Assembly (NCBI GenBank): GCA_949297415.1
Contig: CASFSV010000014.1
Location: forward strand, 7,030-71,029
Direction of reading: 5' to 3'
Length of the DNA: 64,000 bases
Origin: an uncultured Alphaproteobacteria bacterium
GTDB lineage: Bacteria > Pseudomonadota > Alphaproteobacteria > RF32 > CAG-239
Part shown: piece after piece, positions 1 to 64,000 of the stretch
How positions within the stretch are numbered: the first letter of the stretch is position 1
How the letters are laid out: each line of letters starts with the position of its first letter
The notes under the pieces: model-generated
Told to the model about the DNA's origin: nothing
The model's database searches: none
What the model saw: the letters and a program-made list of their open reading frames with translations, nothing else
Made by a program: the position numbers and the translations under genes

Positions 1-83
1 CGGGCGTGGTGAAATTGGTAGACACGCTAGACTTAGGATCTAGTGGCTTTGCTGTGAGAGTTCGAGTCTCTCCGCCCGCACCA
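1..83 (+). tRNA. tRNA-Leu (anticodon UAG), first base clipped by the window edge
   Basis: Cloverleaf readable by eye. Anticodon stem ctaga/tctag with loop cTTAGga (anticodon TAG). Long class-II variable arm. T-arm gagag-ttcgagt-ctctc. 3' acceptor strand cgcccgc plus A plus CCA. The 5' acceptor strand reads cgggcg, so one G is missing at the edge. Confidence 0.85.
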
Positions 84-124
84 TTTCATTTTTGAAATGG
101 TCTTTTTGGAAGAGATTTAATAAA

Positions 125-1453
125 ATGAAGTTTAAAGAATTAAAAGCAGATGGCTTGTGCCGTGAATATGATGTTACAATCAGCGCAGCAGATTTTAATG
201 CAGAAGTTGAAAAAAAATTACGCTCAATCGCTAAAAACGTTAGTATGGCGGGTTTCCGTGCCGGTAAAGTTCCTTTTGCTATGGTACAGAAAAAATATCA
301 GGCTAATGCTATGAGCGAAGCTTTGGATGATATGGTGCGCGATGGCGTTAATGAACTCTTAAAAGATAAAGATTTACACCCTGTATTTACACCGGATGTT
401 GAAATGAAGAAATTTGAAGAAGGTAAAGATATCGAATTCAAAGTTTCTATGGAAATTATGCCTAAAATCGAATTGAAAGATTTCTCTTCTATTAAACTCG
501 AAAAAGTTATGGCTGAAGTTCCGGCTGAAGAAGTAGAAAAAGCTTTGAACTATATGGCTGAAAGCCGTCGCGATACAATTAAAGTTGAAGAAAATCGCGC
601 AACAGCTAAAGGTGATATTGCCGTTATTGATTTTGTTGGTTCTATCGACGGTGTTGAATTCCAAGGCGGTAAAGGCGAGGCTTATCCTCTTGAACTTGGT
701 TCTAATTCTTTTATTCCGGGTTATGAAGATCAACTTATCGGTAAAAAAGTTGGCGATGTTGTTAATGTTAAAGCAACTTTCCCAGAAAATTATCATGCTA
801 AAGATTTGGCTGGTAAAGAAGCGCTCTTTGTTACCACAATCAAAGAAATCAGAGAAATTAAAAAAGCAGAAATCAATGATGAATTTGCTAAGTCTTTAGG
901 TGAAGAAAATTTGGATAAATTAAAGGAAACTGTTAAATCCAAAATTTCTCAAGACTATGAAGCTGCTTCTAAAATGAAATTGAAACGTGCTTTGTTGGAT
1001 GCTTTGGATAAAGCTTACAAGTTTGACGTTCCGGCTAAATTGGTTAATATGGAATATGAATCCATTGTTAAACAGTATGAAAATGCTAAGAAGAACAATC
1101 AACTTGATGAAGAAGAAAAAGCTAAAAAAGAAGAAGATTTACTCAAAGAATACAAAGAAATTGCTGTTCGCAGAGTTAAACTCGGTTTGTTATTAGCTGA
1201 AGTTGGTAACGATGCTAAAGTTGAAGTTACTCAAGAAGACATCAATAAAGCTATTATGAGTGAAGCTCAACGTTATCCAATGCAAGCTAAAGCTATCTTC
1301 GACTTCTATTTGAAAAATAAAGAAGCTATTGAACGCTTACGTACTTCTGTTTATGAAGAAAAAGTTATTGACTATGTTCTTTCTAAAGTTGAAACAAAAG
1401 AAAAGAAAGTTTCGGTTGAAGAACTCTATAACTTTGACGAAAAAGCTGCTTAA
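125..1453 (+). CDS. tig: trigger factor
   Basis: 443 aa from ATG 125; the ORF-track start at 92 is an upstream TTG. N-terminal ribosome-binding motif GFRAGKVP. Central FKBP-type PPIase region (FIPGYEDQLIG). Long acidic/lysine-rich C-terminal arm. Hairpin terminator follows. Confidence 0.93.
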   Translation: MKFKELKADGLCREYDVTISAADFNAEVEKKLRSIAKNVSMAGFRAGKVPFAMVQKKYQANAMSEALDDMVRDGVNELLKDKDLHPVFTPDVEMKKFEEGKDIEFKVSMEIMPKIELKDFSSIKLEKVMAEVPAEEVEKALNYMAESRRDTIKVEENRATAKGDIAVIDFVGSIDGVEFQGGKGEAYPLELGSNSFIPGYEDQLIGKKVGDVVNVKATFPENYHAKDLAGKEALFVTTIKEIREIKKAEINDEFAKSLGEENLDKLKETVKSKISQDYEAASKMKLKRALLDALDKAYKFDVPAKLVNMEYESIVKQYENAKKNNQLDEEEKAKKEEDLLKEYKEIAVRRVKLGLLLAEVGNDAKVEVTQEDINKAIMSEAQRYPMQAKAIFDFYLKNKEAIERLRTSVYEEKVIDYVLSKVETKEKKVSVEELYNFDEKAA

Positions 1454-1481
1454 TTACTATTCTTTCACTCTAGGAAGAATA

Positions 1482-1514
1482 ACGCCCTTGCGAATGTAAG
1501 GGCGTTTTTGTTTT
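1482..1514 (+). terminator. intrinsic terminator after tig
   Basis: acgcccttgcgaatgtaagggcgt hairpin followed by a TTTTTGTTTT run. Confidence 0.8.
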
Positions 1515-1582
1515 CAAAATAAGATATTGACAGTTAATGTGTTGTTTTTTTATAGTTGTACCGAATTTTAAATTATTTTGTT

Positions 1583-1936
1583 ATGAAAAAAATTATTCTT
1601 TTTATTCTACTTGCTGTGATACTTTGTTGGTCGTGCTCTTTTAGCCATAACCGCCAAGATGTCAATTCTACTTCCACAGAGAACTCTATTGAACAAATAT
1701 CTCATCAACGGCAAACCATTACCAATATGGTAACAAATGATTCCGTTGTAGCGGCTATGATTGTTCAAGGCTATCATGGAAAAGCATCGCTTAGTGTCGC
1801 ATATGTGCTGCTTGCCAGTGGCAAAGTATTACGTTTTGCACCAGCTTTTGTGAAATCTCCATTTACTCTTGAGGAAGCGAAAATCCTTTTAGAAGCTAAA
1901 GCTCAGGGAAAATTAGTATATAATAGTACAAACTAG
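1583..1936 (+). CDS. hypothetical exported or lipoprotein-like protein
   Basis: ATG 1583 gives MKKIILFILLAVILCWSCSF, a signal peptide with a Cys near the cleavage region. C-terminal half weakly resembles the ORF at 2355-2867. Own hairpin terminator at 1956-1983. Confidence 0.55.
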   Translation: MKKIILFILLAVILCWSCSFSHNRQDVNSTSTENSIEQISHQRQTITNMVTNDSVVAAMIVQGYHGKASLSVAYVLLASGKVLRFAPAFVKSPFTLEEAKILLEAKAQGKLVYNSTN

Positions 1937-1955
1937 GCTTTATCTTCTTTATTTC

Positions 1956-1983
1956 GACGGTTCTTCGGAACCGTCTTTTTTAT
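1956..1983 (+). terminator. intrinsic terminator
   Basis: gacggttcttcggaaccgtc hairpin followed by a T-run. Confidence 0.75.
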
Positions 1984-2068
1984 TTTCATTTCTTGGGGTT
2001 GACAAAGATTTTATTTTGCTTTATATGCTTTTCGTTTTTTAATTATTCTGTTTTTAAATAATACAATT

Positions 2069-2212
2069 ATGAGTAAAAGTGAAATGATGAATGTCGGAAA
2101 AATTATTCTGGCATTTTCGGTGTTTTTTATTATCGTTATTTTGGCTGTTCTTTGTGTGCGTTGCATGTACAACACACCTGTTCCGTATAATTACGGTTAT
2201 CATTTATGGTAA
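2069..2212 (+). CDS. possible 47-aa single-pass membrane peptide (below the ORF-track size cutoff)
   Basis: My own translation: MSKSEMMNVGKIILAFSVFFIIVILAVLCVRCMYNTPVPYNYGYHLW*. One clear TM helix. Stop is followed by hairpin aagactgtttgaacaatcaaacagtctt (2233-2260). The 63-aa track ORF at 2091-2282 is in another frame and reads through that hairpin. Confidence 0.35.
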   Translation: MSKSEMMNVGKIILAFSVFFIIVILAVLCVRCMYNTPVPYNYGYHLW

Positions 2213-2354
2213 AAAAACGATATACCTTGCGAAAGACTGTTTGAACAATCAAACAGTCTTTATATTTTGTAAAAACTTTTAATTTGACAAATATTCTTTT
2301 ATTTTTTGTGATTGCGCTAGTTTGATATTATTGTTTCACTTAAATTTTACAATT

Positions 2355-2867
2355 ATGGATAAGGATAAGATTAAAGATTTTTTTAGAGCGCTCATAGGGG
2401 CATGCCGTATAGTTATCCCAGTGTTTATTATTGCTTTCGGAGTTATTTACCTAGACACTAAATTGAAAGAACGACGGGAGATTGAAAATCCAGGGTATTA
2501 TATCTTTTCTATCAAAGAAAACCATAAATCTGAACGCCTATATGAATGGGCTCCTAAGGATTCTGTGAAATCTTACTTTGAAGCCTCGGCTACAGGTGAT
2601 AGTGGATATTCCTATTCTCTTTTTTATTGTTTGCTAAAAAGTGGAAATGTGGCTATTTTCTGCCGAAAAGGTATAGAACTTCTTGATAGATTACCCTATA
2701 CGCCAGAAGCAGCTCTTCTCATTTTAGCTACAAAAAATGATTCTACTTTAGTGAGTGTTGAAGATTTTTCTGAACGCATAAAACAACCTATTATGTCTTC
2801 AGATTCTGATAAAAAGAAAAAAGATTATTCTTCTCAACAGAACGAAGAAGATGATGCTGTGATATAA
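2355..2867 (+). CDS. hypothetical membrane-anchored protein with acidic/lysine-rich tail
   Basis: ATG 2355 (MDKDKIKDFF...). One N-terminal TM segment (CRIVIPVFIIAFGVIYL). Segments SYSLFYCLLKSGNVAIFC and PYTPEAALLILATK echo SLSVAYVLLASGKVLRFA and PFTLEEAKILLEAK of the 1583-1936 product. Confidence 0.55.
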   Translation: MDKDKIKDFFRALIGACRIVIPVFIIAFGVIYLDTKLKERREIENPGYYIFSIKENHKSERLYEWAPKDSVKSYFEASATGDSGYSYSLFYCLLKSGNVAIFCRKGIELLDRLPYTPEAALLILATKNDSTLVSVEDFSERIKQPIMSSDSDKKKKDYSSQQNEEDDAVI

Positions 2868-3052
2868 TTAGGACTTATATGCAAACTACCGGAAGTGGAA
2901 ACGTTCCTTTTTAGTATTATCCCATGTTGACGCCTGTTCTTATAATCTGAACGGGCGTTTTATTTATTTCCTTAACTGTATTTTTTAGTTGCAAAAATAT
3001 CTCACCTTTGATAGATATGCTCTTAGTTTGTTTTATTTTTCAAGAGGTTGTT

Positions 3053-3916
3053 ATGCTAAAAGTCGGTATGGATATATTGATGGATTCATTATACGAAACA
3101 TTAGCTCTGTTCCCATATCTGTTTTTGACTTATTTGGCTTTGGAATTTCTTGAACATAAAATGTCTAAGAGAACCCTCGCCTATATTAAAAAATCAGGAA
3201 AGTATGGTCCGGTTATCGGTGGGCTTCTCGGGCTTATTCCTCAATGTGGGTTTTCGGTTGCTGCTGCTAACCTTTATACAACCGGTATTATTACTCTTGG
3301 TGCTCTTATTGCTATCTTTCTTTCTACATCCGATGAAATGTTGCCGATTTTAATTTCCGGTGGTGTCAGTGTTCCTCTTATTGCGCAAATACTTTGTATT
3401 AAAGTTTTCTTTGCTATTATCAGCGGTTTTTTGATTGATATGTTTCTTCCTCAGAGATTTATTCGTCATAGACGTGAACCTGAAATCGAAGCCTTTTGTA
3501 AACGTGAAAAATGTCAATGTGATGATAAAGATAATATTTGGCATTCCGCATTTAAACATACCGAAAAAATCAGCTTATTTATCTTTTTCTTCTCACTAAT
3601 CATCAATACGGTTTTTGTTATGGGTGGAAGAGAAACAATACATGATATGTTGGTTGGTTTCCCTATCTTCAGTAAATTTATTGCAGCAGGTGTCGGACTT
3701 ATTCCTAGCTGCTATCCTTCTGTTTTATTATCGCAACTTTATTTGGATAATGCCATTACTCTCGGTACCATGTTGGCTGGAACTCTCAGCAATGCCGGTT
3801 TAGGATATTTTGTGCTTTATCGCGTTAATCCGAATAAAATCGAAAATTTAAGAATTCTTGCTCTTCTGTATGGACTTGGTGTTGGTTGTGGTATTATTGC
3901 CGAAATATTGTTTTAA
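3053..3916 (+). CDS. putative 10-TM heavy-metal exporter family membrane protein (ArsP_2-like)
   Basis: ATG 3053 preceded by agagg. Polytopic membrane protein. The FLEHK...GPVIGGLLGLIPQCGFSVAAANLY...LSTSDEMLPILIS pattern matches the ArsP_2/DUF2899-type family as I recall it. Confidence 0.65.
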   Translation: MLKVGMDILMDSLYETLALFPYLFLTYLALEFLEHKMSKRTLAYIKKSGKYGPVIGGLLGLIPQCGFSVAAANLYTTGIITLGALIAIFLSTSDEMLPILISGGVSVPLIAQILCIKVFFAIISGFLIDMFLPQRFIRHRREPEIEAFCKREKCQCDDKDNIWHSAFKHTEKISLFIFFFSLIINTVFVMGGRETIHDMLVGFPIFSKFIAAGVGLIPSCYPSVLLSQLYLDNAITLGTMLAGTLSNAGLGYFVLYRVNPNKIENLRILALLYGLGVGCGIIAEILF

Positions 3917-4756
3917 CTACTCCTTATAATTGTTACGCAATAATGTTATTTCTTCCGCATAGCCTTCTAATTCATTCGGGGTTTCTAAATTTATAGGTAT
4001 TCCTCTTAATGCCGGATGATTGATGAACTTAATTAAAGCGTCTGCTCCCAGACTTCCCTTACCTAAACATTCGTGGCGGTCTTTATGTGAATTAAACTCG
4101 GTCATACTGTCGTTTAAATGTATCGCTTGCAGTCTATTCAATCCGATTATCTTGTCAAATTCTTCCAAAACTTCATCTAAATGATTGACTATATCATAGC
4201 CGGCTGAATATACATGACATGTATCCAAACATACGCCTAATTTTTCCGGTGCATTTATCTTTGCTTTTGATATGATTTCTGCCAATTCTTCAAAACGCGA
4301 TCCGACTTCACTACCTTTACCGGACATTGTTTCCAACAACACTGTCGTGTTTTTTGCTTCAGGCATTACAGCATCCAAAATCTCCACAATCTGAGGTATT
4401 GCCACATCAATCCCCTGTCCCACATGTGAGCCTGGATGAAAATTATACAAATTACCAGGAATATTTTCCATCCGCTTCAAATCATCGGCAAACACATTTT
4501 GCGCAAATTCCCGAGTAGATGCATCTTTAGAACAAGGGTTTAATGTATACGGTGCGTGCGCTAAAATCTTTCCAAATTTATACTCTGATGCAACTTTCTT
4601 ATATTCGGCAATATCCTCATCCTTTATTTCTTTAGCCGCTCCACCTCGAGGATTACGCAAAAAGAATTGAAACGTATTCGCTCCTATTTTAACTGCTGTT
4701 TTTCCCATCGCAGCAAACCCACCTGCCGACGATAAATGACATCCGAGATATAACAT
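3917..4756 (-). CDS. nfo: endonuclease IV (deoxyribonuclease IV)
   Basis: Motifs [65 protein letters not shown] at 4756 (MLYLGCHLS) is preceded by aagagg. The track start at 4774 is a TTG. Confidence 0.92.
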
Positions 4757-4890
4757 CTTTGCCTCTTTTCTCAAATTAGTTTCATTTATTGCTATCTCTT
4801 TTTATGCGAAACGTCAATTTTTTTTGTAAACATATCAAAAAATGCTTGTAATCTTATTTTTTTTTGTGTAGAAATATTGTCGTTGAACGT

Positions 4891-4967
4891 CGGAACGTAG
4901 TTCAGCCTGGTAGAACGCTGCGTTCGGGTCGCAGAGGTCAGTGGTTCGAATCCACCCGTTCCGACCA
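4891..4967 (+). tRNA. tRNA-Pro (anticodon CGG)
   Basis: Acceptor cggaacg/cgttccg plus A plus CCA. Anticodon stem ctgcg/cgcag with loop ttCGGgt. T-loop ggttcgaatcc. Followed by hairpin accgccctatgaggcggt and a T-run. Confidence 0.92.
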
Positions 4968-5066
4968 TTTATTTACCGCCCTATGAGGCGGTTTTTTTTA
5001 TGTTTTTTTTACCCACTTGATGAAAATGCAAAACTATTGATTATATCTTATCCAGGAGTTTTGCAG

Positions 5067-5483
5067 ATGGTTAAAGTTTTTGTTTCCGGTTGTTTTGATG
5101 TTTTGCATAGCGGACATATTCGCTTTTTTGAAGAAGCTGCGCAATATGGCGATTTATATGTTTCTATCGGCTCGGATAAAACTGTTGCTGCCTTAAAACA
5201 TCGTCCGACACTTTATAATGAATTAGAGCGTTTATATATGGTTTCTGCTCTTAAATATGTTCATCTCGCTTTTATTGCACAAGGTTCCGGTAAATTAGAC
5301 TTCTTAAATGAACTTAACGAAATTAAACCGGATATATTTTTTGTTAATTCTGATGGCGATACTGCCGAGAAAAGAAAGGTTGTTGAAACGCTGGGTATTC
5401 GTTATATTGTCAGTCATCGCATTCCCAAAGATTTACTCCCTATTCGCTCGACAACAGCTATTCGGCAAGTTTTATGTAAATAA
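5067..5483 (+). CDS. cytidylyltransferase-like (adenylyl/cytidylyltransferase family) protein
   Basis: 138 aa from ATG 5067 with aggag RBS. SGCFDVLHSGHIRFFEEA is the (T/H)xGH nucleotidyltransferase signature. The track extension to 4941 overlaps tRNA-Pro and is rejected. Confidence 0.8.
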   Translation: MVKVFVSGCFDVLHSGHIRFFEEAAQYGDLYVSIGSDKTVAALKHRPTLYNELERLYMVSALKYVHLAFIAQGSGKLDFLNELNEIKPDIFFVNSDGDTAEKRKVVETLGIRYIVSHRIPKDLLPIRSTTAIRQVLCK

Positions 5484-5505
5484 ATTTCATCCACTTTTAT
5501 AAATG

Positions 5506-5541
5506 AAAAACCCCGCTTGATTACTGCGGGGTTTTGTTTTT
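5506..5541. terminator. bidirectional intrinsic terminator between convergent genes
   Basis: aaaaa-ccccgc-ttgattact-gcgggg-ttttgtttttt. A-run and T-run flank a GC stem. Confidence 0.8.
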
Positions 5542-5557
5542 TCCTATGAGCTATGCC

Positions 5558-5941
5558 CTAGTCTGCATTCTTTTTAGTTTGTGCAGACAAATCGTCCGCA
5601 ATACGAGCAGAACGACCACGCAATGCACGCAAGAAGTACAATTTTGCTCTTCTTACTTTACCTACACGCGTAACTTCAATTTTGGCTACGTTTGGAGAGT
5701 ACAACGGGAATACACGTTCTACACCTTCACCAAATGAAATCTTACGAACCGTAAATGATGAATTTAAACCATCATTCTTACGGGCAATGCATACACCTTC
5801 GTAAATTTGGATACGTTCACGATCGCCTTCTTTTACTTTGGTGTGAACTTTAAGGGTATCACCAGCTTTGAAATCAGGAATGTTTTTTCCTTCAGTCAAT
5901 TTGGCTACTTGCTCTTGTTCAATATTTTCTAAAATATTCAT
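5558..5941 (-). CDS. rplS: 50S ribosomal protein L19
   Basis: [12 protein letters not shown]... from ATG 5941. Typical L19 core (GDTLKVH.KVKEG.RERIQ.YEGV.IA). Last gene of the rpsP-rimM-trmD-rplS cluster. Confidence 0.93.
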
Positions 5942-5980
5942 CAGTTTTACCTTTTTATAAAATTTTTTAACTTTATACAC

Positions 5981-6673
5981 CTAACTATTTTTAGAATCAA
6001 GATATTTCTTAAATAGGTCAGGCCGTTTAGCTTTCGTTGCGATTTCGGCTTGTTCTCTTCGCCATGTTTCAATCTTCTGATGATGCCCTGATAGTAATAT
6101 CTCCGGAACTTGCCGCCCTTTCCATTCTATTGGTCGGGTGTATTGCGGATACTCCAGCAAATTACTTTCGAAGCTCTCATCTTCTATTGATGCTTCATTT
6201 CCTAATACACCGGGCAATAATCTTATCACTGAGTCTAACATTATTTGCGCCGCTTGTTCGCCTCCGGTCAAAATGTAATCGCCGATGCTTACTTCTTCCA
6301 CATTATATTCTTCAATGATACGTTCGTCTATACCTTCAAATCTTCCGCATATTATCGTTATGTTCTCTTCTTTTGAAAGTTCGTGACTTAATTTTTGTGT
6401 CAGAGTTTTTCCTCTCGGGCTCATATATATAATGCGACCTCCTTGATAATTGGCTTCAATCGCCTTTCCCAAGATATCCGCGCGCATTATCATGCCGGCT
6501 CCTCCGCCACAGGGCGTATCATCGACCGATTTGTGTTTATCTTCAGCATAATCGCGAATGTTTATGGCTTCAATTTGCCACTTCTTTTCTTCCAGTGCTT
6601 TTCCTGTCAATGAATACCCCAAAAATCCGGGAAATATTTCAGGAAATACTGTTAGAACTTTTACGCTTAGCAT
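5981..6673 (-). CDS. trmD: tRNA (guanine37-N1)-methyltransferase
   Basis: VLTVFPEIFPG, YSLTGKALE, DDTPCGGGAGMIM, ICGRFEGIDERI and GDYILTGGE motifs plus operon context. Confidence 0.93.
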   Translation of the reverse strand: MLSVKVLTVFPEIFPGFLGYSLTGKALEEKKWQIEAINIRDYAEDKHKSVDDTPCGGGAGMIMRADILGKAIEANYQGGRIIYMSPRGKTLTQKLSHELSKEENITIICGRFEGIDERIIEEYNVEEVSIGDYILTGGEQAAQIMLDSVIRLLPGVLGNEASIEDESFESNLLEYPQYTRPIEWKGRQVPEILLSGHHQKIETWRREQAEIATKAKRPDLFKKYLDSKNS

Positions 6674-7203
6674 TCTTTAGAATCCTCTTCGTCTTCTATG
6701 AACACCATACCGGTTGACGCAACAATAATATAGCCTTCCTCAAGATTTATTTCCGGTACATATCCTTTATTAAAAGGCAACATCTCCGAACGACCACTCT
6801 TTAGCTTTATTTCCAATATATCGCCAGCTCCGAAATTATAGAATCCCGTTACCTTAGCGACTTCTTTCTTTTCGGCATCCAGTACTTTCAAACCGACTAA
6901 ATCGGCTTCATAATACTCTTCTTCCGCTTTAATTTCAGGAAGAACACCTCTTGGAGCATAAAGTTCCGTTCCTATCAGAGTTTCAGCCATCGTACGGTCT
7001 TCAACCCCTAAGATTTTGACACGAAGCAAATCTTTTGAATGACCGGTAACCTTTAAGTTGAAATGCTTTGCGGCAGTCTTGTCTTCTAACGCACCATAAC
7101 TTGCGATGTCTTTATCTACAACTGTATAGCTTTTGACCTTAACCTCGCCTTTTATACCGTGTACGCCGACTATTTTGCCTAAACAAACGCGTTTTTCACT
7201 CAT
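6667..7203 (-). CDS. rimM: 16S rRNA processing protein RimM
   Basis: GKIVGVHGIKGEVKV N-terminal motif, PRC-barrel-like C-terminus, position between rpsP and trmD. Confidence 0.88.
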   Translation of the reverse strand: MSEKRVCLGKIVGVHGIKGEVKVKSYTVVDKDIASYGALEDKTAAKHFNLKVTGHSKDLLRVKILGVEDRTMAETLIGTELYAPRGVLPEIKAEEEYYEADLVGLKVLDAEKKEVAKVTGFYNFGAGDILEIKLKSGRSEMLPFNKGYVPEINLEEGYIIVASTGMVFIEDEEDSKEC

Positions 7204-7250
7204 CTGATTACCTATCGCAACATATTCTTATTTTTCAAAAGAAACTTAGA

Positions 7251-7643
7251 TTAAGCTTCTGCAGATGCTTCTTCAGCAGCTGCGGCTGCTGCTTCTGCAG
7301 CGGCTTTTGCTTTTTCTTCTTTTTCTTTAATTCTCTCTAAAGCTTTAGCTTTTGGAGCAGATTTCTTTGGCTGATTGTGAATTTTCGGTGCTTCACAAAT
7401 TCCTAAATTTGCAAATAATTTTTGCAATCTTTCTGTTGGTTGTGCACCTTTAGCGAGCCAAGATTTTACTTTTTCAATATCAAGAACTAATCTGTCTTGA
7501 TGATCTTGCGGCAATAATGGATTGTAAGAACCCAATTTTTCAATAAATCTACCGTCACGAGGAGCTCTTTGATCGGCAGCTACTACGCGATAGTATGGGT
7601 GCTTCTTTGATCCACCGCGAGAAAGTCTAATACGAACTGTCAT
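7251..7643 (-). CDS. rpsP: 30S ribosomal protein S16 with Ala/Glu/Lys-rich C-terminal extension
   Basis: MTVRIRLSRGGSKKHPYYRVVAADQRAPRDGRFIEKLGSYNP is canonical S16. Confidence 0.93.
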   Translation of the reverse strand: MTVRIRLSRGGSKKHPYYRVVAADQRAPRDGRFIEKLGSYNPLLPQDHQDRLVLDIEKVKSWLAKGAQPTERLQKLFANLGICEAPKIHNQPKKSAPKAKALERIKEKEEKAKAAAEAAAAAAEEASAEA

Positions 7644-7684
7644 TTTTTTCCTTTCCAGTTATTTATTTGTTTCGTTTCTTCCGC

Positions 7685-9067
7685 TTAAAACGGAAATTTG
7701 TTGTTAAACCCGCCAAAGGAATTTCCTCCGAACGGATTGTTTTTCATAAAACGGGTTGCAAGAGAACTCATGCCTCCAAGCTTACCCATTCTTTTCATCA
7801 TGGTTGACATTTGCTCATAGGATTTAAGCAACTTGTTAACTTCATGAACTTCTACACCGGCTCCGGCTGCTATTCTTTTTTTGCGGGAGGCTTTGATAAT
7901 ATCCGGATTGCGACGCTCGCCTTTGGTCATTGACAAGATAATTGCTTCTTGTCTTTTCATCATCGCATCAGCATTTGCTGCTTCTATTTGTTCTTTATAT
8001 TTGCTTAATCCGGGTAACATTCCCATAATATTGGATACGGAGCCCAATTTCTTCATCTGGCGAATTTGATTGAGCATATCCTCTAAATCAAATTTGCCTT
8101 TCATCATCTTTTTAGCCATAGCTTCGGTTTCTTCTTTATCCAGATTTTCTACGGCTTTTTCTACAAGACTGACGACATCACCTTTATCTAATATTCTTCC
8201 GGCAAGTCTGTCTGCATGAAATTCTTCTATATCTTCTAATTTTTCACCGGTTCCTAAAAACTTCAAAGGAGCTCCTGAAACCATCTTCATTGATAAAGCG
8301 GCTCCGGCACGAGATGAACCATCTATTCTGGTTAATACCAAACCCGTAATACCGACTTTTTCATTAAATTCTTTAGCAACATTGCAAGCTTCTTGTCCGA
8401 TAAGAGAATCGGCAACCAACAATGTTTCGGTCGGGTTAGCCAACTTCTTAACGCTGGCAACTTCATCCATCAATTTTTCATCTATTTGCAGACGACCGGC
8501 CGTATCTAATATCAATACATCATAAATACCTTTTTGACCGGCAGCAATAGCACGTTTTGTTATTTCTAACGGCTTTTCTCCGGCAACGATTGGTAAAACG
8601 TCCACATTGATTTGTTTACCCAACTGAGCAAGCTGTTCTTGTGCTGCCGGACGGTAAACGTCTAAAGATGCCATTAACACGCGTTTATTCTTTTTTAATT
8701 TTAAAGCAATCTTCGCAGAGGTTGTCGTTTTACCGGAGCCTTGCAAACCCACCATCAAAATAACCGCAGGTGGAACGGCTTTGAAATTTAATTCTGTACT
8801 ATCACCACCCAACAAATCTATCAACTCATCATAAACGATTTTTACGAGTTGTTGGTCGGGACGGATAGATTTGATAACTTTTTCGCCAAGAGCTTTTTCT
8901 TTTACTCTGGCCATAAATTCTTTAACAACGCTCAAGGAAACATCTGCTTCTAACAAAGCCAAGCGAATCTCTCTTAACCCCTCTTCAATATCCTTCTCTT
9001 TAAGAACACCGCGAGAGCCTAAACGACTGAATATGTCACTCAACTTTGTTGTTAATGCGTCAAACAT
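7685..9067 (-). CDS. ffh: signal recognition particle protein Ffh
   Basis: NG domain (GLQGSGKTTT, DTAGR, TRIDG) and Met-rich M domain (MKKLGSVSNIMGMLPG). Confidence 0.95.
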   Translation of the reverse strand: MFDALTTKLSDIFSRLGSRGVLKEKDIEEGLREIRLALLEADVSLSVVKEFMARVKEKALGEKVIKSIRPDQQLVKIVYDELIDLLGGDSTELNFKAVPPAVILMVGLQGSGKTTTSAKIALKLKKNKRVLMASLDVYRPAAQEQLAQLGKQINVDVLPIVAGEKPLEITKRAIAAGQKGIYDVLILDTAGRLQIDEKLMDEVASVKKLANPTETLLVADSLIGQEACNVAKEFNEKVGITGLVLTRIDGSSRAGAALSMKMVSGAPLKFLGTGEKLEDIEEFHADRLAGRILDKGDVVSLVEKAVENLDKEETEAMAKKMMKGKFDLEDMLNQIRQMKKLGSVSNIMGMLPGLSKYKEQIEAANADAMMKRQEAIILSMTKGERRNPDIIKASRKKRIAAGAGVEVHEVNKLLKSYEQMSTMMKRMGKLGGMSSLATRFMKNNPFGGNSFGGFNNKFPF

Positions 9068-9332
9068 TTGTTTCCTTTTTACTTTCCTTACTATTAGTAA
9101 AAAAAATTGCGCCAGTGTGCGAACCCTCGCTGACTGACGGCACTCCGTGGAGTGTTATTTTTTACTTAAATCTGTCTTGATACTAGGGATTTTTTCTCAA
9201 GAGTCAAGTCTTTTTTTAGAACTTTTCCTTTTTAAATTGCCGACAACTCTCTTAAAATTTGTACTTGCATATTCCTTTTTATTTGTTATTATGCGCTTAA
9301 TTTTAATGTATTATCCTTTTTTGAGAAAAATT

Positions 9333-10922
9333 ATGCCTGAAAATATTGTCAATAAAAGAAAAACTTTTGCGATTATTTCGCACCCTGACGCCGGTAAAAC
9401 AACCTTAACCGAAAAACTCCTTTTGTTTGGTGGTGCTATTCAACAAGCCGGTGCCGTTAAAGCTCGCGGTGAAAACAGACGTGCTCACTCTGACTGGATG
9501 AAAGTGGAGCAGGAACGTGGTATTTCTGTCGCTTCTTCCGTGATGACTTTTGAATACAAAGATATTACCTTTAATCTTCTTGATACTCCGGGGCACGAAG
9601 ACTTTTCAGAAGATACATATCGTGTACTCACCGCTGTTGATTCCGCTGTGATGGTTATTGACTCAGCTAAAGGTATTGAAACTCAGACTAAAAAATTGTT
9701 TGAAGTTTGTCGTCTGAGAAACATCCCTATCCTTACCTTTATCAATAAAATGGATAGAGAAGGTCTTGATCCGTTTGTACTCCTTGATGATATTGAAAAA
9801 ACTTTGGCTCTTGATGTTTGTCCGGCAAGTTGGCCTATTGGCAGTGGTAAAGATTTTCTCGGTTGTTATGACTTACTCAACGACCAACTTATTTTAATGA
9901 ACAAAACAGGGAATAAAGGACAAATCAACTCAGTTATTGAAACTTGTAAAGGGCTTGATGATCCCAAATTAGATGAGTTACTTCCGGCTCATGCGGTTGC
10001 AAAATTGCGTGAAGATGTTTTGATGGTTAAAGAACTTTGCCCGCAATTTGACCTTGAGCTTTACCTTGCCGGCGCGCTCACTCCCGTATTTTTCGGCAGT
10101 GCTATTAACAACTTTGGCGTTAAAGAAGTGTTGGAAGGTTTGCATACTCTTGCTCCTACCCCAAGACCTCAACCAACAGCTGAACGTGAAGTTAATGCCG
10201 ATGAGAAAAAAGTTACTGGTTTCATTTTCAAAATTCAGGCAAACATGGATCCGAAACATCGTGATAGAATTGCTTTTATGCGTATTTGTTCCGGTCACTT
10301 CAAACGTGGTATGACACTCTCACAAATTCGTACCGGTAAATCGATTAAAATTCCAACTCCGGTTATGTTCCTTGCTCAAGAGCGCGAGTTAGCTGAAGAT
10401 GCTTATGCCGGCGATATTATCGGTATTCCAAACCACGGACAACTGCGCATTGGCGATACTCTTACTGAAGGCGAAAAATTGCATTTTACAGGTATTCCTA
10501 GTTTTGCTCCGGAACTTCTTAAATCTGTGCGTGCGCTTGATCCACTTAAATCCAAACATCTTGGTAACGCTCTTCAACAAATTGCTGAAGAAGGTGGAGC
10601 CAGCGTATTCAAGCCGGTTATCGGTTCTGAATGGATTGTCGGTGTGGTTGGTGTTTTGCAATTTGAAGTTATGGCTGACCGTATTCGTACCGAATTTAAT
10701 ATTCCGGTGGTATTTGAACCAACTCAATACTATACGGCTCGTTGGATTTCTTCTAACGATAAAAACGCATTAGCTAAATTTATTGATGCTAACCAAGCAA
10801 ATATTGCACAGGATCACGACGGAGAAACCGTCTTCTTAGCGCGTAACGCTTGGCACCTTAATAAAGCCAAAGAAGATTTTCCGCAAGTTGAACTAAAAAC
10901 AACGCGTGAACAAGTTTTTTAA
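9333..10922 (+). CDS. prfC: peptide chain release factor 3
   Basis: 529 aa from ATG 9333. RKTFAIISHPDAGKTTLTEKLLLFGGAIQQAGAVK, DTPGHEDF and NKMDR GTPase motifs with RF3-type domains. The track start at 9147 adds an implausible hydrophobic leader. Promoter-like TTGCAT-N16-TATTAT lies upstream. Confidence 0.93.
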   Translation: MPENIVNKRKTFAIISHPDAGKTTLTEKLLLFGGAIQQAGAVKARGENRRAHSDWMKVEQERGISVASSVMTFEYKDITFNLLDTPGHEDFSEDTYRVLTAVDSAVMVIDSAKGIETQTKKLFEVCRLRNIPILTFINKMDREGLDPFVLLDDIEKTLALDVCPASWPIGSGKDFLGCYDLLNDQLILMNKTGNKGQINSVIETCKGLDDPKLDELLPAHAVAKLREDVLMVKELCPQFDLELYLAGALTPVFFGSAINNFGVKEVLEGLHTLAPTPRPQPTAEREVNADEKKVTGFIFKIQANMDPKHRDRIAFMRICSGHFKRGMTLSQIRTGKSIKIPTPVMFLAQERELAEDAYAGDIIGIPNHGQLRIGDTLTEGEKLHFTGIPSFAPELLKSVRALDPLKSKHLGNALQQIAEEGGASVFKPVIGSEWIVGVVGVLQFEVMADRIRTEFNIPVVFEPTQYYTARWISSNDKNALAKFIDANQANIAQDHDGETVFLARNAWHLNKAKEDFPQVELKTTREQVF

Positions 10923-10950
10923 TTTGTTCTTCTAACCATTTAAAAACGGC

Positions 10951-10988
10951 AAAGCCTCGCTAGTATTTCACTAACGAGGCTTTGTTTT
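10951..10988 (+). terminator. intrinsic terminator after prfC
   Basis: aaagcctcg...cgaggcttt stem followed by TTTGTTTT. Confidence 0.75.
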
Positions 10989-10991
10989 AGG

Positions 10992-11432
10992 TTATTCATA
11001 AAACTTGGGGTGGAAATTTTGGGCAAATATCTTTTTATCAATTCCATTGATTGTGGTAATATTTGGATTTTCCATTATCTCTTGCAGTTCAGTTGAGCAA
11101 AACGTACTACGCTTATCAGCTCCTTCTACAAAAGCATTAATATTACCTTTTGCCGCTTTTATATATCTTGATGAGGCGATTTTCCAAATTTTGGTTATTT
11201 CTTCTCCAACCTCATCAACTCGTCCATCTAGTCCCAATCCTATCAATGCTTGACCGCATGGGGTGTCATCCAGCATTTGAGCATCTTGATGTTCGCTAAT
11301 AAATTTTTTGGCATCATCTTTATTTTTTGAATTTGGCATAAAGCTCACACTATAAACAACTGCGCTGTTCGGTTTGGTCATAACGCTTTCGTTTTGCGCG
11401 ATTGCGTATGCTTCCGCTATCAAATTATTCAT
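10992..11432 (-). CDS. hypothetical protein (146 aa), no family recognised
   Basis: Long ORF overlapping the upstream metallophosphoesterase gene by 8 nt, so likely co-transcribed. Soluble. Contains DDTPCGQALIGLG and INAFVEGADKRSTF segments. Confidence 0.5.
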   Translation of the reverse strand: MNNLIAEAYAIAQNESVMTKPNSAVVYSVSFMPNSKNKDDAKKFISEHQDAQMLDDTPCGQALIGLGLDGRVDEVGEEITKIWKIASSRYIKAAKGNINAFVEGADKRSTFCSTELQEIMENPNITTINGIDKKIFAQNFHPKFYE

Positions 11433-12651
11433 CTTGCTTATCTTCTTTTACTGTTTCTGATACGCTTACTGATTCTGGTTTTATCTCGCTTTTTTGCCCT
11501 TCTTTGCTTGGTGTAAAATTAAACACCGTAATCTCTGACGGCGCGAAAATTCTTATCGGAGGCCCCCAATATCTGGTTCCTCTGGATACATACATTTCTA
11601 CACCGTTTTTGTTATAAAATCCGGCAAGAACGCCACCATTCGCACGCTCTGTAAAATAATGGAACGGATAGATTTGTCCACCGTGCGTGTGACCGGATAG
11701 TTGTAAGTCAACATTATCCTTTGTTACACCCTCTGCTATTTGCGGAGTGTGCGACAGCAATATCACATAATCATCCTTTTCTGCTTTATACAGAGCATTA
11801 CTGATATTTACCTTCATCTTTGCCATTTCTGCGGCTCTTATATCTGGAATACCTGCAATATAAATTCCAGTATTTCCTAATTTTGCACCATAATTATTTA
11901 AAAACTCAAAACCGAGTTGGGCAAATCCGATTGCCCACTGCATTGCTCCTGAATAAAACTCGTGATTTCCCAGCACAACATATACATGGTCTTTAACTGA
12001 TAATTGTTTCAACTCTAACATTTGTGCAAATAATTTTCCCGGCGTATTATCTATAACATCTCCAACCAACACTACAGCATCCGGTTTTAACGAATTTACT
12101 TCATCAACTATTTTTTTTACTGCTTTTGGTGAGGTGTCTATATCTATATGCAAATCAGACAACATAACAACTTTAGTTGCTTCTTTAATTTTCGGAGAAC
12201 TTATATCGTATGTTTTTATTGAGGGCATCTTTTCTGCTTCATATAAACCATACAAGCAAAACAATAAACAGAAAATGATTGTACCGATGTTAATTTTATT
12301 TAAAAGAGCTGTATTCTTTAAATCTGATACAGGAACTCTTCTGACAAAATCAACCAGAGCCCAAAGCATATCTCTGATAATAGTTATTGCAAATAAGAAA
12401 AATACAAAACCAAACCAAAAATATAATATCTTCGTTATGTAAACAAAGCTATCTTCTATTTCTGTACGGTGTATGGAAAAACTTAATAATGGAGCAAACC
12501 ATCCGCAAGCTACAAAGAGAAAATATCCTAATTTTGTATACCATCGATAGTCCCCATATCCAACATAAGTTTTGTATGTAATAGCTATAGCTGCTAACGC
12601 CACTACTAAAAAGGCTATCTCTACCGGCATAAATATCCTCCCTTTTCTCAT
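11425..12651 (-). CDS. membrane-anchored metallophosphoesterase (calcineurin-like, YkuE-type)
   Basis: About 5 N-terminal TM segments, then LSDLHID, GDVID, GNHEF, LLSHTP and SGHTHGGQ phosphoesterase motifs. Start may be ATG 12630. Confidence 0.85.
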   Translation of the reverse strand: MRKGRIFMPVEIAFLVVALAAIAITYKTYVGYGDYRWYTKLGYFLFVACGWFAPLLSFSIHRTEIEDSFVYITKILYFWFGFVFFLFAITIIRDMLWALVDFVRRVPVSDLKNTALLNKINIGTIIFCLLFCLYGLYEAEKMPSIKTYDISSPKIKEATKVVMLSDLHIDIDTSPKAVKKIVDEVNSLKPDAVVLVGDVIDNTPGKLFAQMLELKQLSVKDHVYVVLGNHEFYSGAMQWAIGFAQLGFEFLNNYGAKLGNTGIYIAGIPDIRAAEMAKMKVNISNALYKAEKDDYVILLSHTPQIAEGVTKDNVDLQLSGHTHGGQIYPFHYFTERANGGVLAGFYNKNGVEMYVSRGTRYWGPPIRIFAPSEITVFNFTPSKEGQKSEIKPESVSVSETVKEDKQDE

Positions 12652-12655
12652 TATA

Positions 12656-13225
12656 TTATTGTGCTTCGGCTATTTTTTCTTCCTCTTTTTTTGTTTTACG
12701 AGGAACACTTGTTCTTTTTCTTGGTGTTTTCTTTGGTTTTATTTCTTCTTCCGATTGTGTTTCTTCCTTTATCTCTACTACTTTGAAATTTTTTGCAACT
12801 TTTTTCTCCACCGCTGGCAATGTTTCTACATAGCCGTTTGCTTCAGGAATTGGCTCTATCGGTGTTTGGGGCTCCTCATTTTCTCTTATTTCTTCTTCTG
12901 ATGTATTGGCTTCTTCATTATTCTCATTCTCACCGTTTTCTGCATTATCTTCCGAGCGATTTTGTTGTTCCTGTCTGGATTGACGACGCTCATTTATTTC
13001 TGTCACAATCTTACGATAATGTTCGGCATACTGACGATATATTTCCATATCGACATAATCGCCACTCGCCTGAGCTTCTTTTGCCAAATCATTATACTTT
13101 CTGATTAAATCCAATGCCGTACCGCTTATCTTGCCTGCAATACTTACACTGTCGAATTTATAGTTCAACGTATAACCGTTATTGTTACCGCCGTTATTAC
13201 GAAATCTGTTATTTTGCTTTTTCAT
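12656..13225 (-). CDS. DUF4167 domain protein
   Basis: N-terminal RFRNNGGNNN..., then SGDYVDMEIYRQYAEHYRKI motif and an acidic/lysine-rich tail. This family is characteristic of Alphaproteobacteria. Confidence 0.75.
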   Translation of the reverse strand: MKKQNNRFRNNGGNNNGYTLNYKFDSVSIAGKISGTALDLIRKYNDLAKEAQASGDYVDMEIYRQYAEHYRKIVTEINERRQSRQEQQNRSEDNAENGENENNEEANTSEEEIRENEEPQTPIEPIPEANGYVETLPAVEKKVAKNFKVVEIKEETQSEEEIKPKKTPRKRTSVPRKTKKEEEKIAEAQ

Positions 13226-13363
13226 ATATTCCTACATTCATCACAGAGCTCTCTGCTCTTTAAAATTGATTATCAAAAAAGGAAACTCTATGGTATGCCT
13301 TCATCTAAAACCGCATACCGCTCACAGTGTTTGATATTATAAGTTAAATTTTTTTTTTGCAAC

Positions 13364-14194
13364 TTATTTTTTTAATATCACACACCTGTTTATTCCGCCT
13401 AAATCTTTTACTATTTTCTCTAAATATAATCCTTCTTTTTCAAATATTTCTTTAATTTTTTGCGCTTGTCCCATTCCTGCTTCAATTAGAATATATCCAT
13501 CTTTTTTTAAAAACAAAGGGGCTAGTTTTGCAATCTCATGGTAGCATTTATATCCATCTTTTCCCCCATCTAAAGCTATTCGGGGATCGTAGTCTTTTAC
13601 TTCTACATCCAATTTTTCAATATCCTCACTTGCAATATAGGGTGGATTAGTAACAATCATATCTATACTTTCTTTTGCAAACTCTAATTGCTGCCATGAG
13701 CAATTTTGAAATATGCAACGATTTTCAATCCCTAATCTTTGGGCATTCTCTTTTGCTACATTTAATGCTTTTTCTGATATATCTACGCCAATTCCTTTGC
13801 TTTTTACGCAATCTTTCAATATTGATAGTAAAATACATCCGCTGCCTGTTCCTAAATCTACTACTGTGCCTTCCTCTTTCTCTTTCAGCAATTTTATTGC
13901 TTCTTCTACTAAAATTTCAGTATCCGGACGAGGGGTCAAAACATCTTGGTTTACTTTGAATACGGATTTATAAAACTCACGCTCCCCGACTATCTTATCT
14001 AATGGTTCACGATTTATTCTTCTTTGAAGCATCTCTTTTATTTTTTCTTGTTCTTCTTGTGTAATTTGGGGATATAATGGCGCAGCATATTTTAATATTA
14101 TATTCGCTTCTAAACGCGGTGAACTAATCCCTGCTTTTATTAACGCAGCAATTACTTCTTCTCGCAAATCCTTTTGGCTGTCTTGTTCAAACAT
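13364..14194 (-). CDS. prmC: release factor glutamine methyltransferase PrmC/HemK
   Basis: VVDLGTGSGCI (motif I) and IVTNPPYI (NPPY). Start moved to ATG 14194 (MFEQD...) because the track start at 14302 would overlap rpoH by about 100 nt. Confidence 0.88.
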   Translation of the reverse strand: MFEQDSQKDLREEVIAALIKAGISSPRLEANIILKYAAPLYPQITQEEQEKIKEMLQRRINREPLDKIVGEREFYKSVFKVNQDVLTPRPDTEILVEEAIKLLKEKEEGTVVDLGTGSGCILLSILKDCVKSKGIGVDISEKALNVAKENAQRLGIENRCIFQNCSWQQLEFAKESIDMIVTNPPYIASEDIEKLDVEVKDYDPRIALDGGKDGYKCYHEIAKLAPLFLKKDGYILIEAGMGQAQKIKEIFEKEGLYLEKIVKDLGGINRCVILKK

Positions 14195-14195
14195 T

Positions 14196-15092
14196 TTATG
14201 CTGCCATGGCCTTTTTGACTTCTGCCGATAATTTATCGAACGCCTTTTTCTCAATCTGGCGTACACGCTCTCGGCTAATATTGAAATGAGCGCCGATATC
14301 ATCTAATGTTATCGGATTTTCTGTCAACATTCGGTTCTTTATAATATATTGTTCACGTTCATCTAATTTCTTTAAACATTGAGCAAGAATTTTTGCCTTA
14401 TAGGCTTGCTCCTGACGTGCAGCTAATTTACCCTCAATATTTTCGCGACCGTCAATAACCATATCAATTTTTTCACGACCGTCTTCATCGTCACCCACAT
14501 TGACATTTAATGAGCTATCGCCTCCAATACGGCGGTTCATTTCGGTTACGTCTTTTTCATCAACAACCAATTCTTTAGCGATTGCCTTCACGACTTTAGG
14601 TTCTAATTCTTTATTTTCATATATACCTAAACGTGCTTTTATACGACTCAAATTATAAAACAGCTTCTTTTGCGCAGCAACCGTACCAATTTTTACCAGA
14701 GACCAAGAACGCAAAATATAATCATTTATGGCTGCTTTTATCCACCATATTGCATACGTTGCCAAACGGACTTTTTTATCTGTATCAAATTTCTTCACAG
14801 CTTGCATCAAACCTAAATTTGCTTCGGATATAACATCAGACATCGGCAAGCCATAGCGTCGATACGTTAGGGCTATCTTTGCTGCTAAACGCAAGTGCGA
14901 GGTAATTAGTTTTTGTGCTGCTAATAAATCTCCTCTGGTTTGAAAATCTTCTATTAACTGTCTTTCCTCACTCTCGGTCAAAACAGGAAAGCGCTTAATC
15001 TGTTCCAGATAGGTATATAATCCATTTTCCTCAACCACCATAGGCAGTTGCGGTTTGGGATTTACTACGACTAAATTTTTATGCTCACTCAT
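14196..15092 (-). CDS. rpoH: RNA polymerase sigma-32 factor RpoH
   Basis: Sigma-70 regions 2-4. RpoH-box-like AQKKLFYNLSRIK preceded by ATYAIWWIKAAINDYILRSWSLVKIGT. Confidence 0.9.
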   Translation of the reverse strand: MSEHKNLVVVNPKPQLPMVVEENGLYTYLEQIKRFPVLTESEERQLIEDFQTRGDLLAAQKLITSHLRLAAKIALTYRRYGLPMSDVISEANLGLMQAVKKFDTDKKVRLATYAIWWIKAAINDYILRSWSLVKIGTVAAQKKLFYNLSRIKARLGIYENKELEPKVVKAIAKELVVDEKDVTEMNRRIGGDSSLNVNVGDDEDGREKIDMVIDGRENIEGKLAARQEQAYKAKILAQCLKKLDEREQYIIKNRMLTENPITLDDIGAHFNISRERVRQIEKKAFDKLSAEVKKAMAA

Positions 15093-15162
15093 ACCTTTTC
15101 CTTACAGACTTTTTTCACCAGTTTTGTTTATTTAGGTGTCCTCTTTTACTTTCGCAAGTCTT

Positions 15163-15669
15163 TTATTTATACAAAAAGGATGTTTCCTGTCCTGATGCTT
15201 TCAGTTCTAAATTTATAACTTCAACACGATAACTTTCTGCTTCAGGGTATACTAAAAGAAACAAATCACTTGCTTCTTTATTTTGGCTCGTATTTTTGCA
15301 TAATAACATATTTTCTTCGGCTATACCTTTATTTATTTTGCGATCTGCAATGATGTTTGATACCGGCTTGGTTGCTTCTGTTTTGTAGTTTGCTATATTT
15401 TCTTTAGAAAATTTATCCATATTATGCGTCAAAAAATATCGACGACGGCGTTGTTTTACATTTTTACTCGTGTCATTTTTATAAAACTCAGAAATAAACT
15501 CTTTGGTGGCTGATATCAATTTCTCATCTTGACAGGTCGGCATCGGGATTATTTGCTTTTCCACCTGATGGACAATGACCTCTTGAGCTTCGTTGCTTGT
15601 TTCTTCTGCATTTACATACGGCACAAATAAGCACGCAATTGCTATCATCCCAAAGAGTTTATTTCTCAT
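15163..15669 (-). CDS. hypothetical secreted protein
   Basis: Signal peptide MRNKLFGMIAIACLFVPYVNA-EE. No recognisable domain. Confidence 0.5.
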   Translation of the reverse strand: MRNKLFGMIAIACLFVPYVNAEETSNEAQEVIVHQVEKQIIPMPTCQDEKLISATKEFISEFYKNDTSKNVKQRRRRYFLTHNMDKFSKENIANYKTEATKPVSNIIADRKINKGIAEENMLLCKNTSQNKEASDLFLLVYPEAESYRVEVINLELKASGQETSFLYK

Positions 15670-15678
15670 GTATTTCTC

Positions 15679-17067
15679 CTAAAAATTTAATGACTTTGGC
15701 GTTCTCGGGAACGGAATAACGTCACGAATATTGGCAATACCCGTTAATAACATCATCATACGTTCAAAACCTAAGCCAAATCCTGCGTGAGGAACAGAAC
15801 CGTATTTACGAGAATCGAGGTACCATCCGTAATCTTCTTCGTGCATACCTAATTCTTCAATACGTTTTTTCAACAAATCGTATCTTTCTTCTCTTTGTGA
15901 TCCACCGATTAATTCACCAATCCTCGGAACTAAAACATCCATTGCGGCAACGGTTTTGTTATCATCGTTCATACGCATATAGAAAGCTTTGATTTCTTTT
16001 GGATAGTCGCGTACAATTACCGGACGTTTGAAGTGTTCTTCCGCCAAAAAGCGTTCATGCTCTGTTTGCATATCAATACCATATTCCGGTTCATATTCAA
16101 ACTTCTTTCCGGATTTTTTCATTATCTCGATTGCTTCGGTATAGGTAATGCGAGCAAAACTGTTATTTTTGATTGTGTTCAAAGTATCCATCAATGTCGG
16201 ATCCACGAATTTTGAAAAAAGTTCAATATCGTCATGACATCTTTCCATAACATCCGTTACACAGTAGCGAACCATATCTTCGGCTAAATCCATGTCATCA
16301 TAAATATCTGCAAATGCCATTTCCGGTTCTATCATCCAGAACTCTGCTGCGTGACGCGCCGTATTGGAATTTTCTGCCCTAAAAGTCGGGCCAAATGTAT
16401 AAATATCGCCTAAGGCACATGCATACATCTCACCGTTTAACTGCCCTGATACTGTCAGATGCGCCGGTTTTCCGAAAAAGTCTTGGCTATAATCTATTTC
16501 TCCGTTTGGTAAACGTGGCGGATTTTTCATATCCAAGGTTGTGACCTGAAACATCTCTCCGGCTCCTTCACAATCCGAACCGGTGATAATCGGGGTATGA
16601 ACATATTTAAATCCGCGTTCCTGGAAAAATTTATGAATTGCATAAGATAGCGCAGAGCGAACTCTGAATGCTGCACCATATTTATTAGTACGAGGTCTTA
16701 AATGAGCTATCGTTCGCAAGTATTCATCCGAGTGTTTCTTTTTTTGCAACGGAAAATCTTCAGGTGCTAAACTATATATTTCAATTTTATCGGCAACTAT
16801 TTCGTATTTTTGATTTCCGCCCTGCGACTCTACCAAAGCTCCTGTAATGGCAACAGATGAACCTGTTGAAAGATTTTTTACCTCATTATAATTGGGGAGA
16901 TTATTATGAGCGATAATTTGCAAATTCTTTAAACATGAACCATCGTTTATTTCTATAAATGAAAAGTCTTTGGAATCTCTTCTGGTTCTTACCCAACCTT
17001 TAGCTAAGACTTCCGGTTGCGTTGTTTCTGATTTCAATAAATCTACAATTTTTGTTCTTCTTAACAT
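15679..17067 (-). CDS. asnS: asparagine--tRNA ligase
   Basis: Class IIb aaRS with N-terminal OB fold, [21 protein letters not shown] and [11 protein letters not shown] motifs. The 462-aa length is typical of AsnRS. Confidence 0.92.
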
Positions 17068-17169
17068 TTTAAATCATTCCCCATTTGTTAAATGTTGTTT
17101 TTAAAGCAAACAGGAGCATAGAACATTTTGTTTTAAATGTAAACAGATTTATCTTTTTTTACGTTTTTA

Positions 17170-18336
17170 TTACGCTTTACTTTTTTGTGAGGCAATATGC
17201 TGAAGCCACTCAGTTACCGTTAACTCCCGACTTTGTGGTGATAGACTTTCATATGCTTTCTGTGCATATGTATGATAATATGTTTTATCTTTTTCGTTTT
17301 TAGCTGTTTGTTCGGCCTTGCATACAGCTATAATACTTTTGTATAAAGCATTTTTATGATGTGCTTTTATATGTAAATTATCCCAACATATTTCTGCCTT
17401 TGTTATCTCGGCAATGCGCTTTAATACAAACGGCTTGACTATTTCATCTGACGTATTTAAACAATAGCACTGTTGCGCATAGCTTTGACGACGCACTATC
17501 AACTCAACCTCACTACCGTTTGGTAAGTGCACTTGATTTAAATGCTGGTGATTATATATATACTCAAACCATTGCACTAACTTTTCTGATGTATATTTCT
17601 TATATTCGTAACCGCGATTTTCCACTTTATGAAAAATACGGGCACATTCTCTGGCCGTTAATTCTCCGGCTTGTTTTTCTTGAAGTTGTTCCGGTTCTTC
17701 TTTTTCAGGACAGTAGTGGCATTTTGCCCACTTGGCAAATGCTGCCAATATTTCTTGATGATGTTCCGAACTGTTTAGGCAAAAGGCTGCTTTATTGTTT
17801 ATTCCCAGTCGCTCTACTATTATCTGAATTTTCTTACCGGCTACTTTGCAGATGTTTTCTTCCGGATGCTCATATAACTTGCGAAATAGTCCGTTTAATC
17901 TATCTTGCTTCTTGAAACCTGATAATTTTTTACCATCTTCTGATTTTACTTCATCGAATAAATGCTTAACATCGCTAACAATCAATTCCCCTATTTTTTT
18001 CGCTTCAGGTTTTCGTGTGCGATACGTGATACCGGTTCGTTCTGCAAAAGCTTTCAATATTGCTTCTTGAGGAGCTTGTACCGTATTTAAATAATATGCA
18101 GAAGCGCGTCCTTCTTGACGGCGATGAACAACTATCGGCACGACTCTTCCATCTGGCAATTCACACGTATTTTTTTCTTTATCTTGATAGAGCTGAACAA
18201 ACAAAAAACGCAGATGACCGCGTTTTTCACTCTGCGTTAATTTTTCTCCTTTTTCATTTCTGACGTTATCAAAAAATTTGACAACCTCGGCTGCGTTTAA
18301 TTCGCCTTCTTGTTTTAGTTCTATTGTTTCCGTCAT
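17170..18336 (-). CDS. hypothetical protein built of three tandem repeats of about 110 aa
   Basis: Repeats share GEL..(F).V...G.K...K..L..LF..LY.....N.C.L..G....I.V.R......A.CLN.S......IL..FA. See findings. Confidence 0.6.
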   Translation of the reverse strand: MTETIELKQEGELNAAEVVKFFDNVRNEKGEKLTQSEKRGHLRFLFVQLYQDKEKNTCELPDGRVVPIVVHRRQEGRASAYYLNTVQAPQEAILKAFAERTGITYRTRKPEAKKIGELIVSDVKHLFDEVKSEDGKKLSGFKKQDRLNGLFRKLYEHPEENICKVAGKKIQIIVERLGINNKAAFCLNSSEHHQEILAAFAKWAKCHYCPEKEEPEQLQEKQAGELTARECARIFHKVENRGYEYKKYTSEKLVQWFEYIYNHQHLNQVHLPNGSEVELIVRRQSYAQQCYCLNTSDEIVKPFVLKRIAEITKAEICWDNLHIKAHHKNALYKSIIAVCKAEQTAKNEKDKTYYHTYAQKAYESLSPQSRELTVTEWLQHIASQKSKA

Positions 18337-18408
18337 TTTCTTATTACCTTATTCGATTTGTTTTAATATAGCATGTTTTATCTTATAAGGCAATATGATT
18401 TTAATGAC

Positions 18409-18744
18409 CTAAAACATAAAGCGCATTAACTGTATCCAATACGCATAAACGGCTATAGCTACAATTTTATAAAGCACAGCTATACTCATCAATGTTCCGC
18501 CTAAAACCACAACTTCAATGATTATCGCAGTAATTACCGCAACCCCCAACATCTCCAGCCAATAGTATTTTTGCTTTATCAATAACAGTGAGGCAATTAC
18601 CGCTGTTAGTGCCAAATACATATTCTGCATTGCTGCAAAAGTATTAGAAACCGGTAATGTTACTGTACTGAAATTTAAAACAAATGAAGTCATCATCACA
18701 ATGGTTGCGATGATAAAGATGATAAAACTACTTCTTCTTGACAT
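18409..18744 (-). CDS. small integral membrane protein (3-4 TM)
   Basis: 111 aa, almost entirely hydrophobic helices. Overlaps the upstream methyltransferase gene by 17 nt. Confidence 0.55.
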   Translation of the reverse strand: MSRRSSFIIFIIATIVMMTSFVLNFSTVTLPVSNTFAAMQNMYLALTAVIASLLLIKQKYYWLEMLGVAVITAIIIEVVVLGGTLMSIAVLYKIVAIAVYAYWIQLMRFMF

Positions 18745-19456
18745 TTTTGCCTCCTTTTACAGTTCCCTTTACTGCTTTATTTGTTGATTTTGATTTAATT
18801 GCTTTTTCTGTCTTGGTTGGTTGTGACTTTACCGTCTTTTTCTTTCCTGAATTGACTTTCTTTGATTTTTCCTTCTCTGCTTTAGGTTTTCTATACACAA
18901 AAATCTTTTCCGGTACCCCATATATTGAAGAATCGATTTGTTTAACTTCTTCCAGATGACCTAATGGAAACATTTCTGAAATTACCACACAACTTTCTTT
19001 AATATCTTTGGCTAAAATCTTTCCTAAGGGCTCGCCGGTCACTTTCAAAACATAGCACATAATTAAGTCCATATCTCGGTAGTCTTGCTTCATATAATCC
19101 CCTTTAATGAAAGTGATATTTTTTAGACCAACTGCTTTGATTTTCCCCATTGTTAAAGGCACTATATCCCATTCATAACCGATAAACTCGTGCTCAGGAA
19201 ATTCTTTGGCTAATGGTAACAAAAGCGCACCGCTGCCACAGCCTAAATCTGTCACTTTCATTTTATGTTTGGATTTTTGTAAGATTGCTCTTGCCTCTTC
19301 AATCATATCTTCTTTTATTTTTCCGTATGATGATACAAAGGGACCATATTTACCGCATCCGCATTTGATGTATGAATATGTTTGATACAATAAATATAAA
19401 ATCGCCGCAAATCCAATCAGCAGCGCTAATATAGTGATTATCCCATTACAGCACAT
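18728..19456 (-). CDS. class I SAM-dependent methyltransferase with N-terminal TM anchor and Lys-rich C-terminal tail
   Basis: TM segment IITILALLIGFAAILYLLY, SAM motif I VTDLGCGSGALLL, and a roughly 50-aa K/T/S-rich tail. Confidence 0.7.
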   Translation of the reverse strand: MCCNGIITILALLIGFAAILYLLYQTYSYIKCGCGKYGPFVSSYGKIKEDMIEEARAILQKSKHKMKVTDLGCGSGALLLPLAKEFPEHEFIGYEWDIVPLTMGKIKAVGLKNITFIKGDYMKQDYRDMDLIMCYVLKVTGEPLGKILAKDIKESCVVISEMFPLGHLEEVKQIDSSIYGVPEKIFVYRKPKAEKEKSKKVNSGKKKTVKSQPTKTEKAIKSKSTNKAVKGTVKGGKNVKKK

Positions 19457-19568
19457 TATTTGTTCTCCGCTCTATAAAAAAAGTTTGCTATCTTTTGGTT
19501 GGTGTTATATATATTGGAAATTGTTTAAGAAAACATTTAATTTTTCATTCTTTACGGGAGAGTTCTCT

Positions 19569-20288
19569 ATGCCTAAAAAATATAACCGTATTCTCTTTCT
19601 TACTGGTGCTGGTATCTCTGCAGAATCTGGATTAGCTACATTTCGTAGTGAAGATGGATTATGGAATCACCACCGTGTTGAAGATGTGGCTACCATTGAA
19701 GCTTATTACCGTAATCAGGACTATGTTCATGATTTTTATAACAATATGAAACCTGAATTATGGAACGCCAAACCAAACGCCGGTCATCTCGCTATTACCA
19801 GATTACAAAATGAATACCCCGCAGAAGTTAATATTATTACGCAAAATATTGATACTCTTCATGAAAAAGCTAAAAGCAAAAATGTTTTTCATATTCATGG
19901 ACAAATCAATCAGGCGGTTTGCATGAATTGTGGTCATGTTCTTGAAAGTTGGGGCGATGTTACTTCTGAAACTTGTTGTGAAAATTGCCACATCATGGGA
20001 ATGATGAAGCCTAATATCGTCTTCTTTGGCGAAAATTTGCTCTATATGGATAAAGTTGAAAATTTACTCAAAACTTCCGACTTATTTGTTTCGGTCGGAA
20101 CGTCCGGCGTTGTTTACCCTGCTGCAGGTTTTGTGCAATCTGCTAAGTACTATGGCGCAGACACGATCGAGTTTAATTTAGAACCAACCTCTAATAACTT
20201 CTTTTTTGATAAGCATATTATGGGAAAAGCCGGAGATACTTTGCCTGCGTTTGTTGATGAATTACTTGCGCAACTTAAGGACAATTAA
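19569..20288 (+). CDS. cobB: NAD-dependent protein deacylase (Sir2/CobB family)
   Basis: ATG 19569. FLTGAGISAESGLATFR, QNIDTLHEKA, HIHG, and Zn-ribbon cysteines CMNCG...CCENC. The track start at 19434 adds a non-homologous leader. Confidence 0.88.
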   Translation: MPKKYNRILFLTGAGISAESGLATFRSEDGLWNHHRVEDVATIEAYYRNQDYVHDFYNNMKPELWNAKPNAGHLAITRLQNEYPAEVNIITQNIDTLHEKAKSKNVFHIHGQINQAVCMNCGHVLESWGDVTSETCCENCHIMGMMKPNIVFFGENLLYMDKVENLLKTSDLFVSVGTSGVVYPAAGFVQSAKYYGADTIEFNLEPTSNNFFFDKHIMGKAGDTLPAFVDELLAQLKDN

Positions 20289-21132
20289 TCTTTAATAAAT
20301 TTTCATAAAAAGGTGCGGTAAAAATATTTTTATCCTCGAGCATCTTTATTTTTTCACAAGCATTGACTTGATAAAACTTCTGAGAATTTTGAGCGGAAAA
20401 CCTTCGTCCGATTTTTTCTCTGACAGTAACATTTCCTGTTTCATAACTAATGCCGTAATGTTTTTCGCTTGCGCCGTTTCTTTCCAATACATTATCTTTT
20501 ATTGAAGCAAATTTTGCACCGGAAAACAACATATTTACCCAAAAATCCCAATCTTCGCTTGCTCTTAAATTTTCATCATAACGTATCTTATGCGCTTTGG
20601 CAAATTCTCTTCTATACATAATATTTGCATTTCCGAAATTATTATACTGTATCAAACCTGCTGCTATATTATCATGATTTTCCGGTATACGCGAAAGTCC
20701 TGTTATCTGCCCCGCAACAGCAGTAATATCCTTATTTTTATCCAAAAACGCAACTTGTCGCTCCATTCTCTCGGGCAAGCTTTTATCATCATCGTCCATA
20801 ATCATCACATATTCTCCTCGCGCTAAATCTGCTGCTTTATTACGAGAATATGCTATTCCCTGATTTTTATCATTTTTATAATAACAAATACGCTTGTCTT
20901 TATAACTTTTTACTACATCGTCCGTGTTATCTGTTGAACCGTCATTGATGATTATAAACTCAAAATCTTTATACGTTTGAGCTAAAATACTATCTATCGC
21001 TTGCGGCAATATTTTTTCTCGTTGATACGTCAACATAACAACGGATACCTTCGGCTTTTGCAGCCAAAGGTATCCGCCAAACAATCCGACCGCCAGTATT
21101 AAACCCGCTATAAGTCCTTTTTTTATTTTCAT
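20275..21132 (-). CDS. family 2 glycosyltransferase with N-terminal TM anchor
   Basis: VSVVMLTYQRE...SILAQTYKDFEFIIINDGSTDNT and DDDD (DxD region). Confidence 0.85.
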   Translation of the reverse strand: MKIKKGLIAGLILAVGLFGGYLWLQKPKVSVVMLTYQREKILPQAIDSILAQTYKDFEFIIINDGSTDNTDDVVKSYKDKRICYYKNDKNQGIAYSRNKAADLARGEYVMIMDDDDKSLPERMERQVAFLDKNKDITAVAGQITGLSRIPENHDNIAAGLIQYNNFGNANIMYRREFAKAHKIRYDENLRASEDWDFWVNMLFSGAKFASIKDNVLERNGASEKHYGISYETGNVTVREKIGRRFSAQNSQKFYQVNACEKIKMLEDKNIFTAPFYENLLKINCP

Positions 21133-21597
21133 TTATTGAGCTATCACACGGTTGGTACTGCCGAATAATACTAAGCAACGTTGTCCTACACCTAAAGCTT
21201 GACCGGTTCCTTGTGTGATGCTGATAACTTGACCGTTATCTAATTTAACTATATATTCCAAACCTGTTTGATTTGATAAGCCTTTTTCAGCCGCATTACC
21301 TACAACACCGCCTAATAATGCTCCACCTACTGCTCCTAATGTGTGTGCCGTACTGCCTCCTCCGATTGTTGAGCCTGCTACACCACCGGCAATTCCTCCG
21401 ATTAAAGTGCCTGCTCCGCTATCGCTATCGACAGTTACATAACGCACGCTCAATACTGTACATTGTGCTACGGTTGATACTCTTCCGGCTTGGTTTGTAT
21501 AGTAATGGTCTGAATTGATGTTATCTGCACAACCTGACAATAATAGCGCCGAACCTAAAATACCTAACATTGTTTTACGCATTGTAAATCTCCTCAA
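21133..21597 (-). CDS. glycine-zipper outer-membrane lipoprotein (17-kDa surface antigen / SlyB-like)
   Basis: Lipobox LLLSGC. Gly-zipper GTLIGGIAGGVAGSTIGGGS...GAVGGALLGGVVG. Abuts the GT2 gene start. Confidence 0.75.
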   Translation of the reverse strand: MRRFTMRKTMLGILGSALLLSGCADNINSDHYYTNQAGRVSTVAQCTVLSVRYVTVDSDSGAGTLIGGIAGGVAGSTIGGGSTAHTLGAVGGALLGGVVGNAAEKGLSNQTGLEYIVKLDNGQVISITQGTGQALGVGQRCLVLFGSTNRVIAQ

Positions 21598-21677
21598 AAA
21601 CTTTATTTTTTAATAATGTAGTTGATTATTTTCTGTTGTCAATCTTTTTCGGTTAACTCATTTATCCCATTATTCTT

Positions 21678-22610
21678 TTATGCATTTTGTTTTTGCAATT
21701 CTTCTATAATCCGTTTTTCATGTTCGGGCTGATCTTGTTTCGCCTCTATAACGTCTTTACGGATTTTTTGCGTGCGTTTGAATAAACCAAACATCTTATC
21801 CCCCTCGTCCCAACGGATATTCCTTTCAAGCGCAATTAAATCTTCTATAAACCTTTGTATCAACTCTAATACCGTTTGTTTGTTGGTCAAAAATATATCT
21901 CTCCACATCGTCGGATCAGAACCGGCAATTCGGGTAAAATCACGGAAACCACCTGCCGAATATTTGATTATCTCTTTATGTTCATATCCCTCTAAATCGG
22001 CTACCGTGCCTACAATCGAATATGCTATTAATTGTGGCAAATGCGATACCGCCGCCATTACCTTATCATGATGGGGGGCCGTCATGGTATCTACTTTCAT
22101 ATCGCAGCTTTCCCACATCTTAGTTATCTTATCTATAGCTTCCTCCGTTGAATTTTCATCTGGGGTTAAAATACACCAACGGCCTTTAAACAGTGATGTA
22201 AATCCATTTTCCGGTCCTGATTTTTCTGTTCCGGCTACCGGATGCCCTCCTACAACAATGATTCCGTTATTTTTATTTAGATATTTCTCTATTTCTCGCA
22301 AACTATATTGCTTTACCGAACCGACATCTGTTATTATTGTCCCTTCTTTTACATAAGAACTCATATCTTTTGCTAACTTTCCAAATGCGCAAACCGGCGT
22401 TGCAAAAATGATTACATCTGCGTCCATTACTCCTTCTTTGATACTATCGGTATAAATATCCGCTATACCTAAATCTTTCGCTTTTTTTAAATTTTCTTGA
22501 TTTTTATCGTATACAGCCAATGTGTTGACTAATTTTTTTTCTTTCAAATTGCGCGCTAGTGATGAACCTATTAAACCGATACCTAAAATCAGAGCTTTAT
22601 TAAACAGCAT
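21678..22610 (-). CDS. prephenate/arogenate dehydrogenase
   Basis: Rossmann ILGIGLIGSSLARNL, GGHPVAGTEKSG, SHLPQLIAY. Confidence 0.85.
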   Translation of the reverse strand: MLFNKALILGIGLIGSSLARNLKEKKLVNTLAVYDKNQENLKKAKDLGIADIYTDSIKEGVMDADVIIFATPVCAFGKLAKDMSSYVKEGTIITDVGSVKQYSLREIEKYLNKNNGIIVVGGHPVAGTEKSGPENGFTSLFKGRWCILTPDENSTEEAIDKITKMWESCDMKVDTMTAPHHDKVMAAVSHLPQLIAYSIVGTVADLEGYEHKEIIKYSAGGFRDFTRIAGSDPTMWRDIFLTNKQTVLELIQRFIEDLIALERNIRWDEGDKMFGLFKRTQKIRKDVIEAKQDQPEHEKRIIEELQKQNA

Positions 22611-22806
22611 TATTGTTTCCCCTTTGATAAATTTGCGCGTTAGTTTAGCTAAGTCCTTACTTTATGTCAATATCTTAACCTTCTCTATCCTCTTTTCTTT
22701 CTTGACAGCTTGGATTTGTGCGGTATGATATTTCTGTTTTCTTAAATTTATGTTTTATTATTCAGAGGAGTAGGAAAGGACCGAACCTCGTTAAAAAAAT
22801 TATTTT

Positions 22807-23511
22807 ATGCTTCGTAAATTTCGTAAAATTGTTTTTTTAACCGGTGCTGGTATTTCTGCTGAATCCGGTTTAGCTACTTTTCGTGATTCAAACGGTTTGT
22901 GGAATAACTATGATGCGGAAACTATTGCCTCTTTGCAAGGTTTTCAATCAAATCCATCTTTAGTACACCAATTCTATAACGAACTGCGCCAACAGATGTT
23001 TTCGGCAATCCCTAATCCGGCTCATCTGGCTTTGACTTATTTGCAGCAACATTCTCATGCCGAAATCCATATCATCACTCAGAATATTGATACTTTGCAT
23101 GAAAAAGCTCTTACTCAAGATGTTTGGCATATTCATGGGCAAATCAATCAATTACGATGTGTTAATTGTGGAAAAATTATTGAAACTTGGGAATCTTGGT
23201 CTGTAAATAATCGTTGTTGCTCTTGTCTTGGAGAGCTTCGCCCGAATATTGTCTTTTTCGGTGAAGAAATATTTTTTTCATTCCAAATTGAACAACTGCT
23301 CAGTACAGCTGATTTGTTTGTTGCCGTTGGCACCTCCGGAACCATTCCTCCGGCTTCATCTTTTGTTCGCGATGTTCGTAAGCATTCTGGTTTGACTATT
23401 GCTCTAAACTTGGAAAAGCCCACCAATTATCGCGACTTTGATGTCGTTATTGAAGGAAAAGTTTCTGAAATATTACCAAGTTTTATCGAAAAATTACTTA
23501 TTTATCAGTAA
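22807..23511 (+). CDS. cobB: second NAD-dependent deacylase (Sir2/CobB paralog)
   Basis: FLTGAGISAESGLATFR, QNIDTLHEKA, HIHG, CVNCG...CCSC. Clearly paralogous to 19569-20288. Confidence 0.88.
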   Translation: MLRKFRKIVFLTGAGISAESGLATFRDSNGLWNNYDAETIASLQGFQSNPSLVHQFYNELRQQMFSAIPNPAHLALTYLQQHSHAEIHIITQNIDTLHEKALTQDVWHIHGQINQLRCVNCGKIIETWESWSVNNRCCSCLGELRPNIVFFGEEIFFSFQIEQLLSTADLFVAVGTSGTIPPASSFVRDVRKHSGLTIALNLEKPTNYRDFDVVIEGKVSEILPSFIEKLLIYQ

Positions 23512-23546
23512 AAAAACAGGTTCTCTTTTGAGAACCTGTTTTTGTT
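23512..23546. terminator. bidirectional terminator (cobB paralog / tsf)
   Basis: aaaaaa-caggttctc-ttttg-agaacctg-tttttg. Confidence 0.8.
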
Positions 23547-23565
23547 TCTTTTTTACAAAGTAAAA

Positions 23566-24498
23566 CTATGCGGATTTACCCAACTGTGCAGCAACTTCTG
23601 CAGCAAAATCTTCTTCTTTCTTTTGTAAACCTTCACCAAGTTTGAAGCATACAAAACCACCAAGTTTTACTTCTGCATTGTTTTCTTTTGCAAATTCTGC
23701 AACAACATCTTTTACTTTCTTATCTGGATCCATGATGTAAGCTTGTTCTTCAAGAACGACTTCTTCATAGTACTTACGGATACGACCTTCTACCATTTTT
23801 TCAACGATATTAGCTGGTTTTCCTGAAGCCAATGCTTGTTCACTGAAAATATTCTTTTCACGTTCAACTGCTTCTGCAGGTACTTCTGCGATTGTCATAG
23901 ATATCGGACCGGTTGCTGCAATATGCATTGCTATATGTTTGCCCAATTCTTGCATTTTTGCTTTATCTGCATTACCTTCAATGCTGACCAATACTCCGAT
24001 TTTACCAACATTCGGGCGTACGGAATTGTGAATGTATGAGCATACAATACCATTATTGGCACTTAAGTATGCGGAACGGCGTAAATTCATATTTTCACCG
24101 ATTTTGGCAATCATGTCTGTTAAAATTGTTCCCATTTCTTTGCCACATACCGGGCATGTGTATGTTTTCAATGCTTCTATATCACCTTTTACTGCCAAGG
24201 CTGCTTTTGCTGAATTTTCTACATAATCTTGGAAAATATCATTCTTTGCAACGAAATCTGTTTCAGAGTTAACTTCAACAACTGCACCGGCATTACCTTC
24301 TACATATACAGAAACCAAACCTTCTGCTGCAATACGGCTTGCCTTTTTAGCTGCTGATGCTAAACCTTTTTTGCGAAGCCAGTCTATTGCATCTTCCATA
24401 TTTCCATTTGTTTCAACCAGCGCTTTTTTGCAATCTAACATGCCTGCACCAGAGGTTTCTCTCAAACTTTTTACCATAGCGGCGGTAATCTCTGCCAT
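23566..24498 (-). CDS. tsf: elongation factor Ts
   Basis: ITAAMVKSLRETSGAGMLDCKKAL UBA-like N-terminus and EF-Ts dimerisation core. Downstream of rpsB. Confidence 0.95.
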   Translation of the reverse strand: MAEITAAMVKSLRETSGAGMLDCKKALVETNGNMEDAIDWLRKKGLASAAKKASRIAAEGLVSVYVEGNAGAVVEVNSETDFVAKNDIFQDYVENSAKAALAVKGDIEALKTYTCPVCGKEMGTILTDMIAKIGENMNLRRSAYLSANNGIVCSYIHNSVRPNVGKIGVLVSIEGNADKAKMQELGKHIAMHIAATGPISMTIAEVPAEAVEREKNIFSEQALASGKPANIVEKMVEGRIRKYYEEVVLEEQAYIMDPDKKVKDVVAEFAKENNAEVKLGGFVCFKLGEGLQKKEEDFAAEVAAQLGKSA

Positions 24499-24583
24499 TC
24501 TTTTTCCCCTTGTCTTGATTATCTCTTTATATCATCAACTCGGCGGCAGCTGGTGCCACCGCCGTTGTTTACTTAATCTAATA

Positions 24584-25351
24584 TTAAGCGTTTTCTACAT
24601 TTTCAAATGTTTCTTCAGATGTGGCAACAACATCTTCGACTTTTACGCCTTGTGCTGCTACTTCTGCTTGCATACCATCCAAAATAGCAGATGATACCAA
24701 TTCGCAATATAATTGAATTGCGCGAATTGCATCATCATTTCCTGGAACAGGATAATCTACTTCATTCGGATTTGCGTTTGTATCGGTAATACCAATTACA
24801 GGAATACCCAATTTTTTAGCTTCTTTGATAGCCAAGGATTCTTTCGGGGTATCAATTACAAACAGTAAGTCCGGTTGACCACCCATATTCTTAATACCAT
24901 CCAAAGAAAGAGCAAGATTTTCTTGTTCTTTTTTGATGTTTTGCATTTCTTTTTTGGTGTAGCCTTCGTATGCGTTCTTTTCTTCCATTTCGTTTAATTT
25001 AACGAGACGGCTGATTGATTTGTTAACTGTCTTCCAGTTAGTCAACATTCCGCCTAACCAGCGATAGTTAACATAGTATTGTCCACATCTTTCGGCACTT
25101 TCTTTAACGATATCTTGTGCTTGACGCTTGGTAGCAACAAATAATACTTTGCCACCTTTTGCTGCAACGTCACGTGCTACAGTCAAAGCTGTATACAGCA
25201 TCGGATATGTCTTTTGAAGATCGATAATGTGTACATTATCTTTTTTGCCATAAATGTATGGAGCCATTTGCGGATTCCAACGACGTGCGTGGTGTCCAAA
25301 ATGTACGCCGGCTTCAACAAGCTGACGTAATGTAAATGTAGGAAGTGTCAT
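24584..25351 (-). CDS. rpsB: 30S ribosomal protein S2
   Basis: LVEAGVHFGHHARRWNPQMAPYIYG, IIDLQKT, FVATKRQA, RWLGGMLTN. Confidence 0.95.
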   Translation of the reverse strand: MTLPTFTLRQLVEAGVHFGHHARRWNPQMAPYIYGKKDNVHIIDLQKTYPMLYTALTVARDVAAKGGKVLFVATKRQAQDIVKESAERCGQYYVNYRWLGGMLTNWKTVNKSISRLVKLNEMEEKNAYEGYTKKEMQNIKKEQENLALSLDGIKNMGGQPDLLFVIDTPKESLAIKEAKKLGIPVIGITDTNANPNEVDYPVPGNDDAIRAIQLYCELVSSAILDGMQAEVAAQGVKVEDVVATSEETFENVENA

Positions 25352-25509
25352 ATTTTATTTTCCTTATTTTCCGGTTAAACCTCCGCAGAATTTCGGCCCG
25401 AAATATTTCGGACACCGGAGCGTGAAGCTTTGTTCTTTCTTTTAACATTGCCGACGCTGTGTCTGCGTGTGAATTATAAAAAAACAGCACCATTGCTGCT
25501 TTCGCGTGT

Positions 25510-25538
25510 TTTATAATCTATTTTTATTTATTTTGCAA
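25510..25538 (-). promoter_or_regulatory. sigma-70-like promoter for rpsB-tsf
   Basis: On the minus strand: TTGCAA, 17 nt, TATAAA. Leaves a 5' UTR of about 150 nt containing hairpins (see findings). Confidence 0.5.
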
Positions 25539-25581
25539 CTCTTTTTTAACTTTTTATTCAATTTTTTCTTTATCTTATCAC

Positions 25582-25619
25582 AAAAAACCGCATACCTCTT
25601 TTTTGAGATAATGCGGTTT
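25582..25619 (-). terminator. intrinsic terminator after the 25639-26376 gene
   Basis: Minus strand: aaaccgcat...atgcggttt stem followed by TTTTTT. Confidence 0.7.
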
Positions 25620-25638
25620 CTTTTGTTTTACTTATGAC

Positions 25639-26376
25639 TTATTCTCGCTCGTATGCGGAAATGAAATCATAAATTTTTTGATGACTCTCCCCGTGCATCG
25701 TTGCCAACATCAAAATTTGACGAAGTTCTCGTTTGCGAGGATGTTCCAAATCTCCATCAGCCAAAGCTAGATTTATCAAAGAATCGGCAATTTGAACTGA
25801 TACTGGTGAAAATTTCTCTCCCAGTAAATCGACCAAAGTTGCAGTGCTAACCGAAAACAACGCATCTATAGCCTCAGGATCTTGCGACATTCGCAATATA
25901 TTCAAAGCTTCTTGAGCAAAATCTTCTCGCTTCCCATAATATGCCGATAAACTCAGCAATATGGTTATTACTCGCGGAAGTTCATCCTGCTCCAAAACTT
26001 TTTCTATCGCAGGTAACTTTTCTCCTTTGCTTATCCAGAAGACTTTTGATGTCGCAACATCTTCTTTTCGCACAAACAACAGAACTATTCGCTCTTCATC
26101 CGTTTGTTTCATCGAGCATATCTCTTGCTCGTCCGCTCGATAATAAGTAATCAAATCGTTGATCTTCAGCTTACCGATATCGGCTGAACTCGGAAGAATT
26201 ACCAAATCATCCTTACCGGTAATAGTGTTATTTACTTTGATTGAATGGAAACTGCCAGCGGTGTCAATATTGATGACACGAGCTGTAATTGGACCTTTAG
26301 ACATGATAATAAAATTTAGAGTTAAAAATAATAAAAAATTCTTTTTTTCTTTACTCTCCTTTTTGCCAAAAATCAA
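25639..26376 (-). CDS. hypothetical protein (start may be ATG 26304)
   Basis: Long ORF last in the GT2 / pyruvyl-transferase gene string. No family recognised. The first 24 residues of the track ORF are low-complexity, so MSKGPITARV at 26304 is an alternative start. Confidence 0.5.
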   Translation of the reverse strand: MIFGKKESKEKKNFLLFLTLNFIIMSKGPITARVINIDTAGSFHSIKVNNTITGKDDLVILPSSADIGKLKINDLITYYRADEQEICSMKQTDEERIVLLFVRKEDVATSKVFWISKGEKLPAIEKVLEQDELPRVITILLSLSAYYGKREDFAQEALNILRMSQDPEAIDALFSVSTATLVDLLGEKFSPVSVQIADSLINLALADGDLEHPRKRELRQILMLATMHGESHQKIYDFISAYERE

Positions 26377-26384
26377 GTTTTTAT

Positions 26385-27203
26385 TTAAATTTCAATTTGA
26401 GTTAATGCTTTGTATAAATTTAGCGATATCTTATCAACTTCGTTGAGCTTTAAGCTATATTCATCTTGCCATTGATTTATTCTTTGCATCGTTACTTCAT
26501 TTTGTTCGTTTACACAATATGCAGTTTGCGAATATTTTTCAAATACTGAATAGTAATCTCGAAATTTATATCCATCTCCGACAACGCCTTTGGATACTTC
26601 TATCCATTTATTAGGTATTCCTAATGAATCTGCCGCTATTAATCCGTGCATCGCTGTTGATACAATAAATTCGCATGAAGCTATTTGGTTTAATGTATCC
26701 AAAGGGGCTTGACGTACATCTATAATAACACTATGCGGGATATCTTCTGATATCTTTTTTATCCAACGATTATCATAATCTACCGTATGTGGTACTATTC
26801 CTAGTTGATACTGCTTTGCAGGTTGTTTTTTTAACAATTTTGAAAATAACAACCCTCCATCCCCTAATGCTATATCCAACTTCTTACCTATTATTTTTTC
26901 TACTCTTGTTTGAGATATTTTGCCTCGTAATGCCGAAAATTTTATATTTTTACGAAAGCTTTCTTTATATTCCACCTCTTTAATAAATCCTGAACTCCAT
27001 ACTGTTGAAGGTTTTGCAAATAAATTTTTTATTTTGGCATCTATTCGTGGACGACATAATGAGGTTAATATGCTCCCTATTCCTATTATATCTGCCTTAT
27101 ATTTGTTGCCAAAACAACATTTTTGGCCCAGTAATTCCTCTAACAGCAAAGGATTCATAGCGTCACCGAAATTGGGGATATTGCAATAATAAATTTTTAT
27201 CAT
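26385..27203 (-). CDS. polysaccharide pyruvyl transferase family protein
   Basis: N-terminal NIPNFGDAMNPLLLEELLG and C-terminal VSTAMHGLIAADSLGIPNKWI are typical of PS_pyruv_trans (CsaB/WcaK-like). 4-nt overlap with the upstream GT2. Confidence 0.75.
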   Translation of the reverse strand: MIKIYYCNIPNFGDAMNPLLLEELLGQKCCFGNKYKADIIGIGSILTSLCRPRIDAKIKNLFAKPSTVWSSGFIKEVEYKESFRKNIKFSALRGKISQTRVEKIIGKKLDIALGDGGLLFSKLLKKQPAKQYQLGIVPHTVDYDNRWIKKISEDIPHSVIIDVRQAPLDTLNQIASCEFIVSTAMHGLIAADSLGIPNKWIEVSKGVVGDGYKFRDYYSVFEKYSQTAYCVNEQNEVTMQRINQWQDEYSLKLNEVDKISLNLYKALTQIEI

Positions 27204-27991
27204 TTACTCTCTCCCTCTATTATTTCTTGTACTCTTTTTTGAATTTGTTTGTGGATGTATGGTTTAGCTTTTTCCCCAATGCCATGTTGGCTTTTACAGA
27301 AATTTTCAATAGCTTCATAACCTGATAAAATTGATGCAATTTGCTTATATACTGATGTTTTATTCAGAACGACCGATTTTTTATGACGACGGTAGAAATA
27401 TAGATATTCCGGTATAATAGCTATTGATGGACGTTGTAAGGCTATTTGAGTTGAAATTGAACTATCTTCTCCGTAGCAACAATTCTTAGGAAATTGTATT
27501 TTATCAAAAAAAGTCTTTTTAATGAGACAACATGCTCCTGTTGCATATGGATATTTACCGATTTTAGAAATCTTTAAATATCTGATTTTCTTTTTGTGCT
27601 TTTTTAATTTACCCTCAATATCTTCATAGTAGTAGCAAAATACTTCATCCGCCTTTTCTGCTTGAGCACATTCGTATAGCTTTTTAAGATAATCTTCTGA
27701 TACATAATCGTCTGAATCTATATATGCAATCCATTCTCCTTTTGCCTCTTTTATCGCTTTTTCCCTTGCTTTTGCCGTTCCTTGATTGTCTTGGCTATAG
27801 ACTTTTATTCGGGAATCTTTTTCTTGGTACTGACGCAATATACTTAAACTGTTATCGTCTGAACCGTCATCCACACAAATTACTTCAAAATTGCTGTATG
27901 TTTGTTGAAGTATGCTATCTAAACATTCCTTTATATATTCTGAAGTATTATAAACCGGAATGATTACTGATATTTGAGAACGCGTAGTCAT
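27200..27991 (-). CDS. family 2 glycosyltransferase
   Basis: ISVIIPVYNTSEYIKECLDSILQQTYSNFEVICVDDGSDDNS and DSDD. Confidence 0.88.
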   Translation of the reverse strand: MTTRSQISVIIPVYNTSEYIKECLDSILQQTYSNFEVICVDDGSDDNSLSILRQYQEKDSRIKVYSQDNQGTAKAREKAIKEAKGEWIAYIDSDDYVSEDYLKKLYECAQAEKADEVFCYYYEDIEGKLKKHKKKIRYLKISKIGKYPYATGACCLIKKTFFDKIQFPKNCCYGEDSSISTQIALQRPSIAIIPEYLYFYRRHKKSVVLNKTSVYKQIASILSGYEAIENFCKSQHGIGEKAKPYIHKQIQKRVQEIIEGESK

Positions 27992-28017
27992 ATTCTCTCC
28001 TTAGTCCTTATAATATT

Positions 28018-28275
28018 AAAAAACCACCTTGCTAAGGTGGTCGGAGAGTTCAGAAATCATATCTACGCTAATGATCCCGCAGTCTTTAAGGCTTTCACCT
28101 CTGAACATACACTACGGCTCCCCAACCTCATAGATTGGGGATATATTTAATGACGCACCAACTTCCAATGTGGGTACGACAAATTAACGGTATATATCCA
28201 TACCGCGCGTAGATATGAAGAGCTTCTGACGGCTCCGCACCTTGTCACAAGGTACTCGGGATTTACCCTAGTCAT
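28018..28275 (-). ncRNA. candidate structured RNA, class unresolved
   Basis: GC-rich island in an otherwise AT-rich intergenic region. On the minus strand, TTGACA at 28305-28300 with weak -10 candidates. 3' end is hairpin ccaccttagcaaggtgg plus T-run (28040-28018). Long-range closing helix: catatctacg (28217-28208) pairs with cgtagatatg (28067-28058), extended by cggag/ctccg and tcagaa/ttctga. Internal hairpins cggtat..ataccg and tccccaa..ttgggga. Confidence 0.4.
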
Positions 28276-28426
28276 AAGTAAGCAATTTATTAGTATTCTT
28301 GTCAAGAAAAAATATTTTACACTCTTTTCTGTTTAAGATTTTTAGTTTTTACTTGTGTTTGCTCTTTTCTTTTTGTATTTTTTCTTCAGTTTATATATTT
28401 GTTTTAGTCTTATATCTGAGGAAAAT

Positions 28427-30415
28427 ATGAGTGATTTGTTTGAAAACTCCTCAACGGCAGTTAAGGAAGAATATTCTGCTCGTGATATTGAAGTTCTGGA
28501 AGGATTAGACCCTGTCAGACATCGTCCGGGTATGTATATCGGTGGTACCGATGAACAGGCTCTGCATCATTTGGTTGCGGAAATTTTAGACAACTCTATG
28601 GATGAAGCTGTTGCTGGCTATGCCTCCAGAATTGATATTTCTCTTAACGCCGACTACTCCGTTACTATTACAGATAATGGACGTGGTATTCCGGTTGATG
28701 ATCACCCTAAATATCCGGGAAAATCTGCTTTGGAGGTCATCTTAACAACTTTGCACTCCGGCGGTAAGTTCGGTGGTAACGCTTATAAAGTATCCGGTGG
28801 TTTACATGGTGTTGGTTCGTCCGTAGTTAATGCTTTATCCGTTAAACTCGTTGTTGAGGTGGCTCGTGACAAAAAACTCTATCGTCAAGAATATTCTTGT
28901 GGTAAACCCGTTACTCCATTAATGTTGGTAGGAAATGCTCCGAACCGTCGTGGAACAAGTATCACTTTCTTACCTGATGCTGAAATTTTTGGTAGCGACA
29001 ATAAATTTGTTCCGGCAAAAGTTTATCGTATGGCGCGCTCTAAAGCATTCTTGTTTAAAGGCATCAAAATCTTTTGGAAATGCGCTCCGGAACTTTTAAC
29101 TGAAGGTGACGGAATTCCTCAAGAAACGGAATTTAATTTCCCGAACGGCTTGTTGGACTTCTTAAATTACCAAATCGGCACACGCACAACTATCAATCGT
29201 ACTCCTTTTTCCGGTGAGGCTGAACTCTCCGGTGATGAAGGAAAAGTTGAATGGGCAATCACTTGGCCTGATGATGAAAAAGGTTTTTGTAACTCTTATT
29301 GCAATACGGTTATTACTCCTCAAGGCGGAACACACGAACAAGGTTTCCGCACAGCCTTGCTTAAAGGACTTAAAGAATATGCCGATATGGCTAATATCAA
29401 AAAAGCTGCCGGTATTACTGCGGAAGATTTCTTAAGCGATGCGGCTATTATGCTTTCCGTATTTATCCGCGATCCGCAATTCCAAGGACAGACCAAAGAT
29501 AAATTAACCTCCACCAAAGCTGCTTATTTGGTTGAAAAAGCTGTTAAAGATTCTTTTGACCATTGGCTTTCTTCTGATAAAGAAAATGCCAGTGCCTTGA
29601 TTGAATATGTTATCGATCGTGCAGAACTTCGTAAAAAAAGAAAAGAAGAAAAAGTTCAAAATCGTAAATCACCAACTAAAAAGTTACGCCTTCCTGGTAA
29701 ACTTGCCGACTGCTCTAAATCTGCTGCAGAAGATACTGAAATCTTTATTGTTGAAGGTGATTCTGCTGGTGGTTCCGCAAAGCAAGGTCGCGATCGCATG
29801 ACACAGGCCATTCTTCCATTACGCGGTAAAATTCTAAATGTTGCCAGTGCTAGTCTTGATAAAATTACTCAAAACCAAGAAATTAAAGACATGATTGAAG
29901 CTTTAGGATGTGGTACTAAAGATAATTACAAAGAAGAGAATTTACGTTATGAAAAAATCATCATCATGACCGATGCTGATGTCGACGGTGCGCATATTAC
30001 TTCCCTTTTGATGACTTTCTTTTATCAATATATGCCAAAACTTATTGAAAATGGGCATTTGTTTATTGCAACACCTCCTTTGTATAAAATCGTTTTTGGT
30101 GGCAAAAACTATTATGCTCTTGATGATGATGAAAAAGATAGAATCTTAAGTAAAGCAAAGGCTAATCAAAAACCTGATATCAGTCGTTTTAAAGGTTTGG
30201 GTGAAATGAGTGCTTTGCAACTTAAAGAAACTACCATGGATAAAAATAATCGTGTTTTACTTCGTGTTGTTATCCCTACGGCTAATACAGAAGAGGCGCG
30301 TGATGAAGCTTTTGAAACCAGAAGACAGGTTGAACGCCTGATGGGGAAAGATCCAGAGCAGCGCTTTAAATTCATTATTGAACGTGCTAAATTTGCAGAG
30401 GATTTGGATATATAA
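28427..30415 (+). CDS. parE: DNA topoisomerase IV subunit B
   Basis: 662 aa from ATG 28427 (gagga RBS). GHKL ATPase (LEGLDPVRHRPGMYIGGTDE, EILDNSMDEA, DNGRGIPVD), Toprim (EIFIVEGDSAGGSAKQGRDR, IIIMTDADVDGAHI). The length fits ParE rather than the roughly 800-aa GyrB. Confidence 0.8.
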   Translation: MSDLFENSSTAVKEEYSARDIEVLEGLDPVRHRPGMYIGGTDEQALHHLVAEILDNSMDEAVAGYASRIDISLNADYSVTITDNGRGIPVDDHPKYPGKSALEVILTTLHSGGKFGGNAYKVSGGLHGVGSSVVNALSVKLVVEVARDKKLYRQEYSCGKPVTPLMLVGNAPNRRGTSITFLPDAEIFGSDNKFVPAKVYRMARSKAFLFKGIKIFWKCAPELLTEGDGIPQETEFNFPNGLLDFLNYQIGTRTTINRTPFSGEAELSGDEGKVEWAITWPDDEKGFCNSYCNTVITPQGGTHEQGFRTALLKGLKEYADMANIKKAAGITAEDFLSDAAIMLSVFIRDPQFQGQTKDKLTSTKAAYLVEKAVKDSFDHWLSSDKENASALIEYVIDRAELRKKRKEEKVQNRKSPTKKLRLPGKLADCSKSAAEDTEIFIVEGDSAGGSAKQGRDRMTQAILPLRGKILNVASASLDKITQNQEIKDMIEALGCGTKDNYKEENLRYEKIIIMTDADVDGAHITSLLMTFFYQYMPKLIENGHLFIATPPLYKIVFGGKNYYALDDDEKDRILSKAKANQKPDISRFKGLGEMSALQLKETTMDKNNRVLLRVVIPTANTEEARDEAFETRRQVERLMGKDPEQRFKFIIERAKFAEDLDI

Positions 30416-30460
30416 ACTTTGTTACTTATAGCTTAAGAAACATTCAAAACGAAAAAAAAT

Positions 30461-30494
30461 AAAGACAGTTGATTTTATTAACTGTCTTTTTCTT
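30461..30494 (+). terminator. intrinsic terminator after parE
   Basis: aaagacagtt-gattttatta-actgtcttt followed by a T-run. Confidence 0.75.
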
Positions 30495-30770
30495 TTACAT
30501 ACAGCCTATGTTCTTTAGGGGTATGTGTTGGGATTGTCCCTTCATGTTTTCGTACGATTAAATATTCTTGTAGCAAAATATTCCATTCTCTTTGAAGAAT
30601 ATTCTTCACTTTTGCATAGCCGAATAATTTTCAGGCTTAGTCTGCATACTAAAAAGATAAGCACTGTTGCTAACATACCAAATAATTTTTAAGACCTCAT
30701 AATTAATTTTACGGTCTTACCCTAATCAATCATTTGGTATTCGTCCAGCCTTTCTACTTGATTTGCTTGC

Positions 30771-32288
30771 TTAGTCGTATGCGTGGTAATAACGCTTTTT
30801 ATAATCAAAATCGCATTTTATATGGCTAAATTCTGGCTTTAATATGTATATCACATCCGAATTATCAAACGGCTTATAATATTTATTTATTAGATTCATA
30901 TCTGGCACATGTACATATTTTTCAATACCACGCTCGGCTGAATATTTATCTTTATATGGCGCGATATATATAATTTTCGGCTTATATGTTACTATTATCT
31001 TATTTATATCCATTAGTGGATGTATTCCTACTCTGGCTCCAATTACATCCAGTTGTCCTAATAAATTCCAGTAGTAGTGTGGATCGCGATTATATAAATT
31101 GTATAAATTTCCATCCCCATTAATAACATAATCGCAAGGGGTCGTTACGCGTACAATCTTTTTATTCAAAGGGTCATAAAAACGCCCTACTCTATCGCCA
31201 AGATTACCTTCATACACCGCCGGTTTGTACATACAAAAAGCCAGTACTGCGACTAATACATATATAAAAGCAAAATGTTTCTTAAAGATTTTTTCTTCCA
31301 AAAACATAGCACTCAAAATAGCGGCCAAATATATCAGCAAATAAAAATAATATGCAAAGGCAGAAAAGTACAACAAACGTTGCGCCAACTCTGTTAAAAA
31401 CAAAATGGTTAGTATGTTAAAATATATATTTTTCTGGCGAATAAAGCAAATAATTGCACAAAAACTCCCAAGCAGAAGTAATTTTAATTCCGGCCAAATC
31501 ATTCCTTGACGGCGTTCTTCTGCAAATAGCTCTGGGATGTGTAAATTAAAAATAAAATTGGAACGATACCATGTTTCTAAAATACCATGATGCCATAAGT
31601 AGACAGCATATCCTAAACTCAAAACTATCGGCAATAAGATTGCATAAGCCAATGCATCAACTTTAATGATTTTCTTATGTAGCAGATAAAATGTTATCAG
31701 CGCCAATACGGCAAGGGCAAAAATAATTTTTTGCAAAAACATAAATGACATCCAGAATAACAACATAGCTAGACTTAATTGGCTTACTTTTTGCTCCTTT
31801 ATATGTTTGAAGTAAAAATATAATCCGGCAAAAAAAGCGGTCATCATAAAATTATCGGGGCGGAAATTTACCACAGATACGATAACATACGGTGTTAAAG
31901 CTATGGCAGCAGCAATTATACCACCGGTTTTATTGGTCAAGAAGCGTGAAGTAATCAGATATAAAATATAGTAGTTCAAAAATGAACTTAGTATAGAGCA
32001 ACTTACCGCTGTCGCCGTGATAATATTGTCATCTAATCCATGTGCATGTAAACCGACAAATGGTGCAAACATATACCATAACAATGGATTATGGTGTTGA
32101 AAAAAGTCTTTATATGGTATAAAATTTGCATAAACTAACCACGAGGAGTGTATATGCTCCAATGTATCTCCCCCCAAGGTGTTCGTTTTCCATGCAATAT
32201 ATAGGCAGAAAAAAAGTCCGACGCATAAATGCCCTAAGAAAAAAAATGCCGGAAATTTTTGATATATTTTTTGTAACATTGGCGGCAT
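30771..32288 (-). CDS. ArnT/PMT-type polytopic membrane glycosyltransferase (GT39/GT83-like)
   Basis: About 12 TM segments. N-terminal loop GGDTLEHIHSSWLVYANFIPYKDFFQHHNPLLWY resembles the conserved first periplasmic loop of lipid-linked-sugar transferases. Soluble C-terminal domain of about 150 aa. Confidence 0.6.
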   Translation of the reverse strand: MPPMLQKIYQKFPAFFFLGHLCVGLFFCLYIAWKTNTLGGDTLEHIHSSWLVYANFIPYKDFFQHHNPLLWYMFAPFVGLHAHGLDDNIITATAVSCSILSSFLNYYILYLITSRFLTNKTGGIIAAAIALTPYVIVSVVNFRPDNFMMTAFFAGLYFYFKHIKEQKVSQLSLAMLLFWMSFMFLQKIIFALAVLALITFYLLHKKIIKVDALAYAILLPIVLSLGYAVYLWHHGILETWYRSNFIFNLHIPELFAEERRQGMIWPELKLLLLGSFCAIICFIRQKNIYFNILTILFLTELAQRLLYFSAFAYYFYLLIYLAAILSAMFLEEKIFKKHFAFIYVLVAVLAFCMYKPAVYEGNLGDRVGRFYDPLNKKIVRVTTPCDYVINGDGNLYNLYNRDPHYYWNLLGQLDVIGARVGIHPLMDINKIIVTYKPKIIYIAPYKDKYSAERGIEKYVHVPDMNLINKYYKPFDNSDVIYILKPEFSHIKCDFDYKKRYYHAYD

Positions 32289-32299
32289 TTTCTTTCTCC

Positions 32300-33352
32300 T
32301 TATGGGATAAATATAGTTTGCTTAAAGACGTTTTCCATGAAAAACAATGAAATAAAGCTTAAAATAAAGGCTATAACCGGTGTTGCAACCCAGCCGGATA
32401 CAACGCGCAAAATCAGACTCCATTTTATACCCTTCCCCCCCTTAACAAGGCCTATTCCTACAATTGCTCCAATGACAGCCTGTGTACTGGAAACAGGAAC
32501 TGCCGGTAGAGGCGGTAAATTCATTGATATTAAAAAATTCTCCAAATTTTCAGAAGAAAATAATATCAATACCAATGACTGCGATAAAATTACAATCCAA
32601 GCTACAGTTGGTGAAAATGACAATACATTTTTTCCTACGGTTTTAATGGCTTTTTGGGAATATGTAAATATACCAACGCAGGCTGCTATTGCACCTAACA
32701 AAAATAGAACCTGAGTGCTACTTAAAGTATAGACATTACCTAATTTGAGCGGAGATAAAACATTTGAATCAATAAATACGCCGACAACATTCGCCATATT
32801 ATTAGCGCCCAAAGCAAAACCACCTAATGCTGTCGTTAGTATCATCCCTACTCTTACCGCCATGTCTTGCCATAAGATATGTACTTTGCTATGATGCAAT
32901 AACTTCTTGACGCAAATGTATAACCCAACTGCTATTACTCCCGAAATAATCGGACAGAATATCCATGTTGCACAAATATTTGTCAGAGTTTCCGTATCCG
33001 TCGGTTTATGGTTATATACGTTCCAACCGATAATTCCGCCGACAATCGCTTGTGAAATGGAAACACTTATTCCGGATTTTAGCATCATTAAGACAGCCAA
33101 CGCGGATGATAGTGACACCGTAAATGCTGCTGCTAACGTATTTACTTCACCCAACGTATTTAATGTTTCTGCCGTATTTTGACCACTTAATACGGCACCT
33201 AGTACCAAAAAAATGCTGGCTATAATCGCTGCTGTCGTAAAACGCAACATTTTCGTTCCGACCGCCGTACCAAATATATTTGAAGCATCATTTGCTCCTA
33301 ATGACCACCCCAGGAACAAACCGCTTGAGAGAAAAAATAGATATTCCAACAT
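32300..33352 (-). CDS. inorganic phosphate transporter, PiT family
   Basis: Duplicated PHO4 signature GANDASNIFGTAVGT and GANNMANVVG. Confidence 0.88.
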   Translation of the reverse strand: MLEYLFFLSSGLFLGWSLGANDASNIFGTAVGTKMLRFTTAAIIASIFLVLGAVLSGQNTAETLNTLGEVNTLAAAFTVSLSSALAVLMMLKSGISVSISQAIVGGIIGWNVYNHKPTDTETLTNICATWIFCPIISGVIAVGLYICVKKLLHHSKVHILWQDMAVRVGMILTTALGGFALGANNMANVVGVFIDSNVLSPLKLGNVYTLSSTQVLFLLGAIAACVGIFTYSQKAIKTVGKNVLSFSPTVAWIVILSQSLVLILFSSENLENFLISMNLPPLPAVPVSSTQAVIGAIVGIGLVKGGKGIKWSLILRVVSGWVATPVIAFILSFISLFFMENVFKQTIFIP

Positions 33353-33355
33353 CTC

Positions 33356-34015
33356 TTAAATTTCCCTCTTTATCGCAAAAATAAGCAGGGCATCTATGCA
33401 GTCTTCTGCTAAATCCGCAATATCTGCAACCTCTTCTATAAAATTGTTGATTTGCATTTTATGAGCTAAATCTAAATCGGAATCAAACACTTCATTTCGT
33501 AGTTTGGCTGCAGTTTTGTCACTTTGATGTTCCAATAAATATACTTTTTTGGAATAATCACGCAAAGTTACCAAATCTCTGAAAAAGGCTCGTGATGCTA
33601 TTGCCATATTCTCCGCGCAATCGGCTACTTGATTAACTAACTCTTTTAATTTGCTGTGATATTCTTCCGGTATCTTTGGGCGCTCTATATAAAATTTATG
33701 CGCTACTTCATCAAACAAATTAATAACTCTATCCAAGTTTTCTACTAGTTCCAAAATATTTCCACGTAAATCCGGTATCAAATTTTGTTCATATAATTTA
33801 CTTTCTATTTCCCGACGTAACGTATCCGAATCATGCTCAATTATCTTTATTTTTTTACTGGTTTGGCGATATTTTTCACTACGTTGTTCTTGAAGATATA
33901 TATCAACAGCTTCCTTAAAAACCATTGTCATTTCTATAATTTTATCATGCAAACTATCTATATTATGCTCCAAATCTCTCGTACGAGCAAATAATGATAT
34001 CTTTACGTTAAACAT
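33356..34015 (-). CDS. DUF47/PhoU-like phosphate-transport regulator (TIGR00153-type)
   Basis: All-helical 219-aa protein immediately upstream of the PiT gene, which is the classical DUF47-PiT pairing. Confidence 0.6.
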   Translation of the reverse strand: MFNVKISLFARTRDLEHNIDSLHDKIIEMTMVFKEAVDIYLQEQRSEKYRQTSKKIKIIEHDSDTLRREIESKLYEQNLIPDLRGNILELVENLDRVINLFDEVAHKFYIERPKIPEEYHSKLKELVNQVADCAENMAIASRAFFRDLVTLRDYSKKVYLLEHQSDKTAAKLRNEVFDSDLDLAHKMQINNFIEEVADIADLAEDCIDALLIFAIKREI

Positions 34016-34177
34016 CTATATCCCTTCTCTCTTTTCAGAATCGTTTTCATTTTCCCTTTTTTGCTATTTGATTTTAAACTTGTACACTTTGTCAACATAT
34101 TTTTATTTTTGGCTTGCATTTATTTTTTTATTCTCCTACTTTTTAGTGGTTATATAACATTTTTAAGGATGGGAAAT

Positions 34178-34927
34178 ATGCAAAAAGATAATATTATTAC
34201 TGTCTTGGTATCTGTTATTGCCAGCGTTGTTGTGTCTGTTGCACTCTGCGCTTCCGTATCTGGTTCTAAGACTTCAACTTCTGCTTCTACAGCTTCTCAA
34301 GATGTAAATCAAGCTATTGAAGATTATTTAATGAATAACCCTAGCAAAGTTCGTGAAGCTTTGGAATTGGCTGCTCAACAAGAACAAATTGAAGCTCAAA
34401 AACGTGTTGCTGAACTTTACAAGGCTAACTGGAAAGATTTGAGTTCTTATGAAGGTTCTCCTTTTGTTGGACCTAAAGATGCAAAAGTTACTATTGTTGA
34501 ATTCTTTGATTTTAACTGTGGTTATTGCAAACGTCTAGCTCCTGAATTGATGAAGATTATTAAAGCTAACAAAGATGTTAAGGTTGTATTTAAACCTGTA
34601 ACTTTCTTAGGTTCTATGCCTGCTGCTAAGGCTGCTATGGCTGCTAATAAACAAGGTAAATTCTTGGAAGTTTATGAAGCTTTATTAACTCACAACGGTC
34701 AAGTTACTTCTGCCGTTATTGATGAAGTTATCAAAAAAGCCGGACTTGATGTTGAAAAAACTAAGAAGTTGATGGAAAGTGATGAAATCGCAAAAGAAAT
34801 TTCTGCTATTGCTGAACTTTCTCAAAAAGTACAAATTCGTGGTGTACCGACTTTGATTATGAATGGTGAAGCTTTGCAAGCTATTGACGAAGCTACTATT
34901 CAGGCGGCTATTGATAACGCAAAATAA
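34178..34927 (+). CDS. DsbA-family thiol:disulfide oxidoreductase (Com1-like), membrane-anchored
   Basis: ATG 34178 with aagga RBS. N-terminal TM. Thioredoxin active site FDFNCGYCKRL. cis-Pro region RGVPTLIMNG. Confidence 0.85.
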   Translation: MQKDNIITVLVSVIASVVVSVALCASVSGSKTSTSASTASQDVNQAIEDYLMNNPSKVREALELAAQQEQIEAQKRVAELYKANWKDLSSYEGSPFVGPKDAKVTIVEFFDFNCGYCKRLAPELMKIIKANKDVKVVFKPVTFLGSMPAAKAAMAANKQGKFLEVYEALLTHNGQVTSAVIDEVIKKAGLDVEKTKKLMESDEIAKEISAIAELSQKVQIRGVPTLIMNGEALQAIDEATIQAAIDNAK

Positions 34928-34948
34928 TTTTGCTTTATCTCAATTTAG

Positions 34949-34978
34949 GCCCATCTTTTACAGATGGGCTTTTTTGTT
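34949..34978 (+). terminator. intrinsic terminator
   Basis: gcccatct-tttac-agatgggc followed by TTTTTTGTTTT. Confidence 0.8.
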
Positions 34979-35069
34979 TTTAAAACTTGATGATTATACT
35001 TAAAAATTCTTGCATATACTTTTATGACACGTTAATCTTTCTTTAGTCTTATATATTGGAGTGGGTATT

Positions 35070-35864
35070 ATGAAAATCTTTTTTAAATATTTTGCCGTTT
35101 TAATCGTTGCAGCTCTCGGCACTGGTATCGTTCTATATCTTGATGCGCGTTGTCCGCAAAAAAAGGCTCAGCAAGCACAGCTCGTTAACAATGCTATCGA
35201 ATCCTATATTCAAAATAACAAGGAAACTTTGGCTAATCTTGTTTTGGAAAGCGATACTTTTAAAAACTCTTCTTTCCAAATCAAAGCAAATAATGAACCT
35301 GAACAACAGACCGAAAAAGAAACTGTGACAGAAAATAATCCTAATCAGATATATTTAGATCATTGGGATGAAATGAAAAATAGTGAAATTGCTCCTTATG
35401 CAGGTCCCCAAAACGCAAAAGTTACTGTAGTTGAATTTTTTGATTTTGCTTGCGGACATTGCAAAGCGTTGGCTCCGGTTATGGCTCAATTAGTCAAGAA
35501 TAATCCTGATGTTAAATTCGTATTCAATCCTCTCTTTTTCATGAGCGAACATTCTCCTTATGCAGCAAAAGCTTCTTTAGCTGCTTTCCAAAAGGGTAAA
35601 TTTGTTGAAGTTTTTGAAGGAATTATGACGCTTCCTGAAATGAACGAAGATACTATCAATCAAATTTTGGTTGATGAGGGACTTAATGTCGATGAAATTA
35701 AACAGATGATGGAGCAAAAAGAAATTCGTCGCGGAATTCAAGATATTGATGCTCTTTCGCAAGTTTTGGGTATCAATGGCGTTCCGATGTTAATCATCAA
35801 TGGTGAGCCATTTTATGGTCGCAGCCTTGATGATTTGCAAAACAAAATTAACAGCTATAAATAA
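35070..35864 (+). CDS. second DsbA-family oxidoreductase paralog
   Basis: ATG 35070. N-terminal TM. FDFACGHCKAL active site. NGVPMLIING. Confidence 0.85.
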   Translation: MKIFFKYFAVLIVAALGTGIVLYLDARCPQKKAQQAQLVNNAIESYIQNNKETLANLVLESDTFKNSSFQIKANNEPEQQTEKETVTENNPNQIYLDHWDEMKNSEIAPYAGPQNAKVTVVEFFDFACGHCKALAPVMAQLVKNNPDVKFVFNPLFFMSEHSPYAAKASLAAFQKGKFVEVFEGIMTLPEMNEDTINQILVDEGLNVDEIKQMMEQKEIRRGIQDIDALSQVLGINGVPMLIINGEPFYGRSLDDLQNKINSYK

Positions 35865-35888
35865 AAAAATAGTTTTTTTGCAAAAATT

Positions 35889-35923
35889 ATCCCCTGAAGC
35901 CATAAAGCTCAGGGGATTTTTTT
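35889..35923. terminator. bidirectional terminator
   Basis: tcccctgaagccataaagctcagggga flanked by A-run and T-run. Confidence 0.75.
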
Positions 35924-35935
35924 GTGTTGGATTAA

Positions 35936-36985
35936 TTAAGGTTTGAATACCTGGCCGTTTTCGCCATTTATTTCACCGTCTTCAAAGTGAATACCTAGAA
36001 TCGCACCATCGTACAGTTGTTCCAATGTTTTAGTTTTCGGATTAAAGCGGTATACTGTTCCATAGACACCTCTGAATCCTTCTTTATCATACACTTCGCT
36101 AATCAATGTGGTTGATTTTCTACCTAGTGAGAAGCCTCGATATAGTTCAGTATACTCAAAATTTTGACCGAGAAGAATGACTGTATCTTTTCCTTCATGG
36201 AAAATAATAGATGGTATGGATAAAGCATAGCACCCAGGATTATTCTTTTCAGAACTATAAATCCCCCATACCTGATATTTATTATCTTCCTTTATTATCA
36301 GGTATTCGTTTGGTACTGCAGCTTCTACAATTTCTCCTTTATAGATAACTTCCATTTCATCTTCTTGTGGAACATAGATATTTTCACAAATGTATCTATC
36401 TGCACAAATTTCCGTATAACCATCATCTTGCAGTACATTCAAGATAATCTTTTTTCCGTCTTGATTTTTAGGTGATAAGAAGATATGTATTCCTACTTTT
36501 TGGCCTAATTCTTGAATATCCTCTCTATCCTTATTCACAAGCATCCACGTTTCCGCGCCATCATCGCTTTTAACACAGTAAATAAAAGCATTTTTGCTCC
36601 CAGAATAAATCTTTCTGTTATATTGGTTTGCAAATACTAAATACTCTGCATCTTTGGTTCTTAAGAGAATTTCATATGTGCATGATCTATATTTATGCGT
36701 TACACGATAAACATAAACCCAGCATTGCCTGTTTCCCATCTGTACTTTGAAGTAATCGTCTGCACGTAAAACCATAGATAGGCAGTGTACAAAGAAACAT
36801 ATTCCACAAAACAATATCAACCATGACAAAAGAAATTCTAATTCTTTGTCCGGCAGTGGTATTGCCATGTAGACAACACAGAGAGCAAATCCCATTATGG
36901 CCAGGATGAATTCCAGATTAAGAGCATTTTTCCATGCGGAGCGTTCGCATATACGCGATATTCTCCATGACATTAATTTATCCAT
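35936..36985 (-). CDS. hypothetical membrane protein (2 N-terminal TM plus about 250-aa beta-rich domain)
   Basis: Long ORF with its own terminator. No family recognised. Confidence 0.5.
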   Translation of the reverse strand: MDKLMSWRISRICERSAWKNALNLEFILAIMGFALCVVYMAIPLPDKELEFLLSWLILFCGICFFVHCLSMVLRADDYFKVQMGNRQCWVYVYRVTHKYRSCTYEILLRTKDAEYLVFANQYNRKIYSGSKNAFIYCVKSDDGAETWMLVNKDREDIQELGQKVGIHIFLSPKNQDGKKIILNVLQDDGYTEICADRYICENIYVPQEDEMEVIYKGEIVEAAVPNEYLIIKEDNKYQVWGIYSSEKNNPGCYALSIPSIIFHEGKDTVILLGQNFEYTELYRGFSLGRKSTTLISEVYDKEGFRGVYGTVYRFNPKTKTLEQLYDGAILGIHFEDGEINGENGQVFKP

Positions 36986-37085
36986 AAAACATTATAATTT
37001 AAGTGATACAATAATTGTTAACTGGCGTGCATTGTATCTATTTTTGTTGATTTGTCAAATATTTTATGGCGAAAAATATCGTGAG

Positions 37086-38942
37086 CTAATTTATTGTTTC
37101 ACTTAGCTCCATCCACCGTTCTTCTGTTGTGGTTATTTCTTGTTCCAAATTGTATAGATCTATTTGTATTTTGGCTACTTCACTGCCCGAAACTTGTGCA
37201 AATTTTTGGAGTAATTTTTCTTTTTGAGCCTCCAACTTATTCAGTTCTTGTTCTATTTGGCGCAACTCTGCTCTGACTTTACGGTCTTGTTTATAATTTG
37301 AGGCATTTTTTTCTATTGGTGCAATTGTTTTTTCTTGTATTTTTATTTCCTTTTTTTCAGACTTTACTTCTGTTTTTCTCTCTTTATTAAGTAAGAAAGC
37401 GCGATAGTCTTCTAAATCTCCGTCAAACGCCGTACACGTGTTATTATGCACGAGCCACAAATTATCAACGACCATTTCTAATAAATGAAAATCGTGTGAA
37501 ATCAAAATAATTGCACCATTATACGCGTTTAATGCTTCAGCTAAAGCGGTTCGTCCTTCCATATCCAGATGATTTGTCGGTTCGTCAAAAATCAATAGTT
37601 CCGGCTTATCTATGGAAATTCTTGCAAACAGCAATCTTGTTTTTTCACCACCGGACAACGCTTTTATTTGCGTGACGGCCTTTTCTTGTTCCAAACCGAA
37701 ACGCCCTAAATGAGCGCGAATATTTTTTTCCGGTGTGTCTGGCTCAATGCTTTTCATATACTCGGTTGGTGTTAGCTCCAGTGGCAATTCTTCGGTCTGA
37801 TTTTGATTAAAGTATCCAATTTTTAGTTTGCCACTTTTTCTCATCGTTCCTTCCATCATTGGAAGATGAGATGACAACATTTTCACCAATGTCGATTTAC
37901 CATTACCATTTTTTCCCAATAACGCAATTCTGTCATCTTGGTTGATATAAAAATTAAGTTTCCGCAGCACAACCTTATCACCATAACCAACAACTCCTCC
38001 TTCTACGGTTATCAGTGGCGATGGCATTGGTTTTATATCAGGAAAAGAAAACTTACTCTCTTTATCTTGTGCGACTTCTTCTATATCCTCCATTTTTTCT
38101 AACATTTTCAGACGGCTTTGAGCTTGGCGTGCCTTAGTGGCTTTATAACGGAATCTATCTACATATGATTGAAGGTGAGCTTTTCGCTCATTTTGCTTTT
38201 TTATTAGCTTATCTACCAACTCAATTTTTTGTGCATATTGGCGTGCAAAAGTGTCATAATTGCCTCCATATTGTACCAACTTTTTGCCTTCAAAATGCAG
38301 GATACCGCCACAGACATTATTTAAGAAATCACGATCGTGACTAATGAGCAAAACTGTTCCCTTATATTTTTGTAAATAACTTTCAAGCCATACGATTGCT
38401 TCTAAATCCAAATGGTTGGTCGGTTCATCCAAAAACAGAATATCCGAACGTTGAAATAAGGCGCCAGCTAAATTTAAGCGCATTTGCCAACCACCGGAAA
38501 AATCTTTTACGGGACGTACTAAATCTTCTTGATTAAAACCTAATCCAACTAAAATTTCTGCGGTTCTGGCTTCTGCCGAATCGGACTCCATTATCCATAA
38601 TTGTTCCATAATCTCTGGCAGTTCTTCTGGCTTAGCGGTTTTCTCTTGTTCTCGTAAAGCCATCAATCGTTTATCTTTGCTTAAAACATATTCCAATATC
38701 GGTTTTTGCAAATCTGCTTCTTTTATCTCTTGTTCCACAAAAGCTTTTAATTGATTTTTACCGCATTGGACTTCCCCGCTGTTTACCTCTAGTTCTCCTT
38801 TTAATACCCTAAATAATGTTGTTTTTCCGCAACCATTTTTGCCGACAATTCCAATCTTTTGCCCATCTGATATTTGGGCACTGGCATCTTCCAATAAAAA
38901 CTTTGAAGCTATTTGAACGGTTATGTTTTCTAATTTTATCAT
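37086..38942 (-). CDS. ABC-F family ATPase (Uup/YheS/EttA-type translation factor)
   Basis: Two ABC cassettes (GKNGCGKTT / GKNGNGKST; LSGGWQMR / LSGGEKTR; LFLDEPTNHLD / LIFDEPTNHLD). No TM domain. C-terminal coiled coil. Confidence 0.9.
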   Translation of the reverse strand: MIKLENITVQIASKFLLEDASAQISDGQKIGIVGKNGCGKTTLFRVLKGELEVNSGEVQCGKNQLKAFVEQEIKEADLQKPILEYVLSKDKRLMALREQEKTAKPEELPEIMEQLWIMESDSAEARTAEILVGLGFNQEDLVRPVKDFSGGWQMRLNLAGALFQRSDILFLDEPTNHLDLEAIVWLESYLQKYKGTVLLISHDRDFLNNVCGGILHFEGKKLVQYGGNYDTFARQYAQKIELVDKLIKKQNERKAHLQSYVDRFRYKATKARQAQSRLKMLEKMEDIEEVAQDKESKFSFPDIKPMPSPLITVEGGVVGYGDKVVLRKLNFYINQDDRIALLGKNGNGKSTLVKMLSSHLPMMEGTMRKSGKLKIGYFNQNQTEELPLELTPTEYMKSIEPDTPEKNIRAHLGRFGLEQEKAVTQIKALSGGEKTRLLFARISIDKPELLIFDEPTNHLDMEGRTALAEALNAYNGAIILISHDFHLLEMVVDNLWLVHNNTCTAFDGDLEDYRAFLLNKERKTEVKSEKKEIKIQEKTIAPIEKNASNYKQDRKVRAELRQIEQELNKLEAQKEKLLQKFAQVSGSEVAKIQIDLYNLEQEITTTEERWMELSETIN

Positions 38943-38953
38943 TTCTTTCCTTT

Positions 38954-39991
38954 TTATTCTTTTATATAAGACGGATGTTGATTTTCTTTATACGCTTGTT
39001 CCACTTCATAAAAACTAAGCGGTTCTGTTACCTCTCTTCCCAATATCTGTCCGGCTTCTTCGGGAGTAAAATAAAAATCGGCAAATGTTTCTGGAAGTTC
39101 ATTTATTTGCGGAATTTCCACATCTTCCAAAGGGCTATTTGCCATGCGTTTTTTCAATTGTGGCAGGAAACGGCTCATACTACTATCATTCTTTACCTCA
39201 TTTTCATTATGAAAGAAATAATATTTATAGTCTATTGATGTTCCTTCCGGATGCCCACGTCTTTTCTTATTTATAAACTCAGCAAATGATTTTGTTATAT
39301 AGTGATTTACCCTCGCCTTATCTCCTGAGATATTAAAATTTAGCATATAGCTGACGGGTTTGTGATATTCATTAACGCTTTTACCTTTTACCGGAACATA
39401 ATGATTTGCGCCAAAGGTCTTAAAATCTATTACAGCATTCGGGCGTACAATTGATTTTACGGTATGATTTAATTTGACTCCATGTGCCGTAAAGGCTTCG
39501 ATAACCAAACCACCATCACGCTTAAACAAACCATTATCCCCATAGTTCATCCAATGAAGACTTACTTCATTCACATCAGCAAATTCTTGTAAAAAATCAA
39601 CCATATTATCTGTTTGAAGTGGCACCAGAAATTCATCCAAATCTATAAAAGCCATCCATTGGCTCTCTTTACCGTACTCTTTGACTACTTTATCATAGCA
39701 TACCAATTGCTGATTTTTCCCTGTCATCGGAATATATGTTATAAGCCCGTTTTTTATATATGGCTGTAAATACTCGCGACTACCGTCCGTGCTTTCGTTA
39801 TCGCATAAATAAAAATGATCAGCTCCTTGTAAAATATGATATTCCAACCACTCTTTCAGATATGGCTTTTCGTTTTTCATTATTGCCGTAACGCTTAGTT
39901 TATATTTATAGGGATATAGCTCCTTATAGCCGGCATATATTCCAACTCCGGCCAACAACGCAATCCCTATAAATAAACTCAGTTTTTTCAT
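38954..39991 (-). CDS. glycosyltransferase, GT92 / Glyco_tranf_2_4-like, N-terminal anchor
   Basis: IMKNEKPYLKEWLEYHILQGADHFYLCDNESTDGS...FIDLDEF. Confidence 0.7.
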   Translation of the reverse strand: MKKLSLFIGIALLAGVGIYAGYKELYPYKYKLSVTAIMKNEKPYLKEWLEYHILQGADHFYLCDNESTDGSREYLQPYIKNGLITYIPMTGKNQQLVCYDKVVKEYGKESQWMAFIDLDEFLVPLQTDNMVDFLQEFADVNEVSLHWMNYGDNGLFKRDGGLVIEAFTAHGVKLNHTVKSIVRPNAVIDFKTFGANHYVPVKGKSVNEYHKPVSYMLNFNISGDKARVNHYITKSFAEFINKKRRGHPEGTSIDYKYYFFHNENEVKNDSSMSRFLPQLKKRMANSPLEDVEIPQINELPETFADFYFTPEEAGQILGREVTEPLSFYEVEQAYKENQHPSYIKE

Positions 39992-39994
39992 ATT

Positions 39995-40441
39995 TTACGC
40001 AAAATTTTCCATAATATTATGTTGGTGGCAGGCATCTTTTACCAACAGAGTTGTGACAGGTGCTTCAGAATACTTTTGAAACAAAATTCCGTGACCTAAG
40101 CACAGACCGAAATTGATATTGAAATCTGTTTTTTCTTTATTTAAATATTGAGCTTGCGATTTTGGATCGCACGATGCTCCAGATAATTCCGGTGATAACT
40201 CTGATGCATCAAGTCCTGATTCCTTGCAATTTACAATAACGGCTTCTATTCCTTCTTGTGCTAAGTGCTGCTTTAATTTCTCGGCAAAATCTTTTACTGA
40301 AAAACAAGAAGCTATACCTATCTTTTTATATCCGTTCAGCTTGATGAAATTAACCAACTCTATCATTCGTGACGGATTGCGTGATTGATTGGTTAAGCAC
40401 ATAAATTCTTTATCTTCTTGTGTGTAATTCCCTTTTTCCAT
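39995..40441 (-). CDS. DUF1847-like metal-binding protein
   Basis: KKIGIASCFS...CDPKSQAQYLN...GLCLGHGILFQKYSEAPVTTLLVKD matches my recollection of DUF1847. Not verified by search. Confidence 0.45.
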   Translation of the reverse strand: MEKGNYTQEDKEFMCLTNQSRNPSRMIELVNFIKLNGYKKIGIASCFSVKDFAEKLKQHLAQEGIEAVIVNCKESGLDASELSPELSGASCDPKSQAQYLNKEKTDFNINFGLCLGHGILFQKYSEAPVTTLLVKDACHQHNIMENFA

Positions 40442-40590
40442 AGTCCTTACCTTAAAATTATATTAACCTTATTCGTATACTATAACAACTATTCTATAAC
40501 ACAAGTCAAATAAGCACTTTTATTCCAAGTTATTTCTGTTTGCGATTAAATGGAATTTCGAAAAGGCTTAAAAAGAAAGAGTGAAGTTTT

Positions 40591-41970
40591 ATGAGTAAAT
40601 ATTTATCCTTTGTTCCCTTAAGTATGTATAACGTTGCGGCTTTTCTACGTTCTCAACTATTTTTATTGCCGGTCTTGTTGTTCTTTTATCAAGAAAACGG
40701 ACTAACTGTCGGGGACTTTTATCTTATTCAGGGCTTAATCGTTTTTTTCGCCTTTCTGTTTGAAATTCCAGCGGGCTATCTGGGAGATATTTTTCCTAGA
40801 AAATATATCTTAATTACCGCATACTCTCTCTTTCTTGGGCGATTGTTCTTGTGGATTTTTTTCCGTGGATTTGAAATTATCCTTATCGGTGAATTTCTTT
40901 ATGCTTGCTCTAAAGCCTGTTTTGATTCAGTTTCTTCCTCTTTCATTTATGATATTTTGAAGAAAAATAAAGAAGAAGCTAAAATGGTAAAGGCATATTC
41001 TAACTTTAATGCCGCAATGTATATCGGAACGGGAATCGCTGCTCTACTTGGCGCAGGACTTTATGAAAAACTCGGTTCTCATGTTTTGTTAATTGCTGAA
41101 TTTGTGATTTATTCTACCGCGATTTTACTACTTTCACTTCTTCCTAACGCTCATCAGCCTTCTAATAATCTAGTTATTTCACTCAAAGATAGATTAAGAA
41201 AATTTTGGGTGGCTGTTCGCTATATTCTCAAATCTCGCAAATACTGCTATTTGGTATTATTTTCCGGCTTTATGGTCGGCGTTTCCCACTTCTTCTTCTG
41301 GAGTTTTCAGCCGCTCATGAAAAGTTCCGGCATTGATCCTTCTGTTTCTCTTACGGATTTATCTGCATCAATCGGATGGGATGCACGTGTTTTTGGCAAT
41401 GTCGTTTGGAACTACCTCATCAGCTTAAATTGGCTTGATTATATCAAAGTTATGGGCGTGGTTATCTTTATCAATAATCTTATCCGTTCGTCTTTCAGCT
41501 ATTTTGCTGCGGCGATGGCCAAACGTATTTCTTTATTTAATCTTGGCAATATCTCTTTTGTTATGGAAATTATCGGATGCGCGCTCTCTTTTATCCTGAT
41601 GAAAATGGGACATATCTCTCCGCTTAATTGTTTGCTCTTTATTATCTTTTTATGCGTTTGTATCGGTTTACAGCTTATGTTTACTATCACGCATATCAGT
41701 CGCCTTCACCGCTTAATCAATCCGAAAATTCGTTCACTTTCGTCTTCCGTTAATATGATGACGGGAAGACTTATGACTTCTGTTATGCTCATGGCTCCGA
41801 AATTTTTACTTGAACACGAAGGCGAAGCTACCGGTATTCGTGTTATTGATATTTTCTGGATTTACGCCATTATCTTTATTCCTATCGGACTGTATTTTAT
41901 TTATAAGATTTTTAAGTATAACGTGCATGCCGAACACTCGCTTATGCATGTCAGTGATGAAAAGGCTTAA
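40591..41970 (+). CDS. MFS transporter
   Basis: About 12 TM segments. Motif-A-like GYLGDIFPRKYIL between TM2 and TM3. Stop is 2 nt before the next gene. Confidence 0.75.
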   Translation: MSKYLSFVPLSMYNVAAFLRSQLFLLPVLLFFYQENGLTVGDFYLIQGLIVFFAFLFEIPAGYLGDIFPRKYILITAYSLFLGRLFLWIFFRGFEIILIGEFLYACSKACFDSVSSSFIYDILKKNKEEAKMVKAYSNFNAAMYIGTGIAALLGAGLYEKLGSHVLLIAEFVIYSTAILLLSLLPNAHQPSNNLVISLKDRLRKFWVAVRYILKSRKYCYLVLFSGFMVGVSHFFFWSFQPLMKSSGIDPSVSLTDLSASIGWDARVFGNVVWNYLISLNWLDYIKVMGVVIFINNLIRSSFSYFAAAMAKRISLFNLGNISFVMEIIGCALSFILMKMGHISPLNCLLFIIFLCVCIGLQLMFTITHISRLHRLINPKIRSLSSSVNMMTGRLMTSVMLMAPKFLLEHEGEATGIRVIDIFWIYAIIFIPIGLYFIYKIFKYNVHAEHSLMHVSDEKA

Positions 41971-41972
41971 AT

Positions 41973-43976
41973 ATGTCTGTATTGAACCGACTACTTTTAT
42001 CTCTGTTATCTTTGTCTTTTGCATTATCGGCAAATGCTGCTGATATCGGACTTAAAATTTCTGCCGGTCAAAATTGGCTTTCTTGGGGAGACTATATCTT
42101 AGGACAAGACCTCAAAAACGGATTTGAAACTATCGGATACTCTGTTGAGCCTGCTTATATGGATAATTTTTATCCGCAAGATGCTACTGATACAAAAATT
42201 GATGTCTATATGCATGGTTTTATTCCTTTTAATCCGCCCCCTCATGGTAATAAAATCAATGTAATGTATCTTTACTATCCTTTGGAAACTGCTAATACGC
42301 AAAAATTTGAAAATCTTAAAAATGTTTCCGAACCGGAGTGGATGTCTTTGCAAACCGAATTATGGGATTTTCAGCTTGTTGCTGTTGCATCGCCTACTTA
42401 TCAGAAGGAAATTGAAAAGCTCGGAATTAAAACTATCTTTGTGCCGCAGTTTACTAATCCACGCAAGTTCTTTTATGAGTATGATAAAAATACAGCTTTT
42501 GATATTTTATTTGTCGGCCGCCCAGGTTATGAGCGCATTAGTGCCAAATGGGCAATAGAATCCGGTTTTAATGTTGCCCTATTTGGCGAGGGATGGGAAA
42601 CTCAAGCCCCAAAAGAAATGGTTAAAGGTACTTATATCGATAATACCGAACTCCATAAATATTATGCTTCCGCAAAAATCGTCTTAAACGATACTAGAGA
42701 AGATATGAAGCGTGCCGGTTTTATCAGCAATCGAGTTTTTGATGTTACGGCCAGCAGAGGTTTTTTAATTTCTGATTATATGCCTGAAATTGAACAGTTT
42801 TATGGCGATGCTATCCCTATGTTTAAGTCTAAGGAAGAACTGAAGGAACTTATTGATTATTATCTTGCACATCCTGAAGAAAGAACTGAAAAGGCTAAAA
42901 AAGCGCAACAAATTACTCTGAGTCTTTTTACTTCTGATTTAGCGGCACAAAAAATTATGGATGCTATAGATGAATTACGTGCTTCTAAAAATCAAAACAG
43001 CAATCTTGATTATTCTAAATTGGCTCTTAAGAATCCATGGCCGGCCGATGCTCGCAATGTCGGTGAATATTGGTTGGGTCTTGACTTGGAAAATGGCTTG
43101 AAGAAAAACGGTTTTGATACCAGAACGTATTATTTTAATCGGCAGTTTTATCCCGATGATTTTTATCACGAAGCTGGTAATCTTCTTTATATGCAATTCA
43201 AGTATAATCGTACTGATTTTGAGAATGATGATAAAAACAGAATTATGTATTTGTACTTCCCTACGGAAATTCCTGATACAACAAAATTCAAAAATACGCA
43301 CGATGAGTTTAAATTTAATACTGATGCCTATCTTAATGACCAGTTGCAATATTTTGATTTAATTGCCACTCCTGCCGCTGCTCTTATTCCTGAGCTTGAA
43401 GCTAAAGGGCATCGAGCCGTTTTTGTCCCTCAATTTACAAATCCCGAAAAATTTAAATATGAGTATGACGACACTCTTAAATCTGAATTGCTTTTCGTCG
43501 GCTCTCCATGGTATGAACGTGTCAGCGTTACTTATGCTATCGAAAATGGTTATGATATCTCAGTTTATGGGCTTAAATGGGAGGGAAAAATCCCTGAGCA
43601 ATATATTAAAGGCGAATATATTGATAACAATATTCTTAATCGCTATTACTCTTCTGCAAAAATTGTGTTAAGCGACCACCCTGACGATTTGGCGCAAATG
43701 GGATTAGTTATCAATCGGCTTTATGACGCTTCAGCGGTCGGTGCATTCATCATCTCCGAATACAGTCCTTATATTGAGCAAATCTTTGGTAATGCTATTC
43801 CAATGTATAAAAATAAAGAAGAATTTAAACAACTTGTAGATTACTACCTTGCTCATCCGGAGGAACGGCTGAAAAAAGCTAAACAGGCTCAAAATATCAC
43901 GCTGCAACGCTTTACGAATATTGCTGTCGGAAAACAACTTAAACAACTTTTTGAAAATATCGGGAGAAGTAAATAA
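41973..43976 (+). CDS. signal-peptide-bearing protein with two tandem CgeB-family (Glyco_trans_1_2-like) modules
   Basis: MSVLNRLLLSLLSLSFALSANA-AD signal peptide. Two halves of about 330 aa each share FVPQFTNP.KF.YEYD, FVG.P.YER, YYSSAKIVL.D, ISEY.P.IEQ.FG.AIPM.K.KEE...L.DYYLAHPEER. Confidence 0.7.
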   Translation: MSVLNRLLLSLLSLSFALSANAADIGLKISAGQNWLSWGDYILGQDLKNGFETIGYSVEPAYMDNFYPQDATDTKIDVYMHGFIPFNPPPHGNKINVMYLYYPLETANTQKFENLKNVSEPEWMSLQTELWDFQLVAVASPTYQKEIEKLGIKTIFVPQFTNPRKFFYEYDKNTAFDILFVGRPGYERISAKWAIESGFNVALFGEGWETQAPKEMVKGTYIDNTELHKYYASAKIVLNDTREDMKRAGFISNRVFDVTASRGFLISDYMPEIEQFYGDAIPMFKSKEELKELIDYYLAHPEERTEKAKKAQQITLSLFTSDLAAQKIMDAIDELRASKNQNSNLDYSKLALKNPWPADARNVGEYWLGLDLENGLKKNGFDTRTYYFNRQFYPDDFYHEAGNLLYMQFKYNRTDFENDDKNRIMYLYFPTEIPDTTKFKNTHDEFKFNTDAYLNDQLQYFDLIATPAAALIPELEAKGHRAVFVPQFTNPEKFKYEYDDTLKSELLFVGSPWYERVSVTYAIENGYDISVYGLKWEGKIPEQYIKGEYIDNNILNRYYSSAKIVLSDHPDDLAQMGLVINRLYDASAVGAFIISEYSPYIEQIFGNAIPMYKNKEEFKQLVDYYLAHPEERLKKAKQAQNITLQRFTNIAVGKQLKQLFENIGRSK

Positions 43977-44968
43977 TGAAAAAATATCTCTTGCTTTATT
44001 TAGCCGTACTTTTGGGAGGTGCTTTATTGCTCTCTTATTCTAAAGTTTTGGAAAAGGTAACTGCTCCTGTTTCAGAAGTAACCGCATCAGAAAATAGGAC
44101 TGATGCTTTATCGCAAATCTATATCAATGTACAGGCCTCCAAAATGTCGTCTCTCTATCGCCAAAATCTTAAATTGCAAAAAGCATTGCAAGAAATCGGC
44201 AAAGACGTTGTTCTCTCTGATATGCAAAAAGCACAAAGTGGGAATTTTAATCTCTACATTGCAGAAAATTTAGATAACCTCCCAAAGGTTCTTGATGCCA
44301 ATGCTATTAATATTTTATGGTTGCCTGTTGTTCGGCAAAGCGATGATGTAACTCCTTTGCGAGCTTTTGATGTGATTGTCGTTAAAAGTATGGCTTCTTT
44401 TAATCACTTAAAAGCCATCAATGTCCGTACAGCCTTCATTCCTGATGCTTTTAATATTAAATCTATACCTCATCGTCAACCAAATGGTAAATCTATGTTT
44501 TACGGTGATAATTCTGGTTTTTCACTTTCTCTTTATCTGGCCGGAAAACAGGAACATAGTCTTGATGTTTATGGAAAAGGTTTTGAAAGTCTGTGGCCCA
44601 TCGACGAAATCAAAGGTAATACACCTTCTTTAGATGATTTTTCTCGTTATTCCGCCGTATTAACTGATCAGAGTGATGATGATATTCGTGATGAACTTGT
44701 TAATGCCAAAATTATTGAAATTATCGAAAACGGAGGGGTTCCCTTGCTTCGTTTTAATAGTGCTGTCTACAAAATTTTTGGTGAAGCTTTGCCTCTTTAT
44801 CACGACGAACAGGAATTTATTGATTTATTAAATCAATTAGAGCGTAATTCTGATTTTGTTATGCAGATACGGCAAAACTTAAAGCTCGTTTCGCAAAACT
44901 GGAATTCTATATCTCAAGCTCAAAAATTTTCCGAGCTATTTGACATTATGCAGAAAAAAAGAAGATAA
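43976..44968 (+). CDS. anchored or exported single CgeB-like module (divergent third copy)
   Basis: ATG overlaps the upstream stop (TAATG). N-terminal hydrophobic segment. C-terminal GGVPLLRFNSAVYKIFGEALPLYHDEQEFIDLLNQL parallels the modules upstream. Confidence 0.6.
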   Translation: MKKYLLLYLAVLLGGALLLSYSKVLEKVTAPVSEVTASENRTDALSQIYINVQASKMSSLYRQNLKLQKALQEIGKDVVLSDMQKAQSGNFNLYIAENLDNLPKVLDANAINILWLPVVRQSDDVTPLRAFDVIVVKSMASFNHLKAINVRTAFIPDAFNIKSIPHRQPNGKSMFYGDNSGFSLSLYLAGKQEHSLDVYGKGFESLWPIDEIKGNTPSLDDFSRYSAVLTDQSDDDIRDELVNAKIIEIIENGGVPLLRFNSAVYKIFGEALPLYHDEQEFIDLLNQLERNSDFVMQIRQNLKLVSQNWNSISQAQKFSELFDIMQKKRR

Positions 44969-45012
44969 TTCCCATTGCTCATGTTTCGGAAACTTCATTT
45001 CTTGTAGCTATC

Positions 45013-45049
45013 AAAAAAAGGCTGACTTTCCTGCCAGCCTCTTATTTTA
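45013..45049. terminator. bidirectional terminator
   Basis: aaaaaaa-ggctg-actttcct-gccagcc-tcttatttt. Confidence 0.7.
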
Positions 45050-45060
45050 TCTTATCGGCT

Positions 45061-46041
45061 TTAATTATGATATGATAAATGTCCGTTTTCCAGCTTTGCG
45101 TATCCGCCCAACGGAATCGTTAACAATGGTGCAGAGTGCCCAAAGTCTACATTGGCCAAAATCGGTAAGTCCTTTAATTCCGCTTTCGTATTTAAGATAA
45201 ATTCCAATCCTTCTCTGGTTACCTTAGAACCTTTTTGGAAACGACCAATCACGATACCTTTGACATTTACAAAATCATCTTGGTATATCAGGGCTTGTAA
45301 ATTGCGTTCAAAGTCAGCCAACGGGCTACTTTCCGTATCCTCTATAAACAATATGGTGTCTTTTTCAAATTTTGGACGGTACGATGTACCTAGCAGCAAA
45401 TTAAACGTACATAAATTTCCGCCGATAATCGTTCCTTCCGCCGTACCTTCGTGAATATTCCAATAGCCTTCATTGGCTTCAAACTCGCGTTTTTCTTGGT
45501 CTAAAAACCATAAATCATCACTCCAAATTTGGGATGGTTCAATATTATCCTTGCCATCTTCTACCAACATTTTGATAAAATGCTCAAACGTGTAGTCGCA
45601 GCCTTTTTTCATTCCTAATGAACTAAAATGCGGCCCATAATATGTTATCAATCCCGTTTTTGCCAATATTGCATTTTCTAATGCCGTAATATCAGAAAAT
45701 CCGCAAAATACTTTCGGATTTTGACGTATCAGCTCATAATCCAAATATTTCAGAAGTTGGTTTGAATTAGCTCCCCCGATAATGGTCATAATTCCTTTAA
45801 TGCTTTTATCTGCAAACGCCGTATGGATATCTGAAACTCTTTTCTCTATGGAACTTGACCCCATATAATCCCAATTTTCATCAATCGCATTTGGGGCATA
45901 CACAACTTCCAAGCCTAAACTTTCTAAGCGTTTTTTAGCGATTTCTCTTACATCTTGACCTATTATCTTCACACCTCTTGCCGGTGCAATAACCATTATT
46001 TTATCACCTTTTTGCAATCTGTTTGGTATAACCTTGTCCAT
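45061..46041 (-). CDS. LD-carboxypeptidase (peptidase S66, LdcA/MccF-like)
   Basis: KGDKIMVIAPA, nucleophile motif CGFSDITAL, C-terminal NVDFGHSAP. Confidence 0.85.
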   Translation of the reverse strand: MDKVIPNRLQKGDKIMVIAPARGVKIIGQDVREIAKKRLESLGLEVVYAPNAIDENWDYMGSSSIEKRVSDIHTAFADKSIKGIMTIIGGANSNQLLKYLDYELIRQNPKVFCGFSDITALENAILAKTGLITYYGPHFSSLGMKKGCDYTFEHFIKMLVEDGKDNIEPSQIWSDDLWFLDQEKREFEANEGYWNIHEGTAEGTIIGGNLCTFNLLLGTSYRPKFEKDTILFIEDTESSPLADFERNLQALIYQDDFVNVKGIVIGRFQKGSKVTREGLEFILNTKAELKDLPILANVDFGHSAPLLTIPLGGYAKLENGHLSYHN

Positions 46042-46055
46042 TTTTCTCCCTTTCT

Positions 46056-47774
46056 TTACTGTTCTTGTACTACATCTTCTTGCTTATCTTCATCTTCTTC
46101 CCAATGCACATGGAGCGTTGTTACCGGTTTAATATCCGTTGCACTCAATACACGGCGGCGAATTTGGCCACGGATAAAATCTTCTGCCGCATTTCGGTTT
46201 GGTTTTTCGGATAATTTTTGCTCAATCAAAGGCTTTACTTGCTTCATTATCTCTTCATGCAACACATACCACTCGTTTTCTTCCAAAATATCTATGGAGC
46301 TGAACTGAAGCGATTTTAATTTGAAATCTTTGCTAATCACTGCCGAGATAAATAGCGTGCAATTAAACATTATCCGACGACGATTTTTAACTAACTCCGA
46401 GCCTAGTGATACGCTACGGCCTCTATCTACTCCCATTATTTCAGCTACTATCTGTTCTATCATTTCTATCTTATGGTCGTGATATAGGCAAATATCTCCG
46501 TTTTGCGCGGAAAAAACATCATCTACTCCGCAACTTTTTGCAAACTTTTTATGCTCTCTGATAAATTTTTTATCCCCATGCACCGGTAATACAATCTTTG
46601 GATTTAATAACTCATACATCGCTTGCAAATCTTTTTTACAAGCGTGTCCGGACGTATGCACTAAATAATCTTCTTCGGTTACCAAATTAACCCCTTTTGC
46701 CAATATCTTTTCTTGCAGACGTTCTATCTTGTCTTCATTTCCGGGAATAATCTTTGATGAAAATATCACATTATCTTCTGCCGCTAATTTTATGTATTTA
46801 TTCTCATCATTGGCTATCATGGTCATCGCACTGCGATAATTTGCTTGCGAGCCGGTGCAAATATACAAGGCTTTATCTGAAGTGATGCCATCTACTTCTT
46901 CTATTGTATGTATATCTCCATATTCATTTAAATAACCACATTGTTTAGCTATCTTGACATTTGTGGCCAAACTTCTGCCGGCTAGTATCGGCGTTCTGCC
47001 AGCGGCTCGTGCTGCTAAAATCAAACTTTCTAGGCGCATGATATTTGAGGCAAAGCACGTCGCAACAATTCCTCCTTGCATTTCCGGAATTATTTTTATC
47101 AAATTTTCTCGTACGTCTTCTTCACTCGCTTGCGGCTCATCTATCATCACATTCGTCGAATCGCAAACAAATATATCTACCCCCTCTTTTGCAGCTCTTT
47201 CTAACGCGGCAAAATCCGTTTTTACCATAGATAACTTATTATCATCAAATCGCCAATCCGTTGCGTGCATGATATTTCCATACGGTGTTTTAATGAATAA
47301 GGCTGATGTTTCCGGTATAGAGTGCGCTATCGGGATAAACTCTACTTCGAAACCGCCTAACTTTATCCTCCTTTCTTTATTCACGGAAACTAAAGGTACC
47401 ATATCTTGCAGCTTATATTCACTTAACCGCTCTTTTACCAAACCAAGCGAAAAATCTGTTCCATACACCGGACACTGCAAGCTTGGCCAAATTTGCGCTA
47501 TGGCTCCTAGATGATCCTCATGTCCGTGAGTTATAAACAAGCCTAAAATATCTTCTCGATAATTTTCTAAAAATTCCGGCGAGGCATAGCACATATCCAT
47601 TCCCGGAAAATCATCATTTAGGAATCCGTATCCAGCATCTACCACTATCAATTTGCCATTAACAGCATACACAAACATATTCATACCAATCTCATCGGCA
47701 CCGCCTAGGGGTAAAAAATATATTCCTTCTTTCTTAAAATCGCTCATTTCTTTTTTATTCCTCTTTTTATACAA
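46056..47774 (-). CDS. rnj: ribonuclease J
   Basis: Metallo-beta-lactamase/beta-CASP fold. ITHGHEDHLGA, TGSQANYRSA..., SGHA. Start may be ATG 47747. Confidence 0.88.
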   Translation of the reverse strand: MYKKRNKKEMSDFKKEGIYFLPLGGADEIGMNMFVYAVNGKLIVVDAGYGFLNDDFPGMDMCYASPEFLENYREDILGLFITHGHEDHLGAIAQIWPSLQCPVYGTDFSLGLVKERLSEYKLQDMVPLVSVNKERRIKLGGFEVEFIPIAHSIPETSALFIKTPYGNIMHATDWRFDDNKLSMVKTDFAALERAAKEGVDIFVCDSTNVMIDEPQASEEDVRENLIKIIPEMQGGIVATCFASNIMRLESLILAARAAGRTPILAGRSLATNVKIAKQCGYLNEYGDIHTIEEVDGITSDKALYICTGSQANYRSAMTMIANDENKYIKLAAEDNVIFSSKIIPGNEDKIERLQEKILAKGVNLVTEEDYLVHTSGHACKKDLQAMYELLNPKIVLPVHGDKKFIREHKKFAKSCGVDDVFSAQNGDICLYHDHKIEMIEQIVAEIMGVDRGRSVSLGSELVKNRRRIMFNCTLFISAVISKDFKLKSLQFSSIDILEENEWYVLHEEIMKQVKPLIEQKLSEKPNRNAAEDFIRGQIRRRVLSATDIKPVTTLHVHWEEDEDKQEDVVQEQ

Positions 47775-48495
47775 ATAAATCTCCGGCTATGATTCTTTCT
47801 TCTCCTTGTTTTGTTTTTAATATCAGATAACCATTGTCATCTATATCTTCAAATACTCCTGTTTTTGTTTCTCTTTCCGTTTTTACTGTAATTTCCTGAC
47901 GATAATTCTTGGCTATTTTTAACCATTGTTCGCGTATATTCTTAAATCCGTTTCGGCGATATTCTTCCATATCCTCGAAAAATTGCTTCAGATAATAATG
48001 CAATATTTCCGTTCGGTCAAGCTCTATACCGTTTTCTTTTAACGATGTTGCTTGGTAGTTTGTTCCTTCTAATATAGGAGCTCCAACAACATTTATACCT
48101 ATTCCTATACCCCAGATGTCTTTTTCTATATTTTCTATTAGTATTCCCGACATTTTTTTTCCTTCTAAAAATACATCATTGGGCCATTTTATTTGTACAT
48201 CACTTTGAGGAGATAGTTTTTTTATGACTTTTGCCAAACTCAATCCTACTATACTCACTATTTTACTCAGCTCTTGAGCCCCTGCTTCTTGCGTATATGT
48301 AAAATATAGGTTACCGATAATTTCTTGCCAATTCTTTCCGCGGCGACCTCGTCCTCCGGTTTGATGGAGAGCGCTGATAACTATAGTTCTTCCCAGTTCG
48401 CATACTTTTTCTTTAACTGTATCGTTGGTTGAGATAACACTTTCTGCTTCATACCAATCCCATTTTACAATTTTTTCTTTATAAACTAACGACAT
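47767..48495 (-). CDS. birA: biotin--[acetyl-CoA-carboxylase] ligase (no N-terminal HTH)
   Basis: HQTGGRGRRGKNW biotin-binding loop and C-terminal SH3-like segment. Confidence 0.88.
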   Translation of the reverse strand: MSLVYKEKIVKWDWYEAESVISTNDTVKEKVCELGRTIVISALHQTGGRGRRGKNWQEIIGNLYFTYTQEAGAQELSKIVSIVGLSLAKVIKKLSPQSDVQIKWPNDVFLEGKKMSGILIENIEKDIWGIGIGINVVGAPILEGTNYQATSLKENGIELDRTEILHYYLKQFFEDMEEYRRNGFKNIREQWLKIAKNYRQEITVKTERETKTGVFEDIDDNGYLILKTKQGEERIIAGDLFV

Positions 48496-49903
48496 AGAAC
48501 ATATCCTTCATTATGGCAAATAAATCTTGCGGATTAAACGCTACTAACACAATACAAATTACACTGAACAACGTATATGCCATTACCGATTTATTTTCAC
48601 TATCGTATATCTTTACTTTGTGCTCAAAATATGCGGTTTTAATTATATCCAGATACGACTTGGATAGTACCAGTAAGAAGAATAAAATAATACCTAAACT
48701 TATATAATACTCGTTCTTTAACAGCTCGGATACAACATTTAATTGCCCTAAAAATCCTACTAGCGGCGGCAATCCTATAAATGAAAATAAGCTGACTAAC
48801 AATGCTCCGGTTGTGTATGCTCTTGTTTCTGCTAATCCAGATAGAGATGTTACAGATGATAAATATTCTCCATGACTCTTTAAACTGTAAAAAACTAAAT
48901 AACTTCCATTTAAACTCAGCATATATACGAACAAATATACAAATGCTGCAAAGTTGGTTTCTAACTTAAAAAATGACAACAACATTAAAATAACACCGAA
49001 ATGATACATAGAGCTATATGACAATATGCGATGAAGGTTAATTCGTGCATTTGCACCCATTGCTCCGAAAATTACAGATAGTAAAGCAAATCCCTGATAA
49101 ACGCTTGAAAAATATTGTCCGTACGGGGCTACTAATTCTATATTCAGCTTTATGAAACATCCCCAAAAGGCTATTGGTGATATTAGCGCAAAGTAGTGAC
49201 TTACAGGCAAAATCCCTTTTCCGGTTTTATCTTCTGACATTATGTGAAAGGGGGCTATTCCTAAAGAATATAAAAACGGTATAATCACCGCAATGACGGA
49301 TACATATAGCCATATTGATTGATTTTGTTCTTTAATCAGTTCTTTGATGGTACTGAACTCCACATTGCCATCCGTATAGTTGTTTAAATATCCGAATCCA
49401 GCGGCAAAGATTATCAATACCATTGCCGATACCCCCATATACCGACTGGCCGCTTCTGATGGTAACTTTTCGTAACTTATGCTCAGTAGTCGATAATGGA
49501 TATAGGTTAGCAATATGTAACAGAATAGCAGTGCTACTAAATTTACGGACGATAATAATAAATTTATACCAATTAACGAACTCAATATTAAAACATAGTA
49601 TTTACATCCGGTGCGATTTTCTGTTCCAAACCATGTTGCAGACAGCCCTATCATTATATAGGCAAAGAACCCTATACATAAATCAAATAGTAATGTATAT
49701 GTATCATTGGCAAAATATAGAGGACTGAAGCTCTTGTCTTGCCATATTACATTCCAGAAAAGAGAAACCAATAGCCAAAACCGTGCTACTCTTGCATATA
49801 CTCTTGCTGCTTCATACGAAAGTATATATAAGAGAAATAAATGAAGTATTCCTATTATCAAAGAGGCTTCCGGTAGTGCATACCTTATATGTTCCAATAT
49901 CAT
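48479..49903 (-). CDS. nuoN: NuoN-like antiporter-type membrane subunit, highly divergent
   Basis: 14-TM class protein. SEAASRYMGVSAMV and GIAPFH echo NuoN motifs. nuoN-birA-rnj synteny is typical of Alphaproteobacteria. Canonical charged residues not found (see findings). Confidence 0.6.
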   Translation of the reverse strand: MILEHIRYALPEASLIIGILHLFLLYILSYEAARVYARVARFWLLVSLFWNVIWQDKSFSPLYFANDTYTLLFDLCIGFFAYIMIGLSATWFGTENRTGCKYYVLILSSLIGINLLLSSVNLVALLFCYILLTYIHYRLLSISYEKLPSEAASRYMGVSAMVLIIFAAGFGYLNNYTDGNVEFSTIKELIKEQNQSIWLYVSVIAVIIPFLYSLGIAPFHIMSEDKTGKGILPVSHYFALISPIAFWGCFIKLNIELVAPYGQYFSSVYQGFALLSVIFGAMGANARINLHRILSYSSMYHFGVILMLLSFFKLETNFAAFVYLFVYMLSLNGSYLVFYSLKSHGEYLSSVTSLSGLAETRAYTTGALLVSLFSFIGLPPLVGFLGQLNVVSELLKNEYYISLGIILFFLLVLSKSYLDIIKTAYFEHKVKIYDSENKSVMAYTLFSVICIVLVAFNPQDLFAIMKDMFYVVSL

Positions 49904-49912
49904 TTACTTCTC

Positions 49913-51340
49913 CTAAAAAACAAACCATAACGGTTTGAAAAATGATAAAAACAATACCAATAAACAACCTAAATATACCATAGAATGTAAATTTGATATA
50001 TCTGCACCTAAAACGCATGCTGAGGATGCGTTACTCTTATCTTTTAATTTGTATAACTCTTCCAATAGCGCTAACGCTACAATAAATACAGATAACATTA
50101 CCATTATTCCCAGAACTAAATTATAATTAAATATTTCGGATATAATGATAAAATTATTCCAAAACAATGAGGTTATCGGAAGCCCTATTCCTGCCAAGAT
50201 AAATAATGATAAATATTTTGAAGTTCTCGGCATATAACATAATATTCCTCCGGTACCATATATCCCCAATTCCTTTTTCTGGTATTCTATGTGGCTGATT
50301 AAAAATGATAGTACCGTAATTATCACAATATACGAAAATAAGGAATAGCCAATGTTTAATTTAAGTACATCCGTTGGTAAAAATACACTGGTTAAATATA
50401 GCAAGTAATAAACTGTCGTATATGCAAATAATTTATACCTTATATCTTTATGACTCAAACTGACTAAGGCTATAAATAACATCGTAATGATACATACTAT
50501 TTCAAAAATCGGAGCGTGAATTGCTATTGATTCCGGTACGGTATTGGGCCAAAAGCGAATAAAACCATATAATCCAATTAATGGAACTAAATTACCGACT
50601 AAGAATACTAAGGGATTTTTTAAACTTGAGTTGATTGATGATATCCAGTAATGAAATGGCCATATTGGTAATCGCGAAATAAAGGCAAAAAATATACTTA
50701 ACCATACAAAGTATTCTGTTCCACCCTTAAAATTCAGTTTTCCTGCTTCACTTAGCAAGATATTTCTTGATTGAGAATCGCACATCATTAAAATAGATAC
50801 CAGTAATAATAGCGCTCCGATTAAATTGTATAAGCTGAAACGTATCAATACTGTTTTTTTCCTTTGACTTCCGTATGTACTTATTAAAATCATCAGCGGC
50901 GTTCCAGATGCAACAAAAAATATATAAAATGACAGTACATCTGCGGCAATAAAATATCCGTTTAGCAAACTAATAAACAGCAGCTCCGAGGTAATTAACG
51001 TTTTTGAACGTTCCGTATTACGATTTAAACATAATTCACCGATGAGAAATGATAAATTTACACTTAAAATAATTAGTAACGAAAAAATATCAACCCCAAG
51101 GCATATCTCTACATAGGGATAATCTATCCATTTGAAATGTTCAAGTAGTTGTAATCCTTCTTTACTTAAATTACATTGTGCAAAAATATGGAGAATTAAA
51201 CCTATATTCGCTATAAGTGTCAGAATGGATACATTATAGACATTTGATGTTGTGTAATTTTTATCATTTCGTGCCGTTAATGTAAAAACGGAACCTATTA
51301 ACGGTATTAATATCAATCCTAAAAGCTGATATGAATTCAC
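49913..51340 (-). CDS. nuoM: NuoM-like antiporter-type membrane subunit, highly divergent
   Basis: LPIWPFHYW...LIGLYGFIRF parallels NuoM MP.WP.H.WLPDAHVEAP...LLK.GGYGF.RF, but the PDAHVEAP core is replaced. Confidence 0.6.
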   Translation of the reverse strand: MNSYQLLGLILIPLIGSVFTLTARNDKNYTTSNVYNVSILTLIANIGLILHIFAQCNLSKEGLQLLEHFKWIDYPYVEICLGVDIFSLLIILSVNLSFLIGELCLNRNTERSKTLITSELLFISLLNGYFIAADVLSFYIFFVASGTPLMILISTYGSQRKKTVLIRFSLYNLIGALLLLVSILMMCDSQSRNILLSEAGKLNFKGGTEYFVWLSIFFAFISRLPIWPFHYWISSINSSLKNPLVFLVGNLVPLIGLYGFIRFWPNTVPESIAIHAPIFEIVCIITMLFIALVSLSHKDIRYKLFAYTTVYYLLYLTSVFLPTDVLKLNIGYSLFSYIVIITVLSFLISHIEYQKKELGIYGTGGILCYMPRTSKYLSLFILAGIGLPITSLFWNNFIIISEIFNYNLVLGIMVMLSVFIVALALLEELYKLKDKSNASSACVLGADISNLHSMVYLGCLLVLFLSFFKPLWFVF

Positions 51341-53010
51341 GGCAATTCCCTCCTATAAAATGACAGAAGAAAACATATTATTCCGATAACTATAAAGGCG
51401 AAACATGCCATATAACTCTTACGATTAACTTTAAAAAATAAAGATATTCCCATTTTGTGCAGACCTGTCAAACCTGCCGTAATTATTTTTTCTGAAAAAA
51501 CAAAATCCACCATCAGCCATAATGTTCTGCTTAAATACATAAATGGTGTAACTAATGTGTAAAAAAAGAAACTTTTGCTTAAATCTTCTTTTTGAAACCA
51601 TTCTATTTCATATACGGCTCTTATTTTAGTTAGTAGCGGGCACCAACACAAAACTATAAAAAAGAGAATAAACAGAATATTATAAAGTGTATACGCTTGC
51701 ATTTCTATACTTGTATATACCAATAAACTTAGCATCACCAATAAAGATATCGGACGAAGAGGATTGGGAGTTAAATTTTCCAGTTTCCTTGTGTATGGAG
51801 ATTGGTATATATGATTAAGCACTATGCCTATGGCACAAATTAATATTGTTCCTGTTATAAGTATCCAAAATTGTTCTTGTTTTACAGAAATACGATATAT
51901 CAATGTTATAAATATATTGGCAATTAATATAAATTGAACTAATGTGGTTTTTAATATGAAGGAATTTGTTTCTCTTCCATTCAACATTTCACTTACTTTG
52001 GTTTCGTGATTTTGATATAAATACATTTTTAAAAATAGTAAATTGATGAAATAGCCTACACTGTAATAAAATGAATATTGCCAATTCCACTGTAAATCGC
52101 GATGTTCCAACATTAACAGTAAAAGTCCTATAAATCCCATATTCAGATATACCAATTTCTTTTTTAAATTATCTATTATAAGAAAGTTCAAAATACCAAA
52201 TATCATTGTTAACATGCTTATTATCTTTAACAATGGCAATGCTAAATCTGAAACTTCTACCAAGTTATGCAACTTTAGTAAGACAAGTATACCTGTTAAA
52301 GGTGCAAATAACAAATTTACAGTGCTCATACGCTGAAGTCTTGCGGCGCTTAAATCCAGCAAATAGCTCTGAAACATAAAAACTCCCATTTTAATAAATA
52401 CAGCAACCAAAAGCATCAACCCAACAAAATCTTTATGTCGACCTATTTTTTCATATTGTGGCAAATCTTCAAGTGACAGACTTTGCAGCTTTCCACATAC
52501 AAGCGCCAAAACCATAAACAAACATGTATCAGCAAAGAAATTGTATATTACATATCGATGTGACGAATCTACATCTTTTAGTATCAAATATCCGAGAATA
52601 TCTGTTATAAAGACTGCAGTTATCATCTGCACATAATTTTCAGAGCATATTAATAAGCTTGAGGAGGCAAAATTTAATAAAATAAAAGCATTAAAAGCAC
52701 TCTTTTTTTCTTCATATCGAAATATATTGTTATGAAGAATCGTCACAAGGGATAAGAAAAATAAAGGCAATAGTAAACGATGCTCTCCTAATTCCGGGCT
52801 AAAATCAATCGTTATATTTCCAATTTTAGATGTGCTCCATAGAAAAGAGAAACTTTCTTTATTGAGATTGACAGCATTTGTAGCAAATTCCATAAATAAA
52901 GCCGTTGCTGCAAAAAATATAAGCCAAGATATTAACCTATCATACTTCATTCTTTGTTTTATAAGGCCTATAAAGCTCAGAACAATTATAGAGGCTATTA
53001 TTTGTATCAT
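51337..53010 (-). CDS. nuoL: NuoL-like antiporter-type membrane subunit, shortened and divergent
   Basis: Polytopic, 557 aa, 4-nt overlap with the nuoM-like gene. Only faint Proton_antipo_M-like pattern (ITDILGYLIL..., FIKMGVFMFQ). Confidence 0.5.
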   Translation of the reverse strand: MIQIIASIIVLSFIGLIKQRMKYDRLISWLIFFAATALFMEFATNAVNLNKESFSFLWSTSKIGNITIDFSPELGEHRLLLPLFFLSLVTILHNNIFRYEEKKSAFNAFILLNFASSSLLICSENYVQMITAVFITDILGYLILKDVDSSHRYVIYNFFADTCLFMVLALVCGKLQSLSLEDLPQYEKIGRHKDFVGLMLLVAVFIKMGVFMFQSYLLDLSAARLQRMSTVNLLFAPLTGILVLLKLHNLVEVSDLALPLLKIISMLTMIFGILNFLIIDNLKKKLVYLNMGFIGLLLLMLEHRDLQWNWQYSFYYSVGYFINLLFLKMYLYQNHETKVSEMLNGRETNSFILKTTLVQFILIANIFITLIYRISVKQEQFWILITGTILICAIGIVLNHIYQSPYTRKLENLTPNPLRPISLLVMLSLLVYTSIEMQAYTLYNILFILFFIVLCWCPLLTKIRAVYEIEWFQKEDLSKSFFFYTLVTPFMYLSRTLWLMVDFVFSEKIITAGLTGLHKMGISLFFKVNRKSYMACFAFIVIGIICFLLSFYRRELP

Positions 53011-53072
53011 AAGAAACTATCCTTTCCTTTTGCCTCAGAATCTATAAACGGTATTAGTTTAAAGGATAGATA

Positions 53073-53390
53073 TTACTTAATCAAGGATTTTACATCTTTT
53101 ACTATACGAACAGGTACTTCATATTCTCTAGCCACATCTTCATTTTCAACTTCTACTATGAGCATTGAACTAACTGACTTTAACGGCATTCTTGCATCTT
53201 TTGCAATACTCTCAAATACGACAGCACTATCTTTTGTTCTGTATAAAAGAGCGGTTGTACCGCCATCATATACAAAGCGTGGATTTTCCGGTCCTCCGGC
53301 TCGAGAATTGATAATAATTAAGATATCCCCTGCTTCATTTTGTAATATATCATATCTGCTTTCTTGATCTATTTCTTTAATTGTGGACAT
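53073..53390 (-). CDS. hypothetical soluble protein (105 aa)
   Basis: ORF occupying the position where nuoK would normally precede nuoL. It is not hydrophobic, so it is not NuoK. Confidence 0.45.
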   Translation of the reverse strand: MSTIKEIDQESRYDILQNEAGDILIIINSRAGGPENPRFVYDGGTTALLYRTKDSAVVFESIAKDARMPLKSVSSMLIVEVENEDVAREYEVPVRIVKDVKSLIK

Positions 53391-53492
53391 TCTTCCCTCT
53401 TCTAATATCTTGTTATTTTGTTGTTTAATTTGTTTTTAGCACATAATAGTTAATAAATAAATAGCTAAATGAAAAAAAAATTAATTTTTTTA

Positions 53493-53521
53493 TTGACTAT
53501 CTAAAAATTATACTTTATATA
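53493..53521 (+). promoter_or_regulatory. sigma-70-like promoter of tRNA-Lys
   Basis: TTGACT, 17 nt, TATATA. The -10 element ends 19 nt before the mature tRNA 5' end. Confidence 0.6.
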
Positions 53522-53540
53522 CCTCTCTCAGTTACATTGT

Positions 53541-53616
53541 GGGCCCGTAGCTCAGTCGGTAGAGCATTTGACTTTTAATCAAAGGGTCATGGGTTCGAAT
53601 CCCGTCGGGCTCACCA
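53541..53616 (+). tRNA. tRNA-Lys (anticodon UUU)
   Basis: gggcccg/cgggctc acceptor (with one G-U) plus A plus CCA. Anticodon stem tttga/tcaaa with loop cTTTTaa. T-loop gggttcgaatccc. Hairpin aaggcttt..aaagcctt plus T-run follows. Confidence 0.93.
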
Positions 53617-53999
53617 GTAAAACAAAGGCTTTGAGAGAAATCTTAAAGCCTTTTACTTTTTGCTAGTAGTGAAATAGTAGTGGATACAAATAGCTTTTCA
53701 CGAATCTTTTCTCGTTCTTTTCTTCGATAACTTTATTTTGCTATTGAAGTTTACCCGAATCTTTTTTAGAAAAGGCTTTATGTGCATTTTTTTATCAAAT
53801 AAAGCCAGCCATACAGGACAACGATATAGGCGTTTTTTTTACAAATCGAAGAAAAATTAAACAAATATTTACGCAAGTCTCAGAGAGAGAATTCCATATC
53901 TCTTTAGCTTTCATTAAGAATCTTTAATCTCCACTTTTGATGAGTATTTTTAAATACTATATAATTATATACTGTGAGTATACTGAAAAATTGAAACAC

Positions 54000-54028
54000 T
54001 TGCATTTTATTTAAAAATTCTTTAGCAT
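54000..54028 (+). promoter_or_regulatory. candidate promoter of the helicase/DUF2290-like operon
   Basis: TTGCAT, 17 nt, TAGCAT, about 37 nt upstream of ATG 54065. Preceded by direct repeat TATACTG..TATACTG (53968-53985) with 11-nt spacing. Confidence 0.35.
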
Positions 54029-54064
54029 GATTGTCTGTTAAGAAATAAAATTAGGTATAGGTTA

Positions 54065-56185
54065 ATGAGGCTCTTAAACAAGATAAACGATATATTCAAA
54101 AGAAATATTTTTGAAGACGGAGAAACTCTAGAAGTTGTTAGAGGTGCTAGTAGAGGCAATCTTCTTCCTATTAGTAATTTGATTGACACCCTTTCTGCAC
54201 TGAAAATATCAGGCACTCTTTATATAGGTTATCCAGTACTTTCCTCCGCAGACAATAATGAGGTTATTGATGCTTTGCTCATTTCTAAAAGTGTTGGATT
54301 ATTAGCTTTTAATTTTCCTAATACATCGCAATCACTTGATGAATTATGTGACGTTCAAGATAGAATAATATACACTTTTGAAGCTAACCTGAAAAAGCAT
54401 GAAGAACTGAGGAATGGAAGAAGCCTGATTATTACCCCTCAAATCGTAACATATGTTGAAGATATTAATAATTTTAATCCCCAAAATAAAGCTTATATTT
54501 TTGCTGATAGCAATTCTTTAGGTAAGACTCTAAAAAAAATAAAAAATGAATTGAGTGACGATCAGTTAAAACGAATCAATTCAGCCATCCAAAAAGTTTC
54601 ATCGCTTAAACCTAAAAACACACGAAAAAATGCTATCACAGATGGCTCTAAGGGCTTTATATTAAAACAAATAGAAAAGGAAATTGCTAATTTAGATAAA
54701 TGGCAAAAACAGGCTTCTATCGAAGTTCCAGATGGTCCCCAAAGAATCAGAGGATTAGCGGGGTCTGGAAAAACTGTAGTTCTTGCATTAAAAGCGGCAT
54801 ATTTACATACTAATTACCCAGAATGGAAAATTGCTGTAACATTTTATACGCGTTCTTTAAAACAACAATTTCAAGAACTAATTGAAAAATTTACTTATGC
54901 TCATTCAGAAAGCAAACCAGATTGGGATAAAATAGAAATTCTACACGCATGGGGATCTTTATCTGAAAAAGGAATATATTCCGAGGCATCTCAGAAAGCA
55001 GGTATCAAACCTCTGAATTTTCAAACAGCAAAAGAAATTAGCCCTAATGACCCCTTTCGCTTTGTTTGTGAGCAACTAAATAATGAAATTAAAGACAAAA
55101 ATATTGAAATGTACGATGCCATTCTAGTTGATGAAGCTCAGGATTTTCCCGATACATTTTTTAAAATACTATATAAAATGGCTAAAGGAGATAAAAAAAT
55201 TGTATGGGCATATGATGAACTTCAAAATTTATCTGGCTCAACAATGCCATCTATTAATAATTTATTTGATGGGAATATTACAGTAGACAACTTCAAAAAT
55301 GAAGTCGGACGGCCTAGAAAAGATATTGTTCTCCCTATATGTTATAGAAATACACCATGGGCAATAACTGTCGCACATGCTTTAGGATTTGGAATTTATC
55401 GTAATGGTGGTTTAGTCCAGTTCTTTGAACAATTTGACCTGTGGAAAGATGTTGGTTATGATGTTGATAAACCAATGGACTTTGGGGTAGATGTATCCTT
55501 AGTTCGAAGCAAAGGTTCTTATCCAGAATACTTTGATAAATATATTACAAAAACAGATGCTGTACAGGTAAATACGTTCGAAACTGTATCTGAACAATAT
55601 ACTAAGCTTGCTCAATCAATCAAAGAAAATATTGAGAAAGATGAATTAACTCCTCAAGATATCATGATCATTCTCCCCGATGCCTATACGGCACAGAAAG
55701 AGTATGTGAGATTATCAAAGATTTTAAGTGAGTATAATATTCCTGCACATCTTGCTGGAGTATCAACAAATAGAGATACTTTTCATATAGATGATTCTGT
55801 TACTGTAACAAGTATCTACCGAGCAAAAGGAAATGAAGCGGCAATGGTATATCTTGTTAATTCTGAATATTGCTATATTGGTTTCAACCTCCCGAGTCTA
55901 AGAAATACATTGTTTACAGCAATAACTCGCTCTAGAGCATGGGTTAGAATATTTGGTGTTGGTTTTAAGATGAAACTACTTGAAGAGGAAATTAATAAAG
56001 TTATAGATAACGATTTCAAATTAATTTTCACCATTCCATCAAAAGAAGTTTTAAGAAATCTTCGAAAAATTAATAGAGATTTATCTGAAGATGACAATTT
56101 TGTTAAAGAAGCGAGTAAACTCATACAAAATGGTGCAACTGAGGATGATTTACATCAAGTTATTCGTGAGTTGTTTGAAAACTGA
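54065..56185 (+). CDS. SF1 (UvrD/AAA_19-like) helicase with degenerate NERD-like N-terminal domain; helicase component of a helicase+DUF2290-type defence pair
   Basis: GLAGSGKTVVLALKAAY (Walker A), ILVDEAQDF (motif II), VWAYDELQNL, ICYRNT, SIYRAKGNEAAMVYLV, TAITRSRAW. N-terminal roughly 200 aa has IDALLISKSVGLLAFNF where NERD nucleases carry D...ExK. Confidence 0.8.
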   Translation: MRLLNKINDIFKRNIFEDGETLEVVRGASRGNLLPISNLIDTLSALKISGTLYIGYPVLSSADNNEVIDALLISKSVGLLAFNFPNTSQSLDELCDVQDRIIYTFEANLKKHEELRNGRSLIITPQIVTYVEDINNFNPQNKAYIFADSNSLGKTLKKIKNELSDDQLKRINSAIQKVSSLKPKNTRKNAITDGSKGFILKQIEKEIANLDKWQKQASIEVPDGPQRIRGLAGSGKTVVLALKAAYLHTNYPEWKIAVTFYTRSLKQQFQELIEKFTYAHSESKPDWDKIEILHAWGSLSEKGIYSEASQKAGIKPLNFQTAKEISPNDPFRFVCEQLNNEIKDKNIEMYDAILVDEAQDFPDTFFKILYKMAKGDKKIVWAYDELQNLSGSTMPSINNLFDGNITVDNFKNEVGRPRKDIVLPICYRNTPWAITVAHALGFGIYRNGGLVQFFEQFDLWKDVGYDVDKPMDFGVDVSLVRSKGSYPEYFDKYITKTDAVQVNTFETVSEQYTKLAQSIKENIEKDELTPQDIMIILPDAYTAQKEYVRLSKILSEYNIPAHLAGVSTNRDTFHIDDSVTVTSIYRAKGNEAAMVYLVNSEYCYIGFNLPSLRNTLFTAITRSRAWVRIFGVGFKMKLLEEEINKVIDNDFKLIFTIPSKEVLRNLRKINRDLSEDDNFVKEASKLIQNGATEDDLHQVIRELFEN

Positions 56186-56865
56186 TGTCACTTGATAAAG
56201 AAATATTGGAAGATATTAACGATACTTGCGTGAAACTTGTTGAGAATGACCTTGCGTATTCTTTTCAAGGGGTTTGTTGTGAAAAACTTTCTGGGGGGAT
56301 AAGACGAATATGTTGGTCTAATCATATATCAGGAACACTTAATACTTCTTCTTATTTTAATAATTTAGAGCAATATAAAAATATATTAAGAAATAATGCT
56401 TATTTCTGCATGCTATACGATGGTTCTATTATCCGCGCATCATACTCTATCGAGAGAAATAAACTAATTGCGCAGAATTTACTTTATTGGCCAGCCCCTT
56501 TTAATCTTAATCTACAAAATATTAATTTTGAATTTGGTGGTCCTTTAGAAATTTTAGAAGACATTATGTCATCTGAAGATTGGCATCAGCGTATGATTAT
56601 GAGATCTCCGATAAGAATTGATTTTGACCAAAAAAATTGTTCAGATGAACATCCTTTAATTCACTTGCACATACAGGATAAAGATTGCAGAATCGCTGTT
56701 AACAAACCTCTTTGCTTTAATTCTTTTGTACGTTTTATTTTTGAAAATCATTATAATCAGATATATAAAAAAGAAAAATTATTTAGACATCTTTCACATA
56801 AAAACTTAAATTTTGATATGGGTAAGATGGAGCATTCTTTATCTTTATTATTTAAATATAAATAG
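56185..56865 (+). CDS. DUF2290-like protein, translationally coupled partner of the helicase
   Basis: ATG overlaps the helicase stop (TGATG at 56183-56187). 226 aa, soluble. IRIDFDQKNCSDEHPLIHLHIQ segment. Size and pairing fit the helicase+DUF2290 family as I recall it. Not confirmed by HMM. Confidence 0.55.
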   Translation: MSLDKEILEDINDTCVKLVENDLAYSFQGVCCEKLSGGIRRICWSNHISGTLNTSSYFNNLEQYKNILRNNAYFCMLYDGSIIRASYSIERNKLIAQNLLYWPAPFNLNLQNINFEFGGPLEILEDIMSSEDWHQRMIMRSPIRIDFDQKNCSDEHPLIHLHIQDKDCRIAVNKPLCFNSFVRFIFENHYNQIYKKEKLFRHLSHKNLNFDMGKMEHSLSLLFKYK

Positions 56866-56879
56866 ATATATATATATAT
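56866..56879. repeat. (AT)7 dinucleotide microsatellite
   Basis: atatatatatatat directly after the TAG stop of the DUF2290-like gene, about 100 nt upstream of the next gene. Confidence 0.9.
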
Positions 56880-56980
56880 TTCTTACTAGCATATCCGCTT
56901 ACAAAAAATGCTTTATACTTGCATTTAAATCAAATTTCTATATTCAATAAATATTATGGCCATGCATGGAGACAAAAGAA

Positions 56981-58657
56981 ATGAGTGTATCTTTTAAGGT
57001 TAGAAAATATAAGTGTTTCGGTGACGAATATCAGGGTTTTGATATCATTAAAAAATTTAATATAGTTATAGGAAAAAATAATAGCGGAAAATCAAAATTA
57101 TTGGAAGCATTAGAATATTTTATCAAAAAAGGAATTCAATCCTCATATATTCCAGATATTCAAATTGGAAGTGTCCTTACAGAAGAACCTTTAATTAATA
57201 TTTTTAAAAATCGCACTTATGGAGGTGTTTTAGGAGAAGCACTTGGTAACAGTTCCTATAGCCACTGGGATTTAGTTGGAAAGTATTTAGTTGGTCATTT
57301 CTATACATTATCATTATATGGTGATAATAAAAAAATAGATACTGATTTAAGCTATTTTAAAGCACATTTAGAGGCTGAACCTATTATATCATCAATGTTA
57401 CAAAGAATACAAGTTACCAACCCTTTTGAAGGATATCGCTATTTGCATTTACAAGCAGAACGAGATATAAAAAAAGAAAAAATTAATTTTGATAAAAAAT
57501 TATCTTTTGACTTTATAGATAAAGATGCCAGCCATATTACAGACTTAATTGCGCGTATGCTTAATGATGAAAACGGTAATCAAAATCACTGGCAAGAATA
57601 TATCGAAAATAATTTTTTGGATTTAATTAATCAAATTGTAGCTCCGGAAATAAAGTTCTCTCGTATTTATACTAAAACTAATTCTGTTGGCACATATGAA
57701 ATATATCTTGAAGAAAAGGAAAAAGGAGGAATTAAGCTTTCTGACTGTGGTAGTGGTCTTAAAACTGTTATTGCAACCCTGACACTTTTACATATTATTC
57801 CTTTTTTAACCCAAGAAAAAAAGTTTGTATATGCGTTGGAAGAACTAGAAAACAATATGCATCCCAGCTTAGAACGAAAACTTTTATTTCATATAAAAGA
57901 TTATATAATGGCAAACAAAGATATGCTATTATTCTTAACAACTCACTCTAATGTTGCAATAGATTTATTTGGTAATGATAAAAATTCACAAATACTTCGC
58001 GTGACAAATGATGGACACTATTCCACTGTTCAAAAAGTAGATACTTGGAATGATAAGAAAAATTTACTAGATGAACTAGGGATAAAAGCAAGCGATATTT
58101 TACAATCCAATTGTATCATATGGGTAGAAGGCCCCTCAGACAGAATATATATTAACAAATGGATACAGCTTTTTAATACTGGCTCTCCTTTACAAGAAGG
58201 ATTAGATTATCAATGTGTCTTTTACGGAGGTGCATTGCTGGCGCATTATTCAGCCGATGATAATGGCTTCATCAATCTTCTTAAAGTTAATAAAAATTCT
58301 TATGTTGTTATGGATAGTGATAAAAGGTCAAGTGACGGAACTCTAAAACAAAGAGTTCAACAAATTGCAGAAGCTATGCCTGATAATCATTGGATAACCT
58401 CTGGCAAAGAAATAGAAAACTATTTGCCTAAGGCTGCTCTTTCCGCATATTTCGGAGAAGAAACAGAGATTGACCAATACGCTTTATTTCCCGACATATA
58501 CAAAGAAAGAAAAGGTGTTGATACATTTGACAAAGTTTCCTTTGCTTCAGAAATTATTCAAAAGGACGAATATAACATAAGTAACCTTGAGAAATGCTTA
58601 GATTTAAAAGAGCAGATGAAAAAATTAATAGATTTTATCAGAGCTGCAAATTTATAA
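56981..58657 (+). CDS. OLD-family-like ABC ATPase fused to a Toprim/DUF4435-like nuclease domain (P2 Old / GajA / fused PARIS class)
   Basis: ATG 56981 with ggaga RBS. GKNNSGKSKLLEAL (Walker A), LSDCGSGLK (signature), FVYALEELENNMHP (Walker B/D-loop), LLFLTTHS (H-loop). C-terminal IIWVEGPSDRIYI (Toprim Glu) and VVMDSDK (DxD). Confidence 0.8.
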   Translation: MSVSFKVRKYKCFGDEYQGFDIIKKFNIVIGKNNSGKSKLLEALEYFIKKGIQSSYIPDIQIGSVLTEEPLINIFKNRTYGGVLGEALGNSSYSHWDLVGKYLVGHFYTLSLYGDNKKIDTDLSYFKAHLEAEPIISSMLQRIQVTNPFEGYRYLHLQAERDIKKEKINFDKKLSFDFIDKDASHITDLIARMLNDENGNQNHWQEYIENNFLDLINQIVAPEIKFSRIYTKTNSVGTYEIYLEEKEKGGIKLSDCGSGLKTVIATLTLLHIIPFLTQEKKFVYALEELENNMHPSLERKLLFHIKDYIMANKDMLLFLTTHSNVAIDLFGNDKNSQILRVTNDGHYSTVQKVDTWNDKKNLLDELGIKASDILQSNCIIWVEGPSDRIYINKWIQLFNTGSPLQEGLDYQCVFYGGALLAHYSADDNGFINLLKVNKNSYVVMDSDKRSSDGTLKQRVQQIAEAMPDNHWITSGKEIENYLPKAALSAYFGEETEIDQYALFPDIYKERKGVDTFDKVSFASEIIQKDEYNISNLEKCLDLKEQMKKLIDFIRAANL

Positions 58658-58664
58658 TTCTGCT

Positions 58665-61600
58665 TTAGTTATGTGCATATATCTCGTCAAGCTTTTGTTC
58701 TAGATTTCCGGCTTGAACTGCCGGCAACGTATCAAATTGTCTTAAATTATGCTTTTCTATCTTAATTTCGTCACTGAAGCCTAAGATATAGGCGATGGCT
58801 ATGCGATATATAATTTCTGTCGGAGCCAAACCATAAACCTGATTGGCAAAAATATGTTGCAACCGTTCTTTATCATTAGGGAATGCTTGTTTCATCTTCT
58901 CGTTTCTATATAATCTTTTAACAATTTCGGTAATATAAAGACCGGATTTCATATACAAGTCGATAAAGGTTTTATTAGGATCATCAAAGCATTCCGGATT
59001 TTCTGCCAACAAGCTATCGACCATTTCTACAACTACTTTCTTGGGGGTGTATATTTGGTTGGTCTTTTGAGGCGGAATGTAATCGAAAATGTCTTCTTTG
59101 CTTGCTTCATCAAAGTAATTTCCTAATTTTCGTTTCAGATTAAGAAACTCTTTAACCGAATCATTAAAGACTATTGGATCAAATAAATGTCCGTCAAAAT
59201 GCTTTGTTTCTCCAGTTTCAGCATCAACAAACTCTCCACCATCTCTTAAAAATCTAAATTCATCCAGAGTAATGCTGGTTACTTCTTTAAATACCTCATC
59301 AGGGATAATTTTATCAAAATTTTCCAAACACGTTTCTTCATTTCCATAAGCCATTAAAAATGATGGAATTGTTCTTGAAAAACCTCTTAAGTGGTCTCTG
59401 ATAGAGTTTTCTATTTCATTCTTTTGTTTTTGCTTTTTATCTGTTTCTACAACTTTAACAATCGTTTCGCCGGCTTCTTTAACAACGTCTTCCACAACAG
59501 ACTGCATTTTTTCAACAAATTCTTGTGTGTTTTGTTGTTTTTGTTGGTCAAATTTTTGATTTATGGCTTCTATCATTTCCGGCTTGTTATATTTTTGCGC
59601 TTGCTCTAATTCTTTTTGTCTTTCAAGTTCTGTCTTTTTTTGCTCAATTTGATAATCCCCAAAAGATTTCACAACGGTAATATCAGAACTGGCATTAAGT
59701 TTCCTTTCTAGCGCAGTCATTGTTGACTTTGATAAATCTGTTCCGTAATTATCTTTGGCTACTTTAACTAATTCTGAGGTTACAGCTGTATGGAATTCAT
59801 TTTTCATCCGTTCCAAAAGTTCGTCTTTATCATCCTTATGTGTTTCTTGAATTTGTTTGATTGTATCTTGCAGATTTTGGGTAATACCATAAATTTTTTC
59901 ACCAAAAACATTATCCACGCCAATTTCTATGGCTTGTTGCGGTAATTCTACTTCTCCTTCATCATTGATTGATAAATCTTCTTTTGTTTGTGGTGTAACG
60001 GGTATAGGCTCTTTTACTGCCTCAAATTGTTTAATAATATCTACAACTTCCTGCGGGGCACTAAAAATATTGCTAATATTTTGAAATAAGAAATTACTCA
60101 TAAAACCACGTCTTACAACTTCCAAAGCGTGAATTTTTCGTGGAATGGACAATACTTTTTCAGCATCGAGGGCAATCATTTCGCCTTCATCATCTTCACC
60201 GTAAACAGGAAAGAAGTTCAGAAGTTCGCGAATGTGTTTCTTGCGAGTATCACTATCTCCACCACCGCGAGATGTATCGGCGCTTAAATCGTTGGCAAAT
60301 TGCTCAAAAATATCCAATGTTCGAGCTGGATCGAAGTCAAATACATAAGCATTCTCTTTTCGGTATAATTCGTTTCCAACTTTGAATAAACACGGATTTT
60401 GGGCTCTAAAGGCCGCTTGCATATAAAGTGCGGGACTTTTGACATTGCTGAGCATAAAAACAGCTGTCCATTCCGGAACTGTAATACCGGTTGTAAGTTG
60501 CCCAACCGAAAGAGTTATTGTTTTATCATGCTCTTTAATTGCTTTTCTTACCTTATCCAGAGCTTTTTTATTTTCGCTGTCATCATCAATTTTGCCATTG
60601 CCTGCGGCTAAAACAATTTCATAATCCTTGAAAACATCGTGTTTTTGGAGTTTTTTAGCCAAAGCCTTTGCACTATCAACTCGATTAAGCAGCCAAAATG
60701 TATGTTTTAACTCGTTTTGCAATTCCGGAGTTGAAAAAGGAAACTTCTCTTGACTGACCAAGGCATCTAAAAATTTATCTACATCAGCTTCATATTTAAA
60801 ACTTCCATTGGCATTAGTAATAAAAAATTCGTTCAAATCAAAAGCATATTCTTCTGTTTCGCCATCATTATCAAAATCTGCTCCTTTTTGAAGCTTATCT
60901 CGGATAATTTCAGACATCTGATAGGTATAAAGATTAAGCTGTGGCAAATTTTCGTAAGGGTTTTCTTCGTCTTGAGAACAATCCCATTCTCGTTTTGCTT
61001 TTTGTTCATCAGCGTAGGTCCAGTTGAAAATAGCTTTTTCTTCAAACTTATTATTGGCCAAAGCCTTAAATGGAGTTCCGGACAGATGCAAAGTATATTT
61101 TCTTTTGATATGGTCAAAAGCAATATCGGTTTTGTAGGTATCAACACCTTCATGAGCTTCATCTATTATCAAAATATCCCATTCTAATTCAGCTACTTCT
61201 TTGAGTTTGTCATATTGGCCGCCAAAATAAATAGAACCTTTCATATCTTGCAGTGACACAAACTCTATACAGCCTTTATGATCTGGCTGGCTGATATGTT
61301 TGGTATATTGCTCTCGCGATAGGACATAAGGTTTTCCGATTAAACCATCTACTTGACTGACAAAGTAATATCCTGATTCCGTTCCCAAAAACTTGACATA
61401 ATCTTCGTACCAAGAATTAGCAATGGCTGGTCGGTTGGTTACAATTAACACTTTGGGAACGTTAAGGCTTTTGCATAACGCATAGGCTGACAATGTTTTA
61501 CCAAAACGAGGTTTGGCGTTCCATAAAAATTCTGGCTCATCATCTTGGCGAGATTTAAAATATAAAGAAGTTTGTTCTATAGCCTCATTTTGCTCTTTGC

Positions 61601-61985
61601 GAAGCTTATAAGGAATAACGCCTAATGTTTCTAATATTCCTCTATGTTGTTTAAAATAGCAAAATTCATCATAAGAATCTTGTGGTAAAATATGGAACCA
61701 TTCGGAATCCGGTAGTTTTTTAACATCTTTCTTTTGTAAATAGGCATGAAAATCTTTATCTTTAAAAGAATCTCCGCTTCCATCTTGATAAATAGCCAAA
61801 TCTTGCCATTCCAGCTTAAATTTGATATCTGCTGTTTGGGTTTGTTGTTTGATACGAGCTTCTACATTGTCTTGTTCTGTATAGCCAATCTTTGTCCAAC
61901 CATTATGGCGAGCAATTTCCGGAGTTGTGTAAGCATAGCATTTGGGCTCAATTTTTTTAGCTGTTTTGATGTTAGGAGATTTCAT
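58665..61985 (-). CDS. T5orf172/GIY-YIG-like domain + SF2 (ResIII/SNF2-like) helicase + coiled-coil + degenerate methyltransferase-like C-terminal lobe
   Basis: N-terminus CYAYTT...GWTKIGYTEQ...SEWF (T5orf172-type). NAKPRFGKTLSAYAL (motif I), LIIDEAHEG (DEAH), LHLSGTPF (motif III), GQLTTGITVPEW...MQAAFRAQN (motifs V/VI). C-terminus IYTPKKVVVEMVDSL...FIDLYMKSGLY...VYGLAPTE. Confidence 0.8.
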   Translation of the reverse strand: MKSPNIKTAKKIEPKCYAYTTPEIARHNGWTKIGYTEQDNVEARIKQQTQTADIKFKLEWQDLAIYQDGSGDSFKDKDFHAYLQKKDVKKLPDSEWFHILPQDSYDEFCYFKQHRGILETLGVIPYKLRKEQNEAIEQTSLYFKSRQDDEPEFLWNAKPRFGKTLSAYALCKSLNVPKVLIVTNRPAIANSWYEDYVKFLGTESGYYFVSQVDGLIGKPYVLSREQYTKHISQPDHKGCIEFVSLQDMKGSIYFGGQYDKLKEVAELEWDILIIDEAHEGVDTYKTDIAFDHIKRKYTLHLSGTPFKALANNKFEEKAIFNWTYADEQKAKREWDCSQDEENPYENLPQLNLYTYQMSEIIRDKLQKGADFDNDGETEEYAFDLNEFFITNANGSFKYEADVDKFLDALVSQEKFPFSTPELQNELKHTFWLLNRVDSAKALAKKLQKHDVFKDYEIVLAAGNGKIDDDSENKKALDKVRKAIKEHDKTITLSVGQLTTGITVPEWTAVFMLSNVKSPALYMQAAFRAQNPCLFKVGNELYRKENAYVFDFDPARTLDIFEQFANDLSADTSRGGGDSDTRKKHIRELLNFFPVYGEDDEGEMIALDAEKVLSIPRKIHALEVVRRGFMSNFLFQNISNIFSAPQEVVDIIKQFEAVKEPIPVTPQTKEDLSINDEGEVELPQQAIEIGVDNVFGEKIYGITQNLQDTIKQIQETHKDDKDELLERMKNEFHTAVTSELVKVAKDNYGTDLSKSTMTALERKLNASSDITVVKSFGDYQIEQKKTELERQKELEQAQKYNKPEMIEAINQKFDQQKQQNTQEFVEKMQSVVEDVVKEAGETIVKVVETDKKQKQKNEIENSIRDHLRGFSRTIPSFLMAYGNEETCLENFDKIIPDEVFKEVTSITLDEFRFLRDGGEFVDAETGETKHFDGHLFDPIVFNDSVKEFLNLKRKLGNYFDEASKEDIFDYIPPQKTNQIYTPKKVVVEMVDSLLAENPECFDDPNKTFIDLYMKSGLYITEIVKRLYRNEKMKQAFPNDKERLQHIFANQVYGLAPTEIIYRIAIAYILGFSDEIKIEKHNLRQFDTLPAVQAGNLEQKLDEIYAHN

Positions 61986-61991
61986 AGCTTC

Positions 61992-64000
61992 TTACTCCAT
62001 AGGCTTTACGTTTGTTTCAATAAACTGTATTTCATCTTCAGATAATCCATATTTTTTATACAGTAGTGCATCTATTTCCGGAATAGACTTACTCCAGTCG
62101 ATATCTGAATTTTCTGTAAAATCTTGGAGAGGAACATATGCCCAAGTTGACACAGGATTGTGTTGTGTTTTTTTCAAAATACCAAGTAATACACGTGCTA
62201 ATTTTGTTTTAATATATTTTAAGAGATTTTCTGCTTCTGTTTGATTATTAAAATTACCAATACTTATAAATGTAGGTGTAGCTGACATAAGAGGTGTACC
62301 AATAAGAGGTGTACTCAAAACTTCACCTATAGCACCACATCCGTTAGATTCTGGAACAAATACTTTATAGTTATCAATATTATTACAATTTGGATACCTA
62401 GCAGACATATATTTTTGTTTAACAAATCTATATACCCTTTTTCCATTATATAAGCCCAATATTTTATAACATTCTTCATTGTCTGGTTTATTTTCATATA
62501 TTCCATAATTAGCCAAAACATCTAATGTTGATGATTTTAGTTCGTATTCTTCATTTGGACTTAATTCTTTTACATTTGGATGTTTTTTTTGAACAGACTG
62601 TAACCTTTTGCTAATGGTTTCAGGATAATCTTTCAAATATTCATCATTAAACTTTAAATCAGATCGCCCTCCAAACATAATAGATGGCAGATTATGTTCA
62701 GAGGATTTTACAAATTTAGCAGAAATACTACGGAGAGTATTATCTGGTATAAATTCACCTATAGCACCATAATCTTTTTGATTATCCCTATATATAATAG
62801 CAATCCCTCCTTTTATATCTGTTGTTGGAAATATTTTAGAAGAATCTGCTTCAAAACGTTCTACTTTTATATGGGAATCTTGTAACATTTTTAGATTCCA
62901 CTCTTTTGAAGTTAATCCATTATTGAATAAAAATCTAGCTGGAGATATTAAAATAGACTTATCTGCAATCATTTCGGCTACATCATAGAATAATGGGTAT
63001 ATAGGTTCTTGTCTATTATATGTTTCATTTGATGCTTGATAAGGAGGGTTACCAATAACATAATCAAACTTCATTTTTTTATATCCTTTCAGATCGCGGA
63101 AATAAAAGACAAGCTTATTTCTCCAGTCTTTCACGCGGCAAATAATGGGAAAACTAAGGGTGGGTAAATCGTTAAACAGCTCTAATTGTGAGGCTTCAGA
63201 TGCAACGAACGGTGTACATTCTTTCAAACCGTCCATTTGCCAAATATTCCAAGCAATAACATTAGCTATCTGTTTGAGGTGTGCTATTGCCGGAAATTGT
63301 TGAAATTTATATTTGTAGTTATCAATAAAGGTCCAAAGCATATTTTCTCTGGCTAAAAGAAGATTATCGCCTTGATATTCATATCCATAGGTGCTTTCAT
63401 AAGCTCTTTTAGCCCAAACAAACCAATCGGCTTCATTATCCGTGTTTTCATTAACAATACGTAATTTTCTATCTAACAAGCCAATACGTTTTATAATCGG
63501 CAAAACTTCTCCGGTTGTTGTGTCATATCTTGAAACCAAAAATGGCGCTTCGCCACAAGTGATTTCCAAGCGTTTGGAGTCAACATATCTTTGCCATTCG
63601 GCTTTTTTGCGTTTGTTCGTTTCTTTAAAAGAAATCTTATGTAAGGTTGGCACCCAAGTTTTATCGATCACTTGGTTAAAAACGTTTGGTTCTCCAAACC
63701 ATTCTTCATCACACAGATTATTCATTTCTGCGCAAATCCAACTTGGTGTAAAAACTTCTGCCGATTTGCGGGTTCGGTTAAGCTGATCTTCTTTGCTTTT
63801 GGCTATACGTGGTTGAATTATTTTTGTATTTGAGCCAGTTATTAATTCCGGAAAAATTTCTTTTTCTGCCGTATAAGCCTCGCCGTATTTAGCATATTCA
63901 TCACAAGCCCAGCGAATATAGCGACCGGTTGTTTTGTCTTGTAATAAGATTTTTAATAAATATGGGCTTAACTCCCGAATATTTTGCTCTAAAATGTCAA
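61992..64000 (-). CDS. N6-adenine DNA methyltransferase (Eco57I/TaqI-like gamma class), N-terminus beyond the window
   Basis: FDYVIGNPPYQ (motif IV), LEITCGEAPFL (motif I variant). My own translation upstream of the track start stays open to position 64000 (...RKSAEVFTPSWICAEMNNL...). Stop is 6 nt before the helicase gene start. Confidence 0.8.
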   Translation of the reverse strand, partial: DILEQNIRELSPYLLKILLQDKTTGRYIRWACDEYAKYGEAYTAEKEIFPELITGSNTKIIQPRIAKSKEDQLNRTRKSAEVFTPSWICAEMNNLCDEEWFGEPNVFNQVIDKTWVPTLHKISFKETNKRKKAEWQRYVDSKRLEITCGEAPFLVSRYDTTTGEVLPIIKRIGLLDRKLRIVNENTDNEADWFVWAKRAYESTYGYEYQGDNLLLARENMLWTFIDNYKYKFQQFPAIAHLKQIANVIAWNIWQMDGLKECTPFVASEASQLELFNDLPTLSFPIICRVKDWRNKLVFYFRDLKGYKKMKFDYVIGNPPYQASNETYNRQEPIYPLFYDVAEMIADKSILISPARFLFNNGLTSKEWNLKMLQDSHIKVERFEADSSKIFPTTDIKGGIAIIYRDNQKDYGAIGEFIPDNTLRSISAKFVKSSEHNLPSIMFGGRSDLKFNDEYLKDYPETISKRLQSVQKKHPNVKELSPNEEYELKSSTLDVLANYGIYENKPDNEECYKILGLYNGKRVYRFVKQKYMSARYPNCNNIDNYKVFVPESNGCGAIGEVLSTPLIGTPLMSATPTFISIGNFNNQTEAENLLKYIKTKLARVLLGILKKTQHNPVSTWAYVPLQDFTENSDIDWSKSIPEIDALLYKKYGLSEDEIQFIETNVKPME

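What the first reader, a model, noticed from the sequence alone, without database searches (positions are those of the whole stretch)
53493..64000. tRNA-Lys-flanked defence island with at least three modules, continuing past the window
Up to 53,400 the window shows conserved housekeeping synteny (nuoLMN-like, birA, rnj). Directly 3' of tRNA-Lys(UUU) the content changes. There is a non-coding, very AT-rich gap of about 450 bp. It is followed by five large ORFs whose only recognisable domains are NTPase, helicase, nuclease and methyltransferase types. By eye these ORFs are more Lys/Asn/Ile-rich than the core genes. tRNA 3' ends are classical integration sites. No integrase or att repeat is visible in the window, so the distal boundary lies beyond 64,000.
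Basis: partly seen in the sequence, partly recalled or inferred. Interest (0 to 1): 0.75.

Follow-up and report, generated by a model that had tools for sequence, protein, structure and literature searches.

The report
Mobile defence island at tRNA-Lys
The last 10 kb of the window is the near end of a mobile element inserted at a lysine tRNA gene of an uncultured gut alphaproteobacterium; it carries three separate anti-phage gene cassettes, a common kind of island, though one cassette is a widespread, uncharacterised restriction-like system.

Summary
tRNA-Lys(UUU) lies at 53541-53616. It is followed by a 448-bp non-coding spacer and five large genes.

These form three cassettes:
- Helicase+DUF2290, a known anti-T7 system.
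- A stand-alone OLD-family ATPase/TOPRIM nuclease.
- An Eco57I-type N6-adenine methyltransferase plus a T5orf172(GIY-YIG-like)/Snf2-like helicase. The methyltransferase gene runs past 64000.

Six related genomes keep the ldcA-rnj-birA-nuo-tRNA-Lys synteny but differ after the tRNA. Two have housekeeping genes there, and none has the window's full gene set.

One relative carries the same restriction-like cassette (95-97% identical) in a 12-kb element. That element is bounded by a 94-bp direct repeat of the tRNA 3' end and encodes a tyrosine integrase. A 100%-identical contig extends the window by 984 bp and matches this backbone.

Composition differs only modestly and does not mark the boundary.

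Just beyond the window lie a serine invertase and an 85-bp invertible, promoter-like segment upstream of the methyltransferase.

Verdict: a real, ordinary kind of island, a new member of a known kind. It contains one cassette worth testing experimentally.

The parts
53541..53616 (+). tRNA-Lys(UUU), the integration target
   Evidence: ARAGORN and Rfam RF00005 at 75.7 bits. It sits at the same place in relatives L083-L088.
53567..53668 (+). attL-like repeat: the last 50 nt of the tRNA plus ~52 nt downstream, including the terminator hairpin at 53624-53653
   Evidence: It is 99% identical over 102 nt to a second copy in relative L003 (positions 708-809), which lies beside that element's integrase. 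Within L003 the two copies are 94 nt long, 98.9% identical and 12,023 bp apart. The hairpin was found.
53669..54064 (.). AT-rich non-coding spacer; similarity to L003 ends at 53682/53683; promoter-like site at 53937-53965
   Evidence: GC is 0.279 for 53617-54064. No credible ORF and no Rfam family. blastn breakpoint. TTGATG-17-TATAAT is a consensus match only.
54065..56185 (+). Cassette 1, gene A: UvrD-like SF1 helicase of the Helicase+DUF2290 system (706 aa)
   Evidence: PADLOC PDLC03002 'Helicase', E = 7e-215, covering residues 23-679. Pfam UvrD_C_2, UvrD-helicase and AAA_19.
56185..56865 (+). Cassette 1, gene B: DUF2290 protein (226 aa); its start overlaps the helicase stop
   Evidence: Pfam PF10053, E = 2e-40. 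PADLOC DUF2290, E = 3e-37. The cassette ends at the 56926/56927 breakpoint against L005.
56966..58657 (+). Cassette 2: stand-alone OLD-family nuclease, ABC-type ATPase plus C-terminal TOPRIM (563 aa)
   Evidence: - Pfam AAA_15 and AAA_21.
- AlphaFold2 pLDDT 88.
- Foldseek top hits are retron Eco8 OLD nuclease, T. scotoductus OLD (6P74) and GajA, at E about 1e-14 to 1e-12.
- Invariant in 24 homologues: K42/S43, E292/E293, H327, E388, D392, D450, D452, E482, E484.
- Homologues have no constant partner gene.
- An 89%-identical copy in L005 lacks cassette 1.
58665..61985 (-). Cassette 3, gene B: T5orf172 (GIY-YIG-like) domain, SF2/Snf2-like helicase, long coiled coil, and a truncated methyltransferase-like C-terminus (1106 aa)
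   Evidence: - Pfam ResIII 7e-14, MUG113 3e-6, T5orf172 6e-3.
- Invariant in 23 homologues: Y17, Y19, K32, G34, R44, E95; Walker A G162-K163-T164; D275-E276-A277 with E279; Q523 to R527.
- Foldseek finds Snf2-type motors and the Type ISP enzymes LlaBIII and LlaGI, but the model is weak at pLDDT 62.
- It directly follows the methyltransferase in nearly all of 80 loci.
61992..64000 (-). Cassette 3, gene A: Eco57I-type N6-adenine methyltransferase with a variable target-recognition half. It is cut by the window end; the full gene encodes 727 aa and starts about 175 bp beyond 64000
   Evidence: - Pfam Eco57I with NPPY at residue 376 of 727. PADLOC MTase_II 5e-72 and REase_MTase_IIG 1e-24.
- The frame is open to the window edge.
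- Full length is seen in L001 and L002.
- The C-terminal half (about 61992-63036) is only 21-32% identical between three alleles, while the N-terminal part is 96-100% identical.

Best explanation
**What it is.** Window 53567-64000 is the tRNA-proximal two-thirds of an integrative mobile element of about 15-16 kb. The element sits in the 3' end of tRNA-Lys(UUU) of an uncultured gut alphaproteobacterium.

**Integration (shown in a relative, inferred for the window).** A tyrosine integrase recombines the element with the tRNA 3' end. This leaves a ~94-bp direct repeat at both ends. The backbone also carries an excisionase-like HTH protein, a small-terminase-like protein and a serine invertase. 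That makes it look like a phage satellite or a small mobilisable island (inferred).

**Cargo.** The tRNA-proximal end is a slot where defence cassettes are exchanged. This copy holds three independent cassettes.

1. *Helicase+DUF2290.* Family membership is shown. The mechanism is unknown. I infer that the UvrD-like motor senses phage DNA or replication intermediates and that DUF2290 acts as its partner or effector.
2. *A stand-alone OLD-family nuclease.* An ABC ATPase drives a TOPRIM nuclease that nicks or cuts invading DNA. The fold and catalytic residues are shown; the activity is inferred.
3. *A restriction-like operon.* The methyltransferase marks host DNA at a site set by its exchangeable recognition half. 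The partner protein translocates on unmarked DNA with its Snf2-like motor and cuts with its N-terminal GIY-YIG-type domain, much as Type ISP and Type III enzymes do (inferred).

**Regulation.** An 85-bp invertible, promoter-like segment next to the invertase probably switches cassette 3 on and off. The inversion itself is shown; its regulatory role is inferred.
For: **Variable content at a conserved site.** The site is conserved across six relatives and the content after it differs between them.

**att repeat and integrase.** L003 has a 94-nt repeat (98.9% identical copies) and a Phage_integrase/Arm-DNA-bind_3 protein.

**Unoccupied arrangement.** L108 and L109 carry a related integrase (67%) beside a partial tRNA-Lys 3' copy. 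On the other side lie esterase, radical SAM and mnmA, the same genes that follow tRNA-Lys directly in L085 and L086.

**The window shares the L003 backbone.** Similarity is 95% over 58675-62134 and 63037-64000. L002, which extends the window, matches L003 at 98% through the end of the small-terminase-like gene. The prophage copies match only from the invertase onward.

**Cassette independence.**
- Breakpoints fall at 53682/3, 56926/7 and 58674/5.
- The OLD gene occurs with cassette 3 but without cassette 1 in L005 and L106.
- An OLD homologue sits alone after tRNA-Lys in L088.
- Cassette 3 occurs without OLD in L003, L006, L096 and L105.

**Cassette identities.** PADLOC, Pfam, fold and conserved catalytic residues support each one. 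Helicase+DUF2290 blocked phage T7 in E. coli (PMC9122126). A T5orf172 protein is an active nuclease of the GIY-YIG superfamily (PMC8263062).

**Recognition-half swapping.** Three alleles sit on near-identical backbones.

**Inversion.** The 85-bp segment is exactly reverse-complemented (85/85) in L096 relative to L002, beside an Mpi-like invertase.
Against: - The distal repeat and the integrase were not observed in the window's own genome. Only 984 bp beyond 64000 could be recovered.
- An exact empty site with both of the window's flanks was not shown. L003's distal flank is a GT2-like gene end and matches nothing in L083 or L085-L088, including the unoccupied L085/L086.
- No replication or primase gene was identified in the backbone. 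The small-terminase call rests on one PHROG hit (E = 1e-17). The satellite reading is therefore tentative.
- No defence activity has been tested for cassettes 2 and 3.
- The analogous B. subtilis dnmA-yeeB-yeeC cluster gave no restriction or phage protection (PMC9973331). A lactococcal Helicase+DUF2290 gave no protection against the phages tested (PMC11381338).
- The T5orf172-helicase structure model is of low confidence.
- The composition shift is modest and is shared by adjacent core membrane-protein genes.
Confidence: 0.85

Rival explanations
1. The window element is a degraded or intact prophage end rather than a small integrative island. The invertase, methyltransferase and helicase block would then be a phage moron region downstream of the tail and lysis genes.
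For: In L005 and L096 the same block (T5orf172-helicase 96-98% identical) follows tail, GpJ-like, NlpC/P60 and lysis-type genes. A human-faecal phage contig (MT835780) carries a 64%-identical homologue.
Against: L002 is identical to the window and extends it. It matches the L003 backbone at 98% upstream of the invertase, into the small-terminase-like gene. The prophage copies align only from the invertase onward. The L003 element is 12 kb with no structural genes.
Confidence: 0.1
2. Cassette 3 is not a restriction system. It would be an orphan, phase-variable epigenetic regulator (a phasevarion), or a relic in which the helicase/T5orf172 protein no longer cuts DNA.
For: B. subtilis DnmA-YeeB-YeeC has the same domain set but showed no restriction and no phage protection. 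[quoted passage not shown] An invertible segment upstream fits on/off switching of a methylome. In 7 of 8 copies the promoter-like hexamers face away from the methyltransferase.
Against: - The nuclease-like and ATPase motifs are invariant over 23 homologues of 50-74% identity.
- The pair is kept adjacent in nearly all of 80 loci from many phyla.
- The recognition half shows allele replacement typical of restriction specificity.
- V. crassostreae DnmA/YeeB homologues do affect phage sensitivity, as cited in PMC9973331.
Confidence: 0.25
3. The three + strand genes (helicase, DUF2290, OLD-like ATPase) form one three-gene Gabija-like or PARIS-like system rather than two cassettes.
For: They share one strand with only a 100-bp gap. 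Gabija pairs an OLD-type GajA with a UvrD-type GajB. Weak GajA, GajB and AriA PADLOC hits exist, at 1e-9 to 1e-15.
Against: - The helicase matches the DUF2290-associated model at 7e-215, against 6.5e-9 for GajB.
- The OLD gene (89-95% identical) occurs next to cassette 3 without helicase or DUF2290 in L005 and L106, with a breakpoint 39 bp upstream of its start codon.
- Homologues stand alone in L088 and in an unrelated proteobacterium.
- No DUF4435/AriB and no reverse transcriptase is present.
Confidence: 0.07
4. The region is vertically inherited core DNA, and the differences among relatives reflect ordinary gene loss.
For: The composition difference from the core is modest, and neighbouring core genes are equally AT-rich.
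Against: - Content differs among the relatives, and none shares the window's gene set, despite mostly 80-99% identical flanking proteins in five of them.
- An att duplication and an integrase are present in L003.
- The same cassette sits in prophages and near other tRNAs elsewhere.
- Methyltransferase/helicase homologues at 45-60% identity occur in Bacillota, Bacteroidota, Verrucomicrobiota and Spirochaetota.
Confidence: 0.02

Closest known systems
Helicase+DUF2290 anti-phage system (Rousset et al. 2022, PMC9122126; found in P4-satellite and prophage hotspots)
   Same: It is a two-gene unit of a UvrD-like helicase followed by a DUF2290 protein. PADLOC model hits are 7e-215 and 3e-37. It sits in a variable slot of a mobile element.
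   Different: The host is an uncultured gut alphaproteobacterium. Activity is untested here, and the mechanism is unknown for the whole family.
OLD-family nucleases: class 1 stand-alone enzymes (phage P2 Old, T. scotoductus OLD, PDB 6P74), GajA of Gabija, and the retron Eco8 effector
   Same: It has an N-terminal ABC-type ATPase and a C-terminal TOPRIM fold with conserved acidic residues. The best structural matches are exactly these proteins. It occurs as a single gene, like class 1 enzymes.
   Different: - Sequence similarity is very low (14-16% identity). No curated PADLOC or NCBIfam model is passed.
- There is no UvrD partner as in Gabija and no RT/msr-msd as in retrons.
- It has no tblastn match to any P2-like phage in the phage collection, which yielded a single, partial hit.
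DnmA(YeeA)-YeeB-YeeC cluster and MmeI-like systems lacking a nuclease domain (Morgan et al. 2009, PMC2731913; PMC9973331)
   Same: It combines a gamma-class N6-adenine methyltransferase carrying its own recognition domain, an SF2 helicase and a T5orf172/GIY-YIG-type domain, in one operon on acquired DNA.
   Different: - There are two genes rather than three. T5orf172 is fused to the N-terminus of the helicase.
- The methyltransferase hits only the Pfam Eco57I model, not the MmeI family domains.
- Direct homology to YeeA, YeeB and YeeC was not tested.
Type ISP restriction-modification enzymes (LlaGI, LlaBIII)
   Same: The functional parts are the same: nuclease, SF2 dsDNA-translocase-like motor, gamma-class methyltransferase and recognition domain. 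Foldseek finds 4XQK and 5FFJ at about 1e-4. Single-chain relatives exist on Firmicutes plasmids at 1417-1446 aa.
   Different: - Here the system is split into two proteins.
- The nuclease is T5orf172/GIY-YIG-like rather than Mrr/PD-(D/E)xK.
- The catalytic NPPY and recognition half sits on the upstream gene.
tRNA-integrated defence islands, and phage satellites (P4-like, PICI) with defence hotspots
   Same: It integrates at a tRNA 3' end with a direct repeat. The backbone carries a tyrosine integrase, an excisionase-like HTH protein and a small-terminase-like gene. The element is 12-16 kb, and a terminal slot holds interchangeable defence genes.
   Different: No primase/replicase or capsid-redirecting genes were recognised. 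Helper phage and induction are unknown. The integrase and distal repeat were seen only in relatives.
Invertible promoters controlled by serine invertases (Mpi of Bacteroides fragilis; Hin/Gin family)
   Same: An Mpi-like serine invertase gene lies beside a short segment found in both orientations. The segment carries promoter-like hexamers directly upstream of an operon.
   Different: The flanking inverted repeats are short and imperfect (about 9 of 12). Only 1 of 8 copies is in the alternative orientation. Switching within one population was not shown.

Membership tests
tRNA-integrated genomic island / integrative element | Insertion directly 3' of a tRNA gene, and absence from close relatives | tested here: met
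   The synteny block ends at tRNA-Lys in six relatives. L085 and L086 have housekeeping genes after it, and L083, L087 and L088 have other cargo.
tRNA-integrated genomic island / integrative element | Direct repeat of the tRNA 3' end at the distal boundary | tested here: inconclusive
   No repeat lies inside the window. A 94-nt repeat is present in L003, which carries the same backbone. Partial tRNA-Lys 3' copies lie beside the integrase in L108 and L109. The window's own distal end could not be retrieved.
tRNA-integrated genomic island / integrative element | Element-encoded integrase | tested here: inconclusive
   None lies in the window. A serine recombinase sits 294-899 bp beyond the window end in the identical contig L002. 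A tyrosine integrase is present in L003.
tRNA-integrated genomic island / integrative element | Composition different from the host core | tested here: met
   GC3 is 0.21-0.28 against 0.297 +/- 0.038 (p = 0.002). The tetranucleotide distance has z of about 4.9. The adjacent core nuo-like genes deviate as much.
Defence island | Several unrelated defence-type systems clustered together | tested here: met
   There are three cassettes with PADLOC/Pfam defence-type hits. Their independence is shown by breakpoints and by separate occurrence.
Helicase+DUF2290 system | Adjacent UvrD-like helicase and DUF2290 genes matching the family models | tested here: met
   PDLC03002 at 7e-215; PDLC02998 at 3e-37; PF10053 at 2e-40; the genes overlap by one base.
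Helicase+DUF2290 system | Protection against phage | not testable with these tools
   Protection is shown only for the K. pneumoniae system in E. coli against T7 (PMC9122126).
OLD-family nuclease, class 1 | ABC-type ATPase followed by a TOPRIM domain with catalytic acidic residues | tested here: met
   Pfam AAA_15 and AAA_21. Foldseek matches to 6P74, the Eco8 OLD nuclease and GajA span the whole chain. E388, D392, D450, D452, E482 and E484 are invariant.
OLD-family nuclease, class 1 | Stand-alone gene with no conserved partner | tested here: met
   The neighbourhoods of P0024, P0088, L005 and L106 differ.
Gabija | A GajA gene paired with a GajB UvrD helicase | tested here: not met
   The adjacent helicase belongs to the DUF2290-linked family, and its GajB hit is only 6.5e-9. 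OLD homologues occur without any such helicase.
PARIS | AriA ATPase plus AriB (DUF4435) TOPRIM protein | tested here: not met
   Only the N-terminal P-loop region matches AriA (8e-15, residues 9-82), and there is no DUF4435 hit.
Retron type I-B (Eco8-like) | Reverse transcriptase and msr/msd RNA next to the OLD-type effector | tested here: not met
   There is no RT domain in any island ORF and no Rfam retron RNA. The Eco8 effector NCBIfam score is 37.6 against a cutoff of 250.
Type III restriction-modification | Mod methyltransferase plus a Res subunit with helicase domains and a C-terminal PD-(D/E)xK nuclease | tested here: not met
   The gene order (methylase then helicase) and the ResIII domain fit. 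However, the nuclease-like domain is an N-terminal T5orf172, and the C-terminus is methyltransferase-like.
Type ISP / Type IIG single-chain restriction-modification enzymes | Nuclease, motor, methyltransferase and recognition domain on one polypeptide | tested here: not met
   The window version is split into proteins of 727 and 1106 aa. PADLOC REase_MTase_IIG matches each only in part. Fused relatives exist on plasmids.
DnmA-YeeB-YeeC type cluster | An MmeI-like methyltransferase lacking a nuclease, flanked by a helicase and a T5orf172/GIY-YIG protein | tested here: inconclusive
   The domain content is the same, but it is spread over two genes. Only the Eco57I Pfam domain was detected on the methyltransferase. 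No direct comparison with the B. subtilis proteins was possible.
Phage satellite (PICI / P4-like) | Integrase, excision regulator, replication module and packaging-redirection gene in a 10-15 kb island; helper-phage induction | tested here: inconclusive
   In L003 the integrase, the HTH_17/excisionase and a small-terminase-like PHROG hit (1e-17) are present. The replication module was not recognised. Induction is not testable.

The most novel reading that the evidence does not exclude
The block of invertase, 85-bp invertible segment, methyltransferase and T5orf172-Snf2 helicase is a distinct, phase-variable class of ATP-dependent restriction-modification system. It would work like a split Type ISP enzyme, but with a GIY-YIG-type nuclease. 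It would travel as one unit between prophages and satellite-like islands, change specificity by swapping the recognition half, and carry a downstream slot that collects further defence genes such as OLD and Helicase+DUF2290. Its family has more than 8000 homologues in public data and no studied member that I could find in the searched literature.
Probability: 0.4. Interest if true: 0.6.

Novelty: new member of a known kind. Interest (0 to 1): 0.4.

Why it matters
**The island itself is ordinary.** It shows the textbook pattern of defence genes riding on a tRNA-targeting mobile element, here in a little-studied lineage of uncultured gut Alphaproteobacteria. It also gives a clean natural example of cassette-by-cassette exchange. 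The same backbone is seen with different downstream cargo, and with three recognition-domain alleles.

**The methyltransferase/T5orf172-helicase pair is the more useful lead.**
- It is extremely common in gut metagenomes across phyla.
- Standard tools do not call it a complete system.
- I found no study of the family in the searched literature.
- It exists in split and fused forms that differ in which gene carries the catalytic half.
- It appears to be under an invertible switch.

Testing this pair would fill a gap in restriction-modification classification. It could also explain variable methylomes and phage resistance in gut bacteria.

Tried and rejected
- **Single-sequence PDB searches.** Searches with the three large proteins found only helicase P-loop matches or nothing. 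Profile searches added only ATPase-level hits.
- The resulting T5orf172-helicase model is poor (pLDDT 62, pTM 0.32), and its fold matches are only indicative.
- **C-terminus comparison.** BLASTP of the helicase C-terminus against the methyltransferase N-terminus found nothing. Two homologous methyltransferase N-halves therefore remain a conjecture.
- **Source contig.** The exact-protein look-up reports a third contig in the 0.2-1 Mb length class but does not show it. The species-representative genomes do not contain this strain; the best match is 89%.
- **More copies of the invertible segment.** Scans of genome and metagenome collections added three contigs, all in the common orientation.
- **Retron, Gabija and PARIS readings of the OLD gene** were rejected (see the membership test).
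- **Rfam** found nothing but the tRNA in 53000-64000.
- **GC content as a boundary marker** was rejected, because the drop starts inside the conserved nuo-like genes.

Full report
**1. Observation**

ARAGORN and Rfam place tRNA-Lys(UUU) at 53541-53616. Upstream lie an LD-carboxypeptidase, RNase J, BirA and two Proton_antipo_M proteins. There is also a third membrane protein with no Pfam hit and a 105-aa protein of unknown family.

Downstream comes a 448-bp spacer with GC 0.279. It holds only the tRNA terminator hairpin, a promoter-like match and no credible ORF or RNA family. Five large genes follow.

One correction applies. The last gene is not a 577-aa ORF starting at 63725. Its frame stays open to the window edge, and the full product is 727 aa in two 100%-identical contigs, L001 and L002.

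**2. Composition**

- Island GC is 0.326 against 0.360 for the core.
- Four of the five genes have GC3 of about 0.21, at or below the lowest of 45 core ORFs (mean 0.297, sd 0.038; Mann-Whitney p = 0.002).
- Lys+Asn+Ile is only slightly raised, at 0.24 against 0.22.
- The tetranucleotide distance of the island from the core is 0.159, against 0.090 +/- 0.014 for core segments of equal length.
- The conserved nuoM/L-like genes at 47.5-53 kb are as deviant.

Composition agrees with foreign origin but cannot place the boundary.

**3. Comparative evidence for an island**

Five species-representative MAGs of uncultured gut Alphaproteobacteria (L083-L087) and a sixth genome (L088) were compared. All keep ldcA-rnj-birA-nuoN-nuoM-nuoL-like-hyp105-tRNA-Lys. 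Core proteins are mostly 80-99% identical in L083-L087 and 48-87% in L088. After the tRNA they differ:

| Locus | Content after tRNA-Lys |
|---|---|
| L085, L086 | GNAT, esterase, radical SAM/BATS, MnmA |
| L083 | 1853-aa DUF4011/AAA_11/AAA_12/MTES_1575 protein, plus a type I HsdR C-terminal fragment |
| L087 | Radical-SAM cluster, bounded distally by a copy of the last 18 nt of the tRNA plus the downstream sequence |
| L088 | A 53%-identical OLD homologue |
| L084/L003 | Only the methyltransferase/helicase cassette |

In L003 the last 50 nt of tRNA-Lys plus 44 nt downstream recur as a 94-nt direct repeat (98.9% identical), 12,023 bp away. The repeat sits immediately beside a 399-aa tyrosine integrase with Phage_integrase and Arm-DNA-bind_3 domains.

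L108 and L109 carry a 67%-identical integrase next to a partial tRNA-Lys 3' copy. On the other side they have esterase/radical SAM/mnmA. This marks the L085/L086 arrangement as the unoccupied state.

**4. The window carries the L003-type backbone**

blastn shows 89% identity over 53000-53682 and 95% over 58675-62134 and 63037-64000.

L002 extends the window by 984 bp. It matches L003 at 98% over its first 998 bp, including the end of a 137-aa gene. That gene resembles a small terminase (phrog_4102, E = 1e-17).

The prophage-borne copies (L005, L006, L096) align only from the invertase onward.

The L003 backbone comprises the integrase, a 242-aa protein, an HTH_17/excisionase-like protein and a 182-aa protein. 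It continues with a 227-aa protein, the small-terminase-like protein and the serine invertase. The 227-aa protein carries an H-L-H motif; that reading is mine and was not tested.

By analogy the window element should end about 5.3 kb beyond 64000, giving a total of about 15.7 kb. This is an inference.

**5. Cassettes**

Breakpoints at 53682/3 (against L003), 56926/7 (against L005) and 58674/5 (against L003 and L006) delimit three units.

*Cassette 1, Helicase+DUF2290.* PADLOC hits are 7e-215 and 3e-37, and PF10053 scores 2e-40. It belongs to the family shown to block phage T7 (PMC9122126). A lactococcal homologue gave no protection against the phages tested (PMC11381338).

*Cassette 2, the 563-aa ATPase.*
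- It folds confidently (pLDDT 88).
- Its best whole-chain structural matches are the retron Eco8 OLD nuclease, Thermus scotoductus OLD (6P74) and GajA.
- Walker A, signature, Walker B, H-loop and TOPRIM acidic residues are invariant in 24 homologues.
- It passes no curated family threshold.
- It has no constant neighbour.
- It accompanies cassette 3 without cassette 1 in L005 and L106.

I therefore read it as a stand-alone class-1-like OLD nuclease, not part of Gabija, PARIS or a retron.

*Cassette 3, methyltransferase plus helicase.*
- The methyltransferase (Eco57I domain; FTP at residue 142, NPPY at 376) is followed after 6 bp by the 1106-aa protein.
- That protein has a T5orf172/MUG113 domain with Y17, Y19, K32, G34, R44 and E95 invariant.
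- It has a complete SF2 ATPase motif set, a long coiled coil, and a C-terminus resembling the start of a methyltransferase domain without NPPY.
- The pair is adjacent in nearly all of 80 loci from Alphaproteobacteria, Bacillota, Bacteroidota, Verrucomicrobiota, Planctomycetota and others.
- The protein search saturated at 8000 hits.
- Among near-identical elements the methyltransferase N-part is 96-100% identical. The half after NPPY falls into three alleles of 21-32% identity. This is the signature of specificity exchange.

**6. How cassette 3 relates to known systems**

Its parts match Type ISP enzymes, and Foldseek finds LlaBIII and LlaGI at about 1e-4 on a weak model.

Fused single-chain relatives of 1417-1446 aa occur on Pediococcus and Enterococcus plasmids. 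They consist of T5orf172, ResIII and Eco57I, and are preceded by a 250-306-aa protein. That protein is homologous only to the N-terminal ~300 residues of the window methyltransferase. Between the two architectures, the NPPY and recognition half has moved from the end of the helicase gene to the end of the upstream gene.

The same domain set, spread over three genes, is the DnmA-YeeB-YeeC cluster. Morgan et al. proposed that such clusters are helicase-dependent restriction systems (PMC2731913). In B. subtilis the cluster showed no restriction (PMC9973331).

T5orf172 domains belong to the GIY-YIG superfamily, and one is an active nuclease (PMC8263062).

The window system meets the definition of none of Type III, Type ISP/IIG or the DnmA cluster. 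It most likely works like them.

**7. Regulation (outside the window)**

A serine recombinase lies about 120 bp upstream of the methyltransferase start. Its best matches are the Mpi master invertase (9e-53) and a PHROG DNA invertase (3e-51).

An 85-bp piece of the spacer between the two genes is exactly reverse-complemented (85/85) in L096 relative to L002. The flanks remain collinear. L096 carries the same methyltransferase allele as the window.

The segment carries two promoter-like hexamer pairs. They face the methyltransferase in L096 and face away in the window strain and six other copies.

Serine recombinase genes lie next to the methyltransferase in 13 of 63 loci with enough upstream DNA, at 32-99% identity.

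The inversion is a fact. Its role as an on/off switch is an inference.

**8. Verdict**

The thing is a mobile defence island at a tRNA gene, a known kind, in a poorly studied host. Its most interesting content is the widespread, uncharacterised and apparently phase-variable methyltransferase/T5orf172-helicase system. Interest is moderate, at 0.4.

Noticed in passing
Beyond the window end: L002 697-781 (equivalent to window ~64202-64286); L096 ~7700-7785: An 85-bp segment lies between a serine invertase gene and the methyltransferase start. It is exactly inverted (85/85) in L096 relative to L002, L003, L005, L006 and L104-L106. It carries two promoter-like hexamer pairs that face the methyltransferase only in L096. 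It is probably an invertible on/off switch for the restriction-like operon.
   Followed up: partly
Window 58665-59100 (helicase C-terminus) and 61992-64000; L097 2188-7364; L098 4247-9326: Firmicutes plasmids carry a fused T5orf172-helicase-methyltransferase of 1417-1446 aa. It is preceded by a short protein homologous only to the first ~300 residues of the window methyltransferase. In the window family the NPPY and recognition half sits on the upstream gene instead, and the helicase ends about 12 residues before where NPPY would be.
   Followed up: partly
Window ~61992-63036 (methyltransferase C-terminal half): Elements that are otherwise more than 95% identical carry three recognition-domain alleles of 21-32% identity. 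The window shares its allele with L096, L003 has a second, and L005 shares a third with L006. This indicates specificity swapping by recombination.
   Followed up: yes
L086 8723-9473; L087 1-467 and 9397-9472: Copies of the tRNA-Lys 3' end and/or its downstream sequence recur at 0.6 kb (L086) and 8.9 kb (L087) from the tRNA. A shared 132-aa gene sits in a different position in the two loci. This suggests tandem accretion of elements at this att site. The L087 insert is a radical-SAM cluster with an LD-carboxypeptidase paralogue.
   Followed up: partly
L005 1-9700; L096 1-7000: The same invertase, methyltransferase and helicase block (96-98% identical) also sits at the end of prophage tail and lysis modules. 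The gene downstream of the helicase differs: an OLD gene in L005 and a 687-aa HATPase_c_3 protein in L096. The block therefore moves between different kinds of mobile element.
   Followed up: partly
L004, L038, L041, L064: More distant copies of the methyltransferase/helicase pair in other alphaproteobacterial MAGs lie within 4-10 kb of tRNA-Val, tRNA-Pro(CGG), tRNA-Leu and tRNA-Asn genes. The window itself has a tRNA-Pro(CGG) at 4891-4967, which was not examined for an island.
   Followed up: no
Window 49913-53010: The nuoM-like and the 557-aa nuoL-like membrane protein genes are conserved in synteny. Yet they are as AT-rich (GC 0.30) and as deviant in tetranucleotides as the island. The 557-aa protein has no Pfam hit and is the most divergent core protein (63-89% identity among relatives).
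   Followed up: no
Window 53073-53390 (- strand): A 105-aa protein with no family hit lies beside the tRNA. It is highly conserved (87-99% identity) across all relatives, more so than its neighbours.
   Followed up: no
L106 5727-7410: The OLD gene downstream of the helicase in this human-gut contig matches in two overlapping pieces (95% and 80% identity). This suggests a frameshifted or recombinant copy.
   Followed up: no

Follow-up and report, generated by a model that had tools for sequence, protein, structure and literature searches.

The window, that is, the whole stretch of 64,000 nucleotides that was analysed, contains two genes overlapping by a single base, which raise the question of whether they constitute a defence system and, if so, which of their products would act on the invading DNA, the helicase encoded by the first gene or the DUF2290 protein encoded by the second. 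The features on which the argument is based are the following.

53937..53965, + strand: candidate sigma-70-type promoter, TTGATG-17-TATAAT (consensus scan, 10/12 matches)
54065..56185, + strand: SF1 UvrD-like helicase (the 'Helicase' of Helicase+DUF2290), 706 aa, ATG start (ORF, Pfam, PADLOC)
54128..54454, + strand: putative NERD-derived N-terminal domain, about residues 22-130 of the helicase, without the catalytic ExK (hhalign against stand-alone relatives)
54677..55960, + strand: motor core of the helicase, residues ca. 205-632, Walker A (GLAGSGKT) through motif VI (TAITRSR) (Pfam and PADLOC ranges, PcrA match, invariant motif columns)
56183..56187, + strand: TGATG junction, stop/start overlap (ORF coordinates)
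56185..56865, + strand: DUF2290 protein, 226 aa, ATG start (ORF, PF10053, PADLOC)
56966..58657, + strand: OLD-family ATPase, 100 nt downstream on the same strand (weak GajA, AriA and AbiL matches)

The coordinates of both open reading frames and of their one-base overlap are exactly those of a preliminary description of this DNA: the stop codon TGA of the helicase gene (56183-56185) and the ATG of the DUF2290 gene (56185-56187) have base 56185 in common. The motifs named there are also found in the translations (GLAGSGKT, VDEAQDF, CYRNT, YRAKGNEA and TAITRSR in the helicase, HPLIHLH in the partner). The pair is real, with matches far beyond chance, because the 226-aa protein, already proposed to be DUF2290-like, matched PF10053 (DUF2290) with E = 2.2e-40 and 138.7 bits, the cut-off being 25, and the helicase matched the PADLOC model PDLC03002 'Helicase' with E = 7e-215 and 713.4 bits, residues 23-679 being aligned to positions 3-666 of the 707 of the model. 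Two PADLOC models for DUF2290 were matched as well (PDLC02998, 2.8e-37, 126 bits; PDLC02999, 6.1e-26, 89 bits). Since the helicase profile, PF10053 and the conserved adjacency described below all coincide, the pair is almost certainly a Helicase+DUF2290 system (DefenseFinder Rst_HelicaseDUF2290; PADLOC helicase-DUF2290). The anti-phage pair of the P2/P4 hotspot that the preliminary description named under this label is indeed described by Rousset et al. 2022, who reported that an ATP-dependent helicase and a DUF2290 protein from the hotspot of a P4-like satellite inhibit T7 specifically in E. coli (PMC9122126). No mechanism is given in the searchable literature that mentions DUF2290, in agreement with the preliminary description.

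A comparison with related loci showed that the two genes are inseparable. The helicase gene was located directly upstream, on the same strand, in 32/32 testable DUF2290-anchored loci from GTDB genomes, and the DUF2290 gene directly downstream in 82/82 testable helicase-anchored loci, so that the pair is adjacent in 114/114 testable related loci and either gene alone was found in 0/114. Helicase and DUF2290 are thus an obligate, tightly juxtaposed pair, the co-occurrence that the preliminary description had proposed to check. The TGATG junction is identical in 76%-identical relatives by sequence comparison, and the inferred gap between both genes, as calculated with heuristically picked start codons, is between -41 and +11 nt in 105/109 related loci, with an overlap in 77. 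Upstream of the pair, the candidate promoter lies ca. 100 nt 5' of the helicase ATG, past the terminator (53624-53653) of a tRNA-Lys gene; the count of sigma-70-type sites near it is not above that of shuffled sequence, and its support is weak. Apart from the tRNA, no structured RNA was found in the leader of 450 nt or in the surroundings of the cassette.

DNA homology to a 76%-identical relative (L035) spans only positions 54092-56776, inside the two genes, and the flanking genes differ; the homology being confined to the two genes, the pair therefore moves as a two-gene cassette. The same comparison bears on the possibility that the system has a third component, the OLD-family ATPase, and would be Gabija-like. 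This OLD-type ATPase is encoded on the same strand 100 nt away and weakly matches GajA, AriA and AbiL, and its combination with a UvrD-like helicase is reminiscent of GajB/GajA. However, 0/34 related loci had a homologue of it, the neighbours differ even in 76%-identical relatives, the similarity to another related locus (L114) ends 28 nt into the ATPase gene, and the GajB models fit the helicase weakly and partially. Judging from these comparative sequence data, a three-gene system appears effectively refuted, and we consider it very improbable.

The phyletic distribution of the pair is patchy, with copies on plasmids from many phyla, on viral contigs, in islands and in an integrative element of E. 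coli. The helicase is present on 10 IMG/VR contigs, and no carrier of it was found among the INPHARED phage records at E up to 1e-20. This distribution is difficult to reconcile with the idea that the helicase is a housekeeping DNA-repair enzyme with an accessory factor and no role in defence, even if UvrD-like helicases are classical repair enzymes. Also against it are the experimental anti-T7 activity of the family (PMC9122126) and the surroundings of the pair, which comprise the tRNA gene, the OLD-like ATPase, and a methyltransferase accompanied by a nuclease-helicase, a recombinase lying shortly past them; a pure repair function is therefore highly unlikely. The cassette belongs to a small mobile, tRNA-Lys-adjacent defence island in a low-GC, probably alphaproteobacterial genome from a gut-type metagenome. 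The far border of the island lies outside the window, and no direct repeat of att type that would correspond to the 3' end of tRNA-Lys was found within 53400-64000. The GC content, ca. 0.28-0.41 across the window and ca. 0.28-0.33 across the two genes, agrees with the AT-rich background noted previously. The attribution to a distant alphaproteobacterial setting stood in part: the alphaproteobacterial origin is plausible, given an ffh RNA motif and an Alphaproteobacteria metagenome-assembled genome (MAG) that holds the nearest named DUF2290 relative, but such a host is not unusual for the system, since an Agrobacterium plasmid also carries it. The ffh RNA motif is located upstream of ffh, and the paper that describes it reports it to be widespread among Alphaproteobacteria. 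We know of no phage for the host of the window copy.

Both genes are maintained by purifying selection. Compared with L035, dN/dS is ca. 0.08 for the helicase and ca. 0.12 for DUF2290, with dS saturated, and compared with a 95% relative the ratio of synonymous to non-synonymous codon changes is 33:12 in the helicase and 18:10 in DUF2290. Across the same loci DUF2290 is the less conserved protein (30-44% identity vs 42-49% for the helicase), a pattern that characterises specificity subunits more than enzymes. At 50% identity, DUF2290 forms at least 889 clusters.

The stop/start overlap and the tight juxtaposition throughout the family would fix the stoichiometry of both products, as could be expected of a toxin-antitoxin or abortive-infection module in which one toxic partner is neutralised until infection upsets the balance, as in helicase toxins of the PsyrTA type. 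Plasmid copies occur beside addiction modules, and the system of P. aeruginosa PAO1, PA1372/PA1371, which is the same according to DefenseFinder and PADLOC (PMC11637435), lowers the fitness of cells with a plasmid and induces an SOS response in them (PMC4410645). In that strain PA1372, which is always accompanied by PA1371, can be lost by mutation, and the loss abolishes the fitness cost of plasmid pNUK73, the raised expression of rep and the SOS induction (PMC4410645). Nonetheless, the viability of PA1372 nonsense mutants (PMC4410645), together with a natural variant in a related strain that bears an in-frame deletion of most of the helicase and an intact DUF2290 gene, argues that DUF2290 is not a free toxin, and no known toxin-antitoxin family was matched in Pfam, NCBIfam or PADLOC. 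The finding of neither gene alone in any of the 114 testable loci is neutral on this point. We regard a toxin-antitoxin module as improbable, although less so than either of the two alternatives discussed above.

As had been claimed from its motifs, the helicase has a complete motor of the SF1 UvrD-like type. Pfam UvrD_C_2, UvrD-helicase and AAA_19 were matched, the first two above their cut-offs, and the match to PcrA covers residues 204-275. Walker A, DEAQD (motif II), motifs IV-VI and the RecA-like two-domain core, which define UvrD/Rep/PcrA-like SF1 helicases, are all present, the motifs are invariant in an alignment of 118 homologues, and every invariant column is retained in the window copy, including K236 and D356/E357. 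A Foldseek search with the AF2 model (pLDDT 85.1) retrieved SLFN11/14, Dna2, PcrA, UvrD, Rep, Upf1 and RecD with E down to 7e-17, the probability being 1.00 for PcrA, UvrD, Rep, Dna2, Upf1 and SLFN11.

The search of the helicase against Pfam that the preliminary description had suggested recovered AAA_19 and UvrD_C_2 but not NERD (PF08378), which matched neither the window helicase nor 14 other partnered helicases, nor, at E up to 10, any of 10 N-terminal helicase fragments. A degenerate NERD-derived domain could nevertheless be recognised by hhalign, that is, at the profile-profile level only: the N-terminus of the partnered helicases aligned to the NERD domains of stand-alone relatives with a probability of 85.4% and E = 5.8e-6. 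The order of secondary-structure elements predicted in the AF2 model of this region is beta-alpha-beta-beta-beta-alpha-beta. The E and K of the NERD 'IEVK' motif are aligned with N83 and P85 of the helicase, and a [DE]83 together with K85 was found in 0/118 partnered helicases. On the other hand, D69 is retained as D or E in 116/118 of them, and the domain still has two acidic residues, D63 and D69, as well as an invariant Q98-D99, so that it may have some residual nuclease activity. The nearest outgroup of the helicase is constituted by the stand-alone NERD-helicases (27-35% identity over the motor), of which 5/6 bear 'IE[VC]K' and three have a Pfam NERD match; no DUF2290 gene was found downstream of them. 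From these alignments the N-terminal domain appears to descend from a NERD nuclease domain, of the PD-(D/E)xK type, that has lost its ExK residues. ExK is lost only where DUF2290 is present, and this suggests that the loss is linked to the partner.

DUF2290 itself is predicted to be a compact alpha/beta protein without a recognisable relative. Its AF2 model is confident (pLDDT 90.1, pTM 0.87), and Foldseek found no neighbour for it, with best E values of 0.37 in the PDB and 0.077 in BFVD and TM values of at most 0.29. The DUF2290 profile matched 0 sequences of the PDB at E up to 10, and no weak recurrent Pfam match other than PF10053 was found among 120 members of the family. Five residues, D79, R144, H156, H160 and R169, are conserved at 98% or more over 147 diverse representatives and retained in L046 and L049, the partners that diverge most, and with D146 they form a near-invariant set that is complete in the window copy. 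The wider near-invariant polar constellation comprises Y64, D79, R144, D146, D148, H156, H160 and R169. At position 97 the window protein has Q, and 83% of the family has H. These conserved residues are a candidate catalytic or ligand site, and a sensor pocket that binds phosphate or nucleotides would account for the Arg/His/Asp/Tyr set just as well. A rare DUF2290 fusion bears an XRE-type HTH. Three more specific assignments were considered and set aside. A divergent NERD or PD-(D/E)xK domain was discarded because hhalign against NERD alignments gave probabilities of 0.1-0.2% and Foldseek found no nuclease match. A zinc site made of H156, H160, H162, C168 and C177 was discarded because 31% of the family has T in place of H162 and about half of it has S in place of C177. 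A HIT- or GalT-like HxHxQ motif was not supported because H162 and Q164 are variable and the fold is not matched.

We propose that the pair is an intact, selectively maintained anti-phage and anti-plasmid module in which the helicase would sense DNA and travel along it and DUF2290 would act as the effector, an explanation to which, taken as a whole, we give an even chance; for the specific part in which DUF2290 is the effector our confidence falls a little below that. In this proposal, coupled translation would provide a fixed ratio of both proteins and lead to a helicase-DUF2290 complex. The helicase, driven by ATP, would load on or move along DNA structures characteristic of replicating invaders, for instance ends, forks or gaps in T7-like phages or small plasmids, and the NERD domain, catalytically dead, would be a module for binding DNA or the partner. 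A DNA-directed action is supported by relatives of the pair, through the specific inhibition of T7, the effects of pNUK73 that disappear with PA1372 and the rare fusion of DUF2290 to an XRE-type HTH. DUF2290 would provide the effector chemistry that formerly belonged to an ancestral NERD nuclease, most likely a metal- or histidine-dependent cleavage of nucleic acids that would be released or delivered once the helicase is engaged on its substrate. This division of labour would be similar to that of Hachiman (HamB/HamA) and Gabija (GajB/GajA). The activity of DUF2290 is a proposal that we infer from its conserved positions. In its most explicit form, DUF2290 would be an effector enzyme of novel fold, with a site made of D79, D146, H156 and H160 plus R144 and R169, that replaced the killing function of the NERD nuclease in an ancestral single-protein nuclease-helicase, and we advance this only tentatively.

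It could also be the case that the helicase is the effector, by stripping or stalling the machinery of foreign replication, unwinding its intermediates or burning (d)NTPs as GajB does, and that DUF2290 has a regulatory role or confers specificity, either as a sensor for a nucleotide or for a protein of the phage or plasmid, or as a brake by which the helicase is kept inactive. The faster evolution of DUF2290, its lack of an enzyme-like fold match, and the strain with the in-frame helicase deletion, which keeps DUF2290 and indicates that this protein alone is tolerated, would be consistent with such roles. The reported mutations that compensate the cost of pNUK73 point in the same direction, all of them being in PA1372 and none in PA1371, but they come from few clones, 10 compensated clones over three genes (PMC4208098), too small a sample for the absence of PA1371 mutations to be taken as a clue to the role of DUF2290. 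On the contrary, two Asp, two His and two Arg are strictly conserved, which exceeds the usual needs of a simple adaptor, and NERD has lost its ExK specifically among the partnered helicases, which suggests the transfer of a function to DUF2290. A helicase effector appears possible, if rather unlikely, and we keep DUF2290 as the preferred candidate for this role.

For the window the result is mainly one of annotation, the pair being an ordinary further member of the known Helicase+DUF2290 system, which is widespread in many phyla, on plasmids and on viral contigs. What is new here is the putative NERD-derived N-terminus without ExK, the DUF2290 model without PDB or BFVD neighbour and the near-invariant polar set. 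Comparative handles are provided by the obligate pairing, the DUF2290-linked loss of ExK and six near-invariant residues to mutate, and a structure of DUF2290 would be informative because it resembles none of the solved structures and none of the predicted viral ones. Moreover, PA1372/PA1371 tie the system to the fitness costs of plasmids, so that its mechanism is relevant to the spread of plasmids and resistance genes as well as to phage defence. If DUF2290 were indeed an effector of novel fold, the family would record a transition from one-gene to two-gene defence and represent a new class of nucleic-acid-targeting enzymes.

Among known systems, the one described by Rousset et al. 2022 shares with the window pair its components, their order and their adjacency on one strand, and differs in that it resides in a P4 satellite, the window pair being found in another host lineage and in a tRNA-Lys-adjacent island. 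The window pair is ca. 40% identical to an E. coli plasmid copy, and its likeness to the validated Klebsiella system is by profiles, not by sequence. PA1372/PA1371 are also located in a low-GC island, their likeness to the window pair being by published assignment, not by alignment; the PAO1 pair has a plasmid-cost phenotype (pNUK73 rep, SOS), and its deletion has phage-specific effects (2026 preprint), whereas the window copy is known from its sequence. A lactococcal homologue gave no protection on the phage panel tried (PMC11381338). The stand-alone NERD-SF1 helicases ('nuclease-related domain-containing DEAD/DEAH box helicase') have an N-terminus apparently homologous to that of the window helicase, which also matches the model of the PADLOC candidate C3a187 (NERD+UvrD) at 3.8e-22, but they keep D...ExK in 5/6 cases and have no DUF2290, whereas the window helicase lacks ExK and has the partner. 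Membership in Gabija was rejected owing to the weak and partial GajB matches in PADLOC (best 6.5e-9), to the absence of the OLD-like ATPase from 34/34 related loci and to a partner that is not OLD/TOPRIM, and membership in Hachiman because the partner matches only DUF2290 models in PADLOC and Pfam, not those of the HamA/Cap4 type, and the helicase is SF1, HamB being SF2. The likeness is rather one of design: Gabija (the OLD nuclease GajA and the UvrD-like helicase GajB) combines, as the window pair would, a small effector with a distinct helicase that serves as sensor or motor, and Hachiman (the nuclease HamA and the helicase HamB) follows a similar two-gene logic, by analogy and not by membership.

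Two open reading frames of the sizes and positions claimed in the preliminary description were found in the translation of the window:

54065..56185, forward strand, helicase ORF of 706 aa (translation)
56185..56865, forward strand, DUF2290 ORF of 226 aa (translation)

The junction reads aacTGATGtca, with the helicase TGA at 56183-56185 and the partner ATG at 56185-56187, the one shared base being as described, and every motif quoted for the two proteins is present in the translations. The small protein, proposed to be DUF2290-like, belongs to PF10053 (E = 2.2e-40; 138.7 bits, gathering score 25) and matched both PADLOC models of DUF2290 (2.8e-37 and 6.1e-26). The larger one matched UvrD_C_2 (6.6e-10), UvrD-helicase (2.5e-5) and AAA_19 in Pfam, the first and last of which had been expected, as well as the PADLOC model PDLC03002 'Helicase' (E = 7e-215; residues 23-679 aligned to model positions 3-666 of 707). 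Its NCBIfam match to the STM2767 helicase family was sub-threshold (131.9 bits, cut-off 550), and its sequence relatives among solved structures were PcrA chains only, over residues 204-275. The PF10053 and PADLOC matches bear out the proposed identity with the Helicase+DUF2290 pair, so that the window pair adds one more copy, in itself ordinary, to a defence system that is already known and rests on experiment. Anti-T7 activity was reported in the founding study (Rousset et al., PMC9122126), and later papers list the helicase function of the system as not tested. A homologue on a lactococcal plasmid did not protect against phages of lactococci. Deletion of the Pseudomonas aeruginosa PAO1 copy had phage-specific effects (2026 preprint). 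The openly searchable literature mentioning DUF2290, subscription-only papers lying outside the search, gives no mechanism, in agreement with the preliminary description.

Recurrence of the pair in other genomes was checked from both sides. A scan anchored on DUF2290, with one genome per GTDB species, rendered 34 loci at 30-44% identity. In 32 of them the gene immediately upstream, in the same orientation, encodes a near full-length homologue (42-49% identity) of the window helicase; the remaining two are interrupted by a contig end. In a set anchored on the helicase and drawn from IMG/VR (10 loci) and metagenomes (80 loci), where the partner was sought with an HMM built from the DUF2290 alignment, DUF2290 was immediately downstream in 80 loci; two divergent viral-contig loci, L046 and L049, have ORFs of 240 and 256 aa in the partner position that match PF10053 at 38 and 48 bits, and in the remaining eight the sequence stops at or just past the helicase. 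Combining both sets, every one of the 114 testable loci has the two genes side by side. The distance from helicase stop to DUF2290 start, with start codons picked heuristically, is -41 to +11 nt in 105 of 109 loci, with an overlap in 77.

Relatives on human-gut metagenome contigs, whose helicases are 76% identical, show the same one-base overlap among other neighbours: the stretch between valS/ompA and rsmB/leuS holds a P63C protein as well as an EcoO109I restriction-modification pair. Nucleotide similarity between the window and such a relative is confined to 54092-56776, inside the two genes. The pair is also found on plasmids of Actinomycetota, Bacillota, Cyanobacteriota and Gamma-, Beta- and Alphaproteobacteria, including an E. 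coli IncI-gamma/K1 plasmid, and in an integrated element of the E. coli TC_EC10 chromosome (8402-11812 of that locus, L144), which carries trbJ/trbL conjugation genes and where a small serine recombinase directly precedes it. A nucleotide search of 5426 complete E. coli genomes detected, at its sensitivity, this cassette lineage in only 3. The pair is an obligate, coupled and mobile two-gene unit. Judging from codon changes, both genes are under purifying selection: dN/dS against the 76%-identical relative is ca. 0.08 for the helicase and ca. 0.12 for DUF2290, with dS saturated, and comparison with a 95% relative gave 33 synonymous and 12 non-synonymous changes in the helicase and 18 and 10 in DUF2290.

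A 95%-identical metagenome copy, L114 (1480-3166, corresponding to window 54049-54094 and 55336-56993), has an in-frame helicase deletion of ca. 1.24 kb that takes out the NERD-like domain, Walker A and motif II and leaves DUF2290 intact; it is a natural helicase knock-out variant.

The surroundings of the cassette comprise the following features:

53541..53616, tRNA-Lys(UUU)
53624-53653, terminator-like hairpin after tRNA-Lys
between this terminator and the helicase, 450-nt leader
53937-53965, one good candidate promoter-like site in the leader
56966-58657, forward strand, downstream of the cassette, ATPase of 563 aa (AAA_15/AAA_21, faint OLD-TOPRIM match)
58665-61985, reverse strand, protein of 1106 aa with a T5orf172/MUG113 (GIY-YIG-like) N-terminus and a ResIII + Helicase_C core
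61992 to beyond 64000, reverse strand, Eco57I-type N6-adenine methyltransferase (NPPY motif)

The leader gave no Rfam match. The methyltransferase ORF is open to the window end; identical contigs give it a length of 727 aa, and the shorter ORF of 577 aa given for the window begins at an internal ATG. The nuclease-helicase gene follows the methyltransferase after 7 nt, and this pairing, for which PADLOC gave no more than a weak type IIG match, is unusual. On an identical contig (L131, 54-689), a 211-aa serine recombinase (PF00239) adjoins the methyltransferase just past window position 64000. With this recombinase on one side and tRNA-Lys on the other, a mobile defence island of ca. 11 kb or more is suggested; a search for direct repeats derived from the tRNA found none within the window. 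Given these neighbours, the cassette is one occupant of a small mobile defence island. The 563-aa ATPase, with weak PADLOC matches to AriA, GajA, AbiL and PtuA (ca. 1e-12 to 1e-15), has the appearance of an OLD-family defence candidate consisting of one gene, a poor fit to any named system. It was rejected as a cassette component because a homologue is missing from all 34 related loci and it lies outside the conserved DNA block.

The AT-rich background that had been described is evident in the base composition of the window. Rfam leader motifs of ffh (9102-9153, reverse strand) and rpsB (25356-25471, reverse strand) exceed their gathering thresholds. The former, widespread among Alphaproteobacteria according to the paper describing it (PMC2704228), sits immediately upstream of ffh (7685..9067) and thereby supports an alphaproteobacterial origin; among named relatives of DUF2290, the nearest comes from an Alphaproteobacteria MAG. 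Directly upstream of nuoM- and nuoN-like genes, a 557-aa membrane ORF (51337-53010, reverse strand) is extremely divergent, with no Pfam match and only 21.6 bits to an MrpD model, which suggests a fast-evolving or degenerate subunit.

The helicase is a complete SF1 motor. Its AF2 model (pLDDT 85.1, pTM 0.82) matched SLFN11/14, Dna2, PcrA, UvrD, Rep, Upf1 and RecD as a whole and places before the motor an N-terminal domain (ca. residues 22-130) of order beta-alpha-beta-beta-beta-alpha-beta. The possibility of a NERD domain, raised in the preliminary description, held in part: in ten family members the first 205 residues gave no Pfam match, but profile-profile comparison points to a NERD-derived domain. 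The next plasmid helicase clade, at 27-35% identity, is annotated as 'nuclease-related domain-containing DEAD/DEAH box helicase', and none of the six stand-alone helicases inspected (from Halapricum, Natribaculum, Gloeocapsopsis, Leptolyngbya and two from Deinococcus) has a DUF2290 gene downstream. Pfam NERD was found at residues 14-117 in three of these six and the canonical '...PD...G[LI]xx[IV]E[VC]K' motif in five; the BLASTP alignment of the Halapricum protein with the window helicase begins at residue 49. Partnered and stand-alone N-terminal domains aligned with a probability of 85.4% (E = 5.8e-6), the NERD E and K falling on window N83 and P85. Across 118 partnered helicases, position 83 is I, H, N or S and position 85 is P, E, V or A, [DE]83 together with K85 occurring in none, while D69 is acidic in 116 and Q98, D99 and R119 are (near-)invariant. 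Since the N-terminal profiles are homologous but the E/K positions are substituted in 118 of 118, the DUF2290-partnered helicases descend, on these alignments, from NERD nuclease-helicases, with the ExK dyad lost and the domain still constrained.

The DUF2290 family comprises 889 clusters at 50% identity (E up to 1e-3). The model of the window protein, built from a 120-sequence alignment (pLDDT 90.1, pTM 0.87), is alpha/beta with ca. ten strands and had no neighbours in either PDB or BFVD, where the best E values were 0.37 and 0.077, respectively; its profile found no PDB sequence relative and no second Pfam family. Over 147 diverse representatives, Y64, D79, P103, P105, R144, D146, H156, H160, R169, F181 and Y190 are at least 93% conserved and D148 and H97 81-83%; the window protein retains all of them except H97, replaced by Q as in 9% of the family. 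The most divergent partners keep the core D, PxP, RxD/E, HPxxHxH, R and YP. DUF2290 is a partner whose modelled fold matched nothing in PDB or BFVD and which has a conserved Asp/His/Arg constellation. Two other candidates were discarded: a Cys/His zinc cluster, because H162 (H or T), C168 and C177 vary among the same representatives, and a NERD-like nature of DUF2290, profile comparison with NERD having shown no similarity. A rare variant, protein P0037 (5001-5861 of locus L142), carries a C-terminal XRE-type HTH fusion and lies directly after a 705-aa helicase.

The faster divergence of DUF2290 relative to the helicase, together with the lack of any enzyme-like fold match, speaks for the main rival to the reading we favour, namely that the helicase would be the effector and DUF2290 a sensor or brake, which we regard as somewhat less likely. 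The PAO1 copy of the system is PA1372/PA1371 (PMC11637435). Its role in defence was recognised years after it had been shown that mutants in which PA1372 has lost its function no longer pay the cost of carrying plasmid pNUK73, express rep at a lower level and show no SOS induction, and PA1372 was noted to be always accompanied by PA1371, on low-GC mobile DNA (PMC4410645); the conflict with this small plasmid is helicase-dependent and SOS-inducing. A toxin-antitoxin-like module is improbable: the viability of PA1372 nonsense mutants and the intact DUF2290 of L114, despite its helicase deletion, argue against DUF2290 being a free toxin.

The interest of the system lies in its mechanism, for which the pattern of NERD loss and the conserved DUF2290 residues offer direct tests. 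Our tentative preference is for a DNA-sensing motor joined to an effector: the helicase would recognise, and travel along, DNA structures that belong to foreign replication; DUF2290 would provide the effector chemistry formerly supplied by the ancestral NERD nuclease, a proposed division of labour modelled on those of Hachiman and Gabija.

Follow-up and report, generated by a model that had tools for sequence, protein, structure and literature searches.

Relatives of MmeI and the Type ISP enzymes that bring together a methyltransferase (MTase), a helicase and a GIY-YIG domain have been predicted to be restriction-modification (R-M) systems (PMC2731913; PMC3553950). Such relatives were mentioned in passing in 2009 and 2012, and neither a characterisation of them nor a characterised or tested member of the MTase plus GIY-YIG-helicase family was found in the literature. 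An R-M-like nature, with modification of a single strand, has been predicted for clusters of the DnmA(YeeA)-YeeB-YeeC type (PMC2731913), and work cited in PMC9973331 reportedly found an effect of such clusters on the sensitivity of Vibrio crassostreae to phages. The Hma system, a PADLOC candidate, is a three-gene operon encoding the helicase HmaA, the m5C MTase HmaB and the ATPase HmaC (PMC8565338).

The locus described here lies in a 64,000-nucleotide stretch of DNA from an uncultured Alphaproteobacteria bacterium (the window). It is a two-gene operon on the minus strand, in which an MTase gene is followed, after a gap of 6 nt (61986-61991), by a gene for a protein of 1106 aa, H-Hc, whose ATG is preceded by GGAG; this spacing had been given correctly in an earlier note on the same DNA. 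The pair is a real, very widespread and uncharacterised defence module of the R-M type that is related to the single-chain Type ISP enzymes, with a function and mechanism that we infer. It is probably the two-gene form of a three-module, ATP-dependent R-M system, that is, a split, GIY-YIG-armed relative of those single-chain enzymes. Its features are as follows.

61992..64000, minus strand: Mod-like N6-adenine MTase gene, modules A and B fused, frame open to the window edge (Pfam Eco57I; AF2; Foldseek)
63081..64000, minus strand: module A, N-terminal half of the MTase, aa 1-365, part within the window (PADLOC MTase_II PDLC03390, E 2e-104)
63738-63761, minus strand: motif X of module A, AEVFTPSW
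63537-63569, minus strand: motif I of module A, LEITCGEAPFL
61992..63080, minus strand: module B, catalytic C-terminal half, starting MKFDYVIGNPPYQ, with the TRD and a conserved C-terminal tail (PADLOC PDLC03375; PDLC03626 positions 1006-1359)
63039-63050, minus strand: NPPY of module B
58665..61985, minus strand: Res-like gene H-Hc, 1106 aa, with a putative GIY-YIG nuclease, SF2 motor, helical region and half-MTase
61671..61946, minus strand: T5orf172/MUG113 domain (GIY-YIG clan), aa 14-105 (Pfam MUG113, 28.3 bits)
60066..61610, minus strand: SF2 helicase-like ATPase core, aa 126 to about 640 (Pfam ResIII, E 6.8e-14; weaker Helicase_C and SNF2)
61152-61163, minus strand: DEAH of the SF2 core
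59376..59939, minus strand: long helical, coiled-coil-like region, aa 683-870 (AF2 helices 683-715, 720-747, 753-798 and 803-870)
58668..59408, minus strand: Hc, aa 860-1106, a conserved helical lead-in and a degenerate N-terminal half of an MTase (AF2; hhalign against module A)

The reading frame of the MTase is unbroken up to the end of the window, which truncates the gene. Identical copies of both proteins are encoded on contigs L001 and L002, from which a full length of 727 aa was read; the C-terminal 668 aa lie in the window, and the start codon is expected approximately 175 nt past base 64000. The earlier note had missed this truncation; the length of 577 aa first assumed is too short, and motif X lies upstream of the start codon first chosen. 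The protein matches Pfam Eco57I (E 3.7e-14), its AF2 model (pLDDT 83, pTM 0.78) contains a complete β1-7 MTase fold and a TRD, and the structures retrieved with this model by Foldseek include BrxX/PglX, BpuSI, LlaGI (5ffj), DrdV and MmeI. The motifs follow one another as X-I-II-III-IV (NPPY) and so on, with the TRD last, which is the gamma-class N6-adenine arrangement and agrees with the previous assignment of an N6-adenine MTase from NPPY and motif I, both of which were found. Module A additionally carries motif II (YGYEY) and motif III (NIWQMDGL), and motif I is canonical in 88 of the 93 A sequences.

The N-terminal domain of H-Hc is a putative nuclease that, to judge from profile matches, belongs to the GIY-YIG superfamily, as had been proposed. 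Its MUG113 score exceeds the Pfam cut-off of 22.3 bits, its T5orf172 score (17.6 bits) lies below the cut-off of 20, and two relatives (P0251 and P0298) reach 23-26 bits with T5orf172, above that cut-off. The candidate catalytic residues are Y17/Y19, K32-I-G34, R44, H80 and E95, the equivalents of which (including those of Y17, K32xG34, R44 and E95) are invariant or nearly so in two alignments of relatives with 37-52% identity (A2 and A3). Pfam gave no nuclease family other than MUG113/T5orf172 in the 1106-aa protein, and the conservation of these residues supports the proposal that a GIY-YIG domain stands in for the PD-(D/E)xK nuclease normally found.

The domain is fused to an SF2 DEAH helicase core, which had likewise been recognised before and is confirmed by the ResIII match; this core is SF2 helicase-like and predicted to be a double-stranded DNA translocase. 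Its Walker A sequence (AKPRFGKT) and DEAH box, together with the NPPY of the MTase, are invariant or nearly so across the aligned relatives. The AF2 model of the whole protein is of moderate quality only (pLDDT 70, pTM 0.46), and Foldseek ranks LlaBIII (4xqk), a Type ISP enzyme, first for it, ahead of SNF2-family remodelers, ZorD and EcoR124I HsdR. The coiled-coil insertion that had been noted at about 250 aa is present as a helical insert in the AF2 model, with a length of about 190 aa; no other part of H-Hc varies as much, the identity being 36-63% as against 64-81% in the motor.

Database searches returned more than 7,000 matching proteins per query at E <= 0.001 for both ORFs, which places them far beyond chance. 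In a comparison of 115 related loci, the three modules A, B and H-Hc were always present, in the arrangements (a slash separating genes) A-B/H-Hc, A/B/H-Hc, A/H-Hc-B, H-Hc-B/A and A/H-Hc/B and as the single chain H-Hc-A-B. In many loci module A stands alone as a gene (208-361 aa), and module B is likewise a gene of its own in many loci. No locus with sufficient flank lacked an A gene; these loci include seven with upstream flank in which it had been overlooked on a first pass. The co-occurrence of the three modules is obligatory in all fusion states. Wherever the flank suffices, the MTase lies, in essentially all loci, directly upstream of the helicase gene, with a gap or overlap of a few nucleotides; this synteny extends over Alphaproteobacteria, Clostridia, Bacilli, Bacteroidota, Actinomycetota, Saccharibacteria, Planctomycetota and one archaeal MAG. 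Colinearity with Type ISP/IIL enzymes is seen in the single chains H-Hc-B and H-Hc-A-B.

The C-terminus of H-Hc, which the earlier note overlooked, is a conserved, degenerate N-terminal half of an MTase. In the AF2 model, Hc consists of a helix followed by β1-αA-β2-αB-β3, and it carries motif X (IYTPKKVV), a motif I-like sequence (FIDLYMKSGLY), a motif II-like sequence (VYGLAPT) that lacks the acidic residue, and a motif III-like sequence (NLRQFD). Alignment of Hc with module A by hhalign gave a probability of 90% and an E of 1.5e-6 over 160 columns, with the motifs in register. Motif I of Hc is conserved but non-canonical: a Lys stands where the first Gly would be, and the pattern D[LP][YF]xKSG is shared by 101 of the 104 Hc sequences. 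A profile of H-Hc-B is colinear with the MTase of DrdV from motif X to NPPY. In the fused relative L031, the PADLOC IIG model PDLC03626 covers Hc and B contiguously (positions 869-1359), and on the two window proteins it matches the helicase at positions 335-634 and the MTase at positions 1006-1359; its N-terminal third is never matched. As far as the sequences indicate, Hc is a degenerate paralogue of module A, the two being homologous N-terminal halves. The H-Hc protein ends in a spare half-methyltransferase and, because the additional N-terminal half, module A, exists beside Hc, the system contains one and a half MTase domains. Hc would probably dock the Res-like protein to the Mod-like protein.

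An alternative role for Hc, possible but rather doubtful, is that B completes its Rossmann fold in turn with A, which would be SAM-competent and lead to methylation, or with Hc, which is predicted to be SAM-incompetent and would lead to target reading that licenses the motor and the nuclease. The homology of the two N-terminal halves, the natural occurrence of both A-B and Hc-B fusions, the colinearity of Hc plus B with a complete MTase domain, the retention by A of the motif I and motif II features that Hc lacks, and the fact that A is never lost, even where H-Hc-B resembles a whole enzyme, all point in this direction. However, A and B form one chain in the window, and AF2 folds this chain into a complete domain without Hc, so that Hc would need to drive out a partner to which B is covalently joined; in the H-Hc-A-B chains, moreover, both halves are held in cis, and a docking or regulatory Hc fits these equally well. 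Such an exchange of half-domains refines the reading of the locus as a split relative of Type ISP enzymes and does not oppose it. If it occurred, it would constitute a split-fold mechanism in which restriction and modification share one recognition module in mutually exclusive states, the one and a half MTase domains would be there by design, and B would be a shared, swappable specificity cassette.

Module B does behave as a swappable specificity cassette, as far as can be seen from closely related copies. In three loci (L003, L004 and L019), the helicase and A are 96-98% identical, with A at 97%, yet B is only 24-34% identical, and the DNA identity to sister loci (95-97%) breaks off right after the NPPYQ codons, at window position 63036. 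Near-identical systems with unrelated B cassettes are the signature of R-M specificity swapping. Together with the conserved synteny, the catalytic residues and the PADLOC matches named 'Type IIG REase-MTase', this swapping of TRD cassettes bears out the original suggestion of an R-M-like, helicase-driven module.

The same comparison bears on whether the genes are a decayed or domesticated relic, with an orphan or regulatory methylase and a helicase-nuclease that no longer restricts, as has been proposed for B. subtilis DnmA-YeeB-YeeC. That analogue gave no restriction or phage defence (PMC9973331), and damaged relatives exist in the present family, with frameshifted or split genes in six loci (L011, L022, L030, L042, L049 and L088) and only a 3′ remnant in L035. 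In the window, however, both ORFs are intact, closely spaced and furnished with a GGAG before the second start, and all conserved motif residues are kept. The family is, moreover, maintained across phyla at 56-75% identity while its B cassettes are actively exchanged, which argues for ongoing selection on specificity. Decay is unlikely.

It is more improbable still that the proteins serve the establishment of mobile elements, a methylase-helicase shielding incoming plasmid or phage DNA from restriction in the manner of the polyvalent helicase-methylase proteins of conjugative elements, instead of defending the host. Matches were found on 85 plasmids, 23 of them conjugative, and one copy with 64% identity lies on an unannotated 'Bacteriophage sp.' contig. 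The E. faecium copies are located near a JAB/RadC-like gene and FtsK/SpoIIIE, and some copies on conjugative plasmids adjoin a JAB/RadC-like gene, a setting that can also house anti-restriction genes. Most copies, however, are chromosomal, 40 plasmids among the 85 cannot be mobilized, and one plasmid, the 10-kb pRS5, carries a toxin-antitoxin pair. The window copy itself lies in a variable island beside tRNA-Lys, where its neighbours are other defence genes, a Helicase-DUF2290 system and an OLD-family ATPase, and there are no transfer genes; this context also counts in favour of an R-M system. A conserved nuclease domain combined with diversifying recognition cassettes fits restriction better than protection.

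The neighbouring ATPase gene, which is convergent with the operon and encodes an OLD/AriA/GajA-like protein of 563 aa according to PADLOC, had led to the suggestion of a resemblance to Hma, because helicase, methylase and ATPase are encoded side by side (56966-64000). The idea that the three genes form an Hma-type system is refuted: in a PADLOC scan of the five neighbouring proteins, none matched an Hma model; HmaB is an m5C MTase (PMC8565338), in contrast to the N6-adenine MTase of the window; and no such ATPase gene lies downstream of the system in L003 and L004, whose helicases are 97% identical to that of the window, or in any of the distant loci. The likeness is confined to the words helicase, methylase and ATPase, and a dedicated three-gene operon contrasts with the separable OLD-family gene found here. 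As a possible partner in the system, the ATPase was rejected on account of its absence beside these sister copies.

In the model of an ATP-dependent R-M system, the Mod-like A-B protein would recognise an asymmetric DNA target by its C-terminal recognition domain and methylate an adenine with SAM, and host DNA would thereby be protected. The Res-like protein would join A-B, probably via Hc. At unmethylated targets, the SNF2/Type I-like DEAH motor would hydrolyse ATP and translocate along double-stranded DNA, and the N-terminal T5orf172/GIY-YIG domain may then cut the DNA, most likely at some distance from the target once the motor has stalled or collided, a mode shared with Type ISP and Type I enzymes. 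Type ISP enzymes cleave at remote, non-specific sites when two converging, translocating enzymes collide. The presumed outcome would be defence against phages.

Among the known systems, Type III enzymes share with the locus the position of Mod upstream of Res and a Res subunit with an SF2 ATPase and a nuclease. In Type III systems, Mod belongs to the beta class, its TRD lying between the motif blocks, and Res combines an N-terminal SF2 ATPase with a PD-(D/E)xK nuclease at the C-terminus. In contrast, the MTase of the window is of the gamma class and carries its TRD at the C-terminus, the Res-like protein begins with the nuclease-like GIY-YIG domain, and it ends in a half-MTase. The earlier comparison with Type III holds for the order of the genes and not for the class, the closest structural and colinear relatives being Type ISP (LlaBIII/LlaGI) and Type IIL/IIG enzymes; the analogy is superficial.

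The DnmA(YeeA)-YeeB-YeeC cluster also unites MTase, helicase and T5orf172/GIY-YIG activities in one conserved cluster and is set apart by its architecture: its nuclease and helicase are separate and its MTase is MmeI-like with an N-terminal domain of its own, whereas in the window one protein joins nuclease and helicase and also bears a half-MTase, and the MTase is of the Eco57I family. The MTase plus TRD module belongs to the same structural family as those of the Type IIG/IIL enzymes (MmeI, DrdV, BpuSI and Eco57I) and PglX/BrxX, Hc plus B aligns with the MTase of DrdV, and fused relatives are named 'Type IIG' by PADLOC; these enzymes, however, lack the ATPase motor, and their nucleases are of the PD-(D/E)xK type. 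BREX and DISARM models were absent among the PADLOC matches listed for the five neighbouring proteins.

The likeness to the Type ISP enzymes extends to the order of domains in the fused H-Hc-B and H-Hc-A-B relatives, namely nuclease, SF2 ATPase resembling a double-stranded DNA translocase, linker, gamma-class N6-adenine MTase and TRD. The SF2 helicase-like motor and the gamma-class N6-adenine MTase with its C-terminal TRD are present in both, and in the structural comparison LlaBIII ranks first for the 1106-aa model and LlaGI is one of the best-ranked structures for the MTase model; phmmer searches against PDB entries gave no detectable sequence similarity. The Type ISP enzymes carry an Mrr-type PD-(D/E)xK nuclease in a single polypeptide, whereas the window encodes a T5orf172/GIY-YIG domain in a system divided between a Mod-like and a Res-like gene, although single-chain relatives exist, and adds to the Type ISP plan the N-terminal half-module A and the helical insert.

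The system at the end of the window is most likely a split, GIY-YIG-armed relative of the Type ISP enzymes, a reading that we consider probable. It is encoded by two genes:

58665-61985, minus strand, H-Hc gene encoding a Res-like protein (1106-aa ORF)
ending at 61992 and open to 64000, minus strand, methyltransferase (MTase) gene with modules A and B fused (ORF listing and frame reading)

The MTase stop codon lies 6 nt upstream of the 1106-aa ORF, with GGAG ahead of the second start codon. The features that the earlier note had claimed for both ORFs are real: the MTase matches Pfam Eco57I (E 3.7e-14), and the 1106-aa protein matches ResIII (E 6.8e-14) and MUG113 (28.3 bits, over its cut-off), with T5orf172 slightly under its cut-off (17.6 bits) and over it in the relatives P0251 and P0298. 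The MTase length of 577 aa, as given by the ORF lister, is corrected to 727 aa, because no stop codon interrupts the reading frame as far as base 64000, where it leaves the window; contigs encoding identical copies of both proteins place the start about 175 nt past the window end, and motif X (AEVFTPSW) lies upstream of the start codon first assigned. NCBIfam holds no model for either window protein, and a phmmer search of PDB sequences returned nothing meaningful for either of them or for a fused relative encoded at locus L031.

Across a comparison set of 115 related loci, taken from genome collections and contigs, three modules can be resolved. Module A is the N-half of a gamma-class N6A MTase, with motifs X, I (E-I/P-x-x-G-E/D-A/G), II with its acidic residue, and III; module B starts with MKFDxxIGNPPYQ and carries motifs IV-VIII, the target-recognition domain and, at its C-terminal end, a conserved tail; and H-Hc runs from a GIY-YIG-clan domain through an SF2 DEAH ATPase and some 190 aa of variable helical sequence to the conserved Hc domain, so that the earlier account of the C-terminus of the 1106-aa protein has to be amended. 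In alignments to 37% identity, Walker A and DEAH of the ATPase and NPPY of the MTase are invariant or nearly so, as are the GIY-YIG domain's candidate catalytic residues Y17, K32-x-G34, R44 and E95, of which Y17, R44 and E95, compared by eye, presumably correspond to the Tyr, Arg and Glu of I-TevI. The AF2 model of the window A-B protein comprises a complete seven-stranded MTase and a recognition domain (pLDDT 83, pTM 0.78), and its top PDB matches are BrxX/PglX, BpuSI, LlaGI, DrdV and MmeI. The 1106-aa protein gave a moderate model (pLDDT 70), in which Hc is a predicted helix and then beta-alpha-beta-alpha-beta. The Type ISP enzyme LlaBIII is the PDB entry that this model resembles most, and next come SNF2-family remodelers, ZorD and the Type I HsdR subunit.

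From the parts list, its conservation and its linkage, all of which can be read directly from the loci, we infer the following activities. A-B would find an asymmetric site and methylate there, and H-Hc would dock by way of Hc; where sites are unmodified, the motor would translocate, and the DNA would be cut by the GIY-YIG domain.

Hc carries counterparts of the motifs of an MTase N-half: IYTPKKVV (X), FIDLYMKSGLY (I-like), VYGLAPT (II-like) and NLRQFD (III-like). Three independent results identify it, by sequence comparison, as a paralogous N-half of the MTase fold. The PADLOC Type IIG model PDLC03626 spans Hc and B contiguously in the fused L031 protein (profile positions 869-1359); a profile of 19 fused proteins is colinear with the DrdV MTase from motif X via motif I to NPPY (E 0.0025); and profile-profile alignment of Hc (104 sequences) with A (93) gives a probability of 90% and E 1.5e-6 over 160 columns, with the four motifs in register. 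The homology became clear only once these diverse sequences were used: direct BLASTP of Hc against A gave no match, and a first hhalign run with shallow alignments aligned motif X alone (probability 10%). Hc is degenerate, yet in a conserved manner. Its motif I reads D-[LP]-[YF]-x-K-S-G in 101 of the 104 sequences, which places a Lys at the first glycine of the SAM loop, and its motif II (G-x-A-P-[TS]) is without the acidic residue, whereas A keeps the canonical residues. Judged by what is known of Rossmann-fold MTases, A would bind SAM and Hc probably does not. An Hc-only search of 1.84 billion representative proteins returned 844 clusters, in which Hc is either C-terminal (proteins of about 1100 aa) or internal (1360-1530 aa). 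We have not seen this universal extra half-MTase domain described before. In P0251 (1381 aa), the place of B behind H-Hc is taken by an unrelated, roughly 270-aa domain without a Pfam match; a D...D-F-K stretch in it could be a PD-(D/E)xK motif.

The modules occur in six arrangements, and overlaps of a few bases between adjoining module genes are common.

Arrangements of the modules (slashes separate genes)
A-B / H-Hc (two genes): the window and many others
A / B / H-Hc (three genes): L005, L007, L026 and many others
A / H-Hc-B: L031, L037, L040 and the Pediococcus plasmid pRS5, where A has 306 aa and H-Hc-B 1417 aa
H-Hc-B / A: L047, L060, L067
A / H-Hc / B: L054
H-Hc-A-B (single chain): P0298, P0339, P0374

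Seven loci with an upstream flank were first scored as lacking A; each proves to have a small upstream gene, 208-293 aa long, in which motif I is canonical, and a scan also found motif X (FTP) in five of the seven. A is therefore never lost, even where H-Hc-B resembles a complete enzyme. The coexistence of A-B and Hc-B fusions would suit a scheme in which B is completed either by A or by Hc, methylation and restriction being alternative states of one recognition module. A simple adaptor role of Hc fits equally well, however, with the single chains that hold Hc, A and B together and with the self-sufficient AF2 fold of A-B, and we regard the alternating scheme as unlikely. Directly 3′ of the helicase gene, L005 (13304-13654) and L007 (13307-13642) carry a conserved ORF of 111-116 aa that is not present in the window.

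Exchange of B is seen among close relatives of the split system. Relative to the window, the loci L003, L004 and L019 have a helicase protein that is 96-98% identical and an A that is 97% identical, but a B of only 24-34% identity; DNA identity of 95-97% to the sister loci ends exactly behind the NPPYQ codons (window 63036) and returns near or beyond the end of the MTase gene. The motor protein is 56-75% identical across distant phyla. Together, the cassette exchange and the motor identity have the look of a restriction-modification (R-M) system under diversifying selection and horizontal transfer, and the cassette-like B may offer a natural route to re-targeting specificity. In L015 (Anaerococcus sp., 8973-11139), a tandem duplication takes in B and roughly 100 nt from the 5′ end of the helicase gene; the B copies are identical over their first 223 aa, differences being confined to the last ~120 aa, and the idea that they are alternative specificities was rejected because this is a near-identical tandem duplication.

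The locus is an intact member of the system in a tRNA-linked defence island, whose neighbouring features are:

53541-53616, tRNA-Lys (TTT anticodon), variable-island boundary
54065-56865, plus strand, Helicase-DUF2290 pair (PADLOC and Pfam)
56966-58657, plus strand, 563-aa AAA_15/AAA_21 ATPase (OLD-, AriA-, GajA- and AbiLi-type matches)

Synteny with L003 (83% identity over 45092-53682) ends at 53682, just past the tRNA gene, and from there to past the window end lies a variable island of lower G+C. A UvrD-like helicase of 706 aa (PADLOC 'Helicase' PDLC03002, E 7e-215) and a DUF2290 protein of 226 aa (Pfam E 2e-40), the stop of the first gene overlapping the start of the second, together look like Helicase-DUF2290, an anti-phage pair that has been described in P2/P4 hotspots. 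The ATPase resembles OLD proteins in its C-terminal motif IIWVEGPSDRIYI and matches AriA, GajA and AbiLi weakly. Its gene and the helicase-nuclease gene converge, their stop codons 7 nt apart, and there is no obvious partner gene. The ATPase had been proposed as a part of the system; however, both it and the Helicase-DUF2290 pair are absent beside the 97%-identical systems of L003 and L004, and it recurs in L036 and in L019, the latter without the pair, so it is independent cargo.

A 211-aa serine recombinase (Resolvase and HTH) is encoded off-window in the window's own lineage (L002, 54-689), directly upstream of the MTase gene and some 120 nt from its start. Of 76 loci, 11 have such a gene within 1.5 kb of the system, and its orientation varies, which suggests a small mobile cassette within one subclade; a role as invertible-promoter driver or system component was rejected, given this frequency and the short, unconvincing flanking inverted repeats. 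In L035 (9737-10486), from a related alphaproteobacterial MAG, the helicase gene is reduced to its last 161 codons (the Hc end; 99% identity in the protein), which are joined to unrelated upstream sequence and represent what is left of a deleted or replaced system.

A collection with one genome per species yielded at least 594 confirmed matching stretches, and every protein query had over 7,000 matches among database proteins (E <= 0.001). Public annotation of the parts is generic ('DEAD/DEAH box helicase', 'Eco57I methylase domain protein', 'N-6 DNA methylase', 'hypothetical protein'). The family would appear to represent a large, previously unstudied class of ATP-dependent R-M-type systems. 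The system is found on 85 plasmids, including those of Enterococcus and dairy lactic acid bacteria; that it serves plasmid establishment is nonetheless very improbable in our estimate. Gracilibacillus halotolerans DSM 11805 and Enterococcus moraviensis ATCC BAA-383 carry the operon as well, as do E. faecium plasmids. Copies are also present in an archaeal MAG (L083, Methanocorpusculum sp., goat caecum) and in CPR genomes (Saccharibacteria; L050, L062, L073, L086, L095), which would imply very wide transfer if the binning is right.

Parts of this architecture have been noticed before. MmeI homologues with a helicase and a GIY-YIG protein as flanking genes, and 'large single polypeptides' that combine nuclease and helicase with MTase and target-recognition domain, were mentioned by Morgan et al. 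(2009; PMC2731913), who added that little notice had been taken of these, and the 2012 Type ISP paper mentions related enzymes with GIY-YIG nucleases (PMC3553950). Our literature search found no characterisation of this three-module architecture. The only such cluster studied is DnmA-YeeB-YeeC, which is inactive in B. subtilis (PMC9973331); an influence on phage sensitivity in a Vibrio is reported, as cited in that paper. A decayed relic of the B. subtilis kind is an improbable description of the window system. Study of the system would add a GIY-YIG-armed, multi-subunit counterpart of Type ISP enzymes, would account for m6A motifs of orphan appearance in many methylomes, and would test the coupling of a motor-nuclease to a methylase by a duplicated, degenerate MTase half.

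Among established classes, Hma, with which the earlier note had compared the locus, is excluded: it is defined by an m5C MTase (PMC8565338), and PADLOC returned no Hma model match for the five proteins scanned. BREX and DISARM models are likewise not among the PADLOC matches listed for them. The window system also falls outside Type III, the other comparison drawn there, and differs from Type ISP in having two genes and no Mrr nuclease. The core of the earlier proposal, an R-M system with a swapped nuclease, has gained support from the GIY-YIG-clan match, the conserved candidate catalytic residues and the B cassette exchange, and we would class the system as a novel variant within ATP-dependent R-M.
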